Assembly (NCBI GenBank): GCA_963814955.1
Contig: CAWFEX010000004.1
Coordinates: 201,486 to 265,485 of the forward strand
Source: an uncultured Acidobacteriota bacterium
Lineage (GTDB): Bacteria > Acidobacteriota > Vicinamibacteria > Vicinamibacterales > UBA2999
Direction of reading: 5' to 3'
DNA: 64,000 nt
Shown here: positions 1 through 64,000 of the stretch, one piece after another
How positions within the stretch are numbered: the stretch's first letter is position 1
Layout: every line of letters begins with the position of its first letter
The notes under the pieces: generated by a model
The model's input: only the letters and a program-made list of their open reading frames with translations
What the model was told of the DNA's origin: nothing
Databases searched by the model: none
Made by a program: the position numbers and the translations under genes

Positions 1-1578
1 TTGCCCACGTTCTACGGCGACACGGGTCTGTGGCTTGTGTCAACCGCCGAAACACTGCCGAGTGGCCGCTGGTCGTTCAGCGCATTCCGTGCAAACTGGG
101 ATCGGCGGCAAGGGTTAACCGACGTCAATCAGATAGGGCTCACAGGCGCGTACGGCATCGGTCGCCTCGAGCTGTTCGGATCGTGGCGCACGGTCCGGAT
201 CGATCGGGACGTCCGACCCACGTTCGTGCCTACCGAGCCCGTGTTTGGCGGCGTGTCGCAGGAATTTCCATACGTGCGCCGCGGGTGGTCAAAAACACTC
301 GGTGGCCCCGTCATTGTCGGCGGCAAATACAGTCTGGTGTCGCAATCGCGTGGCGACGCTGTCAGCCTGGCGCCGCGCGTCATGGTGAAGTTCCCCAGCG
401 GATCTTCATGGGCGAGCACGAACGACTGGGACGGTCATCTCGACCTGATTGTCAGCCGGGAATTCGCGCAGAATGTTGAACTCACAGGCATGGCAGGCGC
501 GGTGCTCCGGGGCGATCCGGACGAGTTCCGCGTGTCCGACGGCGTCACGTGGGGGCTCGGTGCCGCTATTCCCACGCGCACACCAATCCGCGCGCTGATC
601 GAATGGCACGGGGAGTTTGTCATCAAGGACAACACCACGCTGATCAACCCGCCTTACATCGCCGAAGACGGCAGCATTGCGCCGCTCCTCAGCCCAATCT
701 CCGATCCAACGAACGTGAAGGCCGGCGCTGTGTGGCAGTTCAGAAACGGGTTCTTCGTCCACGGTGGCGTCAACTACAGCTTCGGCACCGACGGTCGCAC
801 GGTCGGCGGGGTCGACATCGAACACAATTCGTTCGGCGCCGATATCCGCGTCGGCTGGCATCCCGGTGTCACGCCGCCGCGCCAGCGGGTACGCGTTATC
901 AAGGAAACGACCACAGTCACCAACACCGTGACCCCGCCGCCGCCAGCGGTGGTTGCGCCGCCGCCAAATCGCTCACCGTCGGTAACGGCAAGCTGCAATC
1001 CCTGCAGTGTGGAGCCGTCCGCGACGAGCAATCTGACGGCGACAGGTACTGATCCAGATGGCGATCCGCTGATGTACCAGTGGACGGCCCCGCAGGGAAC
1101 GTTCAGCAACGCGAACGCCCAGAACACGGTATGGACTGCGCCCAACCAGGAAGGCAACGTCCTGGCGACTGTGACGGCGCGGGACAACCGGGGTGGAACG
1201 GCAACCGGCAGCGTCAACCTGACGGTCGTGCGTCGCGCAACGATCATGTTCGAAGACGTGCACTTCGACTTCGATCGCTTCAGCCTGCGGCCTGATGCGT
1301 TGAAGATTCTCGACGATGCCATCGCAAAGCTTCAGGCAAACCCTGGCTTGAACGTCACCATTGAAGGGCATTGCGACAGCATCGGCACGGTTGAGTACAA
1401 CCTGGCGCTCGGCGAGCGACGCTCCAACTCGGTGCGCGACTACCTCGTGAGCCGCGGGATTGCGGCCGGGCGACTGCGGACGGTCAGCTATGGCGAAGAG
1501 CGGCCGGTTGGCGACAACAGTACAGCCGCAGGCCGTGCGATGAACCGCCGCGCGCATCTCGCCGTGATTATTCAGTAG
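1..1578 (+). CDS. OmpA-family outer-membrane protein (N-terminus may be cut by window edge)
   Basis: ORF runs from base 1. The C-terminal ~110 aa carry the OmpA_C peptidoglycan-binding signature (TIEGHCDSIGTVEYNLALGERRSNSVRDYL...GRAMNRRAHL). The central DPDGDPLMYQWTAP...VTARDNRGGTATGSVNLTV segment looks Ig/PKD-like. The N-terminal part is beta-strand rich. Confidence 0.85.
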   Translation: MPTFYGDTGLWLVSTAETLPSGRWSFSAFRANWDRRQGLTDVNQIGLTGAYGIGRLELFGSWRTVRIDRDVRPTFVPTEPVFGGVSQEFPYVRRGWSKTLGGPVIVGGKYSLVSQSRGDAVSLAPRVMVKFPSGSSWASTNDWDGHLDLIVSREFAQNVELTGMAGAVLRGDPDEFRVSDGVTWGLGAAIPTRTPIRALIEWHGEFVIKDNTTLINPPYIAEDGSIAPLLSPISDPTNVKAGAVWQFRNGFFVHGGVNYSFGTDGRTVGGVDIEHNSFGADIRVGWHPGVTPPRQRVRVIKETTTVTNTVTPPPPAVVAPPPNRSPSVTASCNPCSVEPSATSNLTATGTDPDGDPLMYQWTAPQGTFSNANAQNTVWTAPNQEGNVLATVTARDNRGGTATGSVNLTVVRRATIMFEDVHFDFDRFSLRPDALKILDDAIAKLQANPGLNVTIEGHCDSIGTVEYNLALGERRSNSVRDYLVSRGIAAGRLRTVSYGEERPVGDNSTAAGRAMNRRAHLAVIIQ

Positions 1579-1635
1579 GGGTGTGTAAGCCGACGGTCAA
1601 AGGATAAGGGCCGACAGGGCAAAGTTAGTACGTGA

Positions 1636-1680
1636 GGGTGAGGTGCAGGCGGCGGTTGCCGCATGCCTCACCCTTTTTTT
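1636..1680 (+). terminator. Rho-independent terminator after the OmpA-family gene
   Basis: GGGTGAGG (1636-1643) pairs with CCTCACCC (1666-1673), with an inner GC helix, followed by T7 (1674-1680). It lies 58 nt after the stop codon. Confidence 0.7.
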
Positions 1681-1713
1681 CTGCCGGCATTCGTCGTGCT
1701 TGTCAGGCGCCCC

Positions 1714-1905
1714 ATGGGGTGGCTCACTGTCTATCTTGCCGGCTATTTCATGCTTCTAGGGGGCGCAGCGTGGGCGCTCTGGCACTCGGGAATTCTCGCG
1801 CAGATTCCGGGTGTCTGGATTGCGGTCGCGTCGCTCGTCGCCGTGTGGCCGGCGCTCATGCTGGCCGTGGTTTCGCGCCGGCCTGCCTCACCGACACGCA
1901 GCTGA
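1714..1905 (+). CDS. small two-helix membrane protein, hypothetical
   Basis: ATG at 1714 inside ORF 1663..1905. Two hydrophobic stretches are present (WLTVYLAGYFMLLGGAAWALW and VWIAVASLVAVWPALMLAVV), and third-position GC is high. The ATG at 1663 lies inside the terminator stem, so the later start is preferred. Confidence 0.3.
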   Translation: MGWLTVYLAGYFMLLGGAAWALWHSGILAQIPGVWIAVASLVAVWPALMLAVVSRRPASPTRS

Positions 1906-1971
1906 TCCGTTTTCCCGCCAGTTCGGGCGGTGCCGGCCCGCTGGCACGCTGTGTGTTACTGCTGGGACCGG

Positions 1972-3846
1972 ATGGCCGCCAAATCCCGTATCCTGCGGCT
2001 TCTTCTTTTCGCGGTTGCCATCAGTGGAGGCGCGTGCCGCCCTGAGGGTGACGTCGAAATCGCGGCCCTCGACTTCGACGGCGTCGTACAGGTTGATGAA
2101 GGTGCGTTGAAGAACGTCCTCCAGACGCGACGCGGCTCGCGGATCCCATGGGGACGGAAACGATACTTCGATCGGCGCGCGTTCGATGCGGACCTCAAAC
2201 GCATCGAGGTCTTCTATCGCGACCGTGGTTTTCCTGACGCGCGCGTCGCGTCGTTCAACGTCGCGCTGAACGACGCACAAGACAAAGTTTCCATCACTGT
2301 CAACATTACGGAAGGAGAGCCCATCCGTGTGGTCGCGGTCGAGCTGTCGGGCTTCGACGTGCTGTCTGAAGCCGACCGTCGCCGGTTGCAGGAATCGGTC
2401 GGGCTGCGCGTCGATGCTCCACTCGATCGATTGATCGCTCGGGCAGCCCGTGAACGGGCGCTGAACGAACTGCGAGACCACGGCTACCCCTACGCGGACG
2501 TCACGATCGGAGAGGAAGAGGCAGGCCCGCGGCAGCGGCGTCTGGTGTTTCACGCCGTGCCCGGCATTCTTGCCCGGTTCGGACCAATCGCAATAGATGG
2601 ACAGATGAGCGTGAGCGAGAACGTGATCCGGCGTCAGCTCACATTCGAGCCCGGCGATGTCTACTCGCGCCGGGAGATGCGCGAAAGCCAGCGAAAGCTC
2701 TATGGTCTCGAGCTTTTTGAGTTCGCCAATGTCGAGTCGGGCGAAAAAGAGGTGCGTGACGTACCTGACGTACCGGTACGCGTCGCCGTTGCCGAGGCCA
2801 AGCATCAGAAGGTCACATTCGGTGTGGGGTACGGCACGGAGGAGCAGGCACGGGCCCGCATCCGGTGGGACCACCTCAATTTCCTCGGCGATGCACGGCA
2901 CGCCGGTTTCGAGGGGAAGTGGTCGTCGCTGGACCGCGGCGTGCGCGCCGAGTATCGCGAACCGTTCTTTCTCAGTTCGCATTTCTCGCTCAACTTCGAC
3001 GGACAGGCGTGGCAGGCGGAGGAGCCCGTGTACTCGCTCGACACGCTTGGCGGTCGCTTCACGCTGCGGCATCAGGCAAATGCGCAGAACGTCTGGTCCA
3101 TTTCATTCAGCAACGAGTTCCAGCGCAGTTCGGTGACTCCCGAGGCCCTGGAAGACTTTTCAATTCGCGACGAACTCATTGCGCTCGGGCTGGACCCCAC
3201 CGACGGCGAGTTCACGGGAACCACGACCGCGATTGCGTTGGAAGCGAGTCGCACCACCGCTGACAACCTGCTCGATGCCCGCACCGGTTATGTCCTGACC
3301 GGCGGCATCGAACAGGCGGGCGGGTGGTTGCCCGGGACGTCGAATTACTGGTCGGTAAACGGCGAAGGCCGCCATTACCTGCCTGTCGGTCGAAGAATGG
3401 TCGTGGCGAACAGGCTTCGCGTCAGCACCATCGACGCTCTTGGAGACCTCCAGCGCAGCGTGCCTTTCTACAAGCGGTATTTTCTCGGCGGCGCAACGAG
3501 CCTCCGCGGGTGGGGCCGTTTCGAGGTGGGACCGATCAGCGGCTTTGGCCTGCCGATTGGCGGCCACTCCATGCTTGAAGGGTCCTCCGAGGTCCGCCTG
3601 CCGCTCTGGGGCAAGCTCGGTGGCGTCGTGTTTCTGGACTACGGCAATGTCTGGTCTCGTTCGTGGGAGTTCAATCTCAACGATCTTCGTTATTCAGTAG
3701 GACCAGGCCTTCGATACATGACGCCGATAGGCCCCGCTCGCGTCGATTTCGGATTCCAGCTCAATCCAATCGATAACCTCCTGGTGAATGGCGAACCGGA
3801 GCCGCGGCACTGGCGAGTGCATTTCAGTATCGGTCAGGCGTTCTAG
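1972..3846 (+). CDS. tamA: Omp85/TamA-family outer-membrane protein (POTRA repeats plus surface-antigen beta-barrel)
   Basis: ORF 1930..3846. A signal-peptide-like start, MAAKSRILRLLLFAVAISGGA, begins at ATG 1972. POTRA-like repeats are present (FYRDRGFPDARV, LRDHGYPYADV). The C-terminal barrel ends ...WRVHFSIGQAF. The gene lies immediately upstream of a TamB-like gene. Confidence 0.85.
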   Translation: MAAKSRILRLLLFAVAISGGACRPEGDVEIAALDFDGVVQVDEGALKNVLQTRRGSRIPWGRKRYFDRRAFDADLKRIEVFYRDRGFPDARVASFNVALNDAQDKVSITVNITEGEPIRVVAVELSGFDVLSEADRRRLQESVGLRVDAPLDRLIARAARERALNELRDHGYPYADVTIGEEEAGPRQRRLVFHAVPGILARFGPIAIDGQMSVSENVIRRQLTFEPGDVYSRREMRESQRKLYGLELFEFANVESGEKEVRDVPDVPVRVAVAEAKHQKVTFGVGYGTEEQARARIRWDHLNFLGDARHAGFEGKWSSLDRGVRAEYREPFFLSSHFSLNFDGQAWQAEEPVYSLDTLGGRFTLRHQANAQNVWSISFSNEFQRSSVTPEALEDFSIRDELIALGLDPTDGEFTGTTTAIALEASRTTADNLLDARTGYVLTGGIEQAGGWLPGTSNYWSVNGEGRHYLPVGRRMVVANRLRVSTIDALGDLQRSVPFYKRYFLGGATSLRGWGRFEVGPISGFGLPIGGHSMLEGSSEVRLPLWGKLGGVVFLDYGNVWSRSWEFNLNDLRYSVGPGLRYMTPIGPARVDFGFQLNPIDNLLVNGEPEPRHWRVHFSIGQAF

Positions 3847-3968
3847 TGGACGACTACTGGTATGTCCTTGATGAATTACTACCGGCCGCTCCGTTGTCGC
3901 GGCCGCGAAATCGTGCTCGAAGGCTGGTTGTGACGGGTACTGCTTCAGCTCATCCGCCACACTAAATC

Positions 3969-6900
3969 ATGTCATTCGCTCGTCGAACCCTTCAGGTCCT
4001 TGCCTTCATCTGCACGCTGCTGATCGGCGCGGCGGCGATGGCGATCGTCGTGGCACAGACCACGTGGTTCAAGGAATGGACGCGGACGTTCATCGTTCGC
4101 CAGGCGGCCCGCTACGTAAACGGCGATCTGTCGATCGGCCGACTTGATGGAAATCTGCTCTTCGGAGTGGAGCTCGAAAACATCGGCGTGACGATGGACG
4201 GCAAGACGGTGGTCGACATCAAAGACGTCGGTCTCGATTACAACGTTTTCACGCTTCTGTCCGGAGATGTCGTGCTGGACGACATCCGTCTGAATCAGCC
4301 GGTTTTCCATCTCGAAAAAGAAAATGGGGAATGGAACCTCGCGCATTTGATCAGGGCCAGGACTCCAGATCAGCCGCGCCGCCGCCGGCCGATCGAAATC
4401 GGTGAAATCGGCATCAGCGACGCCACCCTCTACGTTGAAGAACGAGATCGGCCGATCGGCACGTCCGGTGTAGCAGTGCCAACCCGCATCGGCAAGCTCG
4501 ATGCGTCGATTGGCATCAAGAGCGACGAAGATGCGCTGACGATCGACATCGCACATTTGTCTTTGCGCGCGGAAGCTCCCAACCTTGGCATCAACGCGCT
4601 CTCTGGTGTGATTATCCGGACGGCTGACGCCGTGACGTTCGAGAACGTGTCCCTGCGGACGGAAGAAAGCTCGCTCCGCGTGAACGGCGTTGTCAGGACG
4701 TCTGATGGCGGCAGACCGACGATCGACGTGGACGCATCATCCGACAAGCTCACGACGGAGGAGATCGGGCGGGTTATCCCGGCGCTGCGGGGCTACGGAC
4801 TGCAGCCCGCGTTCGAGATTTCGGCGCGCGGGCCTCTCGACCGTCTGTCAGTGCACGTCAACACGCGAGAAGCGGCGCTTGGCAACGTGACCGCCGAGCT
4901 GGAAGTCGACGCGGACGGTCCCGATCGCCGGGTTGCGGGAACAGTGTCGATGGCGAATTTCAACTTCGCGCCGTTGACACAGCGTCGGAACGGCCGTGCG
5001 AACACATTCGCCAGTAACGTCACAGGGGAAGCCCGCATCGATCTTGCGCTCCCGAAGGAGCGTGCGCCGCTTCGGGGCACGTACAGTTCTGAAAGCGGGA
5101 CGCGTACAGCGTGGCCGGCTACGATGCCCGAAATGTCGTCGCGCGCGGGCGCATCGATGGACGGACCATTCAGGTAGACGGAACGGCGAATGCGTACGGT
5201 GGCCGCGCATCCACCAAAGGTACTTTCGTCGCCGCGCTGCCGGTTTCATTGGATCTGACGGGCCGGGCCGAGAGCGTTGATCTGCGAAACCTGCCCCCGA
5301 ACCTCAGGATTCCGGAAGCGCCGAGCGACTTGCAGTTCAACTACACGCTTCACGCGCGGAACGGCGTGTACACAACAGACGCACAGTTCGACGCGTCAAC
5401 AGTCGCAGGGGCGTCGATCGCTCCCGGGACGACCGGTCAGCTCACGATCGGTGGCGGCGCTCCTTCCTATGCCGCACGTGGTGACGTCACGAATCTCGAT
5501 CTTCAGCAGATTGGCCAGGGATTCGCCGTACGGGTACTCACGGAAGAGCGTTTCCGCAGTCGCGTCAATGGGACGTTCGACGTGAAAGGGAGCGGCGGCG
5601 GCCGCTATCCTCTGGCAATCGATGCAACCGGCACTGCCGTGGACTCCGAGCTGTTCGGCACCACATTTCCACGCCTCGAATTTTCCACGCAGCTTGGAGG
5701 CGGTGACCTTCGCGCGCATACGACCGGAGAATTCTCCGGCCTCAATCCTGCCGTGGTGCTGGACCAGAAAAGGGTCGCCGGCGATCTCAGCGGCACGCTG
5801 GACGTCGATACCACCATTCGCGCCATCGCGTCAGGAATGACATTCGATTCCGTTGATGCTTCCGGACGTGTCGACCTGATGAATTCAACGATTGCCGAGC
5901 TGGCAATCGATCGGGCGTCCGTCGAAGGGACGTATGCGCAGCGCGAGGCGCAACTGACGGGTTTCGAGATTGCCGGCCCAGATCTGACGGCGAAAGGCCA
6001 GGGCGCCTTGGCGCTGAACGATACCGGCGCATCCAACTTGACAGCACATGTTGAGAGTCCTTCGCTCGAAAAAATCGGCACCATGATCGACCGACCGCTC
6101 AAGGGCGCGGTAATTATCGATGCAACGGTGACCGGCAACGCCGGCGAGCTCCGTGCTCAGGGGATGCTGCAGGGGAGCAACATCGCATACGGGGACACCA
6201 GCGCGCTGAGTCTGGCCAGCACGCTTGATGTGACCGTACCGGACCTTGCTGTCGGCGGCGCGTCGATCAAGGCAAAGAGCACCGCCACCTTCGTCGAAGT
6301 TGGCGGTCAGAGCATCCGCGAGTTAACGGCCGAAACCACGTACTCGAAATCGCAGCTGGAATTCGACGCGGTGGCACAGGAAGGTCCGCGGGAGCTGGCG
6401 GCGGCGGGCACGCTGACCCTGCATCCCGACCACCAGGAAGTGCACCTGGGGAACGTGGCGTTGCGGGCCGAACAGATCGAATGGCGCACCGTTCCCGGGA
6501 CGGCTGCGGCGGTGCGATACGGTGGCGATCGGGTGGAGATCGAGAATCTTCAACTCGCAAGCGGCGACCAGCGGATCGAGGCCGATGGCGTTGTCGGGTC
6601 GTCGACCGAGGTGCTCCGGGTGCGCGCGCAGAATGTCGATGTGTCTCAGCTCGATCAGCTGATGCTCGGCAACCGGCAAATCAGCGGACAACTGAATGCC
6701 AATGCCTCGATATCGGGCCCTCTCGATGCCCCGCGTGCCGAGGGCGAGTTTACGCTCGCGCCGGGCGCCTTCCGTCAATTCACGTTCGATTCGCTGGCAG
6801 GCAAGGTGGACTACGTTCGCCAGGGCGTGAATCTGGACGTCCGGCTGCAGCAGTCGCCGCAGGAGTGGGTGACGGCGACAGGCTATGCGCCGTTGTCGCT

Positions 6901-8347
6901 GTTCCGGCCCAACCTCGCGGGCGTCGAAGGGCACGAAACACCGGGAGCGGGCGAGGGAATCGAGCTCCAAGTCTCGAGCAGCCAGATCGATCTCGGTGTC
7001 ATCCAGGGGTTCACGTCATATGTCACCGACGTGACCGGGGCCCTGCAGGCGAACGTCAAGGTGACTGGAACGGGCCACGACCCCCACTTCGACGGTATCG
7101 TGGACATTCGCGGGGGCGCCTTTTCCGTGCCCGATCTCGGGACGGCCTACACGGGACTCGATACCCGCGTCGAACTGACCACCGACGCAGTCTCCATCAG
7201 CGAGATGAAACTCGTCGACGAGCATAAACAGGTGATGACCATCGGCGGCATGCTGGGCGTGCACGAACGCACGGTCGGTGCCGTCGACGTCAAGATCCAA
7301 TCAGAAAATTTCGAGGTGGTCGACAACGAGCTTGCCGATCTGAAGCTCGACACCGATATACGCGTCACCGGTGAGCTTCGTGCCCCGCGCATCGAGGGGT
7401 TCGTCGAAGTCGAGACAGGCAGCATCGACGCAGCCAGAGTGCTCGAACAGGCGACCGCAAACCCGTACGATACCGAGGTTGCGGACCTGAATACGGGCCA
7501 GCCTGAGCCCGAGCGCGCGGCTTCGACACCACCGGAGCCGTCGATTTTCGACCGCATCGATCTGGAAGTGGGCGTCGCCGTTCCAGGCAGCCTGTCGATA
7601 CGGGGCACAGACCTGCGCCCGGCGAACGCCCCGATTGATATCGGTGACCTGAACGTCACGGTCGGCGGCGTCTTGCAGGTTCGGAAGCCCCGTGGCGCGC
7701 GGCCTCAGCTGATCGGTGAGGTCAACACGATTCGCGGGAACTACTCGTTCCAGGGCCGCCGATTCGAAATCATGCGCGACGGGCGGATCAGATTTGGCGG
7801 AACCGACGAGATCGATCCACTCGTAGACCTGCGCGCGCGACGAGTCATCTCCGGCGTCGAGACGTTCGTTCGCGTAACGGGATCGATGAGGCAACCGGAG
7901 CTGACGTTCACGAGTCAGCCGCCACTCGATCAGGCGGACATCCTCTCGCTCATCGTCTTCAATGTGCCGATCAACGAGCTTGGCGAGGGGCAGCAGATCT
8001 CGCTTGCCGAGCGCGCGGGGGCACTGGCAGGGGGATACCTCGTGTCCGGTCTGACGGAGTCACTGGCCTCTGCACTCGAGCTGGACGAGCTGGAGTTCCA
8101 GACACAGGGCGAACAGGGGTTTGGACCTAGTCTGAGCATTGGAGAACAGGTAGGGGAGAAGCTCTTTGTCCGGATCAGGCAGGGCTTCGGCGCCGCGGAA
8201 GCAACGGAATTCATTCTGGAATACCAGGTTGCCGAATACCTGCGCCTGCAGGGCTCCGCCGCCGAGACATCGAGCGGCACGCAGCGCGTGACGTTCCGGC
8301 GCGTGGAGCGCGGTGGCCTCGATTTGATCTTTTTCTTCAGTTATTGA
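3969..8347 (+). CDS. tamB: TamB-like translocation/assembly module protein (DUF490 C-terminus); frame broken near 5093-5110
   Basis: ORF pieces 3969..5177 and 5111..8347 lie in different frames. The N-terminal TM anchor is LQVLAFICTLLIGAAAMAIVVAQ. The C-terminus (SLSIGEQVGEKLFVRIRQGFG...ILEYQVAEYLRLQG...DLIFFFSY) is typical of TamB. The tail of piece 1 after ...LRGTYSSE reads as junk. Confidence 0.8.
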
Positions 8348-8397
8348 CCGGAGACCTGAAGGTCTCCGGCTACCGTTTGGTCCGGCTGAAGCCGGAC
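8348..8397. repeat. two REP-like GC hairpins between convergent genes
   Basis: The first is CCGGAGACC-TGAA-GGTCTCCGG (8348-8369). The second is GTCCGGC-TGAA-GCCGGAC (8380-8397). The second recurs at 33481 and 60830. The first resembles the hairpin at 12842 and shares the trailing CTCCGGCTACC. Confidence 0.75.
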
Positions 8398-8398
8398 A

Positions 8399-10429
8399 CT
8401 ACGTACTGTGCTGCGGCGCGCGTTCGACCTGTACACGGGCGTCGTTGAAACACGCTCCGCCCCCGATGTCCGTCAGCGAATCGGGCACCAGCGCGTTCGT
8501 CGTGTGTCCATTGGCCGTGTGCTTGCGCCACAGCCCCTTCGGCAGCGACACCGTTCCAGGCCGAATCCAGGCGCCTACCGAAAGGTTGCAACGGACCTCG
8601 CCGAGTGCATTGAACATTCGAATGGCATCGCCATCCGAAAGCCCCCGAGCGGCCGCATCGTCGGGATGCATGAGAAGGCGGACCTCGGGCCTCGGCAGCT
8701 CGGCGAGGGTGGAGCTGATCGTTCGTTCGCTGGCCGGCGAAATCAGGGTGAGCGGAAATTCCGCCGTGCCTGGATCGGCCTGATAGCCGTACAGCCCCAG
8801 AGGCGCCTCGGCGTCGAGCGCCTCCGGGAAGAGGTCGACCTTGCGGTCCGGCGTCAATGGCCACACATCGCGGAACTGAACCGGCCGGCCGCCGTATGGA
8901 GGCGTTGCCGCGCCACGGTCGCTGAGCTCGCCTCCGATCGGCTGCGGCAATTGCGCCAGCACGGCGAGCATTTCCTCGAGCTCACCGCGCGGGTCATCGT
9001 CGTGGCGCAATTCGAGCCGTTCGAGAAGGTCTCCGAACACCTCCGCGTTCGATCGTGACTCGCCTGCTCCCTCCACGACTGGTTTCCCCAGACGAAGGCT
9101 GATCGGCCCGTAGCTGCGCGCGATCTCATAACCTTCCAGAAACGTGGTCGCCGGGAGCACCACGTCGGCGTACCGGGCAGTATCGGTCATGACCTGCTCG
9201 AAGACGACGGTGAACAAGTCGTCGCGTTCGAGATTGCGCAGGATCCGCCGCTGATCCGGGGTCGTCACGGCGGCGTTGCTGTTGTAGACGAAAAGCACCT
9301 TTATCGGAGGATTGCTGTCCTCGAGCGCTCGTCCAAGCCGATTCATGTTGATCGTGCGCGTGGGCGGCTCGTCGCTGCCGATCCACGTACGCGTGATTCC
9401 CCACGATGCCGAGTTGCTCATCGTGTATCCGCCGCCGCGCACGCCGAATTTGCCGGCGACGGCGGGAAGCGCGAGGATGGCCAGCGATGCACTGCCGCCA
9501 TTGCGATTGCGCTCCTGTCCCCATCCGCATCGGATAATCGCCGGACTTGTAGTGGCATATGTTTCCGCAGCCGCTCGGAGAGCAGCGGAATCGACGCCCG
9601 CTTCAGCGGCTGCGCGCTCGAAGGTCCACGGCTGCGCGCGCTCGCGAAGCCGCTCGGCCCCGCGCGCGTTCGCTGCGAGAAAGGCGGTGTCCGCGTAACC
9701 CTCTTCGAACAGGTAGCGGTGGATAGCCAGCGCGACCGGAAGGTCCGTACCCGGACGAACGGCAAGGTGAATGTCGGCCCGCTTGGCGAGGGGCGTCGTG
9801 CGCGGATCGACGACGATCAGTCGCGCGCCGCGGCGCTGTGCTTCGCGGATGTACGGCACGAGATGGATGCCGGACGCTGACGGATTGGCGCCCCAGATGA
9901 CGATGACCTTCGCCTCGGGGAAATCCTCGTAAGCGACCGACGGCATCTTGCCGTAGAGCGCCATGTTTGCCGCACCAGTCGGCGCTGCGCACACGGTGCG
10001 CGCCAGACGCGACGCGCCAAGGCGGCGAAACAACGTAGCGTCACTCGTGTCCTGCGTCAGCAGGCCATTCGAGCCGCCGTACGAATAGGGAAGGATCGAC
10101 TCGCCACCCCAGTTGTTGCGCGCTTCCCTGATGCGATCGGCAGCAACGGCCAGCGCTTCATCCCACGATACGCGCTTGAAGCTGCCGGCACCCTTGGGCC
10201 CCTTCCGCACCGCCGGATACAGCAAGCGGTCGGGCCCGTACTGCCGTTCCCCGAATCGGCGCACCTTCGCGCAAATGTAGCCATCGGTGACCGGATTTTC
10301 GCGGGATCCGTCGATTGCGGTAATACGGCCGTCCTCGACGGTGACCTCCAGACTGCACGAGTCGGGGCAGTCGAGCGGGCACACGGTGGTGACGGTGTGA
10401 TCTGTTGTGGCCGCGGTTACAGTTTTCAT
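8399..10429 (-). CDS. molybdopterin (bis-MGD) oxidoreductase family protein
   Basis: ORF 8399..10507. The likely start is MKTVTAATTDHTVTTVCPLDCPDSCSLEV at 10429, which carries an N-terminal CX3CX3C Fe-S motif. The rest has COG0243-type molybdopterin and C-terminal beta-barrel regions. Confidence 0.8.
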   Translation of the reverse strand: MKTVTAATTDHTVTTVCPLDCPDSCSLEVTVEDGRITAIDGSRENPVTDGYICAKVRRFGERQYGPDRLLYPAVRKGPKGAGSFKRVSWDEALAVAADRIREARNNWGGESILPYSYGGSNGLLTQDTSDATLFRRLGASRLARTVCAAPTGAANMALYGKMPSVAYEDFPEAKVIVIWGANPSASGIHLVPYIREAQRRGARLIVVDPRTTPLAKRADIHLAVRPGTDLPVALAIHRYLFEEGYADTAFLAANARGAERLRERAQPWTFERAAAEAGVDSAALRAAAETYATTSPAIIRCGWGQERNRNGGSASLAILALPAVAGKFGVRGGGYTMSNSASWGITRTWIGSDEPPTRTINMNRLGRALEDSNPPIKVLFVYNSNAAVTTPDQRRILRNLERDDLFTVVFEQVMTDTARYADVVLPATTFLEGYEIARSYGPISLRLGKPVVEGAGESRSNAEVFGDLLERLELRHDDDPRGELEEMLAVLAQLPQPIGGELSDRGAATPPYGGRPVQFRDVWPLTPDRKVDLFPEALDAEAPLGLYGYQADPGTAEFPLTLISPASERTISSTLAELPRPEVRLLMHPDDAAARGLSDGDAIRMFNALGEVRCNLSVGAWIRPGTVSLPKGLWRKHTANGHTTNALVPDSLTDIGGGACFNDARVQVERAPQHST

Positions 10430-10533
10430 CGCACCTGGTCCAGTACGTCGAGCGGGTTCCACGACGTGCCCGCCGCAGCTTTGGCGGAGGGGGAGCGGAC
10501 CCGCCAATCAGTGTACATTGCGACGACGTGAGA

Positions 10534-11814
10534 ATGGAGCTGCCACACGTCCTCATCATCGGCGGAGGATTCGGGGGGCTTAGCGCGGCCAAGGCGTTGC
10601 GCGATCGTCCGGTGCGCGTCACGCTGCTCGACCGGCACAACTATCATCTCTTCCAGCCGCTTCTGTATCAGGTGGCAACCGCCACTCTGTCGCCCGGCGA
10701 CATTGCGGCGCCGATTCGATGGATCTTCAGGCGATCGCCGAACATCCGTGTGCTGCTCGGGCAAGCCTCGTCCATCGATATGAAGAGCCGCCGCGTATCG
10801 CTGGCCGACGGCGGTGAGCTCGAGTACGACTTTCTGATCGTCGCCACCGGCTCGAGCCACACGTACTTCGGCAACGACGACTGGGGGCGTTTCGCGCCAG
10901 GGCTGAAAACACTCGAGGATGCCCTCGAGATTCGTCGGCGCGTGCTGCTGGCATTCGAGCGCGCAGAGCGCGAGACGGACCCGGCGCGGCGGCAGGAGCT
11001 CCTGACCTTCGTGCTCGTGGGCGGCGGCCCCACGGGAGTGGAGCTGGCGGGCACCTTGGCGGAGATCGCGCGCCAGACGCTGCGCCACGAGTTTCGATCG
11101 ATTGACCCGGGTGGTGCGCGAATTGTCCTTGTCGAAGCTGGACCGACGATTCTGCCGTCGTTTCCCGAGAAGCTTCGCGACGCAGCACGAAAGTCGCTGG
11201 CACGGCTCCGTGTGGAAGTGCGCGAAGGCACGAAGGTGACCGGCGTCGATGCGCACGGCGTGATGCTTGGTTCAGAGCCGCTTGTTGCGGGTACTGTGCT
11301 GTGGACGGCCGGTGTGGCCGTGTCCCCGCTCGTCAAATCGCTTGGGGCTCCGCTCGATCGAACCGGTCACGTGATCGTCGAGTCCGACCTTTCGGTGCCC
11401 GGTCACCCCGAAGTGTTCGTCGTCGGCGATGCCGCGACGTTCGCCGACGAGCAGGGAAAACCGCTGCCAGGCGTGGCCCAGGTCGCAATCCAGGAGGCGC
11501 AGCACGCGGCCAGAACGATCCTCAATCGTCGGCGAGGCGCCGCCGCGTCGACGCGCTTTGTCTTTCATGACAAGGGCAGCATGGCCATTGTGGGACGGGG
11601 CGCAGCTATTGCCGACCTCGGTTGGATTCGGTTCGCCGGCTTTACCGCGTGGCTGGCCTGGCTGTTTCTTCACATCGTGAAGCTGGTCGGGTTTCGCAAC
11701 CGGCTTGTCGTACTGCTCCAGTGGGCCATTGCGTACGTGACATTTCAACGAAGCGTGAGGCTCATTACCTACGTCGATCGCTCGGAACGTTCGGGTCGCC
11801 CGGACCCGTCATGA
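10534..11814 (+). CDS. ndh: type II NADH:quinone oxidoreductase (NDH-2)
   Basis: In-frame ATG at 10534 gives MELPHVLIIGGGFGGLSAAKAL, a Rossmann GxGxxG motif. A second dinucleotide fold is LVGGGPTGVELAG. There is a C-terminal membrane-anchoring helix. Confidence 0.85.
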   Translation: MELPHVLIIGGGFGGLSAAKALRDRPVRVTLLDRHNYHLFQPLLYQVATATLSPGDIAAPIRWIFRRSPNIRVLLGQASSIDMKSRRVSLADGGELEYDFLIVATGSSHTYFGNDDWGRFAPGLKTLEDALEIRRRVLLAFERAERETDPARRQELLTFVLVGGGPTGVELAGTLAEIARQTLRHEFRSIDPGGARIVLVEAGPTILPSFPEKLRDAARKSLARLRVEVREGTKVTGVDAHGVMLGSEPLVAGTVLWTAGVAVSPLVKSLGAPLDRTGHVIVESDLSVPGHPEVFVVGDAATFADEQGKPLPGVAQVAIQEAQHAARTILNRRRGAAASTRFVFHDKGSMAIVGRGAAIADLGWIRFAGFTAWLAWLFLHIVKLVGFRNRLVVLLQWAIAYVTFQRSVRLITYVDRSERSGRPDPS

Positions 11815-12065
11815 CGTTCGAATCGTCCGGCCATTTGGGCCCGGAGCTTGCTCACGCCACTGGACGCATCCCAGCGGCTGGTTGGTTTCGCTGAAATCGC
11901 CGGTCAGAATCGAGCCGCTGCGAGGGGCGCGGCTCTCACTTTTGTGACTCGATAACAATTGTGTCGCCGGATGATGGCTTCGGCGTCTGGCTCTCATAGG
12001 AGCGGGTTTGGAAGACTCTGAAAGGCCGGCCGATTCGGCTCTTTTTCAAGCTTCTTGGAATCCTG

Positions 12066-12803
12066 ATGCTGGTGGCTGCCGTAGTCGGTGCGGTCACGAT
12101 TGTCAGGGCGCTGCCGCGCAACGCCGAGTACGACTGGTTCAGGGAAGCATACGGCCCGTCGCGGAATTCCCAGTATGCCGAGGAATGGCTGATTCGCGAC
12201 TTCTTTCGCGACGAGCGCAACGGGGTCTTCGTGGACGTTGGCTCGCACGAGTACAAGCGCTTCAACAACACCTACTATCTCGAGCAGGCACTCGGATGGT
12301 CGGGTCTGGCAATTGATGCTCAACAAGAATTCGCGGGCGATTACGCACGGTACCGGCCGCGGACGCGCTTTTTCTCCTTTTTCGTGAGCGACAAGTCGGA
12401 CGCCGTCGCGTCACTCTTTGTCCCGGATCAACACACCCTCGTGGCATCTTCGAACAAGGAGTTCTCCGATCGCTACGATACGTCGGGCAAGGAGCGCAAA
12501 GTTCGCACCATCACACTGAATGATCTTCTAGCGCGCGCCGGTGTCACCTCGATCGACTTCCTGTCGATGGATATCGAGCTGGCCGAGCCTCGCGCACTTG
12601 CGGGATTCGACCTCGTGCGGTATCGACCGCGCCTCGTTGGTGTCGAGGCACATCCGGAGATTCGTCAACAGTTGATCGACTACTTCACGCAACGAGAGTA
12701 CCGGGTCGTCGCGCGGTATCTGAGAGCCGATCCGTACAATTTGTGGTTTGCGCCTGCCGACGCAACGTTTCCCGAGGGCGTTCAAGTCGCCGACATGCAC
12801 TGA
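12066..12803 (+). CDS. FkbM-family methyltransferase
   Basis: FVDVGSHEYKRFNNTYYLE...ITLNDLLARAGVTSIDFLSMDIELAEPRALAGF matches the FkbM-family pattern. The start is uncertain because the frame stays open from 12000. Confidence 0.7.
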   Translation: MLVAAVVGAVTIVRALPRNAEYDWFREAYGPSRNSQYAEEWLIRDFFRDERNGVFVDVGSHEYKRFNNTYYLEQALGWSGLAIDAQQEFAGDYARYRPRTRFFSFFVSDKSDAVASLFVPDQHTLVASSNKEFSDRYDTSGKERKVRTITLNDLLARAGVTSIDFLSMDIELAEPRALAGFDLVRYRPRLVGVEAHPEIRQQLIDYFTQREYRVVARYLRADPYNLWFAPADATFPEGVQVADMH

Positions 12804-12824
12804 GGCGATTTTCAGATCGGTCCC

Positions 12825-12866
12825 ACGGAGGCCTAAAGGCACGGAGGCCTAAAGGCCTCCGGCTAC
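12825..12866. repeat. REP-like hairpin with a 16-nt tandem duplication
   Basis: ACGGAGGCCTAAAGGC occurs twice in tandem (12825-12840 and 12841-12856). The hairpin is CGGAGGCC-TAAA-GGCCTCCG (12842-12861), followed by GCTACC. It lies between convergent genes. Confidence 0.7.
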
Positions 12867-12880
12867 CAGAAGTTCCGGCG

Positions 12881-14824
12881 CTACGGCAGGCTCAGCGCGA
12901 TGTACTCGGCCGCGTGTTCTCGCGATCCAACCGCGAGCACGATGTATTGTTTGCCGTTGAAGAGATAGGTCATCGGAGCGCCGGTCGTCCCTGCCGGCAG
13001 GTCCATCTCCCACACGACGCGCCCCGACGACTTGTCGAACGCGCGGAATTTGCGGTCTCCCGCGCCAGGCGCGAGTGAAAGCGGCATGCTCGCCGGAATG
13101 CGCCGGGGATCGCCCGACATGATTGGATCGCCTTCGCCGACGAACAGCAGCGACCTCGTCAGCAGCGGCGCGCTTCGACCCGGGTTGCCGAGCGGAGGCA
13201 GGTTCAGCGGTTTGAGCAGCGGATGGTTTCGCGGTCCGTCGCCGTTGGTCACCGCCCACACGATTTCTCCCTTGTTCAGGTCGATCGCCGTAATCCTGCC
13301 GTAGGGCGGCTTCAGCAACGGCAGGCCCATTGGCGCGGGCGGATACTCGCGTGTGCCGCGCGTGTAGGTGAGATTCGTCTCCTTGGGATTGCCAGGAATG
13401 ACGTCGGCGACGAACGGCGCGGTAATGGATGGCACATACAGTCGTCCTGTCTCGGGATCGAACGCCGCTCCCTGCCAGTCGGCGCCGCCAACGGAGCCGG
13501 GAAGCTGAATCGTGCCCTTCGTATCGTTCGGTCCGCTGCCTTTGATCGAAGGCGGCGTGAACACAGGTCCGATCACATATCTCTTGACGATGTCGAGCGC
13601 CGCAGCCCGCAGCTCAGGCGTGAAATCAATCAGATCGTCGAGGTTGACCCCCTGCCGATCAAAGGCCGGCGGCTTGCTTGGAAACGGCTGCGTAGGTGAC
13701 GTCTGTTCCCCAGGTGTCGTCGACTGTGGGACGGGACGCTCTTCGATCGGCCAGACCGGCCGCCCGTTGACGCGATCGAACACGAATGCAAATGCCTGCT
13801 TCGTGACCTGCACGACAGCCTGGATCGGGCGGCCATCAACGGTGATGTTGGCCAACACGGGCGCGGCCGGCAAATCGTAGTCCCACAAATCGTGATGCGT
13901 GAGCTGGTAGTGCCACACGCGCGCGCCCGTCAGGCAGTCCACGCACACGAGGCTGTCGCTGAACAAGTTGTCCCCAAGCCGGTGGCCGCCGTACATGTCA
14001 CTCGTGGGGCTCGTCAGTGGGAGGTACGCGTATCCGAGCTGCTCATCCACGCTCACCAGCGACCAGAGATTGGTGTGGCCGGTGTACTGCCACGAATTGT
14101 CTTTCCACGTCTCGACGCCGAACTCGCCCGCGCGTGGAATGACGTGGAACGTCCAGCGCAGCCTTCCGGTCCGCACGTCATATGCCCTGACGTCACCTGG
14201 TGTCCCTTCCCGGTTGGGTGGTGAGTCGCTCATCGACGTTCCGACGATGACAACGTCGCGGCACACCCGCGGCGCTCCAGTCCATCCGTAGGGCTCCTTG
14301 CCGAGTCGGAGGTTGACGCTGCCGTTGTCGCCGAAGTCTTTGAATGGCTGGCCGGTTCTCAGATCGAGAGCGGTAAGCGTTTCGCCACGCTGCACGAACA
14401 ACCGCTGCTCGTTGCCGCTTCGCCAATACCCGAGTCCGCGCGTGCTGTCGCCTGGCAACCCCGCCGCTCCTCCCGCGGGCTGCTGCACCCAGCGCGTCTT
14501 TCCACTGGCGGGGTCGAATGCCTCGACCAGGCCGACACCGTTCGGACTGTACAGGACGCCGTCAATCATCAAGGGGGTCGCGCGGAAGTTGTTCGAGAAC
14601 GTGAGCTTCGGGTTGAGCGTCATGAGCTGCGGATCGACTGCCGGCCTGCGCCAGGCGACCCTCAGGCGTGCGACGTTCGACGCATTGATCTGATCGAGCG
14701 CGGCATATTTCGTACTGCCGGGATCACTGCTGTAGCTGCGCCATTCCGTGTTCTGGGCGGACACGATGACGGCGGTGGCGGCAATAAGGGCACAGGTACC
14801 GAACCAGCTGGCTGCTCGATGCAT
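12881..14824 (-). CDS. PQQ-dependent (quinoprotein) dehydrogenase, secreted
   Basis: Signal peptide MHRAASWFGTCALIAATAVIVSAQ. WRSYSSDPGSTKYAALDQINASNVARLRVAWR is a typical quinoprotein N-terminus. Beta-propeller W-rich repeats run throughout. Confidence 0.8.
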   Translation of the reverse strand: MHRAASWFGTCALIAATAVIVSAQNTEWRSYSSDPGSTKYAALDQINASNVARLRVAWRRPAVDPQLMTLNPKLTFSNNFRATPLMIDGVLYSPNGVGLVEAFDPASGKTRWVQQPAGGAAGLPGDSTRGLGYWRSGNEQRLFVQRGETLTALDLRTGQPFKDFGDNGSVNLRLGKEPYGWTGAPRVCRDVVIVGTSMSDSPPNREGTPGDVRAYDVRTGRLRWTFHVIPRAGEFGVETWKDNSWQYTGHTNLWSLVSVDEQLGYAYLPLTSPTSDMYGGHRLGDNLFSDSLVCVDCLTGARVWHYQLTHHDLWDYDLPAAPVLANITVDGRPIQAVVQVTKQAFAFVFDRVNGRPVWPIEERPVPQSTTPGEQTSPTQPFPSKPPAFDRQGVNLDDLIDFTPELRAAALDIVKRYVIGPVFTPPSIKGSGPNDTKGTIQLPGSVGGADWQGAAFDPETGRLYVPSITAPFVADVIPGNPKETNLTYTRGTREYPPAPMGLPLLKPPYGRITAIDLNKGEIVWAVTNGDGPRNHPLLKPLNLPPLGNPGRSAPLLTRSLLFVGEGDPIMSGDPRRIPASMPLSLAPGAGDRKFRAFDKSSGRVVWEMDLPAGTTGAPMTYLFNGKQYIVLAVGSREHAAEYIALSLP

Positions 14825-14880
14825 GATGCCTCCTGCGGCGGAGCCGTCAGGATACTCCAGGCCGAACGAGCGGAACGGCT

Positions 14881-16180
14881 CTAAGTTCGCCGCTGGTAGT
14901 GGGTGGCCACGTAGTTCTCCAGGAGCACGCGGAAGCCGTGCGCGAGCTCGTCGTACGTGCCGCGGAGCGTCGTGAAGTGTTCGCCGTCGACGTAGACCGG
15001 ACAGTTGGGCGCCTCGCCCGTGCCTGGCAGGCTGATCCCGATATTGGCAGCTTTGGACTCACCGGGGCCGTTGACGACGCAGCCCATGACAGCAAGGGTC
15101 AGTGTCTCGACGCCCTCGGTACTGCGATTTCCATTCCGGCATCCGCGTGCGGATGTACTCCTGCGTACGTTCGGCCAGCTCCTGGAAAGTGGTACTCGTG
15201 GTGCGTCCACAACCCGGACATGCGGTTACGCTGGGCGAAAAGGCACGCAGGCCGAGTGCCTGCAGCAGCTCGCACGCGGCGTAGACCTCCTCGCGACGGT
15301 CGCCTCCCGGGCGTGGCGTCAACGACACGCGAATGGTGTCGCCGATGCCTTCGTTCAGCAGAATGCCCATCGCCGACGCTGACCACATGAGGCCCTTCGT
15401 TCCCATTCCGGCTTCGGTGAGACCGAGGTGCAGCGGCTGATCGGTTCTCCGTGCCAGCTCTCTGTAGATGGCAATGAGATCCCGCGGGCGCGACACCTTG
15501 CACGAGATGACGATTTGATCCTTCCGCATGCCGGTTTCGAGCGCGAGCGTAGTGGACTCGATCGCCGAAATCAGCATGCATTCGTTCAGAACCTCCTCCG
15601 AGCTGTGACCCAGATTGCGATCGGTGTTCTCCTGCATCTTGTCGAGCACGAGCTCCTGATTGAGCGAGCCGCCGTTGACGCCGATGCGCACCGGTTTGTC
15701 GTGGTCGATCGCCACCTTGCAGATAGTCGAAAAACGCTCGTCACGCCGTGCCCCCGTCCCGACGTTGCCCGGGTTGATGCGGTATTTGTCGAGCGCCGCC
15801 GCGCAGTCCGGGTTCCGGCTCAGGAGCAGATGACCGTTGTAATGGAAGTCGCCGATGAGCGGCGCATTGCATCCCGCGTCGACCATGCGCCGCTTGATCG
15901 CCGGGACTGCGGCCGCGGCTTCCTGGGTGTTGACGGTGACGCGAACCAGCTCCGATCCCGCTTCCGCCAGTTCGATGCACTGGCGCGCGGTCCCTTCGAC
16001 ATCCGCGGTCTCTGTCATCGTCATCGACTGCACGGCAATTGGCGCACCGCCGCCTATCTGCATGTGGCCGACGCGGACGCCTACGGTCTTGTGCAGCCTG
16101 ACGGCACTCGAACTCGAGCCGCTCATTCCACCAATCATACGGGATAGCCGATGGGGACCAGCGGCTAGAATCTCACTCAT
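14881..16180 (-). CDS. ispG: HMBPP synthase IspG/GcpE; frame broken near 15113-15118
   Basis: ORF 15059..16180 carries the IspG body ([31 protein letters not shown]). The conserved C-terminus [31 protein letters not shown] is in ORF 14881..15210, in another frame. Confidence 0.9.
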
Positions 16181-16412
16181 GTCGGACGTGACACGAAAGA
16201 CGCTGGCGTGCGGTTGTCAGGTGGATGCCGCGCGCGACTTCCTCGGACGCGTGGTCGGCACGGTCGTCACCAAGGGTCCGACGTGTTCGCAGACCGTTGC
16301 ACGTTCCGGGGCATGTCATTGTGATGCCCGGACGCGAACACGCACGAGAGGAATAGTCACCCGGACTTCGCTGCGGCGGGGCGGCGCGCCTGCGCCACCG
16401 CGTGCACGATGA
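16179..16412 (+). CDS. candidate small Cys-rich protein (end uncertain)
   Basis: ATG at 16179, back-to-back with the ispG start. The product is [49 protein letters not shown]... with high third-position GC over about 50 codons. The Arg-rich tail overlaps the sortase 3' end and may be out of frame. Confidence 0.25.
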   Translation: MSDVTRKTLACGCQVDAARDFLGRVVGTVVTKGPTCSQTVARSGACHCDARTRTRTRGIVTRTSLRRGGAPAPPRAR

Positions 16413-17052
16413 ACCGCTTCGGTGCCGACCCGATGTAGGTGAACGGATAGCACGTCACCAGCGTGAGGGTAGACTTTCGCGTGGGTTTGAGTACCCACGT
16501 GTCCTTCGGTGACACCACACTCGTGGTGTCCACTTTGAACACGAATGTTCCCGCTGTCGTGACGACGCGGATGTCGTCTGCGGCGCGGATATCGCGCAGC
16601 CGTCGGAAGAACGTGTCACGATGCCCGGCCAGTCCGATGTTGCCAATCTCGCCTGGAAGGGCCGTGCCAGGGATATGACCGACTGCCAGCCGAAGCGTGC
16701 GAGCGTCACTGCCGGCGCGAATGATGGCCGAGACACCGAGCCTGGGGATTTCGATTCGGCCGAGAGCGGAACCCGGAGATGGCCGGACCGGCTTGATCGC
16801 GGCTGTCGTCGCGGCCGGCGGAGTCGCGGCCGGCGGAACGCTCGCGAGTATCAAATCGAGCTCGCGGTTTTCGATCGCCTGATACAACCTGGCTTCCACG
16901 GACACATACGCGAAGTAGCCAAGGCAGATCAGTCCGACGACAATGAGGATGCGCTCCAGCCATTTCAGACGGCGCGTTTTATTTGACCGCCGCCGGGAGC
17001 GTTGCGGCTCGTCGTTATCTGGAACCCGGGTGATGATGCGTCCTATAGCCAT
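16357..17052 (-). CDS. sortase-family transpeptidase
   Basis: N-terminal TM helix ILIVVGLICLGYFAYV. The catalytic region is LAGHRDTFFRRLRDI...TLTLVTCYPF (TLxTC motif), with a conserved Arg downstream (KRFIVHAV). The start is 17052 or 17091. Confidence 0.8.
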   Translation of the reverse strand: MAIGRIITRVPDNDEPQRSRRRSNKTRRLKWLERILIVVGLICLGYFAYVSVEARLYQAIENRELDLILASVPPAATPPAATTAAIKPVRPSPGSALGRIEIPRLGVSAIIRAGSDARTLRLAVGHIPGTALPGEIGNIGLAGHRDTFFRRLRDIRAADDIRVVTTAGTFVFKVDTTSVVSPKDTWVLKPTRKSTLTLVTCYPFTYIGSAPKRFIVHAVAQARRPAAAKSG

Positions 17053-17938
17053 CGCGACTCCGAACGCGCAAGTTCTTTTGGCCGGGAACACGCACGCCTA
17101 CTTTCACACGACGATACGTTCCATCGTGTGCGGTGTTGGTTGGAATGTACCCAATCAGGTAGCCGCGACGGATATTTGCCGCAATCCGGTCGAAGCTTTC
17201 GACAACCTCATCGTCTCCGTCTGGAAAGTACGCGACTCCGCCCGCGACATTGGCCAGCTTGCGGAGTACTCCCGCGTCGCCAGGGAGCCCGTACCGGCGG
17301 TTTGCCGTGGAAACTGTGTACACGATGGCGTTGCTGTCGCGCGCGTGGGCGATCATCTCCTCTTCCGTGTGCGTGCTCGCGTTGTCCTCGCCATCCGAAA
17401 GCACGACGAGAACCCGTTTCTGATGAGTCGCGAACTCGAGGTGATCGAGCCCCGCCATCACCGCATCGTACAGGGCGGTCTTGCCGCCCGGTCCGAAGCG
17501 CGCCAGCGCCGAGCTCAATAGTATTTGACGGTTCGTGAACGGCATGCCTGCCGGTAGTCCGAATTGGGCGCGCTCGTTGAAATGAATCGTGAACAGCTCG
17601 TCTTCGGTATGGCTGGATCGCGCAAACGCCTTGCTGCCTGCAATGACCATGTGTTGGCGCGCGATCATCGAGCTGCTGTTGTCGAGAATGAGACCAACCG
17701 TCACGGGCACATCAGCGCCGCTGAAAAACGTAATCTCCTGCCCTTCGTCGTTTTCCAGCACGGTGAACGCACTTTGCGGCAGATCCGGAACGGCATCAGA
17801 TCGGCCGTCGAACACATTTACGTGGAGGACCACCAGATCAGACTCGGATCTGAAGACCTGCAGCGGCTCCTGCACGGCAATGAGCGGTGCGCAGAACATC
17901 GCCCACAGCAGAAGATCACGCGCCAGATGCCGCACCAT
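17015..17938 (-). CDS. secreted VWA-domain protein (acidobacterial VWFA-related type)
   Basis: Signal-like start MVRHLARDLLLWAMFCAPLIAVQ at 17938. FRSESDLVVLHVNVFDGRSDAVPDLPQSAFTVLENDEGQEITFF matches my recollection of the VWFA-related acidobacterial domain. A MIDAS-like ILDNSSSM motif is present. Confidence 0.75.
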   Translation of the reverse strand: MVRHLARDLLLWAMFCAPLIAVQEPLQVFRSESDLVVLHVNVFDGRSDAVPDLPQSAFTVLENDEGQEITFFSGADVPVTVGLILDNSSSMIARQHMVIAGSKAFARSSHTEDELFTIHFNERAQFGLPAGMPFTNRQILLSSALARFGPGGKTALYDAVMAGLDHLEFATHQKRVLVVLSDGEDNASTHTEEEMIAHARDSNAIVYTVSTANRRYGLPGDAGVLRKLANVAGGVAYFPDGDDEVVESFDRIAANIRRGYLIGYIPTNTAHDGTYRRVKVGVRVPGQKNLRVRSRDGYRTHHHPGSR

Positions 17939-18025
17939 AATCTTGTTCTTGCCGTTCGCTGATTCGTTATCGACCGAGCGGTGATTGGCGGCAGCGCCGC
18001 CAATCACCAAACCTCCGTTCAGACT

Positions 18026-18832
18026 TTATATCCGGAATGCTCGGATGCCGGCAGCTCCGAGGAGCGACAGCAATCCCAACAAGCCGGAAAGCGCAACCGG
18101 ACTTGCGGTTGCCGGGAGCTCTCTTGTGTTCTGTGCATCCGTGCTCTGCGCGGTCGTTGACGCCTGCCCTGACGTGCCAACCGGGCGTTCGGCTGCCGGT
18201 GGCGGCGACACGGTGCGGGGTTCCGGCGCCGGCGCCGCCTGCGTCTCGGCTCGCGCCTCTACTGCTGGTTCGGCGGGAGGAGGCCCGCTGCCTTCGACGA
18301 CCCCAATGCTGCTATCGGCAGCAGTGGACGCCGGCTCCTGCGGTGCTTCGGGTGTCGAGGCTGCAGAAGCCTGCGCGTCGGCACTCACACGACCCTCTTC
18401 GGTCAAAACACCTTCGCCGGTGCGCCCGGCAATTTGCAGCGCCTGGTTCTTCGGATAGATAAACTCCTTACCGATCCTCTCGCCAGGGTAATACCAGAAC
18501 TGAACCGCCGGCGTTGTTTTCGCGTCGGTCTCACGGAACGTCACGACGGTGTCGCCCGTGGCCTCAAGACGTTCTGCGGGTACGAAGAGCCACTGCCCGA
18601 GCACCTTCATCTCGTCTTCCGACAGCACCTGGATGACATTGCGGGACGCCGTGTCCGCGATGCGGAACACGTAGGTGCCCGGTTCGAGCTTCATGCCGGG
18701 GAGCTCGACCGCGGCGCTGAATGTCATGATCGTGCGATCGCGGGTGTCGGGCTGCTGCGCGGCGACGTTGAACGTCAGAACCCCCAGCAACACGACCATC
18801 ACCGCGGTTGCGATTACAGTCAAACGTTTCAT
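18026..18832 (-). CDS. secreted protein with C-terminal LPATAS sorting-signal-like tail
   Basis: ATG at 18832 is preceded by GAGGAGG. Signal peptide MKRLTVIATAVMVVLLGVLTFNVAAQ. The C-terminal half is low-complexity and Pro/Ala/Thr-rich. The protein ends ELPATAS-PVALSGLLGLLSLLGAAG-IRAFRI. Confidence 0.75.
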   Translation of the reverse strand: MKRLTVIATAVMVVLLGVLTFNVAAQQPDTRDRTIMTFSAAVELPGMKLEPGTYVFRIADTASRNVIQVLSEDEMKVLGQWLFVPAERLEATGDTVVTFRETDAKTTPAVQFWYYPGERIGKEFIYPKNQALQIAGRTGEGVLTEEGRVSADAQASAASTPEAPQEPASTAADSSIGVVEGSGPPPAEPAVEARAETQAAPAPEPRTVSPPPAAERPVGTSGQASTTAQSTDAQNTRELPATASPVALSGLLGLLSLLGAAGIRAFRI

Positions 18833-19071
18833 TCCTCTGTCCTCCTCGTTGACGCGCAACGCTCTCGCGCGATGCGCCTCATTCGCGCCCACCAGGCGCA
18901 GGCATCGGCTAGGCCATATCTGTGAACGGTGGTGCATCTTGTATGCCCTCCGGAGCGCGGCGGTATCGAAGCGCAGGGCCGAGCGCGGCCATATGCATTT
19001 GGACGAGGCACACGGAGTGGTTGAAGATCGGTCGAGCTGAGAAAAGACCAACTGTCGACAACCATCGATCC

Positions 19072-20292
19072 GTGACCAACATTGATCCACGTTCGCACGA
19101 CAAATGGCCGCTGTGGCTGGCCATGGCGCTGGCGCTCATCTGGGTGCCGTCTCTCGACCGTGGTTTCTGTGAAGACGACTTTCTATTGGTCCCGATAACG
19201 TTCTCGACGTTTCTCGAGAACCCGCTGTGGGGTGCTGGAACACCTCCTCCGGTGCGTGAAGGGCTTCCGGCGTACCGAGGCGAAGGTCGACCGGTATCGT
19301 CTCTGACATACGCGTTGCTGCCTGCTCAGGCTCATGTGCAACATGTGGTCAGCCTGCTGCTCTACCTCGCGTGCCTGTGGCTGATGTGGCGCGTGTGCTC
19401 GCGGCTCGCGCTCGCGCCGCGGCCGACCTTGTTTGCGCTCTCGTCGTTCTTTCACCCTGCGTTTCTCTGGAATGTGACCTGGATCGCCCACAGGTACGAC
19501 CTGTTGGTAATCGCGCTGCTTCTGCTCGCCGTGCTCGAGACGCGGGTGCCAATCAAAGTCGCGTTGATCGGACTGGGGAGCGGTGCAAAGCCGCCGCTGT
19601 TCTTTCAGAACTTCGTTTTTGCGTATCAATTCGCCCGGCAGGGACGAATCGTTGCGGGCGCGGTCACGCTGTTCTGGCTGGCTGTGTTTGCGGTCGGCAT
19701 TTATCTGACGCGGTACACAGAGGAATCGGCGGTCGCCGACTCTTTGTACACGCTCCCCGTCGTCATTTCGATTCCGCTGAGGATCGTGAAGCTGTTCGAG
19801 GGCTTGCTATACATCTTTGCGCCGATCCCGATGTTCGCCGTCACCGCCTGGATGCCGTTCGTTGCTCTGGCCGCGTATGGGGCATTGTGGGTCGCGGTGC
19901 TTCGTTCGCCGATGACATCGGTGAGAGAGAGCATCCGCCGGCATGGATGGATTCCCGCGATGGCCGCGGCAATGAGCGTCCCTTTCCTGTTTGCGTCGGA
20001 CGTGCGCATCACCGGCGCGGCGGCAGTCATGACGTTTCTCTGGCTGGCTACAGTGGTGCGATGTGATGGCGTTCGAATGACGGCGATCGTGGCGATTCTC
20101 GTGCTGAACCTCACCGGTATCTTTCTGAACTATGGTGCGTTCCGGTCCGCGCAGTACGACATTCGCGCGGACATGGCGGGGTGCAACTTCTACTCGCAAC
20201 CCGTGTACGCCTTCGCGGGGTCAAGAGAGGAGCTGCGCAGGAACATCCTCACAGTGCTCGGGATTCGCACTGAGTTCAGGAAGTTTCCCTGA
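19072..20292 (+). CDS. polytopic membrane protein, possibly a GT-C-like glycosyltransferase
   Basis: ORF 18922..20292 with about 10 or more hydrophobic helices. An early loop, SLDRGFCEDDFLL, resembles the acidic first loop of PMT/ArnT-type enzymes. The start is uncertain (GTG 19072 or ATG 19123). Confidence 0.5.
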   Translation: MTNIDPRSHDKWPLWLAMALALIWVPSLDRGFCEDDFLLVPITFSTFLENPLWGAGTPPPVREGLPAYRGEGRPVSSLTYALLPAQAHVQHVVSLLLYLACLWLMWRVCSRLALAPRPTLFALSSFFHPAFLWNVTWIAHRYDLLVIALLLLAVLETRVPIKVALIGLGSGAKPPLFFQNFVFAYQFARQGRIVAGAVTLFWLAVFAVGIYLTRYTEESAVADSLYTLPVVISIPLRIVKLFEGLLYIFAPIPMFAVTAWMPFVALAAYGALWVAVLRSPMTSVRESIRRHGWIPAMAAAMSVPFLFASDVRITGAAAVMTFLWLATVVRCDGVRMTAIVAILVLNLTGIFLNYGAFRSAQYDIRADMAGCNFYSQPVYAFAGSREELRRNILTVLGIRTEFRKFP

Positions 20293-20300
20293 GCGAATTG

Positions 20301-20359
20301 TCGGGGATTGTGGTGCCTGAGGAGGGAATCGAACCCACACGCCGGGTGACCGGCGGGAG
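20301..20359 (-). repeat. tRNA-Leu 3'-half fragment (att-like direct repeat)
   Basis: TGGTGCCTGAGGAGGGAATCGAACCCACACGCCGGGTGACCGGCGGGAGATTTTGAGTC is identical to 24421-24479. The two sequences diverge at the next base, and no 5' half of a tRNA follows. Confidence 0.9.
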
Positions 20360-20680
20360 ATTTTGAGTCCCACTCCACGCCGAAACGACCGATCGCGGCG
20401 ATGCACAAAAACCGGACGAATCACGGAAGGGCGAACTCGGCGCGGCCTTTCAAGCGCACGCGTTAGTCGGCGACAAGCTGCGCGCCTGGCGTGCGGAAAA
20501 TGCACGCGAGTCGGTCGAAGCCAGGCGCGACAGCATCTTGCGAAGGCACACGTTGCGCACGATGAACACCCGCGACAACGTGCTGGCTGCGGCGCGCTTA
20601 TTCAACCTTGAACAATTACTTACCCGCGCGGTAGTAAAGGCCGCGCTTCAAACAGAAGAAACAGAAAGGTAGGAAACAAG

Positions 20681-20842
20681 ATGGGTGTGCCACGTTCACA
20701 CGAGGATGCTGCCAAGAAAAACAGGGGCGGCCAACGATCGCTCGCGAAGTGCACCAACAGAAGCGCAAGGCCGCGTTAAAGGATCCAGGCGCCGATCGCA
20801 GCAAGGAAAATGTTGACAAGGCCAAGCGCGGCGAGTGGAAGT
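20681..20842 (+). CDS. candidate small basic protein (frame broken in an A5 run at 20720-20724)
   Basis: MGVPRSHEDAAKK then shifts frame to ...KQGRPTIAREVHQQKRKAALKDPGADRSKENVDKAKRGEWK*. One extra A in the run would give a 54-aa ORF. Confidence 0.3.
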
Positions 20843-21028
20843 GACATCGGAAGTGAGGGGCAAGCCATCACTTTTGGATTCGGTTCGGGCCCCTCAGCGC
20901 GTGGTGGTTACGCGTCGTTTCAACCGAACCGGATCCCTTTTTTAGGCTGTCCGCTAATTTGAGTACAGCGGTTGTGCTGACGATGCCGTTGCGGTACATT
21001 CGGGTCCCCCAACCGGGAGGCATGTCAC

Positions 21029-21752
21029 GTGGCAATCACCGTCACCGTGAAGGGCGCGATCCCGCAGCGACGGCCGCTCTACATCGCGTTGAGCGCGCTC
21101 ATGGCGCTGATCGTTGCTGTGGGGTTCTGGCCGACGTATTACGGGCCGCTTGTTCGCCTGACGCTCGCACAACCGCCGCTCATCCACGTTCACGCGATCG
21201 TGTTCACTGGATGGCTGGCGCTGTTCTCGGCGCAAGCGGTGTTCGCGGCGAATGGCCGACTCCGATGGCATCTGCGACTCGGCCGTATCGGCATCGCCTA
21301 TGGCGTGCTACTCGTCATCGTGGGACTGACAACGGGAGTCTTGCGATCAGCAGCGCTGCCGCGTGGAGGGCAGGCCGAAGAGCTGCTGTATGTTGCCTTC
21401 GTCGACATGCTGGTGTTCGCGAGCTTCTTCGGTGCGGCCATCCGGTTCCGGCGGCGACCCGACGTGCACAAGAAACTAATGACCGTCGCCGCGACCACGC
21501 TGCTGGTGGCCGCGGTGGGCCGGAATCCGTATCTGCCGGCACTCCCGCGGTCTTGCAGCCATGTTTCTCGTTTGGTCGTCGCCGGTGCTGCTGGCTGCCG
21601 TGTACGACTGGCGACACAATCGCGGTGTGCATCCGGTGTATGTCGCCGGTCTTGTGGCGTTTGCATTTCGCATGTGGAGCGAGCCGCTCGCGCTGACGTC
21701 CACGTGGAGCGCGTTCGCAACGTTCGTGTTTCGCAGTGCGTCGTCGCTGTAG
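21029..21752 (+). CDS. integral membrane protein, hypothetical; frame broken near 21544-21551
   Basis: ORF 21029..21916 reads sensibly for about 170 aa (six hydrophobic helices, HVHAIVFTGWLALFSAQAVF) and then turns Arg-rich. The sensible C-terminus MFLVWSSPVLLAAVYDWRHNRGVHPVYVAGLVAFAF... is ORF 21561..21752. Confidence 0.6.
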
Positions 21753-22429
21753 TGGGCCCGCGGATCCCGCTGATCGACCCCGTCCATCAAGCCGTGTTGC
21801 GCACACAAGGGCAAGCCAAACTGCTGCAGCCATGGCCGCATGTTGCGGCCAGGCCGCGCGGGCCAGCTGGGGCGTCCCGAGGGGACCTGGTCGACGATTC
21901 CGGTCGCCAATCCTGAGGGACGATTGTTTCCCTCCGGCGCGGATCCGACCAGCGCCATTCGACTCGGGTGCCGCGAATGCGCAAATGCAGGCTCGCTCAT
22001 GGCGAGCCATAGACACGCCCGACAGTCGTCAGTCACGTCCCGACTCGCCGTTAGTTCGTCGGGAACGGGAACGAGTCCTGCCGGGCGCGCCATTCCAACG
22101 TTTTGGGCGCGCCACCCCGCTCCGCTTTGGTATCTGTTCGTTTTCGGATGGATGAAAACCGTCGGCTTGTTGCGCAAACTCCGCCACCGCGGGAAGCGCG
22201 GGGAGCTCCCTCTGGTCGCGTACCTGCCCCCGTGCAGTTGTCGAACCCCGGCAGGAACCATGCGAGCGCCGGATAACCGGCCTGCCAGGCGAGCTAGAGT
22301 GCGATAAGGTCGCGGACGCCGCGAGACAGACGCGACGGATGGTGAACGAGGGGGTGTTCACCGTAGCGGCCGGCGAGAATCACACGGCCGCCAACCGGAT
22401 GTCAAACGGATTACCATTCATCCAACCGC

Positions 22430-24037
22430 ATGGCTCAAGCCGTCCACAGCAGGGGCGCCATCTCCGTCACGGCGGAATTCCTTAGCACTCTTCGAGGCTT
22501 CCTTCGAACCCCGATCGGGCCGGACGAGTGTCGCGACCGGCTTCGAGCGGGGCTCGCCCAACGCGAAGCCGCCGTGCTTCGGTTGTTTCGCGAGCTGATG
22601 ATCGCCGAGTCACCCATGCCGTACCGGAGGCTCTTCGACCATGCCGGCCTCACGATGGGCGACCTCGACGCACTCGTGCGCGCCGAGGGCGCGTGCGGCG
22701 CGCTCGTGCGCATACACGAGGCCGGCGTGTTCGTGACCCTCGACGAGTTCAAGGGGCGGCGTCCCATTCAGCGGGGTTCGCTCAGTCTGGCCGTCGAGGC
22801 GAGTGATTTCGACAACCGCACGGTGGTGTCCGGTTTCCTCGCCCGAACGGGCGGCTCGCGGAGCGCCGGCACGCCTCTCCTGATCGATCTAGACCTGGTA
22901 GCCCACGAAGCGTGCTACGAGTGGATGGCGGCCGCTGCGTTCGAGCGCGTAGGGGCGCTCCGTGCGCTCTGGCGGCCCGTCCCGCCAGGGACGGCTGGCC
23001 TCAAGCACGCGCTTCGCTTTGCCAAGATCGGCCAGCCGGTGGAGCGGTGGTTCTCGCAGCATCCCGTGTGGGCCGGCCGCGAGTGGCGACACTCCCTGTT
23101 CACGGCGGGAACGATGCTCGCAAGCCGCATCGCAGGCCGAGGTTTGGCGTGGCCCGAGCATGTGCCCGCGTCCGAAGCCACGACGATCGCTCGATGGATG
23201 GCCCAGCAGAAGGCGAGAGGGCGCCCGCCCGTCCTCCACACCAACGCAGCATCGGGCGTTCGCGTGTGCCAGGCCAGCCGCGCGGCAGGCCTGGACATCA
23301 GCGGATCGTTCTTCGGCGTGGGCGGAGAACCCTACACCGAGGCCAAGGCCGCCGCGATTGCCGACGCGGGCTGCCTGGCGGCCTCCATCTACTCGATGTC
23401 CGAAGTGGGCCGGATCGCGACACCTTGCGCGGATCCGGCGGCGCCAGACGACGCGCATGTGGCGATCGACAAGGTGGTGCTCGTGTCACGCGATACCCGC
23501 GTGGGAGGCGCGGCAACCCCCGTTCCCGCACTGTTCCTCACGGCGCTCCATCCGTCGACGCCGAAGGTCATGCTCAACGTTGAATTGGGTGACTATGCCA
23601 CGGTGACGAACCGGGTGTGCCGGTGCCCGTGGAGCGCGCTCGGATTCACGGTCCATGTGAGCGGGATCCGAAGTTATGAGAAGCTGACGGCCGAAGGCAT
23701 GCACTTCATCGGCGCCCATCTGTTGACGCTCATCGAACACACCCTGCCCGCGACGTTCGGCGGCAGCGCGGTCGACTATCAACTCGTCGAGGACGAACGC
23801 GCGGGCGTGCCGTTCGTGTCGCTCGTCGTGAGTCCCGGGATTGGCGATCTCGACGAGTCGCGACTGCGCGAGCACGTGTTGGCCGAGCTCGGGCGCGACG
23901 AGGCAGCTCTGCGGATGATGGCGGGCCGTTGGCGCGACGCGGGGACGCTCCGGGTCGAGCGGCGCGACCCGTTCCTGACCCCGGCTGGGAAGGTGCTGGC
24001 TCTGCATGTACAACAACGGGGGCGCCGCGATGCGTAA
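22430..24037 (+). CDS. PaaK/coenzyme-F390-synthetase-like adenylate-forming enzyme (divergent)
   Basis: The layout resembles phenylacetate-CoA ligase-type ANL enzymes. SPMPYRRLFDHAGLTMGDLDAL matches the N-terminal region. TGGSRSAGTP sits where the SSGTTGxP loop is expected. IYSMSEVG, ELGDYATV, CRCPW...VSGIRSYEKLTAEGMHF and a distal TPAGKVL are also present. Confidence 0.5.
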   Translation: MAQAVHSRGAISVTAEFLSTLRGFLRTPIGPDECRDRLRAGLAQREAAVLRLFRELMIAESPMPYRRLFDHAGLTMGDLDALVRAEGACGALVRIHEAGVFVTLDEFKGRRPIQRGSLSLAVEASDFDNRTVVSGFLARTGGSRSAGTPLLIDLDLVAHEACYEWMAAAAFERVGALRALWRPVPPGTAGLKHALRFAKIGQPVERWFSQHPVWAGREWRHSLFTAGTMLASRIAGRGLAWPEHVPASEATTIARWMAQQKARGRPPVLHTNAASGVRVCQASRAAGLDISGSFFGVGGEPYTEAKAAAIADAGCLAASIYSMSEVGRIATPCADPAAPDDAHVAIDKVVLVSRDTRVGGAATPVPALFLTALHPSTPKVMLNVELGDYATVTNRVCRCPWSALGFTVHVSGIRSYEKLTAEGMHFIGAHLLTLIEHTLPATFGGSAVDYQLVEDERAGVPFVSLVVSPGIGDLDESRLREHVLAELGRDEAALRMMAGRWRDAGTLRVERRDPFLTPAGKVLALHVQQRGRRDA

Positions 24038-24177
24038 TTTCCGGCTACGGCGTTCGGCTTCGGACGCGTGCCATCGACGGCCGCGATTGTCCGGACTGGC
24101 TGGGCCTTCCACCAGGTCGCTTGGCGGGCACGTGCGAAGCCTGTTGTTCGGAAAGCTGCTGTCTGACGTTTTAGTGA

Positions 24178-24399
24178 TCTGGAGAGCAGATTCCCCGGTT
24201 TCCCCGGGCCAATTGTGCAACCGTGACGGACTGAGGAACGGACACCAAGACACGGTCGGTGTTCGACCGCTATGACATCGTCAATCAATTGGAATTGCGA
24301 TCAGGTGTGACGAAGCTCGGCGCCACGATGGTTGAGGGGACAAAACAGGGACAATCGACCAATCAAGGCAAGGTGCGGCGGATCCGCACTGCGCGCTGA
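24178..24399 (+). pseudogene. remnant of a tyrosine recombinase (integrase) C-terminus
   Basis: Frame 1 reads SGEQIPRFPRANCATVTD*GTDTKTRSVFDRYDIVNQLELRSGVTKL...*. KTRSVFDRY(N/D)IV is the catalytic-Tyr end motif of many phage-type integrases. In-frame stops lie at 24172-24177 and 24232-24234, and no N-terminal part is present. Confidence 0.55.
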
Positions 24400-24420
24400 C
24401 TTTTACTTTCCTTAGGAATT

Positions 24421-24509
24421 TGGTGCCTGAGGAGGGAATCGAACCCACACGCCGGGTGACCGGCGGGAGATTTTGAGTCTCCTGCGTCTGCCAGTTCCGC
24501 CACTCAGGC
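24421..24509 (-). tRNA. tRNA-Leu (anticodon CAA), CCA encoded
   Basis: The reverse complement is GCCTGAGTGGCGGAACTGGCAGACGCAGGAGACTCAAAATCTCCCGCCGGTCACCCGGCGTGTGGGTTCGATTCCCTCCTCAGGCACCA. It has a 7-bp acceptor stem, anticodon loop CTCAAAA, a long variable arm and a GGTTCGATTCC T-loop. Confidence 0.92.
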
Positions 24510-24634
24510 CCGAAGTAAGCGATCCAATTCTATCAACGACTTACGCCGATTGTTGCACGGGCGTAATGCTTGCTTGGGTGCCTTTGTCCCCGCGTTTTGT
24601 CCCTGGCATCGATTTTCGCTCTGATCGCTCTGAA

Positions 24635-24907
24635 TCACAGGCCACATTCCAAAAAGCCGACCTGCAGCGATTCAGGCTTGATCCAGTAGGGTTTCGTGGC
24701 TCCACCCACTCCGCGCACTTGGACCCAGGCCCCGCTGATAGCCTCGACTTGGAACCGTTCTCCGGGACTCAATCCCCGAATAGTGCAAACCGGCTGTCCG
24801 ATTTTGAAGATCGGCGGCAAGTTACTTTCCTGGGCGGTCAATGGGAAAGTCGCTGCGGCAGAGTATCCAAGTAGCAATCCGACGCCGAGAACAAGCACTC
24901 TTGTCAT
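24635..24907 (-). CDS. small secreted protein, hypothetical
   Basis: The ATG is preceded by AAGGAGAAAC. Signal peptide MTRVLVLGVGLLLGYSAAA, followed by a short beta-rich body. Confidence 0.6.
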   Translation of the reverse strand: MTRVLVLGVGLLLGYSAAATFPLTAQESNLPPIFKIGQPVCTIRGLSPGERFQVEAISGAWVQVRGVGGATKPYWIKPESLQVGFLECGL

Positions 24908-25040
24908 GAGTTTCTCCTTATCCGGCCGCTTGCGAAATCACCGCCCATCGTAATATGTGCCGCTTCGGGAATCTCAGACATCGCCTTCAATGTGAGCCAC
25001 CGTTGATCCGTTCCAAGCTCTGCAGTAGGATCGGCATCCC

Positions 25041-25235
25041 ATGGTTCCCGCGATGGTGCCAGACGACGACCTCGTCCTGGTGCTCACCTGTCCAGAATGT
25101 GAGCACGCGCACTCCCGCATCTCCATGCGCAGTCAAACCATCCTGACGGTGAAGTGCCGCCAGTGTCAGCACTCTTGGTCCACCCTGATCGCCACGTTGC
25201 CAGAATCCGTCCTGAAGCAATTGCCCCCGCATTAG
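25041..25235 (+). CDS. zinc-ribbon small protein, hypothetical
   Basis: 64 aa with CPEC...CRQC (two CxxC pairs) and high third-position GC. Confidence 0.5.
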   Translation: MVPAMVPDDDLVLVLTCPECEHAHSRISMRSQTILTVKCRQCQHSWSTLIATLPESVLKQLPPH

Positions 25236-25688
25236 TGGTTAGTGGGTATTACCGTCGTGCTGGAAAGCGGATCCGTTGAACCCGAGCGAATGGGGTTGTA
25301 GAATTGCCGCCCCCCCGCCGGCCGATGGTCCCGACGGTGCACAACCGGAGGCCGTCGCCTGAAAGCTTCTCGTTAATTGCCCCGATACTTTGGTGACCGA
25401 CGCCCACGAGTTGCGACACTCGCTCCGTTCCGCAGGTGGGTCAGGTGTATGTGGCGGACGCGCGGCTTTCACGAAGTGGATTTGCATACTGGTCGCTGCC
25501 GCTACTGCAAACGGCCGTGGACGGTGGTGAATCTCCCGTTAAACGTCGCTTGAGCATGCGCAACTCGTAACCGCTCGTATTTCATTGGCGGTTTGCCCTC
25601 CAGTCACTCCGAGCTTTCGCTGTCCGTCGCATCGGCGCGGACGGCACGCTTCCACACAGGTCGGAGGTAGCCGTGATTTAATTCGCGC

Positions 25689-26090
25689 GTGATATTCCTT
25701 CAACAGACGCGCCACAAAGCTTCGAGCGTGACGCTCTTCTTGTTACTGGCATCATGTGCTCTCGCGCAGTCACAACGACCACAAGAACAACCCAGTCCCG
25801 GCGGCGCTGAGCAACCAGCCGCACCCGATCCACGCGGCACTGAAGGGTCGCCGCTCATCGTCAGGATTCAACCAACCCCGCAGACTGACGAGGAAGCCGC
25901 CAAAGAACAAGCACAAATAGAACAGCAGGAGTCGGCCCAACGGTGGACGAAAGGGTTGGGCATCGCGACCGGCATTCTCGGCGTGCTCCAACTCATTGCT
26001 ATCGGCTTTCAGGTTGGTATTCGATCGTGTCTTGATTCAGCCGACCGAAGCTGCCCTCAGTGGCTGAAGCCTTCTTCCGATTACACGTGA
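25689..26090 (+). CDS. hypothetical exported/membrane protein (3' end overlaps the HNH gene, possibly truncated)
   Basis: GTG start. A lipobox-like signal (LLLASCALAQ), a Pro/Gln/Glu-rich linker, then a hydrophobic helix (GLGIATGILGVLQLIAIGF). Confidence 0.35.
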   Translation: MIFLQQTRHKASSVTLFLLLASCALAQSQRPQEQPSPGGAEQPAAPDPRGTEGSPLIVRIQPTPQTDEEAAKEQAQIEQQESAQRWTKGLGIATGILGVLQLIAIGFQVGIRSCLDSADRSCPQWLKPSSDYT

Positions 26091-26406
26091 GGTAGCACGG
26101 GCGCCATCCGCTCTTGTCCCAAAAGATGCGTGCATTCCCCTTTGCTGCAATCGCGTGATCAATCGCTTCAGCCTCGACGCGCTCACCTCGACGTGAGCAG
26201 TAGAAACGAAATCGGTTCTCCGGCTTTGACAGAAACTCCGCGCGCTCCGTTTTCCATCGCGCGGATCCGTGAAGTTGCGAATAATTCCGACGCTGTTTCC
26301 GATCTCGTTCGTACTGGCGTTCATGCTCGGCACATCTCGAGGTTCGGCCTGTCGAGCGTCGTGAGCAGGGCCATACCGAACAGGGGCTAGTCGGCAAACT
26401 AGGCAT
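25999..26406 (-). CDS. HNH endonuclease, phage type, with degenerate metal-binding motifs
   Basis: ATG at 26406. MPSLPTSPCSVWPC...RCAEHERQYERDRKQRRN...RWKTERAEFL...AIDHAIA..ARIFWDKSGWRPCYLTCNRKKASATEGSFG parallels the phage HNH layout PC..C...C..H..., VDHI, FWD..NWQ.LC..CH..KT..E.GGFG. Here CxxC has become CSRRG and CHxxK has become CNRKK. Confidence 0.7.
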   Translation of the reverse strand: MPSLPTSPCSVWPCSRRSTGRTSRCAEHERQYERDRKQRRNYSQLHGSARWKTERAEFLSKPENRFRFYCSRRGERVEAEAIDHAIAAKGNARIFWDKSGWRPCYLTCNRKKASATEGSFGRLNQDTIEYQPESR

Positions 26407-26782
26407 AACCGCGCCCCGAAAGTGCTGGCGATGCCGCCGCGGGACCACGGGACGACGGCGCAGGGCTTGCTGCGTGCAGCTTAGAGCGTGCGATATGGCT
26501 GACGTCTTGCGCGTCAAGTTCAACCCCCGATGGGGTTGGAGCAAACACGAGGCACAGGAAACCGGCGAACCGCCGGACTCGCCTGATGTCGAACGCCCAC
26601 CCGATCAGGATCTTCCGGTCTCGGATGAAGAGCGGGGCGATATACCCAGTAGCCCAGACGCTCTCCCGTTTACAGGCGAAGACGTTGAGGACGTGGGTCC
26701 GCCCCGGAAGCGGGATCGCCCACCGCCTATGTGAGCCTTCAAATTCATTCTTCAGCGGACAGAGACAATCCGCCCACGTCAT
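26399..26782 (-). CDS. hypothetical protein upstream of and overlapping the HNH gene
   Basis: ATG at 26782 (MTWADCLCPLKNEFEGSHRRW...). Third-position GC is about three quarters by hand count, which favours this strand over the plus-strand ORF 26474..26734. The 8-nt overlap with the HNH start suggests translational coupling. Confidence 0.45.
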   Translation of the reverse strand: MTWADCLCPLKNEFEGSHRRWAIPLPGRTHVLNVFACKRESVWATGYIAPLFIRDRKILIGWAFDIRRVRRFAGFLCLVFAPTPSGVELDAQDVSHIARSKLHAASPAPSSRGPAAASPALSGRGYA

Positions 26783-26847
26783 CGCGAGCACACTCGAGCC
26801 GCGACCATAACGAGCAAGAAGATCGCGGTGCCAATCAGAAGTTCCAT
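26779..26847 (-). CDS. candidate 22-aa hydrophobic micropeptide
   Basis: GGGAG, then 4 nt, then ATG at 26847. The product is MELLIGTAIFLLVMVAARVCSR*. Its TGA overlaps the next ATG (ATGA). Confidence 0.2.
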   Translation of the reverse strand: MELLIGTAIFLLVMVAARVCSR

Positions 26848-26951
26848 CTCACTCCCATCGGCAAGTGGCCGGTTCTCTCGCTCGCCTCGTCCTCTGGCGT
26901 TAGACTATGACCCTCCCCGATCGGTTCTCGTTGCAGACACAAGAGGGAGAC

Positions 26952-27447
26952 ATGCGCAATACACTCGCTCTCGTCGTTGGTCTCGCGATACTGGTCGGCT
27001 GCCTTGCATTGGCTAACGCTCAGTCCAACGCCTCGCAGCTGGAGGGCGCGTGGGCCGTACAGGAGGTCACCGCTCCCAAACCGATCCAGCCGAATCCGCC
27101 GAAGAAGCCAACCGGTTTGGTTGTGTTTTCCGGACGGCACTACGCGCTTTCCGCGACCGACGTCACCCGTCCAGATTTCGCAGAGGGTGGTCCGCCGCAA
27201 GGCCACGGCCGACCAATTGCGCGCCACGTGGGGACCGGTACAGTCGGAGGCAGGAACGTTCACCGTCACGGGCAACACCATCCGGTTCACGAGAGTTGTA
27301 GCGAAGGGGCCTGCTGCGGTGGCGTCGGGAAACTTCGTTGAACGATCCTTCATGCTGAAGGGTGACACGCTCGTGGTAACCGATGTGCGGAACCAGAACG
27401 GACCTATCGAAAATCCCATAACGGTGCGGCTTACACGGGCGAAGTAG
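26952..27447 (+). CDS. lipocalin-like secreted protein; frame broken near 27192-27202
   Basis: RBS AAGAGGGAGA, then MRNTLALVVGLAILVGCLALANAQSNASQLEGAWAV...GLVVFSGRHYALSATDVTRPDFAEGG (ORF 26907..). It continues in ORF 26977..27447 as KATADQLRATWGPVQSEAGTFTVTGNTIRF...FMLKGDTLVV. Confidence 0.6.
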
Positions 27448-27811
27448 AGTCTCCGGAGGCGTGCGCACACATTTCATGGCTGACGCCGGTGCGTCGGCGT
27501 GAAATACGCGCTGGCTATCACTCCTCATGGCTGGCGCCTTAAGTCGGCCGGCGCGGTATTCGCCACGGCTCTTCTTATGTCGCGAGTTGAGATCGGCGGC
27601 GGGCGACTTCGTGCTGGGGCCTTTTTTTGCGACGACACTTCCGAGCCCCGGAATGCAGCTCGAGTCGAGGTCAGATCCCCGTAACCGCTGAAAGCGCAAC
27701 GAGTTCAGCGTCGTGATCGTCGCGCCAGGGGGCGCGGGACTACCGAGGCAACGGTCGCGCCATCTCCGGGCGCCGACGCCTGCGTCGGCGTAAATGGTTG
27801 CATCACGTCAC

Positions 27812-28012
27812 TTACGCGGCTGCAGCGATGTGGATTTCGTCGAAGGACCAGGGGCTGGGGTGCGTACCACCGTGGGACACGACGTGTCGATACTTGTCGT
27901 TCCAGTCTGGCGCGGTCACATGCGGGTGAAGAAAGTGTCCCGATTCGATCCACCTCCTCACCGGCAAGCCCCGGAAGTGACAACTATCACCGTGAGTGTT
28001 CCAACATGGCAC
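27812..28012 (-). CDS. hypothetical His/Trp-rich small protein
   Basis: GTG start, 66 aa (PCWNTHGDSCHFRG...HPHVTAPDWNDKYRHVVSHGGTHPSPWSFDEIHI), with fairly high third-position GC. Confidence 0.3.
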   Translation of the reverse strand: MPCWNTHGDSCHFRGLPVRRWIESGHFLHPHVTAPDWNDKYRHVVSHGGTHPSPWSFDEIHIAAAA

Positions 28013-28155
28013 GCACGGCGGTAGTTGCGCGTCGCGCTAATCCCACCTCACGGCGGAAAGAAATCCCAAGCCGCACAGCAACTTACGACGCAGCATCATT
28101 TCCAGGCCGAACGCTGGCGTTGTCATTGCCCCATCCGGGGCAAGGAGTTACCCAG

Positions 28156-28332
28156 ATGCCGCGTATTGCTCGCATTGCATTCAGTCTCACTGGGCTGCTG
28201 CTGCTCTATATGGTGAATCCGGGTGTCGCGTGGTTGATGATTGGGGGAGGGCTTCTATACCACGCGGGCCTGCGCATATACCACGCGGGCCTGCGCAGGC
28301 GACGGCCATTACGCAGCGTTTCAGTGTCTTGA
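28156..28332 (+). CDS. small two-helix membrane protein, hypothetical
   Basis: AAGGAG lies 8 nt before the ATG at 28156. The product is MPRIARIAFSLTGLLLLYMVNPGVAWLMIGGGLLYHAGLRIYHAGLRRRR... and contains the in-frame 21-nt duplication. Confidence 0.45.
   Translation: MPRIARIAFSLTGLLLLYMVNPGVAWLMIGGGLLYHAGLRIYHAGLRRRRPLRSVSVS
28256..28297 (+). repeat. perfect 21-nt tandem duplication
   Basis: TATACCACGCGGGCCTGCGCA occurs twice (28256-28276 and 28277-28297). It is in-frame and duplicates YHAGLR(I/R). Confidence 0.9.
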
Positions 28333-28385
28333 ATCCTGTGCGGGCGTACCGCACCGCCGCCGCAGTTCTATCTGATCGACTTGTC

Positions 28386-28682
28386 ATGCGCATCTTTCAT
28401 CGAACGGTGAAGACCGCAGCGGACGCCATCATGAGCGAGGGCTTCAAGGACAATGAAGAGAAGTACCTCAGCGATTTCTCATGGCGAGGCGTGTGGGTGT
28501 CCGACCGGCCGCTGCGCGGAGATCCGGCGCGGCAGAACGCCGTGCTGATGCTGGAGGTTCCTGCCGAAGTGTTCGCGGAATACGAATGGTTGCAAGAGGG
28601 AGAAACCTATCGCGGAAGTCTCATACCCGCGTCGATCCTGAACCGCTACGGCCCGCCGCGGGCGACGGAGGATCAGGACTAG
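28386..28682 (+). CDS. hypothetical 98-aa protein
   Basis: ATG at 28386. The product is MRIFHRTVKTAADAIMSEGFKDNE...RGVWVSDRPL...AVLMLEVPAEVFAEYEW...YRGSLIPASILNRYGP. It resembles an uncharacterised small-protein family I recall from actinobacterial and soil genomes. Confidence 0.5.
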   Translation: MRIFHRTVKTAADAIMSEGFKDNEEKYLSDFSWRGVWVSDRPLRGDPARQNAVLMLEVPAEVFAEYEWLQEGETYRGSLIPASILNRYGPPRATEDQD

Positions 28683-30158
28683 CGTCGCGGCGCAATCATC
28701 CGCACAAATCGAGAGACCGCCGCGCGCAACGTCATGCCTGCGGGTGCCACCAAGGTTCTGCCTGCCTCGGTCTTCTTCACGGTAACGTTGCCGCTCTTCG
28801 TAGGATGGATCGTCATGCCCCGGTGCGTAGGAACCCGCACACCCTCCCGCCAGCGCGGCCTGCAGGACAGACGCTCCTTTCCTGACAACGAAACGACGTG
28901 CACGTCGTAGGTGCCGGGCAGCAGTGCTCGAATCGAGGGCATCGGAAAGACGCCGTCATACCTGGCGGTCTGCCCGTAGGGCGGCGGTTCCGGATCGCGC
29001 CGTACTAGCGGAAAAGCGGATCCACCTTCACCATCCCGTCGCCGAACTTCGCAAATCAGTTGGCGCGGCAGGCTGATTCTGCCGTCGATCGCGGCCTCGA
29101 TGACGAGCTCGAGGCCGGCCTTGTTGCACCGTGCATCCGAAATCGTGGCTCTGACAATCGGGTCGTGCTCGTGCCGGGTCGACGCCAGCAGTCCCGCCTT
29201 ATCGCTCCGGCGGACGAAGTACGCGCGTTCTCGAAACGGGCTTTCGAGCGTTCGCTCCGTCTCTTCGCTGACGAACTCCTCGGCGAAGGACTTGTGTGCG
29301 GCAATCCAGTTTTCCTGTCCGCGGTCGTCGGTACTGGCACAGGAAACGAGGATTGTACACGTTCAGACACTTGCGGCGGTACAAATCGAGCAATATCTGG
29401 TCGGCTGTGGCCGACCTGCCCAGATGCTCCCGCACGACGCGTGCGATTGCGGCGACTGACGAGGAATAGGTGACGGGATCGCGGGGCGTGCGGCTCAGGT
29501 GCTGCCCGTCTCGGTGCTCGCGGAGGAAATAATAGTCGGCGTCGCTCACAATGGAAATCCGGCGCGCGTGCAGGTATGCGAGCGTATTGAACATTCCATC
29601 GTCGAGACGGACGCCTTCCGGAAACCAGATGTCGTGATCGGTGAGCATTTGGCGGCGAAACAGCTTCTGGGGAAACAGCGTCTTGAAAGCCGTCACGAGA
29701 TCGGCATCGACGACGGTGTTCTCGTAAACCGACGTCGGAAAGCCGCGGCCTCCGAGCGATGTCAACCTGGGAATCACGATGTCCGATTGATGCTGCTCGG
29801 CGAAATCCAGCAGACGCCGCAGGCACGCCGGCACGAGGACGTCATCCGCATCGGCGAAGAAGACGAAGTCGCCGGACGCGCGGCGCAACCCTGCGTTCCG
29901 GGGGCGGCCCGGTCTGCGGCTGTTGGTCTGGTGAACGACGGCGAAGTGCTCGTACCGCTGCGCATATTCGTCAAGGACCTGCGAGCTGCCGTCGGTCGAC
30001 CCGTCGTCAACGGTGATCACGTTGAACGACGTGGGCTGGAGGTCCTGCGCCGCCAGAGAGTCCAGCATTTCTCCCAGGTACGGCAAGGCGTTGTAGACCG
30101 GTACAACCACCGACACCGTACGCGTGCTGCTCATCGGTTGCAGCTTATACGATCGCAC
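28679..30158 (-). CDS. family-2 glycosyltransferase with an extra C-terminal domain; frame broken between 29325 and 29363
   Basis: ORF 29199..30158 has the GT2 core (VSVVVPVYNALPYLGEMLDSLAAQ, VDDGSTDGS, FFADADD). After ...LYRRKCLNVYNP it turns Arg-rich. A different frame is open from 29363 down to 28679 (DRGQENWIAAHKSFAEEFV...LPGTYDVHVVS...) with high third-position GC. Confidence 0.75.
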
Positions 30159-30192
30159 CGAGGTATGGAGGGTCGCCCGCCTGTCGTCTCAC

Positions 30193-31365
30193 ATGAGTGA
30201 TCCTTCCGGTAACCATGGACGCCGATCACGCTTCGGCGTGCGAGCCTTCATTGACAATTCCGGCCTGTTAGTAACGGGCACCCTGGCTGCGCTTCTGTGG
30301 GCGAACTCCGGCCTCGAGAGCTACGAACGATTTGCCAGGCTGCTTCACTTTCCTGTCAACGACATTGCAATGGCGTTCTTCTTTGCTCTTGCCATGAAGG
30401 AGGTGGTGGAGGCAACGATCCCCGGCGGCGCGCTGCACTCACCGCGACGCTCACTCGTACCGATCGTGGCAGCCGCTGGGGGCATGGCTGGTCCCGCGGC
30501 GATCTATGTGGGGCTGGCACTCGCCGGAAATGTGCCAGAGCTACTGCGAGGATGGGCGATACCGTGCGCGACCGATATCGCATTCAGCTATCTGGCGGCA
30601 CGCTTCGTTCTCGGGCGCAGTCATCCTGGTATTCCATTTTTGCTTCTGCTGGCAATTGCGGATGATGCGTTTGGCCTGGTGATTCTCGCGGCGTTCTATC
30701 CGACGGGTCCTGTTCGTCCACTCGAATTCGCCGCGTTGCTCACAGTCGCCATGACGATTGCGTACTGGATGCGTCGGCAGCGAACCATGAATTTCTGGGC
30801 GTACATCCTCGGGGCAGGTGGCGTGTCGTGGCTCGCGTTTTATCGAGGTGGACTGCATCCGGCGCTGGCGCTCGTGCCGATCGTTCCCTTTCTGCCGCAC
30901 GCCAAGCGGGATCCAGGATTGTTCGTCGAGACGCCTGACGCGCACGATCCGCTCAATCAGTTTGAGCACCGCTGGAAGCTGCCTGTTCACGTCATTCTGT
31001 TTTTCTTCGGGCTGATCAATGCAGGAGTGCCGATTTCGGGAGCCGGGTCCGGCACATGGATCGTCCTTGCGGCACTCCTGTTTGGAAAACCACTCGGGAT
31101 CGCGCTATCGACGGCTGTGTGCGTTGCTGCGGGGCTTCACAAGCCTGCCGGCGTCACGTGGCGGGATATCACGGTCCTCGGCATGATTGCTGGAATCGGC
31201 TTTACCGTGTCGCTCTTCTTTGCGACGGCCGCGTTTCCAGCAGGTGACCAGCTTGCCGAAACGAAAATGGGCGCCTTGCTCAGTTTCTCAGCAGCCATCC
31301 TGGCGACCGCCGCGGCACTTGTTCTCCGCGTCGGCCGATTTGGTCCGAGCGCAGTGTTAAGGTAA
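30193..31365 (+). CDS. nhaA: Na+/H+ antiporter NhaA
   Basis: ATG at 30193. FFFALAMKEVVEA, IPCATDIAFS and LLLLAIADDAFGLVILAAFY are NhaA hallmarks. Confidence 0.88.
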   Translation: MSDPSGNHGRRSRFGVRAFIDNSGLLVTGTLAALLWANSGLESYERFARLLHFPVNDIAMAFFFALAMKEVVEATIPGGALHSPRRSLVPIVAAAGGMAGPAAIYVGLALAGNVPELLRGWAIPCATDIAFSYLAARFVLGRSHPGIPFLLLLAIADDAFGLVILAAFYPTGPVRPLEFAALLTVAMTIAYWMRRQRTMNFWAYILGAGGVSWLAFYRGGLHPALALVPIVPFLPHAKRDPGLFVETPDAHDPLNQFEHRWKLPVHVILFFFGLINAGVPISGAGSGTWIVLAALLFGKPLGIALSTAVCVAAGLHKPAGVTWRDITVLGMIAGIGFTVSLFFATAAFPAGDQLAETKMGALLSFSAAILATAAALVLRVGRFGPSAVLR

Positions 31366-31379
31366 GCACCGCCATTCGC

Positions 31380-32152
31380 TCAGACGATCAGCGACGCAAT
31401 CATCCCGAGCACCGCTCCGAACCCGACATCCAACGCATAGTGGTACCGACCCACGACCGCGCCAGCCGCAATCGCCGCGGCGACGACGAGCAAGCTAATT
31501 CCGGCCGGTTGCGAAAGGGGTACTACTCCCAATGCCGCTGCCAGAGACACGGCGACGTGGCCGCTCGGAAACGTATTCAGGCCATGGCTGACGCGCGCCA
31601 GCACGAACTGATTCACGCCTCGCACGCCGACGGCGTTTGTGGTGGCCCCTGTCAGGGTTCGTGGCGGCCGACTGATCAGCCAGGGCAAGGAACCGTAGCA
31701 GACGAACCCCGACAGCAGGACGGCGGTCCAGAATCTGTCCACGTCTGAAGCAGTTCCATTCGACCATACGAATACGAATGCGGTCGGGACGAGGACGTAA
31801 CAGAGAAGGTAGGAGAGCTCCAGGATGAATGCGGTCCAGGCCGGCAGAGAGATCGCGAATTTCCGGCACTGCGCGTCACTGCGTATCAGCCAGTTTTCGA
31901 AGCCGCTCGCTTGGTGTGGTGAGTTGACCAGTAGTGCCGGAATCCAATAGCCCGCGACAAGATACAGATGGCCAAGCCAGCCACGGAGGTCTGTCGGGAG
32001 CCAAGTGGCTGCGATCACCGTGACCGCAAGGGTCAGCGAGACAAGGACGGCCTGGGCACGGCGCGGTTTTGGCGCGCGGGTGGCGGGCGCCGCCACAGCG
32101 AACGCGACGAAGAACGCAGCGGCGAGTGATTCGAATGTCAGCGGAGGGTGCA
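31380..32152 (-). CDS. PAP2-family membrane phosphatase
   Basis: C-terminal FPSGHVAVSLAAALG...GRYHYALDV (PAP2 motifs) and six hydrophobic helices. The long N-terminal extension of ORF 31380..32567 overlaps the upstream gene and reads as junk, so GTG 32152 is proposed as the start. Confidence 0.65.
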
Positions 32153-32998
32153 CTTGATCGCGGCAAGCGTACCGCTTTGGCCCGTGCCTTCGCCGACGAG
32201 ATATATCAGGCCATCGGAGCCGAACGCGACCCCTTCGCCTTGAGGCTCCTTGAGCGGTCGGAGATCGAACCTGCGCGGTTGCAGATTCTTTCCGGCCAGC
32301 AGTTCCGCAGCAGGGTAAAAGACCACCTCGGTGTTCGTCCGCAGGGCGACCCAGTTCCCGTCTGATGATGCGCTCGCCCCGGTGACGCGGTCGAGCGGCA
32401 GCTGTGAAATCGGCTGCAGTCGTCCGGTACTGCCACCGGCCGGCTCCGGCACCCGATAGAGAGCCGTGCTGCGCGCATTCTCCTTCGACACCAGAAACAT
32501 CTGTCCGTTCGGCATTACGAACAATGCTTCCGCATCGTGTGCGCCGTCCGGGTACGCAACGGTCCATGCTTCTGCGGGCTGCACTGTCTTGTCGTCGGGG
32601 CGAGGTTCCGGAATGCGATAAATCGTGAGCTGGCGGCGCGAGCGGTTGTTATCGCCGATATCGGCGACATACAGGCACGACCCGTCTCGACACGGGCCCA
32701 CCGCCAGATCTTCCCAGTCGCCGACGGCCGCGCCTGTGACTTCGACGCGTCCCTTGATGTTTCCCGATTCATCGAAGGCGAACAGGTTCGCCGCGCCTGA
32801 ATCATTATGCGACCAGATGATGCCGGACGTCCGACGGCTGACCGCTATGCCGCTTGCTTCGCGTGCACCTGTCAACGGGGACACTCCGCTTGTGACCGTG
32901 CACAGCGTCGGTTGAGCCGCGACAACAGCGCCACCGAGCGCGGCGGCCACCAAAAACCCGGCGAGTATGCGTTCTGACCATGCGATCATCGGCAGCAA
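32138..32998 (-). CDS. secreted hypothetical protein (beta-propeller-like)
   Basis: Signal peptide ...LAGFLVAAALGGAVVAAQ, then ASGIAVS...IIWSHNDSG...LYVADIGDN...ALFV, a repetitive beta-rich pattern. Confidence 0.6.
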   Translation of the reverse strand: MLPMIAWSERILAGFLVAAALGGAVVAAQPTLCTVTSGVSPLTGAREASGIAVSRRTSGIIWSHNDSGAANLFAFDESGNIKGRVEVTGAAVGDWEDLAVGPCRDGSCLYVADIGDNNRSRRQLTIYRIPEPRPDDKTVQPAEAWTVAYPDGAHDAEALFVMPNGQMFLVSKENARSTALYRVPEPAGGSTGRLQPISQLPLDRVTGASASSDGNWVALRTNTEVVFYPAAELLAGKNLQPRRFDLRPLKEPQGEGVAFGSDGLIYLVGEGTGQSGTLAAIKCTLR

Positions 32999-33450
32999 TG
33001 ATCAACCTCTACATCCTGTTCATGGTTGTCGCCGGCGCGGCGGTTGCCGCGCAGATTGCCATCAACGCGCACCTCGGGGTTGTTGCCGGCAGTGCACTCT
33101 GGGCATCGAATATTTCCTTTGCCGTGACGATGGTGGCTGGGCTGATCGCGTTCGGGGTGTCCATCTTGTTCGGTAGCATGCCGTTTCCCGCTCCAGCTCT
33201 CTGGAGCGCGCCGCGCTGGATCTGGCTGGGCGGGCTTGGTGGCGCTACGTATGTGCTCCTTGCAATCGTCCTGACACACCGCCTTGGCGCCGCGCTCCTC
33301 TCAGCCGCGGGGATTCTCGGGCAGCTTGGCACGTCGCTGCTCATCGACCATTATGGATGGTTTGGCGTTCCGGTCCAGCGGCTCTCAGCGGTCCGACTTG
33401 CCGGCATCGCGCTGCTCACGGTTGGCGTGGCGCTCATCCGGTGGAAGTAA
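32980..33450 (+). CDS. DMT-superfamily transporter, DUF606/YdcZ-like
   Basis: 156 aa with five hydrophobic helices. AAQIAINAHLG...GATYVLLAIVLTHRLGAALL...LLIDHYGWFG is typical of YdcZ-type proteins. Confidence 0.7.
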   Translation: MRSSAAMINLYILFMVVAGAAVAAQIAINAHLGVVAGSALWASNISFAVTMVAGLIAFGVSILFGSMPFPAPALWSAPRWIWLGGLGGATYVLLAIVLTHRLGAALLSAAGILGQLGTSLLIDHYGWFGVPVQRLSAVRLAGIALLTVGVALIRWK

Positions 33451-33480
33451 AATCCCTGGCTGACCTGACACGTTCGTAGT

Positions 33481-33498
33481 GTCCGGCTTCAGCCGGAC
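33481..33498. repeat. REP-like hairpin GTCCGGC-TTCA-GCCGGAC
   Basis: Reverse complement of the 8380-8397 element. The shared flank CGTAGTGTCCGGCTTCAGCCGGAC lies 31 nt after the DMT stop. Confidence 0.75.
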
Positions 33499-33519
33499 CG
33501 TGTAAACCTCTACGTGTAC

Positions 33520-35307
33520 ATGCGCATTCGACTTCTCAGAAGCTTGGCGTTGCTGTCATTGACCGCGAGCCCCGCCGCCGCACAGAGCTTCCGCCAGGAC
33601 ATCGTCGTTACGGCCGCCGCCGTGCCAGTCGAGTTGGGCACTGTGACGCGGACGCTGACGGTGATCACACGCGATCAGATCGACCGATTACCCGTCAACA
33701 GCGTTGCAGATGTGCTGCGGCTGACCGGATCCGTCGACGTTCGGGCACGCGGCGAACGCGGCGTCCAGACGGACTTTGCGATTCGCGGAGCCAACTTCGG
33801 TCAGATGCTGGTGCTCATCGATGGGGTTCGGCTGAACGACGCACAAACCGGCCACCACAACGGCGATATTCCCGTTCCGCTCGATGCGGTCGAACGTATC
33901 GAGGTACTGCACGGTCCCGGGTCGTCCATTTTTGGCGCCGACGCGTTCGGCGGCACGATCAACGTGATTACACGGCGTGACGTGGCGCGGGCATCCGGTC
34001 TGATTCAGGGTGGCAGTTTCGGCCTTGTCGCCGCGCGGGGGCAGGCTGGCTTCGCACGAGGCCAACTGAGGCAGACTCTGGCTGCATCGGTCGATCGTTC
34101 GGCGGGTTTCATGCTCGAGCGCGGTTTTGCCGTTGCGGGCATCAGCTCTCGAACCTCGCTTGGGAGCAGCGGCAGCCTGCTCGCGTCGTTCGTATCGAAG
34201 GATTTTGGTGCCAACGGTTTTTACGGCAATGCGCCCTCGCACGAGTGGACCAACCAGACGATGTTTGCGGTGGACCACACACTGGGACGCCGGGCTGGTT
34301 GGCAGCTTGACACCAATCTCTCGTATCGGACCCACGGCGACCATTTTCTCTTTGACGTCCGCAGGCCCGGCGTTGCGGAGAATCGACATCGCACGCATGC
34401 GGCGCTTGGATCCGTCCGCGGATCACGCGGGATTGGAGGCAGCGCCTCTCTTACCGCGGGTATCGAGGCGGGCGCCGACTGGGTTCGATCGAGCAACCTT
34501 GGAAACCACGCGACGACCCGGGCGAGCGCGTTTGGAGAGTGGCGCTACGCGGTGAACGCCAATACGCAGGTCGATGCGAGCCTGCGCGTCGATCGTTACA
34601 CCGAGTTCGGTACCGCCTGGAATCCCGCGCTTGGTGTCGGCTGGTGGCCCGTCCCGACTGTTCGGCTCCGCGCGTCCACCGGACGTGCGTTTCGAGTGCC
34701 GACGTTCACCGAAAGGTTTTATTCGGATCCGGCGAACTGGGCGCGCGCAGAGGTCGGCCCGGAAGCAGCCTGGGCAGGCGAGGGCGGGGCCGACGTGGTG
34801 CTTTCAGAAAGCTGGACGGTCAGCGCGACCATCTTCGGCCGACAGGACCATGACGTGATCGACTGGCTCAGGCCGAGTACCGCGGAGCGCTGGCGCACGT
34901 ATAACATTCGCGATGTCGAAACGATTGGGATCGAACTTTCGGCGAGGAAGACTTTTCCGAACGGTTCGTTCGTTCAAACCAGTTATACGGGCCTCGACGT
35001 CAACGCTGCCGACGTCACGCAATTGTCGAAATACGTCCTCGATTACGCGCCGCATACGGTCGCGGCCGCCTCGTCCATCGTCTTCCCTGGCAATTTTCAT
35101 GTGGCGCCTCGGCTCGAATACAAACATCGCACTCGATCGACGGGGACGAGCGACTACGCCCTTCTCGATGTCCGCGTAAGCAGGCGGTTTCGCGTGTACG
35201 AGGTACGCATCGAGGGAACGAATCTCGGCGACGCCACATATCAGGAAATCGTCGGCGTGGCCATGCCCGGCCGTGCAGTGAGCCTGTCGGTAGCCATCCG
35301 CCCGTGA
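33520..35307 (+). CDS. TonB-dependent receptor
   Basis: Signal peptide, then plug region DIVVTAAAVPVELGTVTRTLTVITRDQIDRLPVNSVADVLRL...IRGANFGQMLVLIDGVRLND. The C-terminal barrel ends ...GRAVSLSVAIRP. Confidence 0.85.
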   Translation: MRIRLLRSLALLSLTASPAAAQSFRQDIVVTAAAVPVELGTVTRTLTVITRDQIDRLPVNSVADVLRLTGSVDVRARGERGVQTDFAIRGANFGQMLVLIDGVRLNDAQTGHHNGDIPVPLDAVERIEVLHGPGSSIFGADAFGGTINVITRRDVARASGLIQGGSFGLVAARGQAGFARGQLRQTLAASVDRSAGFMLERGFAVAGISSRTSLGSSGSLLASFVSKDFGANGFYGNAPSHEWTNQTMFAVDHTLGRRAGWQLDTNLSYRTHGDHFLFDVRRPGVAENRHRTHAALGSVRGSRGIGGSASLTAGIEAGADWVRSSNLGNHATTRASAFGEWRYAVNANTQVDASLRVDRYTEFGTAWNPALGVGWWPVPTVRLRASTGRAFRVPTFTERFYSDPANWARAEVGPEAAWAGEGGADVVLSESWTVSATIFGRQDHDVIDWLRPSTAERWRTYNIRDVETIGIELSARKTFPNGSFVQTSYTGLDVNAADVTQLSKYVLDYAPHTVAAASSIVFPGNFHVAPRLEYKHRTRSTGTSDYALLDVRVSRRFRVYEVRIEGTNLGDATYQEIVGVAMPGRAVSLSVAIRP

Positions 35308-35355
35308 GCGCTCGCGCGCGAGCAGCACGGGCGACGTGCCAGCGCCCTCCCGGCG

Positions 35356-36492
35356 TTACGTAACGATTTCGTCGGAACCCTTGGCCGGTTCCTGCTGTGT
35401 AAGGCAGTGGATCGTGCCGAGCCCCCACACGAGATCCACCGCATGAATGCCGACCACCTTATGAGACGGCATCAGGCCCGCCAATGTGTTGAGGGCCACA
35501 CGGTCCTTCGGATCGTTGAAGGTCGGCACGAGCACGACGCCGTTGGCCACGTAGAAATTCGCATAGCTGGCAGGTAAGCGCGTCCCCTCCATCACCACTG
35601 GACGCGGAAACGGCAGTCTGACGATGTTCAAGGATCCTGTGCGTCCGCGTGCCGCCGCCTCGAGCCTCCGGAGGTTATCCATCGACCGGGTGTAGTTTTC
35701 GTCCGACGGGTCATCTTCCACCGCCAGCACCACGGTATCCGCGTTCACGAACCGCGCGACGTCGTCGACGTGTCCATGCGTGTCGTCGCCAACGCATCCC
35801 TCGCCGAGCCAGATGGTTTGTTGGATACCGAGCCACTCACCAAAAACTCGCTCGTAGTCGTCACGTGTCAGGCCCGGGTTCCGCACTTGAATGTCGGTCA
35901 GAAGCCATTCCTCTGTGACCAGGAGCAATCCCTGCCCGTTGACTTCGATGCCGCCACCTTCGAGAACAATCCTCTCGCCCGTATCCGGACGCGTCGGCTC
36001 TTCACGCCGGAGTCCGGCCAGGCGAGCCATGAAGCCACCAACTTCGACGTCTTGACGCCAGTTCGAGTATTTCGCCCATCCGTTGAACGCCCAGTTCAGG
36101 AACACGACATCGCCCGCCAGGTCTATGACTGCTGTCGGCGCCGAGTCGCGCAGCCATACCCGATCGGTCTGCACTTCGTGAAACGTGATCCTGTCGCGCC
36201 GTACGTCATGGGCCTCCAGGGCCAGACGGGCGCCCTGCATCACGTCGCGGCTGTGGCAGAGAATCTCAACCGGCTCGTAGTCGGCGAGCACGCGGACGAT
36301 CTCGGCGTATACCCAAGGAATCGCGGAGAGCTTGCCGGGCCAATCGGGTTCGTGGTGGGGCCAGGCAATCCACGTTGCCCGGTGTGGTTCCCACTCGGCG
36401 GGCATGCGGAACTGAGACCGCGCGTGTTCAGGTTCGGTCAGCGTTTTACTGGTTTGCGCCAAGGTACCTTTTGAGAATCGGCCCGTACGCAT
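35356..36492 (-). CDS. aguA: agmatine deiminase
   Basis: FRMPAEWEPHRATWIAWPH, the ...DDTHGHVDDVARF motif and C-terminal GTIHCLTQQ (catalytic Cys). The start is between 36405 and 36492. Confidence 0.88.
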   Translation of the reverse strand: MRTGRFSKGTLAQTSKTLTEPEHARSQFRMPAEWEPHRATWIAWPHHEPDWPGKLSAIPWVYAEIVRVLADYEPVEILCHSRDVMQGARLALEAHDVRRDRITFHEVQTDRVWLRDSAPTAVIDLAGDVVFLNWAFNGWAKYSNWRQDVEVGGFMARLAGLRREEPTRPDTGERIVLEGGGIEVNGQGLLLVTEEWLLTDIQVRNPGLTRDDYERVFGEWLGIQQTIWLGEGCVGDDTHGHVDDVARFVNADTVVLAVEDDPSDENYTRSMDNLRRLEAAARGRTGSLNIVRLPFPRPVVMEGTRLPASYANFYVANGVVLVPTFNDPKDRVALNTLAGLMPSHKVVGIHAVDLVWGLGTIHCLTQQEPAKGSDEIVT

Positions 36493-37363
36493 CCACGCGG
36501 CGGTCGCGCAGGAATGGCCAGTTGCGCCGCACGCTCTCGAGCAACGCCGGATCGCACTGCGCGACGATGACCTCTTCGGTCTCGCCTGCCTGCGCTACAT
36601 AGCGCCCGAAGGGATCTGCGATGAAGGAGTGGCCAAAGAAGGTGATCCCATTGGTGCCAGGTTCATCCTCGTGGCCGACACGGTTTGGCGACGCGACGTA
36701 TACACCGTTTGCGATAGCGTGGCCGCGTTGAATGGTTTGCCACGCTTCCACCTGCGCACGTCCCCATTCGTCCTTTTCTGCGGGGTGCCAGCCGATCGCC
36801 GTCGGATAGAAGAGCACCTCCGCGCCCATCAGCGTCGTAATGCGTGCTGCCTCGGGGAACCACTGGTCCCAGCAGATCAGCACGCCGATCGTCGCATAGC
36901 GCGTCTTCCACACTCTGAATCCGCCAGCCTCGCCGGCCGCTTCTCCGTGGTAATCGAAATGGCCGTCCCCGGGGGTGAAGTAGTACTTCTCGTAATACAG
37001 CGGGTCGTCCGGGATGTGCATCTTGCGGTAAACCCCGAGCAGTGCGCCGTCGGCGTCGATGATCGCCGCCGAATTCCGATAGATCCCGGCCGCCTCACGC
37101 TCGAAGATTGGCACGATCAGGACGACATTCAGTTCGCGAGCAAGGGCCTGCATCGCGTCGGTGGTTGGACCTGGAATCGTTTCGGCGAGATCGAATCGAT
37201 CGCACTGCTGTGACTTGCAGAAGTACAGCGAGTTGAACAGCTCCTTCAGGCAGACGATCTGCGCGCCCTGGCGCGCCGCATCCCGTATGAGCCGCTGCGC
37301 GCGATCGACGTTGCGCGCCACTGCGGCGTCCGCATGATCCTGCACGATTCCAATCGTGAACAT
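36446..37363 (-). CDS. aguB: N-carbamoylputrescine amidase (CN-hydrolase)
   Basis: CLKELF, YRKMHIPDDPLYYEKYYFTPGD and GVLICWDQWFPEAAR...FYPTAIGW match the Glu-Lys-Cys triad context of N-carbamoylputrescine amidases. The gene is adjacent to aguA. Confidence 0.85.
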   Translation of the reverse strand: MFTIGIVQDHADAAVARNVDRAQRLIRDAARQGAQIVCLKELFNSLYFCKSQQCDRFDLAETIPGPTTDAMQALARELNVVLIVPIFEREAAGIYRNSAAIIDADGALLGVYRKMHIPDDPLYYEKYYFTPGDGHFDYHGEAAGEAGGFRVWKTRYATIGVLICWDQWFPEAARITTLMGAEVLFYPTAIGWHPAEKDEWGRAQVEAWQTIQRGHAIANGVYVASPNRVGHEDEPGTNGITFFGHSFIADPFGRYVAQAGETEEVIVAQCDPALLESVRRNWPFLRDRRVDAYGPILKRYLGANQ

Positions 37364-37371
37364 GTGACCCT

Positions 37372-38667
37372 ATGCTAGCCTTGCTCACGAAAAGGATGAA
37401 AACAAAACCGCTGCGTGTTGCGCTCCTCGGGTTCGGTACCGTCGGTGGATCGGTCGCGAAAATCCTGGTTGAACGACCCGAGCTGGCCGATCGCGTCCAG
37501 CTCACTCACGTCTTCAATCGCGGTGTCGCGCGAAAGCGCGCCGACTGGATGCCGGCGTCGGTAACGTGGACCGAGAACGTCGATGAAGTGCTCGCCGCCC
37601 GGCCTGACGCAGTCGTCGAGGTCGTCGGCGGAGTCGAGCCGGCCGGTACGTGGGTGCGTCGCGCGCTGACACAGGGCACCGCGGTTGTGACAGCAAACAA
37701 GATGCTGTTGGCGGCTCACGCCCCAGAACTGCTGCATCTGGCCGCGACGCACGGCACACAACTTCGGTTCGAAGCCGCTGTCGCCGGCGGCGTGCCGTTG
37801 ATTCACGGCGTGCGCGAAGGGTTGGCGGGCGATCGTCTCAAGCGCGTGGCCGGCATTCTCAACGGCACGTCGAATTACGTTCTGAGCCGGATGGCCGACG
37901 CGGACGAACCGATGAGTGTCGTGCTGGACGACGCACGGCGTCTCGGCTATGCAGAGGCGGACCCCAGCGCCGACATCGATGGCGACGACGCCGCCGCCAA
38001 GATCGTCGTGCTGGCCGGTATCGCATTTCGGCGGCACCTGCGTCTGGGAGATATTCCACGGCAGTCGATCCGTCCCGTGTCCGGCGCCGATTTCCGGTAT
38101 GCCCGCAGCCTGGGCTGCACGATCCGTCAGATAGCGATGGTTGAGACGAGCGGCGACCAGTTTCATGCGTTCGTCGGTCCGGCGCTGGTGCTGCGCGGTT
38201 CGAATTTCGGACTCAACACGGGTGCCAACAACGTGGTGACGATTGCCGGTCATTACGGCGGCGAGAACAGTTTCAGCGGCCCGGGTGCCGGCGGACCTGC
38301 TACGGCAGTGGCCGTCGTCTCGGACCTCCTTTCGCTCACCCAGCGCACGCAGGATCGAAGCGAAGAATGGCCGGCCGGCGCGGTCACAGGCGCCCCGCCC
38401 CGTCCGTATTACCTGCGGTTCGTCGTATACGACCGACCCGGAATCCTGGCGTCTATTGCGGCAGCTCTCGCGGGTCAGGGGATCAATCTCGACGCGGTCC
38501 TCCAGCAACCCGGATTCCCCAAGGACGCGCTGCCGTTCGTCATCACCGTAGAACCGTGCCCCGAAAGCGCGCTCAGGGCCGCGCTCGGCGATATCGCCCG
38601 GTTCGAGTTCCATGCCGAACCGCCGCTGTCGCTCCCGATGTTATTGGGTGACGACGAGCGGCCGTGA
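37372..38667 (+). CDS. hom: homoserine dehydrogenase (with C-terminal ACT domain)
   Basis: LRVALLGFGTVGGSV, NGTSNYVLSRM, and EADPSADIDGDDAAAK. The ACT-like tail is YYLRFVVYDRPGILASIAAALA. The start is 37372 or ATG 37396. Confidence 0.88.
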   Translation: MLALLTKRMKTKPLRVALLGFGTVGGSVAKILVERPELADRVQLTHVFNRGVARKRADWMPASVTWTENVDEVLAARPDAVVEVVGGVEPAGTWVRRALTQGTAVVTANKMLLAAHAPELLHLAATHGTQLRFEAAVAGGVPLIHGVREGLAGDRLKRVAGILNGTSNYVLSRMADADEPMSVVLDDARRLGYAEADPSADIDGDDAAAKIVVLAGIAFRRHLRLGDIPRQSIRPVSGADFRYARSLGCTIRQIAMVETSGDQFHAFVGPALVLRGSNFGLNTGANNVVTIAGHYGGENSFSGPGAGGPATAVAVVSDLLSLTQRTQDRSEEWPAGAVTGAPPRPYYLRFVVYDRPGILASIAAALAGQGINLDAVLQQPGFPKDALPFVITVEPCPESALRAALGDIARFEFHAEPPLSLPMLLGDDERP

Positions 38668-38682
38668 TATCTTTTTTGATTC

Positions 38683-39633
38683 GTGTCACTTAACAAGAGC
38701 AGCCGTTCAGCGGCGGCCGACCTGCGGGTGCCCGCGTCGCTGGCGAATCTTGGCGGCGGGTTCGACACACTTGCCGTTGCGGTTCAGCTGTATCTGCGCC
38801 TCCGCGTCGTCGACATCCGTGACGACGGTGCCGCAAAGCTGACCGTGGTCAAGAGCGATCCGGCTGTGACCGGAAGAAATACTCTCGAGCGGGCATATGA
38901 CCGCATCGCGCGCTGGACGGGTCTCAAGGCGCCGTCGGTGTTCGTCGAAGTTGACAGCGACATACCTATGGCTGCGGGCCTCGGCAGCAGCGCGGCGGCT
39001 GCCGTGGCCGGACTACGCATGTTCGAGCGTGTGACACAGCCGCTCCCTGAGGGCGTGCTTCTGGCTCTCGCCACCTCCCTCGAGGGGCACGCGGACAACG
39101 CGGCGGCGGCGATCCACGGCGGCCTGGTTTCCGTTGTCGAGCGGGAAGGCGAGGAGCCGATCGTGCTGCGCTGGCAGTGGCCCGAGGAGCTTCGCTTCAT
39201 TGTCGCGACGCCGTCGGTTGGACTGTCGACGTCGAAAGCGCGGACCGCGCTGCCCGACACGCTTCCGCTGCGGGACGCAGTTTTCAATTTGCAGCGCGTG
39301 TTGTCGCTCGTGCACGCGCTTCAAAGCGGCGACTACGGACTGCTCCGGGAAGCGGTACGAGACAGGTGGCATCAGCGGGCGCGTGCGCCCCTCGTGCCTC
39401 AGCTCGCCGAAGTACTCGCGTTGGAGGATCCAGAGATCATCGGGTCCTTTCTGTCAGGCGCCGGGCCATCGGTGGCCCTCATCGCGCAACGGGATTTCGA
39501 ACGACTGGGGCAGTTGCTCGCATCGACGTACGAAAGCGCCAAGTGCCGCGCGACGGTCCGTACGCTCAGTGTCCACGATTCGTCGGATGTGGCAAATGAA
39601 ACACTCGCATCGGCGCACGGGGGAAATCTATGA
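38683..39633 (+). CDS. thrB: homoserine kinase
   Basis: PASLANLGGGFDTLAVAV, the GHMP motif PMAAGLGSSAAAAVAG, and GHADNAAAAIHGG. Confidence 0.85.
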   Translation: MSLNKSSRSAAADLRVPASLANLGGGFDTLAVAVQLYLRLRVVDIRDDGAAKLTVVKSDPAVTGRNTLERAYDRIARWTGLKAPSVFVEVDSDIPMAAGLGSSAAAAVAGLRMFERVTQPLPEGVLLALATSLEGHADNAAAAIHGGLVSVVEREGEEPIVLRWQWPEELRFIVATPSVGLSTSKARTALPDTLPLRDAVFNLQRVLSLVHALQSGDYGLLREAVRDRWHQRARAPLVPQLAEVLALEDPEIIGSFLSGAGPSVALIAQRDFERLGQLLASTYESAKCRATVRTLSVHDSSDVANETLASAHGGNL

Positions 39634-40880
39634 AATTCGTTGCCGGATTGACGTGCCATCTGTGCGGCGCGACGTATCCGGCGGAGGCGTTATGGGTGTG
39701 CACCGGCTGCCTTGGTCCGCTCGAAGTGTCGTACGACTACGACGCGATTCGGGCGACGATCAGCCGCAGCCTGATTGAGTCGCGCCCGCGCTCGCTCTGG
39801 CGCTACATCGAGCTGCTTCCGGTCGCCGAGCCGCTTACGGGCTTCAACTCGGGGTTTACACCGCTCGTTCGCGCTACGAGGCTGGCGCAGGAACTCGGGG
39901 TCGCCGAGTTGTATCTCAAAGACGACTCCGTGAACCACCCGACGTTCTCCTACAAAGATCGCGTCGTTTCCATTGCAGCCACCCGTGCCGTCGAGCTCGG
40001 TTTCCAGATATTTGGCTGCGCATCGACCGGCAACCTTGCCGGCAGCGTGGCCGCTCATGCGGCGCGGCTTGGGCTGTCGTGCTACGTCTTCATTCCGCAC
40101 GATCTCGAGCCGGCAAAAGTGCTCGGCGCGGCAATCTACGGGCCTCATGTGGTCGCGGTCGACGGCAACTATGATGACGTGAACCGGCTTTGTACGCAGA
40201 TCGCGGATCGCTACGGCTGGGGGTTCGCCAACATCAACCTTCGCGCCTATTACGCCGAAGGCGCCAAGACGATGGGTTTCGAGATCGCGGAACAGCTTGG
40301 GTGGCGTTTCCCCGACCATGTTGTATCGCCCGTTGCCGGCGGGACGCTTCTGCCGCGCATCTTCAAAGGTTTCCGTGAGCTGCGCGACGTGGGGCTCGTC
40401 AGCGGCACTTTGCCGAAAATTCACGCAGCACAGCCCGTAGGTTCGTCCCCCGTCATCAACGCGTTGAAGGCCGGCCTCGATTTTCCGGAGCCGGTGAAGC
40501 CGGATACGATTGCAAAGTCGCTGGCCATCGGAAATCCTGCAGACGGCTTCCAGGTCGTCAAGGTGGTCAAGGAAACCGGTGGTGCCGGCGCAGCAGCGAG
40601 CGACGCCGAAATTCTTGATGCCGTTCAGCTCCTGGCGCGAACGGAAGGCATTTTCACGGAGCCTGCGGGAGGCACCACGGTCGCCGTCGCGCGGGCACTC
40701 ATTCGCAGCGGCGTCATAAAGCCGAATGAGTCGGTCGTCGTCTGCATCACGGGCAACGGCTACAAGACGGCCGAGGTGATGTTCGATCGCGTGTCCCGGC
40801 CTATACGGATTGGACGCAGCCTCGCCGAATTCGAACGCGTCCTTGGGACCGATCCGGGCCTCCGGGCCGCCGCCGGCTGA
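39630..40880 (+). CDS. thrC: threonine synthase
   Basis: The ATGA overlap with thrB suggests coupling. N-terminal Zn-ribbon CHLCGATYPAEALWVCTGC. PLP-Lys context NHPTFSYKDR, and GCASTGNLAGS. Confidence 0.88.
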   Translation: MKFVAGLTCHLCGATYPAEALWVCTGCLGPLEVSYDYDAIRATISRSLIESRPRSLWRYIELLPVAEPLTGFNSGFTPLVRATRLAQELGVAELYLKDDSVNHPTFSYKDRVVSIAATRAVELGFQIFGCASTGNLAGSVAAHAARLGLSCYVFIPHDLEPAKVLGAAIYGPHVVAVDGNYDDVNRLCTQIADRYGWGFANINLRAYYAEGAKTMGFEIAEQLGWRFPDHVVSPVAGGTLLPRIFKGFRELRDVGLVSGTLPKIHAAQPVGSSPVINALKAGLDFPEPVKPDTIAKSLAIGNPADGFQVVKVVKETGGAGAAASDAEILDAVQLLARTEGIFTEPAGGTTVAVARALIRSGVIKPNESVVVCITGNGYKTAEVMFDRVSRPIRIGRSLAEFERVLGTDPGLRAAAG

Positions 40881-41071
40881 CGCCGACGCGCAGAACTGTC
40901 CCGTTTGAGCGGCCCCTTGCCCCGTTTGGCTTTTCCCCGATACAATCTGGCCATCGTGTTCATGGTGCGGGGTTGCGAGTGCGCGTGTTGTTGTATGGGT
41001 TCAGTCCCGGCGCTCTCGGTCCACCGTGTGGGCAACGCATAAAACAAGCTCCAACACGAACAAGATCGAAG

Positions 41072-41102
41072 GCCCGGGGTGAAAATCCCGGGCTTTTTCT
41101 TT
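41072..41102 (+). terminator. Rho-independent terminator-like hairpin just upstream of cysG
   Basis: GCCCGGG (41072-41078), loop GTGAAAAT, CCCGGGC (41087-41093), then TTTTTCTTT. It lies 192 nt after the thrC stop and ends 9 nt before the cysG ATG. Confidence 0.65.
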
Positions 41103-41110
41103 CTGGGCTC

Positions 41111-42559
41111 ATGTTTCCAGCATTTCTCGATCTCTCGTCACGTCGGGTCGTGGTCGTTGGCGGTGGCCCTGTGGCAGCCAGCAAGCTCGAGGCATTGCTG
41201 GCGGCCGGCGCCCAGGTGACCGTGATTGCGCCCGAAATCGTGCCCGACATCGAACGTCGCGGCGTGACGGTCATTCGCCGTCCTTTCGAGGATTCGGACC
41301 TCGACGGCGCCTGGTGGGTGGTGGCGGCTGCACCGGCTGATGTCAACAAGCGCGTGCGGACTGCGGCGGATGCACGCCGAGTCTTCGTCAACGCCGTTGA
41401 CGACCCGAAGCACGCGACGGCATATCTGGGTGGCGTTGTGCGACGCGACGATGTGACCGTCGCCATATCCACCGGTGGGCGTGCGCCCGCATTGGCGGGG
41501 CTGCTGCGCGAGGCCGTGGACGCTTGGCTGCCAGATGACTTGGATCAGTGGCTATCTGCGGCCGACGCCGCGCGCCGTCGGTGGAAGGCGCAGAGCGTTC
41601 CGATGGAACGCCGGCGTCCCCAGTTGCTCGAGACGCTGAACAGCCTGTATGAAGATCAGGCCTCAGGCGTCAGGGCTCAGGAATCAGTTGTCTTAAAGGT
41701 TTCCCCGAGCGATGCCGGATCCCGAGTGTTCCGTTCCGGATCGGTGTCGCTTGTTGGTGCCGGTCCCGGGGACCCCGAGCTCTGGACGATTCGGGCACGG
41801 CGACGGCTCGAAGAGGCAGACCTCGTCCTCTACGATGCTCTCGTGGATGCCAACACGCTGAGGCATACGACGAAGGCCCAGTGTTTTTGCGTAGGCAAGC
41901 GCGCGCGGCGCGACAGCGTGCCGCAGGAAACGATTCATCGGCTGATGATTCGCGCGGCCAGCCGAGGCAAGCGCGTGGTGCGGCTCAAAGGCGGCGATCC
42001 GTTTGTGTTCGGCCGTGGAGGCGAGGAAGCGCTGGCGCTGGCGAAGGCGGGTATTCCGTTCGAGGTGGTGCCCGGTGTCACGACGGCCGTTGCCGCGCCG
42101 GAGTTGGTTGGAATTCCCGTCACGCACCGCGGACTGGCGTCTGGCTTTTTAGTCCTTGCGGGCCACACTTCCGAGCAGGTGGATGAGACGCTCGAGACCG
42201 TGCGGCCGAACCGCATCTCGATCGTCATTCTCATGGGAATCGGGGCACGGCGTCTGTTGGGTTCGCAACTGATGGCACACGGCTGGTTGCCTGAAACTCC
42301 CGCCGCGATCGTCTGCGATGCCTCCACTCCGAACGAGTGGACGTGGACCGGGCGTCTCGACCAGATGGGCGACGCAGAGCCGCCGCACGGGGCGGCCGGA
42401 GTGCTGGTCGTTGGTGAGGTGGTAAGGATTCGTGAGGAGTTGGCGCAGGCAGCTGCGATCAGCAAGGAGTCGGAATCCAACGGGGTCTCGACGGAAGGCG
42501 CGGAGGCGCAGGCGCACCCTCGGTCGGGGCGATACCAGCGCTCGACCTTAATGAGGTGA
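41111..42559 (+). CDS. cysG: siroheme synthase (precorrin-2 dehydrogenase/ferrochelatase plus uroporphyrinogen-III C-methyltransferase)
   Basis: ATG at 41111 gives [30 protein letters not shown] (the CysG N-domain). The SUMT domain is [34 protein letters not shown]...[13 protein letters not shown]. Confidence 0.88.
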
Positions 42560-42562
42560 AAT

Positions 42563-44392
42563 ATGTCCGTCATTGATCAGTCAACGGAACTCGGCCGCGG
42601 TCGCCTCTCATTTTCCGATGAGCGCGACATCGACGAATTCGTCGATACGCTGGGAAAGTACGAGCGGGGGGAGATCTCGGCCGAGGACTGGCGAAAGTTC
42701 CGGCTGGTACGTGGCACGTACGGGCAGCGGCAACCGGAAGCTGTCCACATGCTCCGGATAAAGGTTCCGCAGGGCATCCTCACCTCGGCGCAACTCCGAT
42801 CCATGGCCGGCGTGGCCACGAGCTATTCGCGCGGGTTTGGCCACATCACGACCCGGCAGAACGTACAGCTGCATTTCGTTCCGCTGGCCGACGTCGAAGC
42901 GGCCATGCGTGCGCTTGCCGAAACGGGGCTGACCACGCGCGAGGCGTGCGGAAACTCTGTTCGCAACATTACAGCCTGCCCCTACGCTGGAGTGTCAGAG
43001 GGCGAGATTTTCGACGTCACGCCATATGCCGAGGCGATGACCAGATACTTCCTGCGTCATCCGCTTTCCGCGTCCCTTCCGCGCAAATTCAAGATTGCCT
43101 TTGAAGGATGTCCGGAAGACCACGCCGTTGCAGCCATCCACGATATCGGTTGGCGGGCTCGAATCGTCGACGGCCGACGCGGCTTTCGGGTCACGGTGGG
43201 CGGAGGTACCGCGATTCTCGTGAACTCCGGGTCGCTGCTGTACGACTTTCTTCCAGCGGAAGAAATGCTCAACGTCGCCGAGGCGGTGATTCGCGTCTTC
43301 CATCGATTTGGTGACAGGAAGCACATGCAGCGCAACCGCATGAAGTTCCTGATCCGGTCACTGGGTTGGGACGAATGGCGCGTACGGTTCGACAGAGCGC
43401 TGGAAGAGTTCCGTGCCGAGGGCGGAGCACGTTTGTCGTTTGCTCCCGAGGCGCCGCCTGTCGAGCAGGCACCGAGCTGGTCCAAGCCGGAACCGCTGAC
43501 GCCCAAGATGGCGGCCGCGCTCGCGCAGACCACCGTCAAAGGCCCAGGCATCGTTCCAGGGACAGTACGGCTGCAAACGCTGTCCGACGCATACGTGCGC
43601 TGGACGAAAAGCAACGTCCGTCGCCAGCGGCAGGCGGGGTACATCTGCGTCACTGCGCGTCTGCCGCTTGGCGATTTCACGGCGGGGCAGGCGCAGGTGC
43701 TCGCGGATCTCGCGGATGCCTATGCCGACGGGACGGTGCGACTGAGCATCGACCAGAACGTGCTGTTCCGCTGGGTCCCCTCGGAGGCGGTTCAAGGCTT
43801 TTACGAGCGTCTCAGCGCCGCCGATCTGGCCGCTGGCGATGCGGGCACAATTGCCGACGTGACAAGCTGCCCGGGCGCGGAGACGTGCAGATTGGCCGTG
43901 ACCCAGTCGCGAGGATTAGGTCGAGTGCTCACCGAGTATTTGAGCGCGCATCCCGAGCTCGTCGACGCGGTGCCGTCGGGCGACATCAAGATAAGCGGCT
44001 GCCCCAACGGCTGCGGCCAGCACCATATCTCGGCAATCGGCTTTCAGGGAAGCGTGCGCAAACTGGCAGGAAGGGCGGTTCCCCAGTACTTTGTCCTGGT
44101 CGGCGGGGGCGTCACGGACGAAGGCGCGCACTTTGGCAAAGTGGTGTCGAAGGTCCCCGTGAATCGGCTCGTCGACGCCCTCGATCGGCTCGTCGGGTTG
44201 TATCGTGAGCAGCGTCAAGGCGAAGAATCGCTCGGCGCCTTTTTCCGCCGGCTGTCCCCGGCGATTGCCACTGATGCGCTGAAGGATCTCGCTGAGCTGA
44301 GGGCCGAGGACACAACAGCAGACGACTACATCGATCTTGGCGAAAGCGAGGCGTTCACCCCCGAGGTGATGGACGGCGAGTGTGCCTCATAG
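42563..44392 (+). CDS. siroheme-dependent sulfite (nitrite/sulfite) reductase hemoprotein
   Basis: [10 protein letters not shown] occurs twice in variant form. The Fe-S/siroheme Cys cluster is [13 protein letters not shown]...[14 protein letters not shown]. The gene lies downstream of cysG. Confidence 0.85.
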
Positions 44393-44403
44393 CGCGGCCG
44401 TCG

Positions 44404-44568
44404 CTACCGTTCTCTGAACCGCTCGATGCGCTTCTCGCGTTCGGGTGCTTTCGTGTCCTGATCGGCGCCACGGTCGGTCTTGGCCGGTGACGCACTCGGC
44501 TGGACTACCGGTCTTTCACGAGTCTCCGGTTCGATCGTTTGTGGGTCCGGAGGTATGTTCGTTGGCAT
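44404..44568 (-). CDS. candidate small hydrophilic protein
   Basis: ATG at 44568. The product is MPTNIPPDPQTIEPETRERPVV...EREKRIERFRER. Codon bias is only moderate and no homology is recognised. Confidence 0.2.
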   Translation of the reverse strand: MPTNIPPDPQTIEPETRERPVVQPSASPAKTDRGADQDTKAPEREKRIERFRER

Positions 44569-44803
44569 AGCGCCTCGATTCCCACGTTGCAGCATCCACG
44601 CCAGCAGCCGCACGCGGGTAAACGACTACCTTCGGGTGCCGGGGCGCACCGCGCGAAGCCAAAACGAAAGAATCCGACGCTCTCGGCCGATACGGTGATT
44701 GGCACCTATCGGGTCCGTCCGCTCACGCGCGGGCTCCTGCATCTCCCGAACGCTTTGTATCGGGTATCGTAGAAGTGGGATCCGCAAGTTCGACTGGCGA
44801 TAC

Positions 44804-45823
44804 ATGAGCAAGCTGAAGATCATCGTCCTGTACGATCGTGTCCTTATGGACGAGGGCGACGAGCAGTCCTCGAACGACAAGTCACCCGTCGTTCGTACCC
44901 TTGACAAGAAGGAAGTCGAGGAAGAGGTCGCGGAGGCGCTCGTCAAGCTGGGCCACGAGCCGGTCATGTACGAGCTCGACGGGACCCAGAAGAGTCTGCT
45001 GGGCCTGAGTCGCACCGACGGCGATCTCGTCTTCAACCTCGCCGAATCATTTGCCGACGACGACACGTCGGACTTCAAGATCGCTGCGTTCCTGGAACTT
45101 CTCGGCAAGAAGTACACCGGCTCCGGCAGTCACGGGCTCATGCTTGCCCAGGACAAGGCCGTGGCGAAGAAGATCTTTGCCTTTCACGGTATTCATACTC
45201 CGACGTTCGCGAAGTGTTACCGTGGACGGCTCGACTTCTCACACGACCTCCAGTTTCCGGTGATCGTGAAACCCGCCCGCGAGGATGGTTCGATAGGCAT
45301 CGAGTTCAGCGCGGTGGTCAGCTCCATTCGCGAGCTGATGGAACGGATGGACTGGCTTCACGCCAATTTCGATTCGCCGGTTCTGATCGAGGAGTACATC
45401 GAAGGGCGCGAGATGTACGTCGCTGTCATCGGGAACGACAAGCCCGCGGCGCTTCCAATCATCGAGCTCGACCTTTCAAAGCTGCCGGAAGGTACTCCCA
45501 AGATAGCCGCCGCCGAAGTGAAGTGGGGGAAAGGGACGCCGGCATACCGCGACACGAAATCGGCCATTGCGACTGATCTTGCGGATGAAACAGTACAGTT
45601 GCTCCAGCAGACCGCCGTGGCGGCCTATCAGGCGCTGGAGTTGCGCGACTATGGCCGCGTCGACATGAGGCTGCAGCCCGATGGCCGCGTTCAGGTTATC
45701 GAGGTAAACCCGAATCCGTGGCTGGCATCGCGTGCAGAGTTCGCGATGGCGGCACGGAAGTCAGGCCGGACCTACACGCAACTGGTCGCCGAGATCGTCG
45801 AGCTGGCTCTCGCGCGGGCGTGA
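44804..45823 (+). CDS. D-alanine--D-alanine ligase-family ATP-grasp protein
   Basis: ATG at 44804 gives MSKLKIIVLYD.... GLMLAQDKAVAKKIFAFHGIHTPTF, VIVKPAREDGSIGI, EEYIEGREMYVAVIGN and GRVDMRL...VIEVNPNP match ATP-grasp motifs. Confidence 0.7.
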   Translation: MSKLKIIVLYDRVLMDEGDEQSSNDKSPVVRTLDKKEVEEEVAEALVKLGHEPVMYELDGTQKSLLGLSRTDGDLVFNLAESFADDDTSDFKIAAFLELLGKKYTGSGSHGLMLAQDKAVAKKIFAFHGIHTPTFAKCYRGRLDFSHDLQFPVIVKPAREDGSIGIEFSAVVSSIRELMERMDWLHANFDSPVLIEEYIEGREMYVAVIGNDKPAALPIIELDLSKLPEGTPKIAAAEVKWGKGTPAYRDTKSAIATDLADETVQLLQQTAVAAYQALELRDYGRVDMRLQPDGRVQVIEVNPNPWLASRAEFAMAARKSGRTYTQLVAEIVELALARA

Positions 45824-46337
45824 CTACGGGATTTTCCACAGATACAACGTCCTCGACGCTCCGTCCGCGCTGCTGAAGGTGTCGACGGCATCAGGCCTCC
45901 AGTCGCCCATCGCAAAGTTGTGCGACACGATGCGGGCGCCCGGCCGAAGCTGCGCGGTGAGCCGTGGCCGAAGCTTCACGTTGAGGGCTGACACCAGATA
46001 GAGCGTGACGACTGTGGCCTCCGAGACGTCGGTCTCGAGCGCGTCCTGCACCCTGAACGTCACAAGGTTTTCCACTCCGGCTCGTTTCGCGTTGGCTTGC
46101 GCTTCCTGGATGCGCGCGGAGTCGATATCGACACCGACGCCGCGGGCGCCGAACTTCTGTGCCGCCGCGATGACAATCCGGCCGTCGCCGCAGCCCAGGT
46201 CGAACACCACGTCCTGAGCTCCCACTGAGGCAAGTGTCAGCATCCGGTCAACGACGTCCGTCGGTGTGGCGACGTAACCGCGCCCCGGGAACCTGGGTTG
46301 CCAGGAACACGAGGCCCAGAAGCACGAGAGCACTCAT
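45824..46337 (-). CDS. class I SAM-dependent methyltransferase, probably signal-anchored; possible frame break at 46283-46289
   Basis: VVFDLGCGDGRIVIAAAQKFGARGVGVDID is SAM motif I. ORF 45824..46333 starts with an odd LSCFWASCSW. The ATG at 46337 in another frame gives a clean signal peptide, MSALVLLGLVFLATQVPGA. Confidence 0.75.
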
Positions 46338-46361
46338 CAGGCCGATTGTAGCCAAGGGGGA

Positions 46362-46397
46362 GGGTCTGACCCGGGGTCAGACCCCGGGTCAGACCCC
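46362..46397. repeat. GGGTCAGACCCC palindrome/tandem motif
   Basis: GGGTCTGACCC (46362-46372) is the inverted copy of GGGTCAGACCC (46374-46384). GGGTCAGACCCC is directly repeated at 46374-46385 and 46386-46397. Confidence 0.85.
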
Positions 46398-46591
46398 TAG
46401 CACGGGTCGACTCGAGCGTATTGAACTCATCCAATAGAGACGCGGCCCAGCGTCCCCGTCACCGGCGAGGGTGCACAAACGTTGGAAATTCCGTGGTTTA
46501 CCGTCATTGCCCGCGGTTGGCGAACCGCGCGCTCAACGGTCCAGCAGCAGGGTTGAAGTGCCAAAAACAGCGGTTTTTTGGCCACTTTCGA

Positions 46592-46620
46592 TTGATCAAC
46601 GGCTGTTACTGCGATATACT
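46592..46620 (+). promoter_or_regulatory. sigma70-like promoter upstream of carD
   Basis: TTGATC (46592-46597), 17-nt spacer, TATACT (46615-46620), about 60 nt upstream of the carD GTG. Confidence 0.45.
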
Positions 46621-46680
46621 CATGGGTGCTGTTTCCCGGCACGAACCGGTCCTACCAACCCTTCCTTCAACGGGGGAAAC

Positions 46681-47271
46681 GTGACATTCCAGGTCGGCGA
46701 CAAGGTCATCTACCCGAATCACGGGCTCGGCATCGTCGAACGGATCGAAGAAAAAACCATTCTAGGTACCACTTGCGGGTTCTTTCACCTGCGGATCGTC
46801 TCAAATGACACGACCGTCCTCGTTCCCGTCGCAAACGTGGACAACGTCGGACTTCGGAAAGCCATCACCGACGAGGAAGTGGAGCGACTCTTTTCGCTGC
46901 TGAGCGACGGCAAGATCGACAACCATCAGAACTGGAAAGGTCGCTTCAAGGACAATTCGGACAAGATGCGGACCGGCTCGATCTACGACATGGCGGACGT
47001 GCTCAAGAGTCTGACGTTCCTGAGCAAGTCCAAGAGCCTGTCATTCCGTGAAAAACGGATGCTCGATCGCGCTCGCGCCCTCATCGTCTCCGAGGTGTCG
47101 GAAGTCATGCGCGAGAAGGCCATGGACATCGAGCTGCGGGTGGACCGCGCGCTCGAAAAGTGCTTCACAGTCAAGGTTCGCAGCATGACACGGCAGGCCG
47201 CCCGCGCGAAAATCGCCAAGCCGGTGAAAGCGACCGTCCTCGTCACTCGGCGCGCCGCCCGCGCATCGTAG
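46681..47271 (+). CDS. carD: CarD/CdnL-family RNA-polymerase-binding regulator
   Basis: GTG at 46681 follows GGGGGAAAC. FQVGDKVIYPNHGLGIVERIEEKTILGTTCGFFHLRI matches the CarD_TRCF domain. Confidence 0.85.
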   Translation: MTFQVGDKVIYPNHGLGIVERIEEKTILGTTCGFFHLRIVSNDTTVLVPVANVDNVGLRKAITDEEVERLFSLLSDGKIDNHQNWKGRFKDNSDKMRTGSIYDMADVLKSLTFLSKSKSLSFREKRMLDRARALIVSEVSEVMREKAMDIELRVDRALEKCFTVKVRSMTRQAARAKIAKPVKATVLVTRRAARAS

Positions 47272-47354
47272 TCGCCTTTCGTTTGCCTTGCCTTCTTCGC
47301 CGCCCGGGGGCGCGTCCCCCGGGCGATTTTTTTGTACATTGACGGCAATTCCGC

Positions 47355-48086
47355 ATGCGTGAAACGGTCGCCGCCCTTCGCTCGATCGTGACCTACATCG
47401 TCATTCTCGGCTACATTGCGGTAGTTGGACCGGTGGGCCTTTTCATCGGAATCGTCTTCCGGTCGAAGCGAGTCGTGTACGCACTTGGCCATGCCGGCGT
47501 CTGGCTGGCGCTGGCGCTCGTGGGAATTCGGTATCGTGTGGCCGGACGTGAACACGTGCCCGCATCGGCGGTGGTGTTCTGCGCCAACCACGAGAGCAAC
47601 GTCGATCCGCCAGTCCTCTTTCGCGCGCTCCATCCGTATTTGCACATCCTATACAAGGCGGAACTGCACAAATTCCCCATTATGGGCACCGTCCTGGACG
47701 TCGGTGGATTCGTTCCGATCGAACGCAGCGATCGGGACAAAGCCGCTCAGTCAATCGCGCAGGGCGCAGAGTCGCTCAGGGCCGGTAACTCGTTTCTGAT
47801 ATTTCCCGAGGGCACGCGCAGCCGCACGGGACACCTTCTGCCGTTCAAAAAAGGCGGTTTCATCATGGCTATACGGGCGCAAGTCCCAATCGTCCCGGTG
47901 TCGGTTCAGGGTGGCAAAGCCGCGATGCGGAGGGGAAGCGCGATTGTGCGGCCGGTGCGTGTGAGTGTACGGATCGGCCGACCGATTCCGACGGCCGGGC
48001 TCACTCTCGATGATCGCGATCAGGTTATTGCGACAGTCCGTGAGGAAATCGAAAATCTGATGCGTCAGGGGTCGCTGTGGGGCTAG
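47355..48086 (+). CDS. plsC: 1-acyl-sn-glycerol-3-phosphate acyltransferase
   Basis: The HX4D motif is CANHESNVDPP. FPEGTRSRTG is present, and there is an N-terminal TM helix. Confidence 0.85.
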   Translation: MRETVAALRSIVTYIVILGYIAVVGPVGLFIGIVFRSKRVVYALGHAGVWLALALVGIRYRVAGREHVPASAVVFCANHESNVDPPVLFRALHPYLHILYKAELHKFPIMGTVLDVGGFVPIERSDRDKAAQSIAQGAESLRAGNSFLIFPEGTRSRTGHLLPFKKGGFIMAIRAQVPIVPVSVQGGKAAMRRGSAIVRPVRVSVRIGRPIPTAGLTLDDRDQVIATVREEIENLMRQGSLWG

Positions 48087-49192
48087 CCGCCAACTGAAAA
48101 GGTCAACATCCACGGGCGCACCGGCGCACCGTCGAACGTCGTAATGCCCTCGAGCAGATCAACCCTGATCGTTCTGAACGGGTCTGGCGGCCGGGTGAAA
48201 CGAATTTCAATCGCACGATTCGCAGCGTCGTACGACTGCGTGAACTCGAGCGGCATTTCCCCCGTCGCGGGGGCCTGCGCGCCGCCCACGTAAGCGACCC
48301 GAATACGGTCTGCCAGTGATCCCGCATTCAACCCGCGCGAGAACTGGACACGGACGGTGCCCGTCAACGGAACGTCTGCTTCACCTTCTGTGGGCGAACT
48401 GAACACGACTTCGCCAGGCTCGGGAGGCGGGGCCGGTGCGCGCGAGTCCTCTTCAACGACCGGTTCCTGCGGCGCCGTCGCGGCCGTCAGCGTCGTTCCT
48501 GAGATGACCACCAGTCCGCGATCCTGCGTCACAGTGCCGCTCACTTGCAGCCACCGGCCCGTGTCGACGCGCGCCTCAACCGAAAGATCGAATCCGCGAC
48601 CGCGCGGTCGCAGATCGGTCACCCAGACGGCGGCATCCGCCGAGCGCAGTACGAAGTCGTACCGACTCTTGCCAGGCGCGCTTGGCTGGTCGCCGAACAG
48701 ATTGCGACCTCGGAATTCACCGACGACGGTGACGGTCTGCCCCTCGAAGCGCCACGGCTGAAGCGCGAGCGCGCGCAGGGATGGTGACGTCGCCAGCTGT
48801 GCTTCAGTGATGTTCGTCACGCTTATGACGAAATCCTCCCCTGGCCGCGGCCACCGCTCTGCGTCCAGCGTCCCCGTATAGCTGCGCACGCGCGGGTCGC
48901 CCGGCTCGAGGCGTCCCACATCGAACAGCTGGCCGCGTATTTCGACGAGACCGCTGCTGGGGCCCTTGGCGTCATTGAGAATGAGTGGAATCTCGCGCTC
49001 TCCGCCGCGCAGGACGAGTCCCGGGCCGCTCTCCACGAGTTCGCCGTGGAGCAGCACATTCTGCAAGTGGAAGTAACTGGGAAACTGACGTACGGCCGCC
49101 ACAGTGGTGGACCGGCGTACGGCCGGCTGGGTGTCTGCGCTGCTGGCCACAGCGAGCAGCACGACGACGGTCGCCAGCAAGCGACGTTTCAC
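48083..49192 (-). CDS. secreted hypothetical protein with C-terminal Ig-like (SbsA/Big_5-type) domain
   Basis: GTG at 49192 gives VKRRLLATVVVLLAVASSADTQ (signal peptide). The C-terminus EVVFSSPTEGEADVPLTGTVRVQFSRGLNAGSL resembles SbsA_Ig. The upstream part of ORF 48083..49600 overlaps the OPT gene and reads as junk. Confidence 0.6.
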   Translation of the reverse strand: MKRRLLATVVVLLAVASSADTQPAVRRSTTVAAVRQFPSYFHLQNVLLHGELVESGPGLVLRGGEREIPLILNDAKGPSSGLVEIRGQLFDVGRLEPGDPRVRSYTGTLDAERWPRPGEDFVISVTNITEAQLATSPSLRALALQPWRFEGQTVTVVGEFRGRNLFGDQPSAPGKSRYDFVLRSADAAVWVTDLRPRGRGFDLSVEARVDTGRWLQVSGTVTQDRGLVVISGTTLTAATAPQEPVVEEDSRAPAPPPEPGEVVFSSPTEGEADVPLTGTVRVQFSRGLNAGSLADRIRVAYVGGAQAPATGEMPLEFTQSYDAANRAIEIRFTRPPDPFRTIRVDLLEGITTFDGAPVRPWMLTFSVGG

Positions 49193-49196
49193 TACT

Positions 49197-51138
49197 TCAT
49201 TGTACTTTGCGCATTCCCACGCGGGCGACGATTCCCGCCAAAGCAAAGAACAAAATTGTGCTCGCCACCTGAGCAAGCGGTGTTTCCTCGCGGAAATAGT
49301 GGAAAGCCGTGCCCACGGCGGCAAACGGATCGATAGAGCCGGTGCCGACCAGGATCGCGAACAGTATTCCGGCAATCGATCCGCCGGCAATGAGGCCGGA
49401 ACTGAACAATGTTCCGGCGCCCAGCTCCGATTCCTGAACGCGGGTCTTGTGATCGACCCATCCTCGGTACGAGGCCCCCCACGAATATCGGAGCCGTCGT
49501 GGCGATGGGAAGATACAGACCGACAGCGAACGACAGCGAGTGAACGCCGCAAAGCTCGACGGTAATCGCGATGAAGATCCCTACCAGCACAAGGCCCCAC
49601 GGCAGGTTCTGGTTCAGAAGGCCGGTGATGATTGTCGCCATGAGGGTGGCCTGCGGCGCCGGGACCGCCGCCGATCCAATGCCAAACACTTCATGCATGT
49701 ACAGCGTCGTCAACCCGATGATGAGGCCGGACGCGAGGACGCCGATAATCAAACCAATCTGCTGGTACACCGGCGTTGCCCCGACGATATAGCCCGTCTT
49801 CAGGTCCTGTGATGTCGTCCCGGCATTCGCCGCGGCAATGCACACGATCGCGCCGACGCACAACGCAATCGGCGAATACATGTCGCCAGTCCACCCGAGG
49901 GCGACGAACAAGAGGCACGTCAGAATCAATGTGGCGATCGTCATGCCGGAAATCGGGTTTGACGAGGACCCGATGAGTCCGGTAATGCGCGACGAGACGG
50001 TCGCGAAGAAGAAGCCAAATATCAGAATGAGGAGGGCGGCAAGAAAATTACCCTGCGTTGGAAGGCCTGGCGTAACCGCGAGGAAGATCGCCAGCAGAAG
50101 CGAGCCACCCAGGACAATCTTCATCGGAATGTCGCGTTCCGTGCGGAGTCCGGTACCAGCGCCGCTGGCCGCCGCCAAATCGCGAAAGCTCCCTCGTGCC
50201 GATGCAACAATCGAGGGGATCGTCCGGGCGAGCGTGATGAGACCAGCGGCGAGTACGCCGCCCGCGCCGATGTACCGGATGTAAGCGCTCCACAGTTGCC
50301 CCGGATCCATTTCTGACAGCAGGAACGGACGTCCGGTTGCCGGATTGACCGCGAAATTCGGATGGATAGGCGGGAATGGCTCGGTGATGAACTGACCAAG
50401 AATCGACAGCAGTGGCAGGAGCCCAAGCCACGCAAGTACTCCGCCCGCCACCATCGTCCCGGCGATCCGCGGCCCGATTACGTAACCGACGCCGAGATAT
50501 TCGGGGGAGATATCAACGGCGAGCGTCGCGTTCGGAAACTGGCTGGTACGCGGCATCACGTAGCCGATTTCCGTGCGAAAGAGATTGAAAATCCACGAAA
50601 GCGCCTTCCAGAGGAGCCCCACGCCGAGGCCGCCGAACACCAGCGCCGCCAGCTTTCCACCTCGTTCGCCCGCTACGAGAACCTCGGCACATGCGGTCCC
50701 TTCAGGATAGGGCAGGACCCCGTGTTCCTTCACGATGAGCGCTCGGCGTAGCGGCACCATCATGAGCACACCGAGCACTCCACCGGCGAGCGTCAACAAA
50801 GTGATCTGCAGATAGTTGAAATACGACGGCCCGAACGGCATCAGGAATATGAGCGCAGGAATGGTGAATACGACGCCGCCCGCGACCGATTCGCCCGCCG
50901 ATCCAATTGTCTGGACGATGTTGTTTTCGAGGATGGTGGAACCGCCAAGCCTCTTCAGCACCGAGATGGCGAGAACCGCGATTGGAATCGACGCACTGAC
51001 CGTCAGGCCGGCGCGGAGTCCGAGATACACCGTCGATGCACCGAACAGGAGACCGAAGAGGATGCCGAGAACGAGCGCCTTGAACGTGAACTCCGGTAGC
51101 GACCGTGTCGATGGAACGTACGGCGAAAATTCCGGCAT
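49197..51138 (-). CDS. OPT-family oligopeptide transporter; frame broken in the C6 run at 49475-49480
   Basis: MPEFSPYVPSTRSLPEFTFKALVLG is a typical OPT N-terminus, followed by many helices. After ...PIFVGG the frame turns junk. The true tail GWVDHKTRVQESELGAGTLFSSGLIAGGSIAGILFAILVG... is in the frame of ORF 49197..49409. Confidence 0.85.
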
Positions 51139-51146
51139 CGCGCGAG

Positions 51147-51851
51147 ATGGTAGCATTTAACCTTGTGAATCCGCCGAACAAGCGCAGGCAAACACCCGAA
51201 CAGGTGTCTGAGCTGACGACGAACCGGCTTTCGGTCTATCTACGTTGCCTCAACGAGCTCGATGCTGCCGGTATTCAGACGATTTCTTCGCAGGCGCTCG
51301 CCGAACAATTCCATCTCAACGCCGCGCAAATCCGCAAAGACCTCGCGTATTTCGGTGAGTTCGGCGTTCGCGGTGTGGGCTACTACGTCAGGGAGCTCCG
51401 GCGCCATCTTCGACAGATTCTGGGTCTCGACCGAAGGCTGCGTGTTGGCATCATGGGCGCCGGCAACCTCGGACTTGCATTGGCCGACTACCCGGGATTT
51501 CGCCAGGAAGGTTTCGAGATTGCCGCGCTCTTCGATATCGCGAACGAGAAGATCGGGCACGAATCACGCGGCGGCGTTCCGATTCATGACATTCGAGAGT
51601 TGAAGCGTCTCGCGCGGCGGGAACGGTTCGACATTGCCGTGATTGCCGTGCCGGCGCACCACGCCCAGCCCGTGGTCGATCAGGTCGTCGACGCCGGTAT
51701 CAAAGCCATTCTGAACTTCTCTCCCGGCGCACTGAAGGTTCCCTCCGAAGTGAAGCTGAAGAGCGTGGACCTGACCGTATCGCTTGAAAGCCTCTCGTTC
51801 TATCTCGCGCAAGGAGACGAAGGAAGTGGCAAGAGCACTGTCGCACGTTGA
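51147..51851 (+). CDS. rex: redox-sensing transcriptional repressor Rex
   Basis: RLSVYLRCLNELDAAGIQTISSQALAEQFHLNAAQIRKDLAYFGEFGVRGVGYYV is the Rex winged helix. GIMGAGNLGLALA is the Rossmann fold. The start is 51147 or GTG 51165. Confidence 0.85.
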   Translation: MVAFNLVNPPNKRRQTPEQVSELTTNRLSVYLRCLNELDAAGIQTISSQALAEQFHLNAAQIRKDLAYFGEFGVRGVGYYVRELRRHLRQILGLDRRLRVGIMGAGNLGLALADYPGFRQEGFEIAALFDIANEKIGHESRGGVPIHDIRELKRLARRERFDIAVIAVPAHHAQPVVDQVVDAGIKAILNFSPGALKVPSEVKLKSVDLTVSLESLSFYLAQGDEGSGKSTVAR

Positions 51852-52308
51852 CCGTCGCGGTCGCGTGAAGATGGTCGACGTCGGCGACAAACCGGTGACC
51901 GACCGCGAGGCAATTGCCCGCGGCGAAATCACCATGAGCCGCGCCGCCTTGAGCGCGATTCGGGCAGGCTCCGTGGCAAAGGGCGACCCGCTCCAGGCCG
52001 CACGGCTGGCAGGCATCATGGCGGCGAAGCAGACGTCAACGATTATTCCGCTCTGCCATCCGCTTCCGTTAACGCATATCAGCGTGGACTTGACGTCGGC
52101 GCCGCGCGGTTACCGGATTGAGGCCCGCGTTCGTACGAGCGCACGTACTGGTGTGGAAATGGAGGCCCTGGTTGCGGTTGCGGCTGCGGCGCTGACGATT
52201 TACGACATGCTGAAGGCGATCGACAAGGCGATGGTGATCGGAGATATCTGCCTCATCGAAAAGCGGGGAGGGAGATCCGGGACGTATAAACGTTCGAATC
52301 GCTCATGA
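51826..52308 (+). CDS. moaC: cyclic pyranopterin monophosphate synthase MoaC
   Basis: GTG at 51826, 9 nt after AAGGAG. LSHVDRRGRVKMVDVGDKPVTDREA..., IIPLCHPLPLTHISVDL and GVEMEALVAVAAAALTIYDM match MoaC. Confidence 0.88.
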   Translation: MARALSHVDRRGRVKMVDVGDKPVTDREAIARGEITMSRAALSAIRAGSVAKGDPLQAARLAGIMAAKQTSTIIPLCHPLPLTHISVDLTSAPRGYRIEARVRTSARTGVEMEALVAVAAAALTIYDMLKAIDKAMVIGDICLIEKRGGRSGTYKRSNRS

Positions 52309-52364
52309 CCTCGCGAGCTGATGCCAGGCGCGCGAGTGTGCCGGCGATCCGAACGTTCTCGATG

Positions 52365-52580
52365 TCAGCTGCGCCGGTAGCGTCGCCACGCCATCATAGC
52401 GCCCGATAACATCAGCGCGGTGCCAACGACCTGCTCGAACGCACGGTCCCGAACAAACCGCTGCGCGTATCGACGTGGCGTCATTTCGCGCGCGCGCGCC
52501 TCGAGCCGCAGCAGCTTTTGATCGAGGTCGGTGCGCGTCTGGTCTATCTCCGACCGTATGACATCCGCTTCGCGAACCAT
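52365..52580 (-). CDS. DUF3618-like small protein
   Basis: IRSEIDQTRTDLDQKLLRLEARA, then a C-terminal hydrophobic helix. It overlaps the upstream holin-like gene. Confidence 0.6.
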   Translation of the reverse strand: MVREADVIRSEIDQTRTDLDQKLLRLEARAREMTPRRYAQRFVRDRAFEQVVGTALMLSGAMMAWRRYRRS

Positions 52581-52960
52581 GCGGCATTCTCCTTTAGCGT
52601 TGAGACCGTTTCGGGTGGAACAGCGTGAAGCCGCTGCAGCTGCTTACGTCCTGACGCCATCGCCACGAATCCCACCAGGCACAACAGAACGGCAACAGTC
52701 AGAAACCCACCCCAAACCGGCCACTCCAGCAAATCGGCGATGCCCATGGCGGCTGCCAGGAGCAGGAAAATGGTCCCGACTCCCAGGGCGCCGGCCATGA
52801 TCCCGTAGCTCACCGCGGCTGCTCGCGCCCGGCCGGCTTGTTCTCGAAGCTCTACCCGTGCGAGGGCGAGTTCCTCGCGGATCAACGTACGCAAATCGGT
52901 CAGAACGCCGCGGACGAGGCTTCCAATCGACTCATCGCGGACCAGTTCACGGTTCTCCAT
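52544..52960 (-). CDS. phage-holin-superfamily-III-like (Holin-X/DUF1469) membrane protein
   Basis: LVRGVLTDLRTLIREELALARVELRE, followed by two TM helices, as in actinobacterial Holin-X type proteins. Confidence 0.6.
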   Translation of the reverse strand: MENRELVRDESIGSLVRGVLTDLRTLIREELALARVELREQAGRARAAAVSYGIMAGALGVGTIFLLLAAAMGIADLLEWPVWGGFLTVAVLLCLVGFVAMASGRKQLQRLHAVPPETVSTLKENAAWFAKRMSYGRR

Positions 52961-53027
52961 AATGGAAAAAACAGAGCAAGCGAGGTACCGGACGGCTCCC
53001 GTCGCGTTCTTCGCGCGTTGGAATGGC

Positions 53028-53931
53028 TCAGCTACGTTCGACGGGTGAGTGACGCGGAGGTGGCGGCTCGATATGAATGACGACGTCGCGGAGCGAGGGA
53101 AAACGGTTCATGAGCCGGTCCTTTACGACGTGAGACGTGCGATGTGCCGACTCGAGCGTGGTCCCACCGTCGAGCCACAGATGCAGGTCCATGAACACGT
53201 GATCCGCTGAGCCGCGCGTCCTGATCTGGTGGCAGCCAAGAACATCGGGAATGGAGCTCACCACCGCTCGTACATCGTCTTCGGCAATCACGATTTCATC
53301 GGCCAGAATGCGCGAGGACTGCTGTGCGATTTCCCACCCGGCGTGGCCGATGAAAGCAGCCACCAGCAGCGCGGCGAGCGGGTCCAGCAGCGGGTAGCCC
53401 CACCAGACTCCGAGCAGCGCCCCGAGCACGGCTCCCGACGTCAACACGTCGCTGCGTGTATGTTTCGCATCCGCGTGGAGAACTTCACTGTTCAATTCGC
53501 GGGCTTGGCGCTGCTCATACGACACCACGAACAGGTTCACGACCAGTGTGACCGTCATCACGGCGATCCCCTCTGGAAACACACGCGGGACCCCGCCATT
53601 GATGAGCCTGTCGTACGCGGCACCCAGCACCTGTACGAGCACGACGATGAGAAATACGAGAATCCCGAGCGACGCCATCGTTTCGGTACTTGCGGTGTCC
53701 GTAAGGATGGTTCTCGTCAGGGGGCCGTCTGGCGATCGAGACGCCCACGAGCGCGACGACGTTGGACGCCGAGTCCGTCAGTGAATGAAAGCCGTCCGAT
53801 GTGATCGACACGGCCCCGGTGACGTATCCGAGGACGATTTTGACGAGGGCGACAGCGAGGTTGAGGACGAGGACGCGATAGAGGACGCGGACGACCTGAG
53901 AGTAACGGTCAGTGACCAAGTCAAAGGTCAA
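53028..53931 (-). CDS. cation diffusion facilitator (CDF) metal efflux transporter; frame broken near 53685
   Basis: ORF 53515..53931 has LNLAVALVKIVLGYVTGAVSITSDGFHSLTD...HPYGHRKY and then junk. ORF 53028..53678 continues as (ET)MASLGILVFLIV...HADAKHTRSDVLTS...HIEP. Confidence 0.85.
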
Positions 53932-53954
53932 AAGTCAAAGGTCAAAAGTCAAAA
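53920..53954. repeat. heptamer microsatellite (GTCAAAR)x5
   Basis: GTCAAAG GTCAAAA GTCAAAG GTCAAAA GTCAAAA at 53920-53954, overlapping the CDF start region. A partly complementary TTTGCCTTTTGCCTTTTGC lies at 53971-53989. Confidence 0.85.
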
Positions 53955-53997
53955 GTAATCACCGCCCGGATTTGCCTTTTGCCTTTTGCACTTACGG

Positions 53998-54731
53998 TCA
54001 GAAGATGTGTGCCGTCGGTATCGGCCACCACCGCACCTGTACCTTCCCGATGATGTATTTTTTCGGTACAAAGCCCCAGTGCCGGCTGTCGGAGCTATTG
54101 TTCCGATGGTCGCCCATCACGAAGTAATAGCCCTCCGGCACGACAGAGGGTCCGAAATCATCGTGGCTGCGGTATCCGGAGGCACGAAGTCGTCCTGCAT
54201 TGGCACGTCATTCACGAACACGCGGCCGTCGACGATGCGAACCTGATCGCCTTCCTCGGCAATCACGCGCTTGACGAACGACTTGTCCGGGTTGAGCGGG
54301 TAGTAGAGCATGACGATGTCGCCGCGTCGCGGGACGCCCCAGCGATATGTCAACTTATTGACGATGAGCCGGTCCTGGTCCGCGAGCGTTGGGGCCATGC
54401 TCTGGCCTTCGACACGCGCGACCTGAAAGCCAAACGTGACGATGAGCGTTGCGTAAACGGCTGCCGACGCGAGTGTTTTCACCCAGGCAACGGCCTCGTC
54501 CTTCCAGATGTTGAGGCGATGAAGGATCGCACCGGAACGGTCGTCAACAACCAGTTGGACCTGCGGCTCGATAACCCCCTCGACGAACTCCGCGTGCGCT
54601 GCCAGAGACGACTCGAGCGACGGCGTCAGAGCTTCAGATACTCCCGGAGTCGTTTGGTCTGCGTTCGGCTGACCGGAATCTCCGTTCCCTTCGCGTCCTT
54701 CATCCGAAGGATGTAGTTCCTGCTGAACCAA
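53998..54731 (-). CDS. lepB: signal peptidase I; frame broken near 54175
   Basis: ORF 54117..54731 has [10 protein letters not shown] (catalytic Ser) and [11 protein letters not shown] (Lys box). The conserved end [51 protein letters not shown] is in another frame and ends at 53998. The start is uncertain because the ORF overlaps the lytT-like gene. Confidence 0.85.
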
Positions 54732-55414
54732 GGGACTATCTCCTTGATTTTATTGATATTGACGAGGTGCGACCGATGAACGCGCCAGAACACCTCTGGG
54801 TCCAGGCGCGCCTGCAGCTCGTCCAGTGTTCTGTAATTGGACGTCCCCGTCACCTGCCCTGTAACTATGTTAATCGACTCATCGGCCAGCGAGGCATAGA
54901 TGATCTCCTCGGCCTGCACCAGCAAGAAGCGTTCGCCTACCCTGACGGCCACCTGATCGCGTCTCCGGTTCGCCATCATCTTTACGAGCCGTTCGAGCTG
55001 ATCGTTGACCGGGTCGGAGCGATCCAGGCTCAATCGCCGGCGCGCGCGGGCAAGTGCCTGCTCCAGCCGGCCGGAATCGACAGGCTTGAGCAGGTAATCG
55101 ACCGCGTTGACTTCGAACGCCTCCACGGCGTGCTGATCGAAAGCCGTGACGAACACCAGGGCGGGCGGCTGAGGTTCGCCTTCGAGCAGGCGCCGCGCCA
55201 CCTCGAACCCGTTGAGCCCTGGCATCTGGATGTCGAGAAAGATCAAGTCGGGTTGGAATCTATCGACGGCCGACAGCGCGTCTACGCCGTTTCCCGCCTC
55301 CGCGACCACCTCCACATCCCCCAGCTGTTCGAGCTGGTAGCACAGCTCGGCTCGCGCCGGCTGCTCGTCATCCACCACCATGACCTTCAGCGGTGTGGTC
55401 AGGTCCGCACTCAT
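54626..55414 (-). CDS. LytR/AlgR-family response regulator (receiver plus LytTR)
   Basis: The receiver domain is KVMVVDDEQPAR...DLIFLDIQMPGLNGFEV. The LytTR domain is FWRVHRSHLVNINKI. Confidence 0.85.
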   Translation of the reverse strand: MSADLTTPLKVMVVDDEQPARAELCYQLEQLGDVEVVAEAGNGVDALSAVDRFQPDLIFLDIQMPGLNGFEVARRLLEGEPQPPALVFVTAFDQHAVEAFEVNAVDYLLKPVDSGRLEQALARARRRLSLDRSDPVNDQLERLVKMMANRRRDQVAVRVGERFLLVQAEEIIYASLADESINIVTGQVTGTSNYRTLDELQARLDPEVFWRVHRSHLVNINKIKEIVPWFSRNYILRMKDAKGTEIPVSRTQTKRLREYLKL

Positions 55415-55460
55415 CGGCCGATTCCCGGGTTGTCAGTCAGGGATACGGTGTCGCTGGTGG

Positions 55461-56822
55461 TCATGCCGTAATCTGGTCCACGGCCACGAGCTCGGGGATC
55501 TCCATGCGAACGCGTGTGCCGCGGCCAGGCTCGCTCGTCAGCGTGAGCTGCGACGTCGCGCCGTAGATCACGCGGAGCCTCTCCCGGACGTTGGCGAGCC
55601 CGATACCACTCGACATCGGTTCGTCGAGTCTGGCGATCAGAAATCCCATGCCGTTGTCCTCAACCTCGAGGACCGCGCGTCCGTTTTCGCGCCAACTGCG
55701 GATCACAATCGATCCCGGACCAAGTTTCCGCGCCAGGCCATGCTTGATGGAGTTCTCGACGAGAGGCTGCAGAATCATGCTCGGCACCACCAGTTCTGTG
55801 GTGTCCGGGCTGATGTCCTTCCGCACCTCGAGATTGGGCCCGAAACGCACGACCTCGATGTCGAGGTACTCGTCGATGGCCTCCAATTCCTCGCGCAGGG
55901 TGACGAAATGCTGATGGCTGCGAATAAGGCGCCGCAGCAGGCCCGACAGTTTGATGATTAGCGTGCGCGCGGTTTCAGGCTCCGACCGGATGAGGGAGGA
56001 AATTGACGCGAGCGTGTTGAAAAGGAAATGTGGATTGATCTGGCTCTTGAGCGCTTCAATCTTCGCCGCGAGCAGGAGCTTTTCCTGTTCCTGCAGACGG
56101 TGTTCGATGCGTGCGCTGTTCCAGATTTTGATCGGAGTGGCCACGGCCAGGACCGCGGCCAGAACGACCAGCGTGGTCATCCACATCGACGGCGAGCTCA
56201 GATAGAACAACTTCGACGCACCGAACCGGAGTCCAAGCGCCTGACGCAGCAGTTCGAGTGCTACGGGCGCCGACAAAAGGACGAACTGCCAGTTCGGTTC
56301 GAACCGGCGCAGCATCTGCCACAGGTACTTCCGGAGGTCGACGAAGATGAACGGCGTGAACTGCCAGATCGCTTCCTTCGGGCAGACCTCGCGGATGCCG
56401 CCGCCGGCGAATCCGCAGCCGATTGCAAAAGGCATCGCGATGAACTCGCCGGCGACCAGCGCGGGGATTCCGACCAGCACTCCGACGATTGCGCCCGCGT
56501 AAGGGCCGGCAATCAGTCCGCCGAGAAAGGCGCCCTCGAGCGTCAGGTCGGTCGCCTTGTAGTTGAGCAGCAGCCGCGCCGTTACGCCGGCCATCAGAGG
56601 GACGCCAAGCGCGAGCGCAAATACGAGACGGTCGGTCCAGACGCGCCGCTCGAAGATCAGAATGTGCCTGAACCGCCGAAACCGGGCGAGCATCGTGGCC
56701 AGAACCGCCATGACCGCCAGCTTGACGATCAGCGTCGTCAGCAGCGACTGATCGGCCGACAGGAAAATCGGAGCCTCGAGCACGCGCCCCATTGTAACCA
56801 GCCAGGGGCCTGTCCTTGACAT
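55461..56822 (-). CDS. LytS-type sensor histidine kinase
   Basis: N-terminal multi-TM 5TMR-LYT-like region, then LKSQINPHFLFNTLASISSLI (His_kinase), then HATPase LVENSIKHG...DNGMGF. Confidence 0.85.
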   Translation of the reverse strand: MSRTGPWLVTMGRVLEAPIFLSADQSLLTTLIVKLAVMAVLATMLARFRRFRHILIFERRVWTDRLVFALALGVPLMAGVTARLLLNYKATDLTLEGAFLGGLIAGPYAGAIVGVLVGIPALVAGEFIAMPFAIGCGFAGGGIREVCPKEAIWQFTPFIFVDLRKYLWQMLRRFEPNWQFVLLSAPVALELLRQALGLRFGASKLFYLSSPSMWMTTLVVLAAVLAVATPIKIWNSARIEHRLQEQEKLLLAAKIEALKSQINPHFLFNTLASISSLIRSEPETARTLIIKLSGLLRRLIRSHQHFVTLREELEAIDEYLDIEVVRFGPNLEVRKDISPDTTELVVPSMILQPLVENSIKHGLARKLGPGSIVIRSWRENGRAVLEVEDNGMGFLIARLDEPMSSGIGLANVRERLRVIYGATSQLTLTSEPGRGTRVRMEIPELVAVDQITA

Positions 56823-56913
56823 CCGATATCCGCGGCAATGCCCTTGGCTGGTAGGCGGCCGTCCGACTCCCGGCCTCGGGCTCGTTACGTGGGGCTACTG
56901 CTATGATGGCTCC

Positions 56914-57363
56914 ATGATTCGACCGTTGCTCGTTGGGCTTGGCACGACGTTCAAGCACATGTTCAAAAAGAAGGTTGCGGTGAACTATCCGGAAGAGAAG
57001 ATTCCGGTGTTCCCGAAATACCGAGGCAAGCAGGTGCTGATGCGTGACGAGAACGGACTGGAAAAGTGTGTCGCATGCGGACTGTGTGCGGTGGCGTGTC
57101 CCGCCGACGCCATTTATCTCGAGGCAGCGGAGAATGACGGGACCGTGATGGCCGGCCCGCGATACGCGAGCGTGTACCAAATCCATAAGACACGGTGCAT
57201 TTTCTGCGGATACTGCGAGGAAGCGTGTCCCGTGTCGGCGATATTCATGGGCAAGGACTACGAGCTCGCGGTTTACAGCAAGGACGACTTTATCTGGGAC
57301 AAGCAGGATCTGCTCGTGCCAATTCCGGTCAATGCAGAGACGCCCGCGGCGGCGTCATCGTAG
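56914..57363 (+). CDS. NuoI-like 2x[4Fe-4S] ferredoxin subunit, not in a nuo operon
   Basis: CVACGLCAVACPADAIYLEA and CIFCGYCEEACPVSAIFMG sit in NuoI-like spacing, with an N-terminal FKHMFKKKVAVNYPEEK. Confidence 0.7.
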   Translation: MIRPLLVGLGTTFKHMFKKKVAVNYPEEKIPVFPKYRGKQVLMRDENGLEKCVACGLCAVACPADAIYLEAAENDGTVMAGPRYASVYQIHKTRCIFCGYCEEACPVSAIFMGKDYELAVYSKDDFIWDKQDLLVPIPVNAETPAAASS

Positions 57364-57375
57364 GGCTCGTGTAGA

Positions 57376-57395
57376 GCGCAGGCTTGAGCCTGCGC
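57376..57395. repeat. REP-like hairpin GCGCAGGC-TTGA-GCCTGCGC
   Basis: 8-bp GC stem with a tetraloop, 13 nt after the stop of the NuoI-like gene. It has the same architecture as the other hairpins. Confidence 0.6.
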
Positions 57396-57435
57396 GTCAC
57401 TGCCGGCCGAAGACGCGGCGCCCCACGCCCGAGAC

Positions 57436-58116
57436 ATGCTGATCGGCGCGATCGCCGACATCCACGGCAACTTCGAAGCCATGCGCCAGGCCATGTTGAG
57501 GCACGCGGACGTGCCATTGTGGATATGTGTTGGCGACGTTGCCAGCAGCACGGGCGCCTACCCGGAGCCACCAGCGCCTCTGTACTGGATCAAGGGCAAC
57601 AATGAGCGGTTCGACCGAATCGCCGATTGGGAGGTGGGACGCGACGTTCTCCCCAACCTGCACTACATCAAGAACGGGACCTCGATGCGTGTAGGTCCTC
57701 TCATCGTTACCGGCGTTGGCGGTACTTATGCGCCGAAGTGGTACGACACGCCAGCGGCACTGTTGCCGCACACGCCGAAGGATGACAAACGACGCCACTT
57801 TGTGCGCGAGGAGATAGAGGCGTGCAAGCGATTGCGAGACGTGGACATTCTCATGACGCACGAAGCGCCGCGGCCGTTCATCGTCAGCGATGAAGAGCGC
57901 CCGAGTGCGGGGAAGCGTTGGGATGCCGGCAAGGCGGCGATCAATGATCTCATGGCCTCCGTGAAGCCGCGTTTGCATTTGTGCGGCCACCACCACCGGT
58001 TCGCGGAATCCGATCGCGAGGGAGTACGATCTGTCTGCATCGATCGAATCAACAGGTCTTACCTCCTGATCGACGCTTCAACCCTCGAATATCGGAAGAT
58101 CGATCAGGTGAGATAA
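57436..58116 (+). CDS. metallophosphoesterase-family protein
   Basis: IADIHGN, VGDV, KGNNE, ILMTHEAP and LCGHHH match the calcineurin-like phosphoesterase motif series. Confidence 0.75.
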   Translation: MLIGAIADIHGNFEAMRQAMLRHADVPLWICVGDVASSTGAYPEPPAPLYWIKGNNERFDRIADWEVGRDVLPNLHYIKNGTSMRVGPLIVTGVGGTYAPKWYDTPAALLPHTPKDDKRRHFVREEIEACKRLRDVDILMTHEAPRPFIVSDEERPSAGKRWDAGKAAINDLMASVKPRLHLCGHHHRFAESDREGVRSVCIDRINRSYLLIDASTLEYRKIDQVR

Positions 58117-58138
58117 TGGAACACGCCGAACCACGCAG

Positions 58139-60001
58139 ATGAAGCCCTTTCTCGAAGCGGTTGACGAACGTGTGCTCGTCTGCGACGGCGCGATGGGGAC
58201 GATGCTGTACGCGAAGGGCGTCTTTATCAACCGCTGCTTCGACGCGCTGAATCTCACGGAGCCGACCCGCGTCTCTGAAGTACATCACGAGTACGTTCGG
58301 GCCGGGGCGAATGTCGTCGAAACCAACACGTTCGGCGCCAACCGTATAAAGCTGCGCGGATTCGGTTTGGCCGACCGTCTGCGGGACATCAACGTCGAGG
58401 GTGCGCGTCTTGCGCGGCAGGTTGCCAACGGCAAGGCATACGTCGCGGGCGCGATCGGGCCGCTTGGAATCCGTATCGAGCCGTGGGGCAGGACCGGGAA
58501 GGACGAAGCAGAGGCGTTCTTTCGCGAACAGGCCGAAGCGCTCGTCGCCGGCGGCGTGAATCTGTTCATCCTCGAAACGTTCCGCGACCTCAGCGAGATA
58601 TGCGCCGCTATTGCGGCCATCCGCAGCATCTGCGACCTGCCGGTGGTCGCGCAGATGACGATCGAGGAAGACGGAAACACCCTCGATGGCGCCCCCCCAG
58701 AGAAATTCGCGCCGGCGCTCGATTCCTTCGCCGACGTGGTCGGCGTCAACTGCAGCATCGGCCCGGCACCCATGCTCGAAACCATCGAGCGGATGGCTGC
58801 GGTGACACGAGCGCGGCTGTCTGCACAGCCGAATGCCGGCCGTCCCAGGGACGTGGAAGGTCGAAACCTTTATCTGTCTTCCCCGGAGTACGTCGCGTCT
58901 TATGCACGGCGGTTCATCAACCAGGGTGTAAGGCTCGTCGGAGGGTGCTGCGGTACGACGCCAGAGCACATCCGGCAGATCGCGATTGCCGTCAAGAGAT
59001 CCGCACCCGACGTTGCGCGTACGGCGAATCGTGGGACCACGGCGGCCGAACCTTATCGTGCGCAGGTGGCTGTCGCCGACCAGGGTGTGCCCGTTGTGCC
59101 CAAGGCCGAGCGGTCCCTTCTTGGGCGTGCGCTGTCTCAGGGACGATTCGTCACCGTCGTACAGCTCACGCCGCCGAAAGGTTTCCTCGGCGACGCAATG
59201 ATCGATTCCGCGCGCGCATTGAAAGCGCACGGTGTAGACGTGGTTCAGATTCCGGACGGCCAGCGCGGCGCGCGTATGAGCGCGTTGTCGCTCGCCGTGT
59301 TGATACAGCAGAAAGCGTGCGTTGAGACCCTTTTGCAGGACTCCTGCCGGGATCGAAACCTGCTTGGCATGCAATCGGATCTCCTCGGCGCGCACGCGAT
59401 GGGTGTACGCAACCTCATGATCGTCACGGGTGATGCCCGGACGGTCGGCGACTATCCCGACGCGACCGCGGTGTTCGACGTCGACTCGATTGGGCTCACC
59501 AACGTCGTGTCACGGCTGAACCACGGCCTCGACATCGGCGGTCAGGCGATTGGGAGTCCGACAGCCTTTCACGTGGGCGTGCAGGTCAATCCCGGAGCGG
59601 AAGACCTGGACAGCGAAGTTCGACGGTTCGCGTACAAGGTGGAGGCGGGCGCGGAGTTCGCGGTCACCAAACCGGTGTTCGACGTGGCCACCTTCGAACG
59701 ATTCTATCGGCGCGTCGAGTCCGCGAAGCTGCCGATTATCCTCGGCTTGTGGCCCTTCGAAAGCGTGCTGAACGCGGAATTCATGGCCAACGAGGTACCG
59801 GGCGTTCGCGTCCCTGATGTGGTTCTCGATCGCATGCGCCGCGTTTCATCGCCCGAAGCCGCAGCGGCGGAAGGGGTGGCAATTGCGCGCGAAGTCGGTT
59901 GCGCGCTGAAGGGCATCGTGCAGGGCACTCACGTCGCGGCCCCGTCGGGACGCGTCGAGGCGGCGCTCGAAGTGCTGGCCGCCGTCCAGCCAGCTGTCTG
60001 A
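58139..60001 (+). CDS. bifunctional homocysteine S-methyltransferase / 5,10-methylenetetrahydrofolate reductase
   Basis: The N-terminal Hcy-binding domain is LVCDGAMGTMLY...ETNTFGAN...GGCCGTTPEHI. The C-terminal MTHFR-like domain is ELTPPKG-type LTPPKGF...VVQIPDG...TKPVFD. Confidence 0.85.
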   Translation: MKPFLEAVDERVLVCDGAMGTMLYAKGVFINRCFDALNLTEPTRVSEVHHEYVRAGANVVETNTFGANRIKLRGFGLADRLRDINVEGARLARQVANGKAYVAGAIGPLGIRIEPWGRTGKDEAEAFFREQAEALVAGGVNLFILETFRDLSEICAAIAAIRSICDLPVVAQMTIEEDGNTLDGAPPEKFAPALDSFADVVGVNCSIGPAPMLETIERMAAVTRARLSAQPNAGRPRDVEGRNLYLSSPEYVASYARRFINQGVRLVGGCCGTTPEHIRQIAIAVKRSAPDVARTANRGTTAAEPYRAQVAVADQGVPVVPKAERSLLGRALSQGRFVTVVQLTPPKGFLGDAMIDSARALKAHGVDVVQIPDGQRGARMSALSLAVLIQQKACVETLLQDSCRDRNLLGMQSDLLGAHAMGVRNLMIVTGDARTVGDYPDATAVFDVDSIGLTNVVSRLNHGLDIGGQAIGSPTAFHVGVQVNPGAEDLDSEVRRFAYKVEAGAEFAVTKPVFDVATFERFYRRVESAKLPIILGLWPFESVLNAEFMANEVPGVRVPDVVLDRMRRVSSPEAAAAEGVAIAREVGCALKGIVQGTHVAAPSGRVEAALEVLAAVQPAV

Positions 60002-60120
60002 TTTTCGGAACCAGTTGCAATTCAAATTGTTGTATAGTGCCGGAACGGTTCGATTGACGGCCTTGGTCTGGTAGACCGAAATTCCCGCTTTCCCAACAGG
60101 TTACGGCTGGAGACTAGCGA

Positions 60121-60807
60121 ATGCCGCTGTTCGAGCGTGAAGACGATGAGTTCCGTTCAGACGTCGGCAGTCAGGCGCTTTCAGTCATAGCCATCGAGAA
60201 CGATTTTGTCGAAGGTGTCTACGACAAGCTGGCGTCCGTCTACGACCTGATCTTCGGCCCGATCCTGCATCCCGGCCGGCTGGTGGCGCTCGAGCGCATC
60301 GGTATTACGCCCGGCGATCGCGTGCTCGAAGTGGGAGTAGGGACCGGCATCAATGCGTCGCTCTATCCGCTCTACTGCCGCGTCACCGGGATCGACTTTT
60401 CGGCGTCCATGCTCGAGAAAGCGCGGAGCCGCATGCGGCGTAAAGGCCTCTCGCACGTTCGCCTCATGCAGATGGACGCGGCCGCGTTGAAGTTTGCCGA
60501 CGACTCATTCGACATCGTCTATGCACCGTATCTCATCAACTGCGTTCCCGATCCGGTGAAAGTCGTGCGCGAAATGCGACGGGTGTGCAAGCCAGGCGGG
60601 AAGATGGTCATCCTCAACCATTTCCGCAGCGTCAACCCGGTTCTCTCGCGACTCGACCGCGCGCTGTCCCCGCTTACGGTCCACATTGGTTTCAAGTCCG
60701 ACCTCGATCTGCCAGGCTTCCTCGCTCAATCTGAACTGCGACCGGTTTCGATCGAAAAGGTAAGCATCCCGCCCCTTTGGTCGCTCGTGATGTGTAACAA
60801 GGACTAG
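60121..60807 (+). CDS. class I SAM-dependent methyltransferase (PmtA-like), paralog 1
   Basis: VYDKLASVYDLIFGPILHPGR...GDRVLEVGVGTGINASLYP...VTGIDFSASMLEKAR. The C-terminal SPLTVHIGFKSDLDL...PPLWSLVMC is shared with paralog 2. Confidence 0.75.
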   Translation: MPLFEREDDEFRSDVGSQALSVIAIENDFVEGVYDKLASVYDLIFGPILHPGRLVALERIGITPGDRVLEVGVGTGINASLYPLYCRVTGIDFSASMLEKARSRMRRKGLSHVRLMQMDAAALKFADDSFDIVYAPYLINCVPDPVKVVREMRRVCKPGGKMVILNHFRSVNPVLSRLDRALSPLTVHIGFKSDLDLPGFLAQSELRPVSIEKVSIPPLWSLVMCNKD

Positions 60808-60829
60808 ATCGTCCGCTCTCGAACGTCGT

Positions 60830-60847
60830 GTCCGGCTTTAGCCGGAC
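60830..60847. repeat. REP-like hairpin GTCCGGC-TTTA-GCCGGAC
   Basis: Same stem as the hairpins at 8380 and 33481, preceded by the similar flank ACGTCGT. It lies 23 nt after the stop of methyltransferase paralog 1. Confidence 0.75.
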
Positions 60848-60889
60848 CAGAGCACCGTTTTCGGCACAAACGTTGCGCCGCCGACACAC

Positions 60890-61580
60890 ATGGAGTCGTC
60901 GCGTCAGCAGAGCCATTTCGCCTCTGATCCATTCGTCCCGGATCTCCGGACGACCGCGTCTGGCAACGGTTTCATCGACAGTGTTTATGTCAGGCTCTCT
61001 CCCGTTTACGACCTGGTCTTCGGGGCGCCGCTCCAGCCGGGACGGATAGCGGCGATACGGCGCATGGGGATTCGACCTGGCGATCGCGTTCTGGAAATCG
61101 GCGCGGGAACCGGCATCAATGCGCCCTTGTATCCGCGTGATTGCCGCGTGACCGCGATTGATCTCTCGACGGCGATGCTCGATCGGGCACGAGCACGCAT
61201 TGCGCGCGCGGGGCTGACGCACGTGGAATTGCTCGAGCAGGACGCGGCGAGGTTGCCATTCCCGACCGATTCCTTCGACAGCGTGTGCGCCCCTTACGTC
61301 ATCAGCGTCGTTGCCGATCCTGTCCGGGTGGCGCGCGAGATGCGTCGGGTGTGCCGCCCGGGCGGGCGCATCGTGATCCTCAACCACTTCCGCAGTACGC
61401 AGTCGGCTGTCGTCGTGGCTTGAGCGGGTGCTCTCACCGCTGACCGTTCATGTCGGGTTCAGATTGGATCTCGTTCTCAGAGAATTTCTCGACCAGGCGC
61501 ATCTGTCACCGATTTCGATCGAAAAGGTGAATTTCCCCCCGATGTGGACCCTGGTAACCTGCGTCAAGGGCCAGGCCTGA
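60890..61580 (+). CDS. class I SAM-dependent methyltransferase, paralog 2; frame broken at about 61401
   Basis: ORF 60890..61423 parallels paralog 1 up to ILNHFRST. The expected continuation SRLSSWLERVLSPLTVHVGFRLDLVL...PPMWTLVTCVKGQA* is in the next frame and ends at 61580. Removing one base restores equal spacing to paralog 1. Confidence 0.75.
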
Positions 61581-61585
61581 AACCT

Positions 61586-62755
61586 CTATCCCTTCGTCCG
61601 GGGCCTTCCTCGCGGCTTGCGTGGTGGCTTGTCGAGCGCTGCGAGCAGTATGTCCGCGGCGACCTCGGCGCCGTTGGTTTCGGCTTTCTTCTTCGGCTTG
61701 GGCTGCGCGAGGAGCTTGTCCAGGTGTGAATCCCACTTGCCCGTGAAGAGGTCCTCCTGGCTGATGAACGCCGACCGCACGTACTTCGGCATTTCCTCGA
61801 CGAGCACTTCGTACTCCGGAAAGTGGCCGCGCGACGTGTACAGCACGGCGGTATCGTTGGCGATCGACTCGGAAATGATCCCGTAGCCAGCCTTGGTCAC
61901 AACCACGGACGCCGCACCCACCAGGTCCTCGTATCGAATGCCTGCGTCGTACAGTGCCTCTTCATTCACGGAGATCAGCGAGCCGCGTCGCTCCGAGAGG
62001 GGCGTCTCTTTCTTCCCGCGGCCGACTGGCTGGCTCTCCACGACAATGGCGACGTACTTCTTCAGTTTCACGAGGGCGTCGGTATCGAGTCCCGGCACAC
62101 CGTAGGTGCCGAACGACGTCAGCACGAGCGGTTTGTCGCTGGGCAGCTTGAGCAGTTTGACGACTTCCTCGCGTGTCTTTGTGGCGTGTCGCGCGATGAA
62201 GGGGATGTCCCTGACGTTTGAGAAGCTGTCGAATCCGGCGGACATGGGCAGCCGCAGCGCCATCGATGCCTTCGCGTATGCCCCACGAATCGTCGGGAGC
62301 AGTGACGGCGCGAGCCGGACGCGCGGATAGTCGGCGTAGATCCAGTCCCACGTGAAGTTGCCGAGCGCAATCGAAGAGATGCCCGCCGCAGCGCCCACCG
62401 CAAACGCAAGCGGCGGAATGTCGCCGACGATCAGTCCTGCGCCGAGCTCCCGGAGCACTCGGGTTTCGCTGGCCGCGCGTGTGACAAGGTCGCTGTGAAA
62501 AGCCGAGGCGCGCCGGATGCTGTCGGCTTCATCCAGCGTCAACGCGTCAATCTGGACGACGCCGGTGTCGCACTCGAGAGTGCCGAAGGCCACCTTGCCT
62601 TTGACGGTCAGATCGAAGAGCCACCGCGGTGCCGACGTGCGTACGCCGACGCGCGTTTCCGGGCGCTTGGCGAGCACGGCATTGATGACCTCGATGGTGC
62701 GTGAGGCGTGGCCAAATCCATGGCCAGTTACGTAGAAAACGATCGCGGCTGCCAC
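61586..62755 (-). CDS. GT-B-fold glycosyltransferase-like protein with Lys/Arg-rich tail
   Basis: The N-terminal FYVTGHGFGHASRTIEV motif occurs in MurG/UDP-glycosyltransferase-like proteins, and I also recall it in the N-terminal domain of plant arabinose kinase. The C-terminal tail is PKPKKKAE...PPRKPRGRPRTKG. Confidence 0.5.
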   Translation of the reverse strand: MAAAIVFYVTGHGFGHASRTIEVINAVLAKRPETRVGVRTSAPRWLFDLTVKGKVAFGTLECDTGVVQIDALTLDEADSIRRASAFHSDLVTRAASETRVLRELGAGLIVGDIPPLAFAVGAAAGISSIALGNFTWDWIYADYPRVRLAPSLLPTIRGAYAKASMALRLPMSAGFDSFSNVRDIPFIARHATKTREEVVKLLKLPSDKPLVLTSFGTYGVPGLDTDALVKLKKYVAIVVESQPVGRGKKETPLSERRGSLISVNEEALYDAGIRYEDLVGAASVVVTKAGYGIISESIANDTAVLYTSRGHFPEYEVLVEEMPKYVRSAFISQEDLFTGKWDSHLDKLLAQPKPKKKAETNGAEVAADILLAALDKPPRKPRGRPRTKG

Positions 62756-64000
62756 TAACGGTCCGACTCGGCGTGACTACTTACCGTTTGCGCGTCCGAA
62801 GTTTGTACCATCGCACCATCCGGAATGGCCACCTTGATTACCTGTTCGAGTGTCTCTACCGGGACGAACGTCATCTCGCGGCGGATTTCCTCAGGGAGCT
62901 CCTCGAGGTCCGGTTCGTTCAACGCCGGCAGAATCACCGTCTTGATACCAACACGGCGCGCTGCGAGCGACTTTTCGCGAATACCGCCTATCGGCAACAC
63001 CAGCCCGCTCAGCGTGATCTCGCCTGTCATTGCCACGTCCTGCCTGACCGGACGATTCAACGCCGCCGACAGGATCGCAGTCGCTATCGTCACGCCAGCC
63101 GACGGGCCATCCTTCGGGATAGCCCCGGCCGGCACGTGGACGTGCAGGTCGTGCTTGGCAAGGAATTCCGGCGAGATTCCCAGCTCTTCGGCCCGCGCGC
63201 GCAGGTGGCTCACCGCCGCGCGGGCTGATTCCTGCATCACATTGCCGAGCTGGCCCGTGAGAATAATGTTCTGGTTTCCGCCTGGAAGCAAGGTCGCTTC
63301 GATGAAAAGCACGTCGCCACCTGTTTCTGTCCAGGCAAGGCCCGTCGCAACGCCGGGACGGGACGTGCGGAAGGCCATCTCCTTCCTGAACCGGGCCGGA
63401 CCGAGGTAATCATCGACGTCCCGGGCATCGATGACGGTTCCAGCGGCGGCTCCGTCCTCGGAAGACCGGGCAACCAGCCGCGCGGCAACCTTGCGGCTGA
63501 TAGTGCCCAACTGGCGCTCCAGATTCCGAACCCCGGCTTCCCGCGTGTGTTCGGCGATGATGACACTCAGCGCCGCGTCAGTGATTTGGAGAGCGTCGTC
63601 CGGGAGCCCGTGCTCGTCCATCTGGCGCGGAAGCAAGTACTTGCGCGCGATATGAACCTTCTCCTCTTCGGTGTAGCCGGAGAGCGGAATGATTTCCATG
63701 CGGTCGAGGAGCGCTGGATGGATTGTCCCCAACTGATTCGACGTCGCAATGAACAATACCCGTGAAAGATCGAGCGGCACCTCCAGGTAGTGGTCGCGAA
63801 ACGTGTGGTTCTGCGCGGGATCGAGCACCTCGAGGAGCGCCGCGGCAGGATCGCCCTGATAGCCGACCGAAACCTTGTCGATTTCATCCAGCATGAAGAC
63901 CGGGTTCATCGAGCCCGCCTGCTTGAGCGCCTGGACGATGCGGCCCGGAATCGCGCCGATGTAAGTTCGCCGGTGCCCGCGAATCTCCGCCTCGTCTCGG
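62755..64000 (-). CDS. lon: ATP-dependent Lon protease (C-terminal about 415 aa; gene continues beyond the window)
   Basis: RRTYIGAIPGRIVQALKQAGSMNPVFMLDEIDK..., LDRMEIIPLSGYTEEEK, and the proteolytic domain PKDGPSAGVTIATAILSA (catalytic Ser) ...GGIREK. The frame is open to base 64000. Confidence 0.92.
   Translation of the reverse strand, partial: RDEAEIRGHRRTYIGAIPGRIVQALKQAGSMNPVFMLDEIDKVSVGYQGDPAAALLEVLDPAQNHTFRDHYLEVPLDLSRVLFIATSNQLGTIHPALLDRMEIIPLSGYTEEEKVHIARKYLLPRQMDEHGLPDDALQITDAALSVIIAEHTREAGVRNLERQLGTISRKVAARLVARSSEDGAAAGTVIDARDVDDYLGPARFRKEMAFRTSRPGVATGLAWTETGGDVLFIEATLLPGGNQNIILTGQLGNVMQESARAAVSHLRARAEELGISPEFLAKHDLHVHVPAGAIPKDGPSAGVTIATAILSAALNRPVRQDVAMTGEITLSGLVLPIGGIREKSLAARRVGIKTVILPALNEPDLEELPEEIRREMTFVPVETLEQVIKVAIPDGAMVQTSDAQTVSSHAESDR

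Follow-up and report, generated by a model that had tools for sequence, protein, structure and literature searches.

The window analysed here, a 64,000-nucleotide stretch of DNA, carries on its minus strand an operon that forms part of a broader, undescribed system of Acidobacteriota for anchoring proteins, the 'LPxTASP' system. In the reading that we favour and hold to be probable, the operon provides a class-D-like sortase together with one of its substrates (SUB) and a VWA partner protein, and the sortase would cleave SUB between Thr and Ala and attach it to peptidoglycan in the periplasm. Textbooks present sortases as Gram-positive enzymes, and among Gram-negative bacteria the one curated sortase system that we know of is the one-target proteobacterial type. 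The host of the present operon is an outer-membrane-bearing soil bacterium from the acidobacterial order Vicinamibacterales; its diderm nature is supported by the TamB and AsmA genes present in the 64-kb window, together with the TonB-dependent receptor and Omp85 genes of related loci. The operon represents a second diderm sortase system, unrelated to the proteobacterial one and provided with its own conserved LPxTASP signal.

The operon consists of three tightly packed open reading frames in the order SUB, VWA and sortase, with ispG and a PQQ dehydrogenase gene as neighbours. A sequence-only reading had proposed a three-gene minus-strand operon at this place, and all three frames were recovered at the coordinates it had assigned to them. 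The sortase and VWA frames share 38 nt, from the start of the former to the stop of the latter, and the same overlap recurs in orthologous loci. The protein sequences show a SUB that is exported by the Sec pathway and ends in a tripartite tail, a membrane-anchored sortase with its catalytic triad in place, and an exported VWA protein with a complete MIDAS. The features are the following.

18026-18832, minus strand: SUB, sortase substrate, 268 aa (open reading frame with ribosome-binding site; signal peptide, head, linker and LPATAS signal)
18758-18832, minus strand: Sec signal peptide, SUB aa 1-25, predicted cleavage between VAA and QQ, read from sequence
18383-18757, minus strand: head domain, SUB aa 26-150 (about 125 aa), AF2 model
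18122-18382, minus strand: linker, SUB aa 151-237 (about 87 aa), Ala/Pro/Ser/Thr/Glu-rich, with a VGTSG motif
18101-18118, minus strand: sorting motif LPATAS, predicted scissile bond Thr242-Ala243
18029-18100, minus strand: Pro completing LPxTASP, hydrophobic helix and basic tail, PVALSGLLGLLSLLGAAG-IRAFRI
17980-18008, minus strand: intercistronic stem-loop between SUB and VWA, 13-bp stem, GCU loop
17015-17938, minus strand: secreted VWA protein, 307 aa, TIGR03436 acidobacterial type
17669-17683, minus strand: MIDAS DxSxS (D86, S88, S90), completed by T154 (17477-17479) and D182 (17393-17395)
16357-17052, minus strand: class-D-like sortase, 231 aa (Pfam Sortase E = 1.8e-31)
16897-16962, minus strand: N-terminal membrane anchor of the sortase, aa 31-52, read from sequence
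16414-16623, minus strand: catalytic residues of the sortase, His144 (16621-16623), Cys201 (16450-16452) and Arg213 (16414-16416)

The enzyme scored 108.9 bits against Pfam PF04203 (peptidase C60; gathering threshold 26.6) and 72.4 bits against TIGR01076 (cut-off 39.35). An Arg/Lys-rich cytoplasmic segment precedes the membrane anchor, and the active site reads TLVTC. The sequence-only reading had made the catalytic His, Cys and Arg a matter for alignment, and all three proved intact: His144, Cys201 and Arg213 align with the GHRD, TCYPF and P-x-R of the Bacillus anthracis class D sortase 2ln7, and also with 4d70, these two class D structures being the best PDB matches. Class D was the top-ranked class for the window sortase and for eight further acidobacterial sortases. 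NF058671 was barely passed, and by the window copy alone (144.1 bits, cut-off 140; eight further acidobacterial orthologues 126.6-138.0), whereas NF033746 gave 129 bits, at the top of a range of 113-129 that includes the orthologues and stays below the cut-off of 165. The LPxTA motif of class D substrates is found in SUB as LPATAS.

Class D sortases act on LPxTA substrates, attach them to m-DAP and are often encoded beside them (PMC8225981, PMC3617157); for B. anthracis SrtC, attachment to the m-DAP cross-bridge is known (PMC8225981). The closest enzymes are those of Bacillota, namely B. anthracis SrtC/SrtD (PDB 2LN7), C. perfringens SrtD (PDB 4D70) and B. subtilis YhcS. Like the window sortase, they are membrane-anchored at the N-terminus and contain the motifs GHRD, TLxTCYPF and APxR, and the two systems have in common an Ala after the Thr of the motif and an enzyme gene that often adjoins a substrate gene. 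However, the present host is a diderm acidobacterium and not a spore-forming monoderm, its sorting motif reads LPxTASP instead of an LPxTA[ST]N-like sequence, and here a VWA gene is inserted between the substrate and enzyme genes.

The marine proteobacterial system pairs a dedicated sortase with an adjoining VWA/VIT protein that bears an LPXTG tail (PMC3237569). Like this 'class GN' system, the window operon places a sortase of an outer-membrane bacterium beside its substrate, with a VWA domain in the cassette, and it could be viewed as a split version of the marine system, as the sequence-only reading had suggested. That reading correctly named TIGR03784 as the Gram-negative sortase model, but the window sortase reached only 93.4 bits against its cut-off of 158.25 (orthologues 72-92), and class D ranks best; the operon is not a split version. 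The accession TIGR03788, also named there, was absent from all model matches. Moreover, the VWA domain lies here on a separate, tail-less TIGR03436 protein while the tail-bearing SUB has no VWA domain, and the tail occurs on several protein families whereas the marine system has one dedicated target. On these grounds the window sortase is class-D-like and not of the proteobacterial 'class GN' type.

The C-terminal sequence of SUB runs from ELPATAS through 18 hydrophobic residues to IRAFRI. The tripartite sorting signal proposed earlier from this single protein is borne out by its homologues, in which motif, helix and basic tail are all conserved: 119 of the 120 SUB homologues listed have LPxT[AS]S at a constant spacing from the C-terminus, LPxTASP can be read in 131 of 150 representative tails, and the alignment of the 32-residue tail shows no variation at L, P, T, S, P, two G and one R. 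Such conservation lies far beyond chance. The tail matches the LPXTG/LPXTA anchor models, at sub-threshold level only.

A tripartite C-terminal signal is also common to PEP-CTERM/exosortase and other CTERM systems, in which, as here, the tail is a 'suffix' on some family members only and the substrates are adjacent or dispersed (PMC3237569). One could imagine that the tail is read by an exosortase, a rhombosortase or another CTERM enzyme and that the adjacent sortase acts elsewhere; the generic architecture of the tail, weak sub-threshold matches of its helix region to the GPS-CTERM, IPTL-CTERM and PFE-CTERM models, and family-2 genes that never adjoin a sortase (see below) would agree with this. 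We nevertheless find it hardly credible. The motif is LPxTA and not PEP or GG; the PEP motif is absent from the SUB tail, and the PEP-CTERM model gave no match at E<=10 with the 60-aa tail of SUB or with three other tail-bearing proteins. The tail is not a PEP-CTERM signal, an identity that the sequence-only reading had named as a danger to its proposal. A scan of 13 window open reading frames, those of the operon and of ten genes around it, found no exosortase, an enzyme that is polytopic whereas the present one is a cysteine transpeptidase, and no alternative candidate is conserved nearby. In addition, the tail is paired with this sortase type in two independent operon layouts, and the sortase is missing from the surroundings of tail-less paralogs.

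The other parts of SUB agree with the strong ribosome-binding site, signal peptide and linker described earlier. A Shine-Dalgarno sequence, GGAGGA, lies 6-9 nt 5' of the ATG, the signal peptide is built of MKR, a hydrophobic stretch and the predicted VAA-QQ cleavage site, and the residues QQPDT, with which the mature protein begins, vary little or not at all in alignment A1. The linker contains 21 A, 14 P, 11 S and 9 T; its length varies in alignment A1, yet it contains the conserved VGTSG, and 89 of 150 tail-bearing proteins have a VGTSG-like motif within the 40 aa that precede the tail. The head, modelled by a head-only AF2 run with a more diverse alignment, is predicted to be beta-rich with one helix (pLDDT 86.5, pTM 0.76); a full-length run with 24 close homologues was unusable (pLDDT 54). 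Foldseek returned no match for the head in PDB and BFVD at E<=1e-3, and the head profile gave noise only against PDB sequences (best E = 0.16). No Pfam or NCBIfam family matched SUB, despite more than 1025 homologue clusters; Pfam gave mere weak hints of DUF2911 and SH3_5, and a weak DUF2911 signal was seen in 22 of 32 head members. Neither the tail nor the head families of the substrates have a model in Pfam or NCBIfam, and the label 'LPxTATN-specific' could be wrongly given to the sortase.

We propose the following scenario. SUB would be held in the inner membrane by its C-terminal helix, and Cys201 would attack the Thr242-Ala243 bond to form an acyl-enzyme, which would be resolved by an amine, most likely that of the stem peptide of lipid II or peptidoglycan. 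This choice of acceptor is made by analogy, because class D sortases use LPxTA and m-diaminopimelate cross-bridges, and we infer peptidoglycan as the destination of SUB from a class D precedent that comes from monoderms only. Given a stem-peptide acceptor, the head would be tethered to the periplasmic sacculus by a flexible stalk of about 87 residues. Against this scenario, such a stalk is long for a periplasmic protein, with no outer-membrane crossing route evident, and there are sortase-less family-1 loci as well as family-2 genes that never adjoin a sortase.

A long flexible stalk bearing a single small head indeed resembles surface-display proteins, and the Gram-negative sortase systems are described as not well characterised (PMC8225981). 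The acceptor could then be an envelope component other than peptidoglycan, for instance an outer-membrane protein, a lipid, or part of the LPS or capsule, and the head would lie at or beyond the outer membrane. We consider this unlikely, since no conserved outer-membrane translocation component was found beside the operon, where ispG and the PQQ dehydrogenase gene are located. Furthermore, we know of no sortase that uses lipid, LPS/capsule or outer-membrane protein acceptors. Alternatively, the sortase might only process SUB, hydrolysing LPATAS and freeing a soluble protein into the periplasm, with the tail as a transient tether. Without a nucleophile, sortases do hydrolyse their substrates slowly, and no acceptor is identifiable from the sequence. 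However, signal peptidase alone would free a soluble protein, so that a conserved 32-residue tail and a dedicated transpeptidase would be a costly way to the same end, and the strict conservation of TASP past the cleavage site suggests specific recognition; processing alone is in our view very unlikely.

The VWA protein had been described as secreted, of the acidobacterial VWFA-related type and devoid of a sorting signal. It scored 171.7 bits against TIGR03436 (cut-off 81.25) over profile positions 2-323 of 324, with marginal Pfam VWA scores, and it has neither a sorting tail nor an anchor. We know of no function for the TIGR03436 family as a whole; the window protein is a full-length member, but its orthologue group is tied to the sortase operon. 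A kinship with the marine target did not hold, as the protein is of the TIGR03436 type and the marine target model gave no match to it at E<=1. Across 18 VWA orthologues, the MIDAS residues D86, S88, S90, T154 and D182 either do not vary or show one exception at most, and nearly all of 17 VWA orthologues have a signal peptide. The possibility that the protein is a lipoprotein was rejected, the Cys not being conserved and no conserved lipobox being present.

The VWA gene is translationally coupled to the sortase gene, and in the peptidoglycan scenario its product would probably use its metal site to bind, non-covalently, either the tethered head or a different ligand. The position of the gene between those of the substrate and the sortase, together with this coupling, would also suit a protein-protein ligation in the manner of class C, in which Thr242 is joined to an amine of the VWA protein or of another SUB to yield a heterodimer or a pilus-like fibre. 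Indeed, Gram-positive pilus tip adhesins carry VWA domains, and the YPK(N/D) string of the SUB head resembles a pilin motif. However, the SUB head has no invariant lysine, and neither have the 18 VWA orthologues, which argues against a pilus-like ligation, although an N-terminal alpha-amine might still serve as acceptor. A pilin-like lysine (string YPKN, K122) was rejected on conservation: K122 is replaced by Y, A, Q, R, L or N, YPK varies to YPR or YPH, trio members included, and YPK is also found in tail-less stand-alone paralogs of the SUB head. Moreover, the sortase scored 62.7 bits against the class C model (cut-off 160), and sortase-linked family-3 substrates have no VWA neighbour. Ligation is, in our opinion, improbable. 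Of the two roles first suggested for the VWA protein, that of covalent acceptor is thus disfavoured by the lack of an invariant lysine among 18 orthologues, whereas that of non-covalent partner of the tethered SUB is plausible. Its role is a conjecture; other sortase/substrate pairs of the same type manage without a VWA protein.

The synteny survey suggested by the sequence-only reading showed that the trio is syntenic in relatives. It is complete in 17 of 23 GTDB species-level loci, down to 35% identity, and two further loci are interrupted by a contig end; all trio loci are acidobacterial, mainly from Vicinamibacterales. Three tail-less SUB head paralogs have neither a VWA gene nor a sortase gene as neighbour. 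The metagenome scan for tail-bearing genes used a narrowed tail alignment; among its family-1 loci with at least 2 kb downstream, VWA and sortase were present in 10 of 19 and a nearby sortase was absent in 8 of 19, as it was at locus L007.

The LPxTASP tail is found on at least three unrelated head families. In family 3, a sortase of the same type lies immediately upstream of the substrate gene in five loci, with no VWA gene, and this independent gene arrangement links the tail to the same sortase type. Family 2 is dispersed in the genome, and the genes examined never adjoin a sortase. The earlier view of the LPATAS protein as the substrate of a variant pair is therefore too narrow, other kinds of substrate being in existence. 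Because the same sortase type also serves other LPxTASP-tailed families, the system would be a small multi-substrate sorting pathway and not a one-to-one pair. Family-2 tail proteins and the trio were not found in one genome, the NCBI/ENA family-2 records being other MAGs, and no locus among those examined held two tail-bearing genes.

In the Acidobacteriota of soil and groundwater the system is abundant: its sortases and substrates make up thousands of sequence clusters, and the several small, stalked proteins with LPxTASP are without exception annotated 'hypothetical'. It offers a defined pair of peptide and enzyme for asking where diderm sortase substrates go. As a speculation, which we think rather doubtful, the sortase might build covalent stalked attachments on the diderm sacculus; in the strongest form, LPxTASP proteins and the VWA protein would make up a tether between peptidoglycan and outer membrane or a periplasm-spanning scaffold, or alternatively would be displayed beyond the outer membrane by some route. 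Such a tether, if real, would be a functional analogue of Braun's lipoprotein assembled by a Gram-positive-type transpeptidase.

Finally, a scan of the operon for sigma-70 promoter and terminator consensus gave nothing useful. The 100-nt stretch between SUB and VWA holds the stem-loop (MFE -35.7 kcal/mol, z = -3.0), which is probably a partial terminator or an mRNA stabiliser; lying 3' of SUB, it would probably keep the substrate mRNA in excess over the VWA and sortase mRNA. Of the 15 orthologous loci examined, 14 have predicted stems at the equivalent position, mostly long and of unrelated sequence, and the remaining locus has a SUB-VWA spacer of just 14 nt.

The operon proposed from sequence alone was accurate in every detail that we checked, from its reading frames, ribosome-binding site and signal peptide to its C-terminal tail and gene overlap. 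Three tightly packed minus-strand ORFs (window 16357-18832) encode a candidate sortase substrate (SUB), a VWFA-related protein (VWA) and a sortase:

18832-18026, minus strand: SUB, 268 aa, ORF with a GGAGGA ribosome-binding site before its ATG
17938-17015, minus strand: VWA, 307 aa, first codon 87 nt past the SUB stop
17052-16357, minus strand: sortase, 231 aa, start overlapping the VWA stop by 38 nt

At the N-terminus of SUB is a typical Sec signal peptide (MKR, hydrophobic residues, VAA|QQ). Next come a head of about 125 residues and a linker, about 87 residues long, in which Ala, Pro, Ser, Thr and Glu are abundant; the C-terminus reads ELPATAS, PVALSGLLGLLSLLGAAG, IRAFRI. VWA matches the acidobacterial VWFA family TIGR03436 over its full length (171.7 bits, cut-off 81.25). 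In the sortase, an N-terminus rich in Arg and Lys precedes a single transmembrane helix (aa 31-52), and Pfam recognises a Sortase domain (E = 1.8e-31); the overlap of its gene with the VWA gene is seen again in orthologous loci. In the source records, SUB is a 'hypothetical protein' and the sortase a 'sortase A'.

The SUB homologues form more than 1025 clusters. Among those listed, LPxT[AS]S stands at a constant 32 residues from the C-terminus in 119 of 120, most often as LPATAS (73), followed by LPATSS (12), LPSTAS (12) and LPRTAS (10). The L, P, T, S and P residues, two Gly and one Arg are invariant in the tail alignment; the head is strongly conserved and the linker hypervariable in both length and sequence. 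At E<=10, the tail gave sub-threshold matches only to anchor models, namely TIGR04383 ('processed acidic surface protein' with LPXTA), the LPXTG anchor TIGR01167 (13.6 bits versus 15.9, in a relative's tail) and Pfam Gram_pos_anchor (6 of 16 relatives). No PEP-CTERM match was found in the same range, in agreement with the initial view of the tail as a sortase signal rather than one of the PEP-CTERM/exosortase type.

We then compared the sortase with the NCBIfam class models. It scored 144.1 bits against NF058671 ('class D sortase, LPxTATN-specific'; cut-off 140), 129 against class D model NF033746 (cut-off 165), 105 against class E (cut-off 160), 93 against TIGR03784, the proteobacterial 'marine' type or class GN (cut-off 158), and 63 against class C (cut-off 160). 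The class D models also rank first and second for each of eight other sortases of Acidobacteriota encoded in related loci, all of which score below both class D cut-offs (127-138 and 113-129 bits). Moreover, the nearest solved structures are class D enzymes, from C. perfringens (4d70, E = 8e-18) and B. anthracis (2ln7, E = 6.5e-16). GHRD, TLxTCYPF and APxR superpose in the alignment with 2ln7, and therefore the catalytic His, Cys and Arg expected of the enzyme are present as His144, Cys201 and Arg213. By model ranking, nearest structures and aligned triad, the predicted enzyme of the window is a bona fide, class-D-like sortase. Class D is the sortase class that accepts Ala after Thr in the substrate motif (PMC8225981; PMC3617157), so that enzyme type and tail motif agree. 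The putative system thus resembles the class D pathway, although the curated class D thresholds were failed or barely grazed; as judged by these scores, the acidobacterial family is outside every curated class and clearly distinct from class GN. The suggestion that the three genes are a variant of the 'marine' proteobacterial system was consequently abandoned, since the class GN comparison failed outright. The window sortase clears NF058671 by 4 bits and the eight orthologues fall below it; automatic annotation could therefore name the enzyme for a substrate (LPxTATN) unlike its LPxTASP substrates.

Synteny was examined in the 23 loci obtained from a scan of one genome per GTDB species. Of these, 22 bear the label Acidobacteriota, several more precisely Vicinamibacterales; the other is a 2.3-kb contig binned as Bifidobacteriaceae (L018), probably a misbinned fragment. 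The SUB-VWA-sortase order is complete in 17 of the 23, with SUB identity as low as 35%, and the three genes are in this sense syntenic in relatives. Two loci end at the contig edge after the VWA gene, and one (L007) has SUB and VWA followed directly by an Omp85/BamA-like gene (L007:6837-9877) in place of the sortase, which is either elsewhere in that genome or lost. The remaining three encode secreted, stand-alone SUB-head paralogs of 145-148 aa (L025:6001-6438, L026:6001-6447 and L027:6001-6444), devoid of linker, tail and VWA or sortase neighbour. Tail and sortase therefore come and go together, the pattern expected for a sorting signal and its enzyme. In several long-read MAGs (L006, L008/L001, L012, L022, L024), sortase or SUB frames are in two to three pieces, probably because of assembly frameshifts rather than pseudogene formation.

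The tail is not restricted to SUB. A 32-position tail profile, searched against 1.84 billion representative proteins, matched 247 proteins at E<=0.001; among the matches listed, every tail lies at or a few residues from the C-terminus, and the proteins do not exceed 341 aa. The 57 full-length representatives comprise 30 SUB heads, 20 members of a second family with an unrelated head, and 7 others. Family 2 (197 clusters, with named members from Vicinamibacterales and 'Acidobacteria bacterium' MAGs) has the signature GCxQRESDYR...AYELTG...GGFDPLG plus two conserved Cys. No sortase was found near family-2 genes in five contexts with several kb of flank and twelve metagenome loci, a sixth context being a 2.4-kb contig too short to judge. 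On one JGI contig (that of P0391), a VWA gene (322 aa) is found some 3.5 kb downstream of a family-2 LPxTASP gene, and is itself followed by another gene cut by the contig end. The metagenome scan with [ER]LP[RQK]TASPLP returned 80 loci, with heads of the SUB type (family 1) in 47, of family 2 in 12, of a third family in 11 and of other kinds in 8. Family-3 proteins are built of repeats in tandem, each about 60 aa long (G..LVV..dG...vP...vdGk...dLKPGM). In five loci (L045, L054, L056, L107, L114) the gene immediately upstream of the family-3 gene encodes a full-length sortase of this subtype, and L073, with an 'other' head, has the same arrangement; the VWA gene is absent from all six. Among SUB-type metagenome loci that extend 2 kb or more downstream, 10 have VWA and sortase, 1 the sortase only and 8 neither; L086 and L094 pair a SUB-type gene with a sortase and lack the VWA gene. 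At least two operon layouts, SUB-VWA-sortase and sortase/family 3, thus tie the LPxTASP tail to this sortase type independently of each other; the tail is also found on dispersed genes. The presence of the tail on unrelated heads runs counter to the idea of SUB as sole substrate. Shared taxonomy and near-identical tails suggest that different tail-bearing families may co-occur in one genome.

A VGTSG-like motif ([PA]VGT[ST]G) lies 15-40 residues upstream of LPxTASP in 89 of the 150 tails P0241-P0390. It is common to unrelated head families, being found in SUB (aa ~217-223, window ~18164-18184, minus strand) and in families 2 and 3, so the conserved C-terminal module may extend past the classical signal. 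The motif may serve as a site of recognition or modification.

No acidobacterial sortase system is described in the literature that we searched; the sole trace is a COG tally for Solibacter usitatus that lists six sortase genes (PMC3174227). According to reviews, the diderm cases are one-sortase, one-substrate proteobacterial systems that are not well characterised (PMC8225981), whereas the acidobacterial tail sits on several head families. The host was confirmed as diderm by two outer-membrane biogenesis markers in the window:

3969-5177, plus strand: AsmA/DUF748
5111-8347, plus strand: TamB

TonB-dependent receptors and Omp85 are encoded in related loci. We regard the whole as a putative class-D-like LPxTASP sorting system of diderm Acidobacteriota, with multiple predicted substrates and, in its commonest form, a VWA partner.

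The SUB head was modelled confidently by AF2 from a diverse 29-sequence alignment (pLDDT 86.5, pTM 0.76), with about nine strands and one helix. Foldseek returned nothing at E<=1e-3 in PDB (best E = 0.47, TM <= 0.25) or BFVD, and the head sequence profile had no PDB match. A Pfam DUF2911 signal is weak but recurrent (22 of 32 members, best E = 5e-4), and the stand-alone paralogs indicate that the head is an independent domain family. A YPK(N/D) string in the head resembles a pilin motif and is also found in the tail-less paralogs; its lysine is replaced by Arg or His in some members, and the adjacent K122 varies widely even among members of the three-gene loci. Among 18 VWA orthologues, the MIDAS residues D86, S88, S90, T154 and D182 are invariant or nearly so, and there is no invariant lysine. 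Pilus-type or VWA-directed isopeptide ligation is argued against by these variable or missing lysines. Nearly all of 17 predicted VWA orthologues have signal peptides, and no conserved lipobox was seen among them. VWA had been proposed as partner or acceptor: these data favour a putative soluble, metal-dependent binding partner, and the missing lysine disfavours an isopeptide acceptor.

At the sequence level, the parts, topology signals, catalytic residues, conserved motif and gene linkage are all in place. In the mechanism that we propose, Cys201 would cleave SUB at Thr242/Ala243 and pass it to an amine, which by class D precedent would most plausibly be that of the m-DAP stem peptide. A long stalk would then tether the head to the periplasmic sacculus, and VWA would bind via its MIDAS site. 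Where SUB is attached is the least secure part of this scheme: for a periplasm the stalk is long, and SUB may instead be joined to a different component of the envelope or to the N-terminus of a protein.

A perfect 13-bp stem-loop (17980-18008, minus strand) lies inside the 87-nt SUB-VWA spacer, and the 100-nt stretch around it has a folding energy of -35.7 kcal/mol (z = -3.0). Stem-loops, mostly long and of unrelated sequence, occur at the same spot in 14 of 15 orthologous spacers (L005-L023), the fifteenth (L016, just 14 nt) being left out of folding; none has a U-tract. The element is probably a partial terminator or mRNA 3'-end stabiliser setting the substrate/enzyme ratio, and substrate message would be in excess of VWA and sortase message.

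Three ORFs upstream of the operon had no Pfam or NCBIfam match and are not kept beside the three genes in relatives:

18922-20292, plus strand: 456 aa as listed, divergent from the operon, apparently polytopic and hydrophobic
21029-21916, plus strand: upstream ORF
22430-24037, plus strand: upstream ORF

The 22-24 kb stretch is the GC maximum of the window (0.676).

Follow-up and report, generated by a model that had tools for sequence, protein, structure and literature searches.

Known elements in tRNA genes and the repeat at tRNA-Leu(CAA)

The ends of islands integrated in tRNA genes are marked by a regenerated target gene and a displaced fragment of it, which is the basis of the Islander approach (Hudson, Lau & Williams; PMC4383910). 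The att sites in tRNA genes share a common core of 30-45 bp that contains the tRNA's 3′ half and is flanked by pairs of arm-type sites (PMC10865867). An anticodon-loop class of these sites is recognized (Williams 2002, as cited in bioRxiv 10.1101/2020.11.02.365908), and mycobacteriophage sites are described in PMC10865867. The arg2 islands of K. pneumoniae, which integrate upstream of a tRNA gene, are reported as an exception to the downstream rule (bioRxiv 10.1101/2020.11.02.365908). Here, we analyzed a 64,000-nt stretch of DNA from an uncultured Vicinamibacterales bacterium (Acidobacteriota), referred to as the window, and compared the region from 20311 to 24420 (islet 1) with these systems. 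Islet 1 is very probably what is left, in inert form, of a small phage-like element that integrated into the tRNA-Leu gene of a soil acidobacterium. A decayed element in a tRNA gene is an ordinary feature; the unusual point is that this tRNA has a remnant on either side.

An exact direct repeat of 59 nt (59/59) is located at 20311-20369 and 24421-24479, with a start-to-start distance of 4110 nt. An earlier note on this DNA had recognized the repeat and placed its right copy correctly; the left copy was given there as 20301-20359 with a spacing of 4120, and both values are 10 nt off. The match is far above chance (blastn-short, E = 2e-29), and the 59-mer is the sole long repeat family within 18-27 kb. 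As had been noted, the match breaks off sharply at base 60, where position 20370 is c and position 24480 is t. Past the tRNA 3′ end, four of the next six bases agree between the copies (GGATTG vs GGAATT).

ARAGORN detected one tRNA only in the 64 kb, the intact minus-strand tRNA-Leu(CAA) at 24421-24509 that the earlier note had described, and the call was backed by Rfam RF00005 (50.4 bits). In tRNA numbering, the 59-mer corresponds to nt 31-89, comprising two nucleotides of the anticodon stem (5′ strand), the entire anticodon loop and the remainder through CCA. Islet 1 resembles the Islander-type islands in having a complete tRNA gene at one end, its attL-type junction, and a displaced 3′ fragment including CCA, its attR-type core (20311-20369, minus strand). 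[quoted passage not shown] The left copy was also considered as part of a second, divergent tRNA gene, an outcome that the earlier note had named as contrary to its reading. This candidate was rejected, as no tRNA was called there by ARAGORN or by Rfam, even at E <= 1. In strain L002, the distal 59-mer carries 6 changes (53/59) and the tRNA there is unchanged; the distal copy is non-functional DNA that is decaying in this strain.

The same architecture was found in relatives of the integrase described below. [quoted passage not shown] The contig L015 carries a complete 9.4-kb element (PrimPol/D5, TerL, portal and integrase genes) with a 46-nt repeat of the 3′ part of tRNA-Lys at both ends, and this repeat likewise takes in two nucleotides of the anticodon stem on its 5′ strand before it ends. 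A parallel 5.1-kb remnant with a capsid gene and tRNA-Leu(TAA), in L011, is bracketed by a 63-nt repeat that also reaches the anticodon stem-loop, and in L017 and L018 the integrase gene is convergent with the tRNA as well. An identity block ending at the anticodon stem-loop is a geometry common to islet 1 and its intact relatives. Islet 1 also resembles the anticodon-loop class in the symmetric anticodon stem around the presumed overlap region, and a pair of putative arm-type sites lies on the integrase side of its core. It differs from that class in its host lineage and uncharacterised integrase clade, and its crossover position is deduced from the repeat ends only.

A repeat of this kind might also arise from a partial duplication of the tRNA by replication slippage, illegitimate recombination or assembly error, with the integrase-like remnant beside it by coincidence, and partial tRNA fragments are described as common in prokaryotic genomes (PMC9897764). 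However, the anticodon stem-loop is the exact end point of the repeat, which is also the case for the complete elements of the same integrase family, and the integrase remnant lies in the expected position and orientation. Moreover, islet 1 is present in 4 of 4 independent conspecific contigs that span the site, and two more short contigs cover its tRNA-proximal end. We consider an origin without an integrase extremely improbable.

Under the integrative-element reading, which was also the attL/attR interpretation of the earlier note and gains support from the adjoining integrase remnant, from the layout of the IMG/VR relatives and from a distal copy that is not a tRNA, a lambda-type tyrosine integrase would have recombined the element's attP and the tRNA gene on the chromosome. 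This attP would have borne the tRNA-Leu(CAA) sequence between anticodon loop and CCA, both included, and strand exchange probably took place within the anticodon loop, judging from the repeat ends. Integration would have regenerated, beside the integrase gene, a tRNA (24421-24509) whose 3′ part derives from the element, and moved the original 3′ fragment to the far end (20311-20369).

The integrase end of islet 1

The conceptual translation of 24147-24399 (plus strand) matched 12 database proteins, and the aligned part was limited to the last ~53 codons (24240-24399), which contain a 1-nt insertion at 24245/24246 and end with a stop codon at 24397-24399. The matched proteins include ones annotated as integrase or with PF00589 (P0126, P0128), and they share with the remnant the catalytic-Tyr motif GHKTRSVFDRYDIVN and the tail GTKQGQS. 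In the alignment, the His and Arg of the C-terminal box and the catalytic Tyr are kept; the remainder of the catalytic domain is missing, and ~15% of the integrase gene is retained. The integrase of L014 matched the remnant with tblastn E = 2e-4. The remnant is identical in sequence across all conspecific contigs, is convergent with the tRNA and ends 21 nt from its 3′ end. These results bear out the suggestion that a decayed tyrosine-integrase C-terminus adjoins the tRNA, and the description of the islet as a fixed, eroded remnant fits both its presence in all spanning contigs and the small part of the integrase gene that is left.

Integrase DNA beside the tRNA is a further likeness to the Islander islands, and atypical composition is another. 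The GC contents of five islet segments are 58.7, 64.1, 65.2, 67.9 and 57.5%, compared with 62.4% for the window, and the tetranucleotide z-score is 2.1-2.5 across 21.5-24.0 kb; the profiling that the earlier note had recommended thus indicates a mosaic that deviates from the window. On the other hand, the Islander islands contain an intact integrase gene and islet 1 has only the ~53 frameshifted C-terminal codons, which makes it a remnant and not an island with a working integrase. It also differs in its length of 4.1 kb, below the usual sizes, and in an interior without mobile-element genes. No empty site was found in a relative: no conspecific spanning contig lacked the islet, the GTDB species genomes yielded just non-syntenic or distant loci, and two metagenome scans gave no match. 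The comparison with close relatives proposed in the earlier note did not provide the expected empty site.

Within the integrase tail, two tandem GGGACAA motifs with a start-to-start distance of 11 nt are located at 24337-24354 (plus strand). By sequence comparison these pairs are putative arm-type integrase-binding sites. A pair occurs at the equivalent place in L011, L014, L015, L025, L026 and element 2 (see below), so that all members retain it in the interval from the end of the integrase to the core, and further copies lie ~120 nt past the core on the opposite arm in L015, L026 and L001 (element 2). On the distal arm of islet 1, no exact GGGACAA was found, just variants with one mismatch at 20470 and 20572.

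Lacking an integrase, islet 1 is unable to move by itself. CIMEs, known from the streptococcal ICE field, are cis-mobilisable elements that are flanked by att sites and carry no recombination and transfer genes. Islet 1 is similar to them in having two att-type cores and no working integrase and in its derivation by decay of an autonomous element, raising the alternative that it is still mobile, with a related integrase of another element in the cell acting on its cores to excise it or mobilise it, either in trans or through accretion. The cores are identical (59/59) in three strains, the integrase-side GGGACAA pair is intact, and the community has many related integrases, L011 and L001 coming from one sample. 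Against this, there was no strain or read-derived contig without the islet and no circular junction, the distal arm is without the exact motif and the distal core is decaying in L002, and no excisionase (RDF) gene was visible. In addition, unlike in CIMEs, the parent appears phage-like rather than an ICE, and neither mobilisation nor same-side accretion with a functional element was seen. We therefore regard continued mobility as quite unlikely.

The interior of islet 1

The interior contains the small basic ORF, the membrane protein and the PaaK-like enzyme reported earlier, all of which were recovered on the plus strand, and no phage-like gene was found in it. Its similarity to the related elements is confined to the integrase end. 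The small basic ORF (20681-20844) is frameshifted in the window and intact in strain L002, where one additional A after 20744 gives a 54-aa product, MGVPCSHEDAAKKNRGGQRSLDEVHQQKRKAALKDPGADRSKENVDKAKRGEWK, and it has no Pfam match. By reading the sequence, a hairpin followed by a T-run is seen 3′ of it, at about 20884-20945. The membrane-protein module spans 20939-21757 and includes a CDS at 21029-21752, which encodes 241 aa in its intact form. A frameshift around 21541-21548 interrupts the window copy, the gene is intact in L003, and the four strains vary by indels at the frameshift region. No Pfam domain was matched by the protein, which has more than 550 homologs. Both this frameshift and that of the small ORF differ between assemblies, whose contig names suggest long-read assemblies, and could thus be assembly errors.

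The gene-free interior of about 680 nt noted before was confirmed at 21753-22429. It includes a 432-nt stretch (21758-22189) without a convincing gene or known RNA, where just overlapping ORFs in several frames were seen, with no Rfam match at E <= 1 and no similarity to the related elements. Next to this stretch is the third module (22190-24062), which consists of a 240-nt conserved upstream region and the CDS of a 535-aa protein (22430-24037).

This protein is predicted to be an adenylate-forming (ANL) enzyme of the PaaK family, from its modelled two-domain fold, a phosphate-binding loop and a C-terminal catalytic Lys. The AF2 model (pLDDT 88, pTM 0.89) matched PaaK1, PaaK2 and BT_0428 in Foldseek with E-values of about 1e-16 to 1e-13, the best match being PaaK1 2y27 (E = 3e-16), and a profile match to PaaK 9s3l was obtained (E = 0.002). 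It has 837 homologs. G142, S143, R144 and K521 are invariant, and a glycine-rich loop (TGGSRS) and the C-terminal Lys (K521) are features in common with the PaaK family. The likeness to phenylacetate-CoA ligase (PDB 2y27/2y4n) extends over both domains of the predicted fold. Nevertheless, identity to these enzymes is 14-18%, the protein is ~100 residues longer, and it has no Pfam or NCBIfam match. Elsewhere, the PaaK-like gene heads an ABC-transporter/flippase/methyltransferase operon; this operon is absent from the 64-kb window, and the gene in islet 1 is detached from its usual setting.

From such comparisons, the interior genes look like host-type gene modules that are also found in other contexts. 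L010 contains a copy of the PaaK-like module with 96% nt identity, sharing 22190-24062 only, and copies of the membrane-gene module are present in L022 (93%) and L023 (83%), all with abrupt borders in unrelated contexts; L031 provides a third context of the membrane gene. One explanation is that the three genes are later arrivals, inserted by illegitimate or recombination-driven events when the prophage was already dying, so that its backbone was replaced and its integrase gene cut short. The sharp module borders are in line with this, as are the end of L010 homology at 24062, upstream of the integrase remnant from about 24240, the GC content of 67.9% in the module vs 57.5% at the integrase end, and the normal residence of PaaK-like homologs in a chromosomal operon. 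However, single-gene 'moron' cargo is often found in phage-like elements, the contexts in L010 and L022 could be the secondary sites instead, and the borders of the modules showed no signs of insertion such as IS ends or duplicated target sequence. Late arrival is accordingly a serious possibility to which we give slightly less than even weight. Whatever the order of loss and gain, decay of the integrative element would have left the frameshifted integrase codons, the putative arm-type sites and two core copies, and the space between the cores is now taken up by three host-type single-gene modules (small basic, membrane and solo PaaK-fold).

Element 2, located 5′ of the same tRNA

A second decayed element, missed in the earlier note, lies beside the same tRNA. 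This truncated element 2 (24514-27725, minus strand) was delimited by comparison with a full 5.7-kb copy in the sister strain L001 and with empty sites. Its core of 45 nt (24469-24513, minus strand) corresponds to tRNA nt -4 to 41, so that the tRNA gene at 24421-24509 also forms the tRNA-side junction of element 2. The overlap of this core with the 59-mer, nt 31-41, is the anticodon loop and 2 bp on each side. In L001, the core is duplicated as 45-nt repeats of the tRNA 5′ half at 12040-12084 and 17810-17854, flanking element 2, and L002, L003 and L012 have the precise empty site, with the core present once and uninterrupted. A deletion at 27725/27726 has removed from the window strain the right end of element 2 together with its distal att copy, as well as 1.1 kb of the native flank.

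In related phage contigs, attP contains the 5′ half of the tRNA beside the integrase gene. The integrase gene of L026 (6648-7673) precedes a 39-nt piece of the tRNA-Leu 5′ half (7773-7811) without a full tRNA being present, and L025 contains a complete 10.6-kb element with a 42-nt 5′-half repeat. Element 2 is comparable to the K. pneumoniae arg2 islands in being on the 5′ side of a tRNA gene and in having a repeat made of the 5′ portion of the gene. It differs from them in that the repeat reaches the anticodon loop, compared with the D-loop for the arg2 islands, that its integrase is a sister of the 3′-side clade, and that the same tRNA also bears a 3′-side remnant.

Taken together with islet 1, this arrangement makes it somewhat probable that the tRNA-Leu(CAA) gene consists wholly of mobile-element DNA, with nt 31-89 from the ancestor of islet 1, and nt -4 to 41 and the upstream promoter region from element 2. 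If so, expression of this tRNA would rely wholly on phage-derived sequence, the native 5′ half and 1.1 kb upstream having been deleted in the window strain. In that case, the symmetric anticodon stem-loop would serve a single integrase family in either orientation, element 2 being a 'reverse-polarity' integration by a sister clade whose attP carries the tRNA 5′ half.

The 3′ end of the element 2 integrase gene persists as a remnant at 24544-24672 (minus strand), identified because its nucleotide sequence aligns with that of L014 over the end of the integrase gene and the spacer, and includes a GGGACAA pair at 24584-24603 on the same strand. Farther in, an HNH endonuclease gene is located at 25999-26544 (minus strand; PHROG HNH match, 2e-13), and a PHROG primase/helicase match (4e-18) was also obtained in element 2.

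The anticodon-loop repeat and the integrase remnant

The sole tRNA gene of the 64-kb window, tRNA-Leu(CAA) (24421-24509, minus strand), was called by ARAGORN and by Rfam (50.4 bits), as the earlier note had read it from the sequence. Part of it is duplicated as an exact 59-nt direct repeat, on which sequence reading, a repeat finder and a blastn search of the window with the tRNA (E = 2e-29, with an abrupt end) all agreed. The earlier note was right about the existence of this repeat and about its right copy, at 24421-24479 inside the tRNA; the left copy, placed there at 20301-20359, is at 20311-20369, and the spacing is 4110 nt instead of 4120. The repeat corresponds to nts 31-89 of the tRNA, running from the last 2 nts of the 5′ strand of the anticodon stem and the 7-nt loop CUCAAAA on through the encoded CCA. 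The left (distal) copy is a displaced tRNA fragment; that it might be a second, divergent tRNA was ruled out, as ARAGORN and Rfam reported nothing there at E ≤ 1. In the conspecific contig L002 the distal 59-mer carries six changes (53/59) and the tRNA is unaltered, as expected for a non-functional displaced fragment.

The stretch that begins with the left copy and reaches up to the right one, islet 1 (20311-24420), has the end of an integrase gene beside the tRNA. The remnant frame points towards the tRNA, stops at 24399, 21 nts from the tRNA 3′ end, and reads ...TKTRSVFDRYDIVNQLELRSGVTKLGATMVEGTKQGQSTNQGKVRRIRTAR; taking out one C at 24245/24246 gives back GHKTRSVFDRY. When relatives were sought in a set of 5.8 billion proteins, 12 were obtained, among them proteins with an integrase annotation or with PF00589 (P0126, P0128, P0130), and the alignment retained the His, the Arg, the catalytic Tyr and the tail GTKQGQS. 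The decayed integrase C-terminus proposed in the earlier note was thus confirmed. Upstream of GH the remnant did not align with its homologs, indicating that about 53 codons are left of a gene of about 360-390 codons, and a conceptual extension into this region (24147-24239) was dropped for the same reason. A tblastn search of the remnant against plasmids gave no match. The remnant is unlikely to be a sequencing artefact, because its sequence is the same across all conspecific contigs.

Islet 1 was present in every contig spanning its site. Three further ENA contigs (L001-L003), 98.6-99.5% identical to the window, encode an identical 535-aa protein, the product of the PaaK-like islet gene, and two short JGI contigs (L012 and L013) cover only the tRNA-proximal end. 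The empty site, in which the tRNA would be followed by ...CAATCCCCGACAATTCGCTCA and the left-flanking 406-aa gene of the GcpE-sortase-VWA-406-aa block without the 4.1 kb between them, was not found by a GTDB scan or in JGI metagenome contigs: the scan with the 406-aa protein gave no more than L008, whose homolog is truncated and non-syntenic, and L009, with 49% identity; exact-pattern scans of the JGI contigs gave 0 matches, and exact-protein look-up of the flank gene returned the L001 contig alone. The best-named relatives were Vicinamibacterales (Acidobacteriota) MAGs. A different left context in L002 was set aside as an assembly artefact, the contig end (1-352) being poly-A/T and (CA)n low-complexity sequence. 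In L008, another Vicinamibacterales MAG, the 406-aa homolog (3878-5166) is cut off after about 234 codons, and a different tRNA, tRNA-Leu(CAG), lies about 500 nts beyond it in the same relative orientation.

The best-supported account of islet 1 is that of the earlier note: a tyrosine-integrase element inserted at the anticodon loop of tRNA-Leu(CAA), and its footprint is now fixed and eroded.

Host-type modules inside islet 1

The interior of islet 1 is a mosaic built from host-type modules rather than from phage genes. Comparison with related phage-like elements gave nothing by tblastn and only the integrase end by blastn; tblastx matches obtained with the low-complexity filter off were disregarded as scattered, non-collinear GC-rich noise. 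The islet proteins had no match in Pfam, NCBIfam or PHROGs. Both smaller genes of the earlier note are intact in other strains: in L002 the small ORF (20681-20844), which lacks 1 nt in the window, specifies a basic protein of 54 aa, and the membrane gene (21029-21752) is intact (241 aa) in L003. In the window, L001 and L002 the membrane gene has differing indels at 21538-21548, the window frameshift being at about 21541-21548. These indels, like the small-ORF frameshift at about 20744, may be real or may stem from errors of long-read assembly. More than 550 proteins belong to the family of the membrane gene, which is without a Pfam domain. The following stretch (21758-22189) holds no convincing gene and, according to Rfam, no known RNA.

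The 535-aa ORF (22430-24037) has 837 strong homologs, and a profile search reached phenylacetate-CoA ligase at E = 0.002. Because its confident AlphaFold model (pLDDT 88, pTM 0.89) matches PaaK1/PaaK2, as well as acyl-CoA ligases related to them, at E ~1e-16, the PaaK-like label used in the earlier note stands at the fold level. Elsewhere the homologs head a conserved cluster of a NitT/TauT-type binding protein, two permeases, an ABC ATPase, a polysaccharide flippase and a methyltransferase (for example, L004 8001-15036 and L007 5691-12942). None of the transporter, flippase and methyltransferase partners was found in the window, where the gene stands solo. The enzyme represents a widespread PaaK-fold family without a Pfam domain and with a conserved transporter/flippase/methyltransferase operon.

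Both genes lie in modules with near-identical copies in unrelated contexts of related bacteria. The membrane-gene copies of L022 (93% nucleotide identity) and L023 (83%) share only 20939-21757 with the window, and L031 provides a third context; a 96%-identical copy of the PaaK-like gene in L010 shares only 22190-24062. Since the 93-96% identical copies have abrupt borders, these sequence comparisons suggest that single genes move often in this lineage. The dN/dS values, 0.52 for the PaaK-like gene against L010 and 0.29 for the membrane gene against L022, indicate that both are under constraint, the PaaK-like gene loosely. The three resident genes may be old cargo or may have arrived later.

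GC content across five segments of islet 1 was 58.7, 64.1, 65.2, 67.9 and 57.5%, against 62.4% for the window, and tetranucleotide deviation peaked over 21.5-26.5 kb. Two other regions of the window, 4001-8500 and 53001-55500, had z values of about 2-2.5 relative to the window, similar to the tRNA locus.

An integrase family that enters tRNA genes from both sides

Full-length relatives of the integrase remnant occur with PF00589 in phage-like IMG/VR contigs, and where the contig has a tRNA, it directly follows the integrase gene. One of them, L015, contains an integrated element that is complete at about 9.4 kb, with PrimPol/D5 helicase, terminase large subunit, portal and integrase genes and then tRNA-Lys; it lies between copies of a 46-nt repeat of the 3′ part of this tRNA, which also stops 2 nts into the 5′ strand of the anticodon stem. 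A parallel remnant in L011, which comes from a different organism of the sample that gave L001, has a 179-aa integrase fragment, tRNA-Leu(TAA) and a capsid gene, and its 63-nt repeat copies enclose 5.1 kb. Islet 1 probably descends from a small phage-like element, about 9-10 kb long and similar in type to L015, whose backbone is almost wholly gone.

Between the catalytic Tyr and the core, all members of the integrase family have two GGGACAA motifs whose starts are 11-13 nts apart. In islet 1 the pair is at 24337-24354 on the plus strand, and further copies lie about 120 nts past the core, in the other arm, in L015, L026 and the L001 copy of a second element described below. We regard these motifs as putative arm-type integrase-binding sites. 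Because they lie in the last codons of the integrase ORF and encode the conserved tail GTKQGQS/GTKRGDK, conservation of this peptide may reflect the putative sites at the DNA level. The layout agrees with that of published tRNA att sites, where the common core takes in the tRNA 3′ half with pairs of arm sites on either side (PMC10865867) and island ends are marked by the regenerated tRNA and its displaced fragment (PMC4383910).

By itself, islet 1 is an ordinary feature and a routine annotation, left at a tRNA gene by a prophage or island in a poorly studied soil lineage (Vicinamibacterales); the neighbourhood of the tRNA is more notable. Strain comparison revealed that 24514-27725, on the 5′ side of the tRNA, varies. 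In L001 a 5.7-kb insert (12085-17809), the second decayed mobile element of this locus (element 2), lies upstream of the tRNA 5′ end between exact 45-nt repeats of tRNA nts -4 to 41, and the site is uninterrupted in L002, L003 and L012, with both junctions fitting it perfectly. Element 2 has an HNH endonuclease gene, a primase/helicase fragment and, in the window, an integrase 3′-end remnant (24544-24672, minus strand); its GGGACAA motifs are at 24584-24603 in the window and at 17676-17694 in L001, both on the minus strand. Compared with L001, the window copy has a 3.65-kb deletion (L001 15297-18951) at 27725/27726 with a 3-nt microhomology, CAG, which took away the distal end of the element, the displaced 5′ half and about 1.1 kb of native upstream DNA; within that 1.1 kb was the greater part of a gene whose L003 annotation gives 323 aa.

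Over the 100 nts nearest the tRNA, element 2 shows about 80% identity with the integrase 3′ end and spacer found in L014, where (at the locus 5420-6629) a full-length integrase of the same family lies directly upstream of, and co-oriented with, tRNA-Leu(CAA). This integrase belongs to a sister clade in phage-like IMG/VR contigs whose attP carries the tRNA-Leu 5′ half and which integrates upstream of the tRNA gene in the same orientation; its closest relatives go in on the 3′ side. The clade includes a complete 10.6-kb element (L025, loci 102-143 and 10726-10813) enclosed by 42-nt repeats of a tRNA-Leu 5′ half and a non-integrated relative, L026, whose attP has 39 nts of the tRNA 5′ half (7773-7811) about 100 nts past the integrase gene. 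Upstream integration at tRNA genes is recognised but exceptional (PMC4383910; bioRxiv 10.1101/2020.11.02.365908). The 59-nt and 45-nt repeats have tRNA nts 31-41 in common, the anticodon loop with 2 bp on each side, so that the two clades appear to share one symmetric crossover site, approached from opposite sides.

Judged from the integration geometry, the standing tRNA plausibly has its 3′ part from one element and its 5′ part and upstream region from another, the repeats being identical so that the origin of each copy cannot be proved by sequence; the native 5′ half would have been deleted in the window strain. Sigma-70 promoter scans around the tRNA gave none at the occupied or the empty site; by eye, TGATAGAAT, which lies upstream of the tRNA both in element 2 and in L014, resembles an extended -10 motif.

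These loci form a natural series for one uncharacterised integrase family, ranging from complete elements and a free attP to remnants and empty sites, and include sister clades entering tRNA genes from opposite sides via what appears to be the same anticodon-loop core. The series opens to test the evolution of site orientation in tyrosine integrases, the possibility that an element-supplied promoter drives a tRNA, and a potential use of such integrases as orthogonal integration tools for Acidobacteria.

A hairpin-containing repeat

A short hairpin-containing motif (…TCCGGCTGAAGCCGGACACTACGTACT…) occurs three times in the window (8377-8407, 33471-33489 and 60820-60865), where no match is expected by chance (0), and twice in a different MAG (L008, 5289-5332 and 10617-10644). 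It may be a REP-like intergenic repeat.
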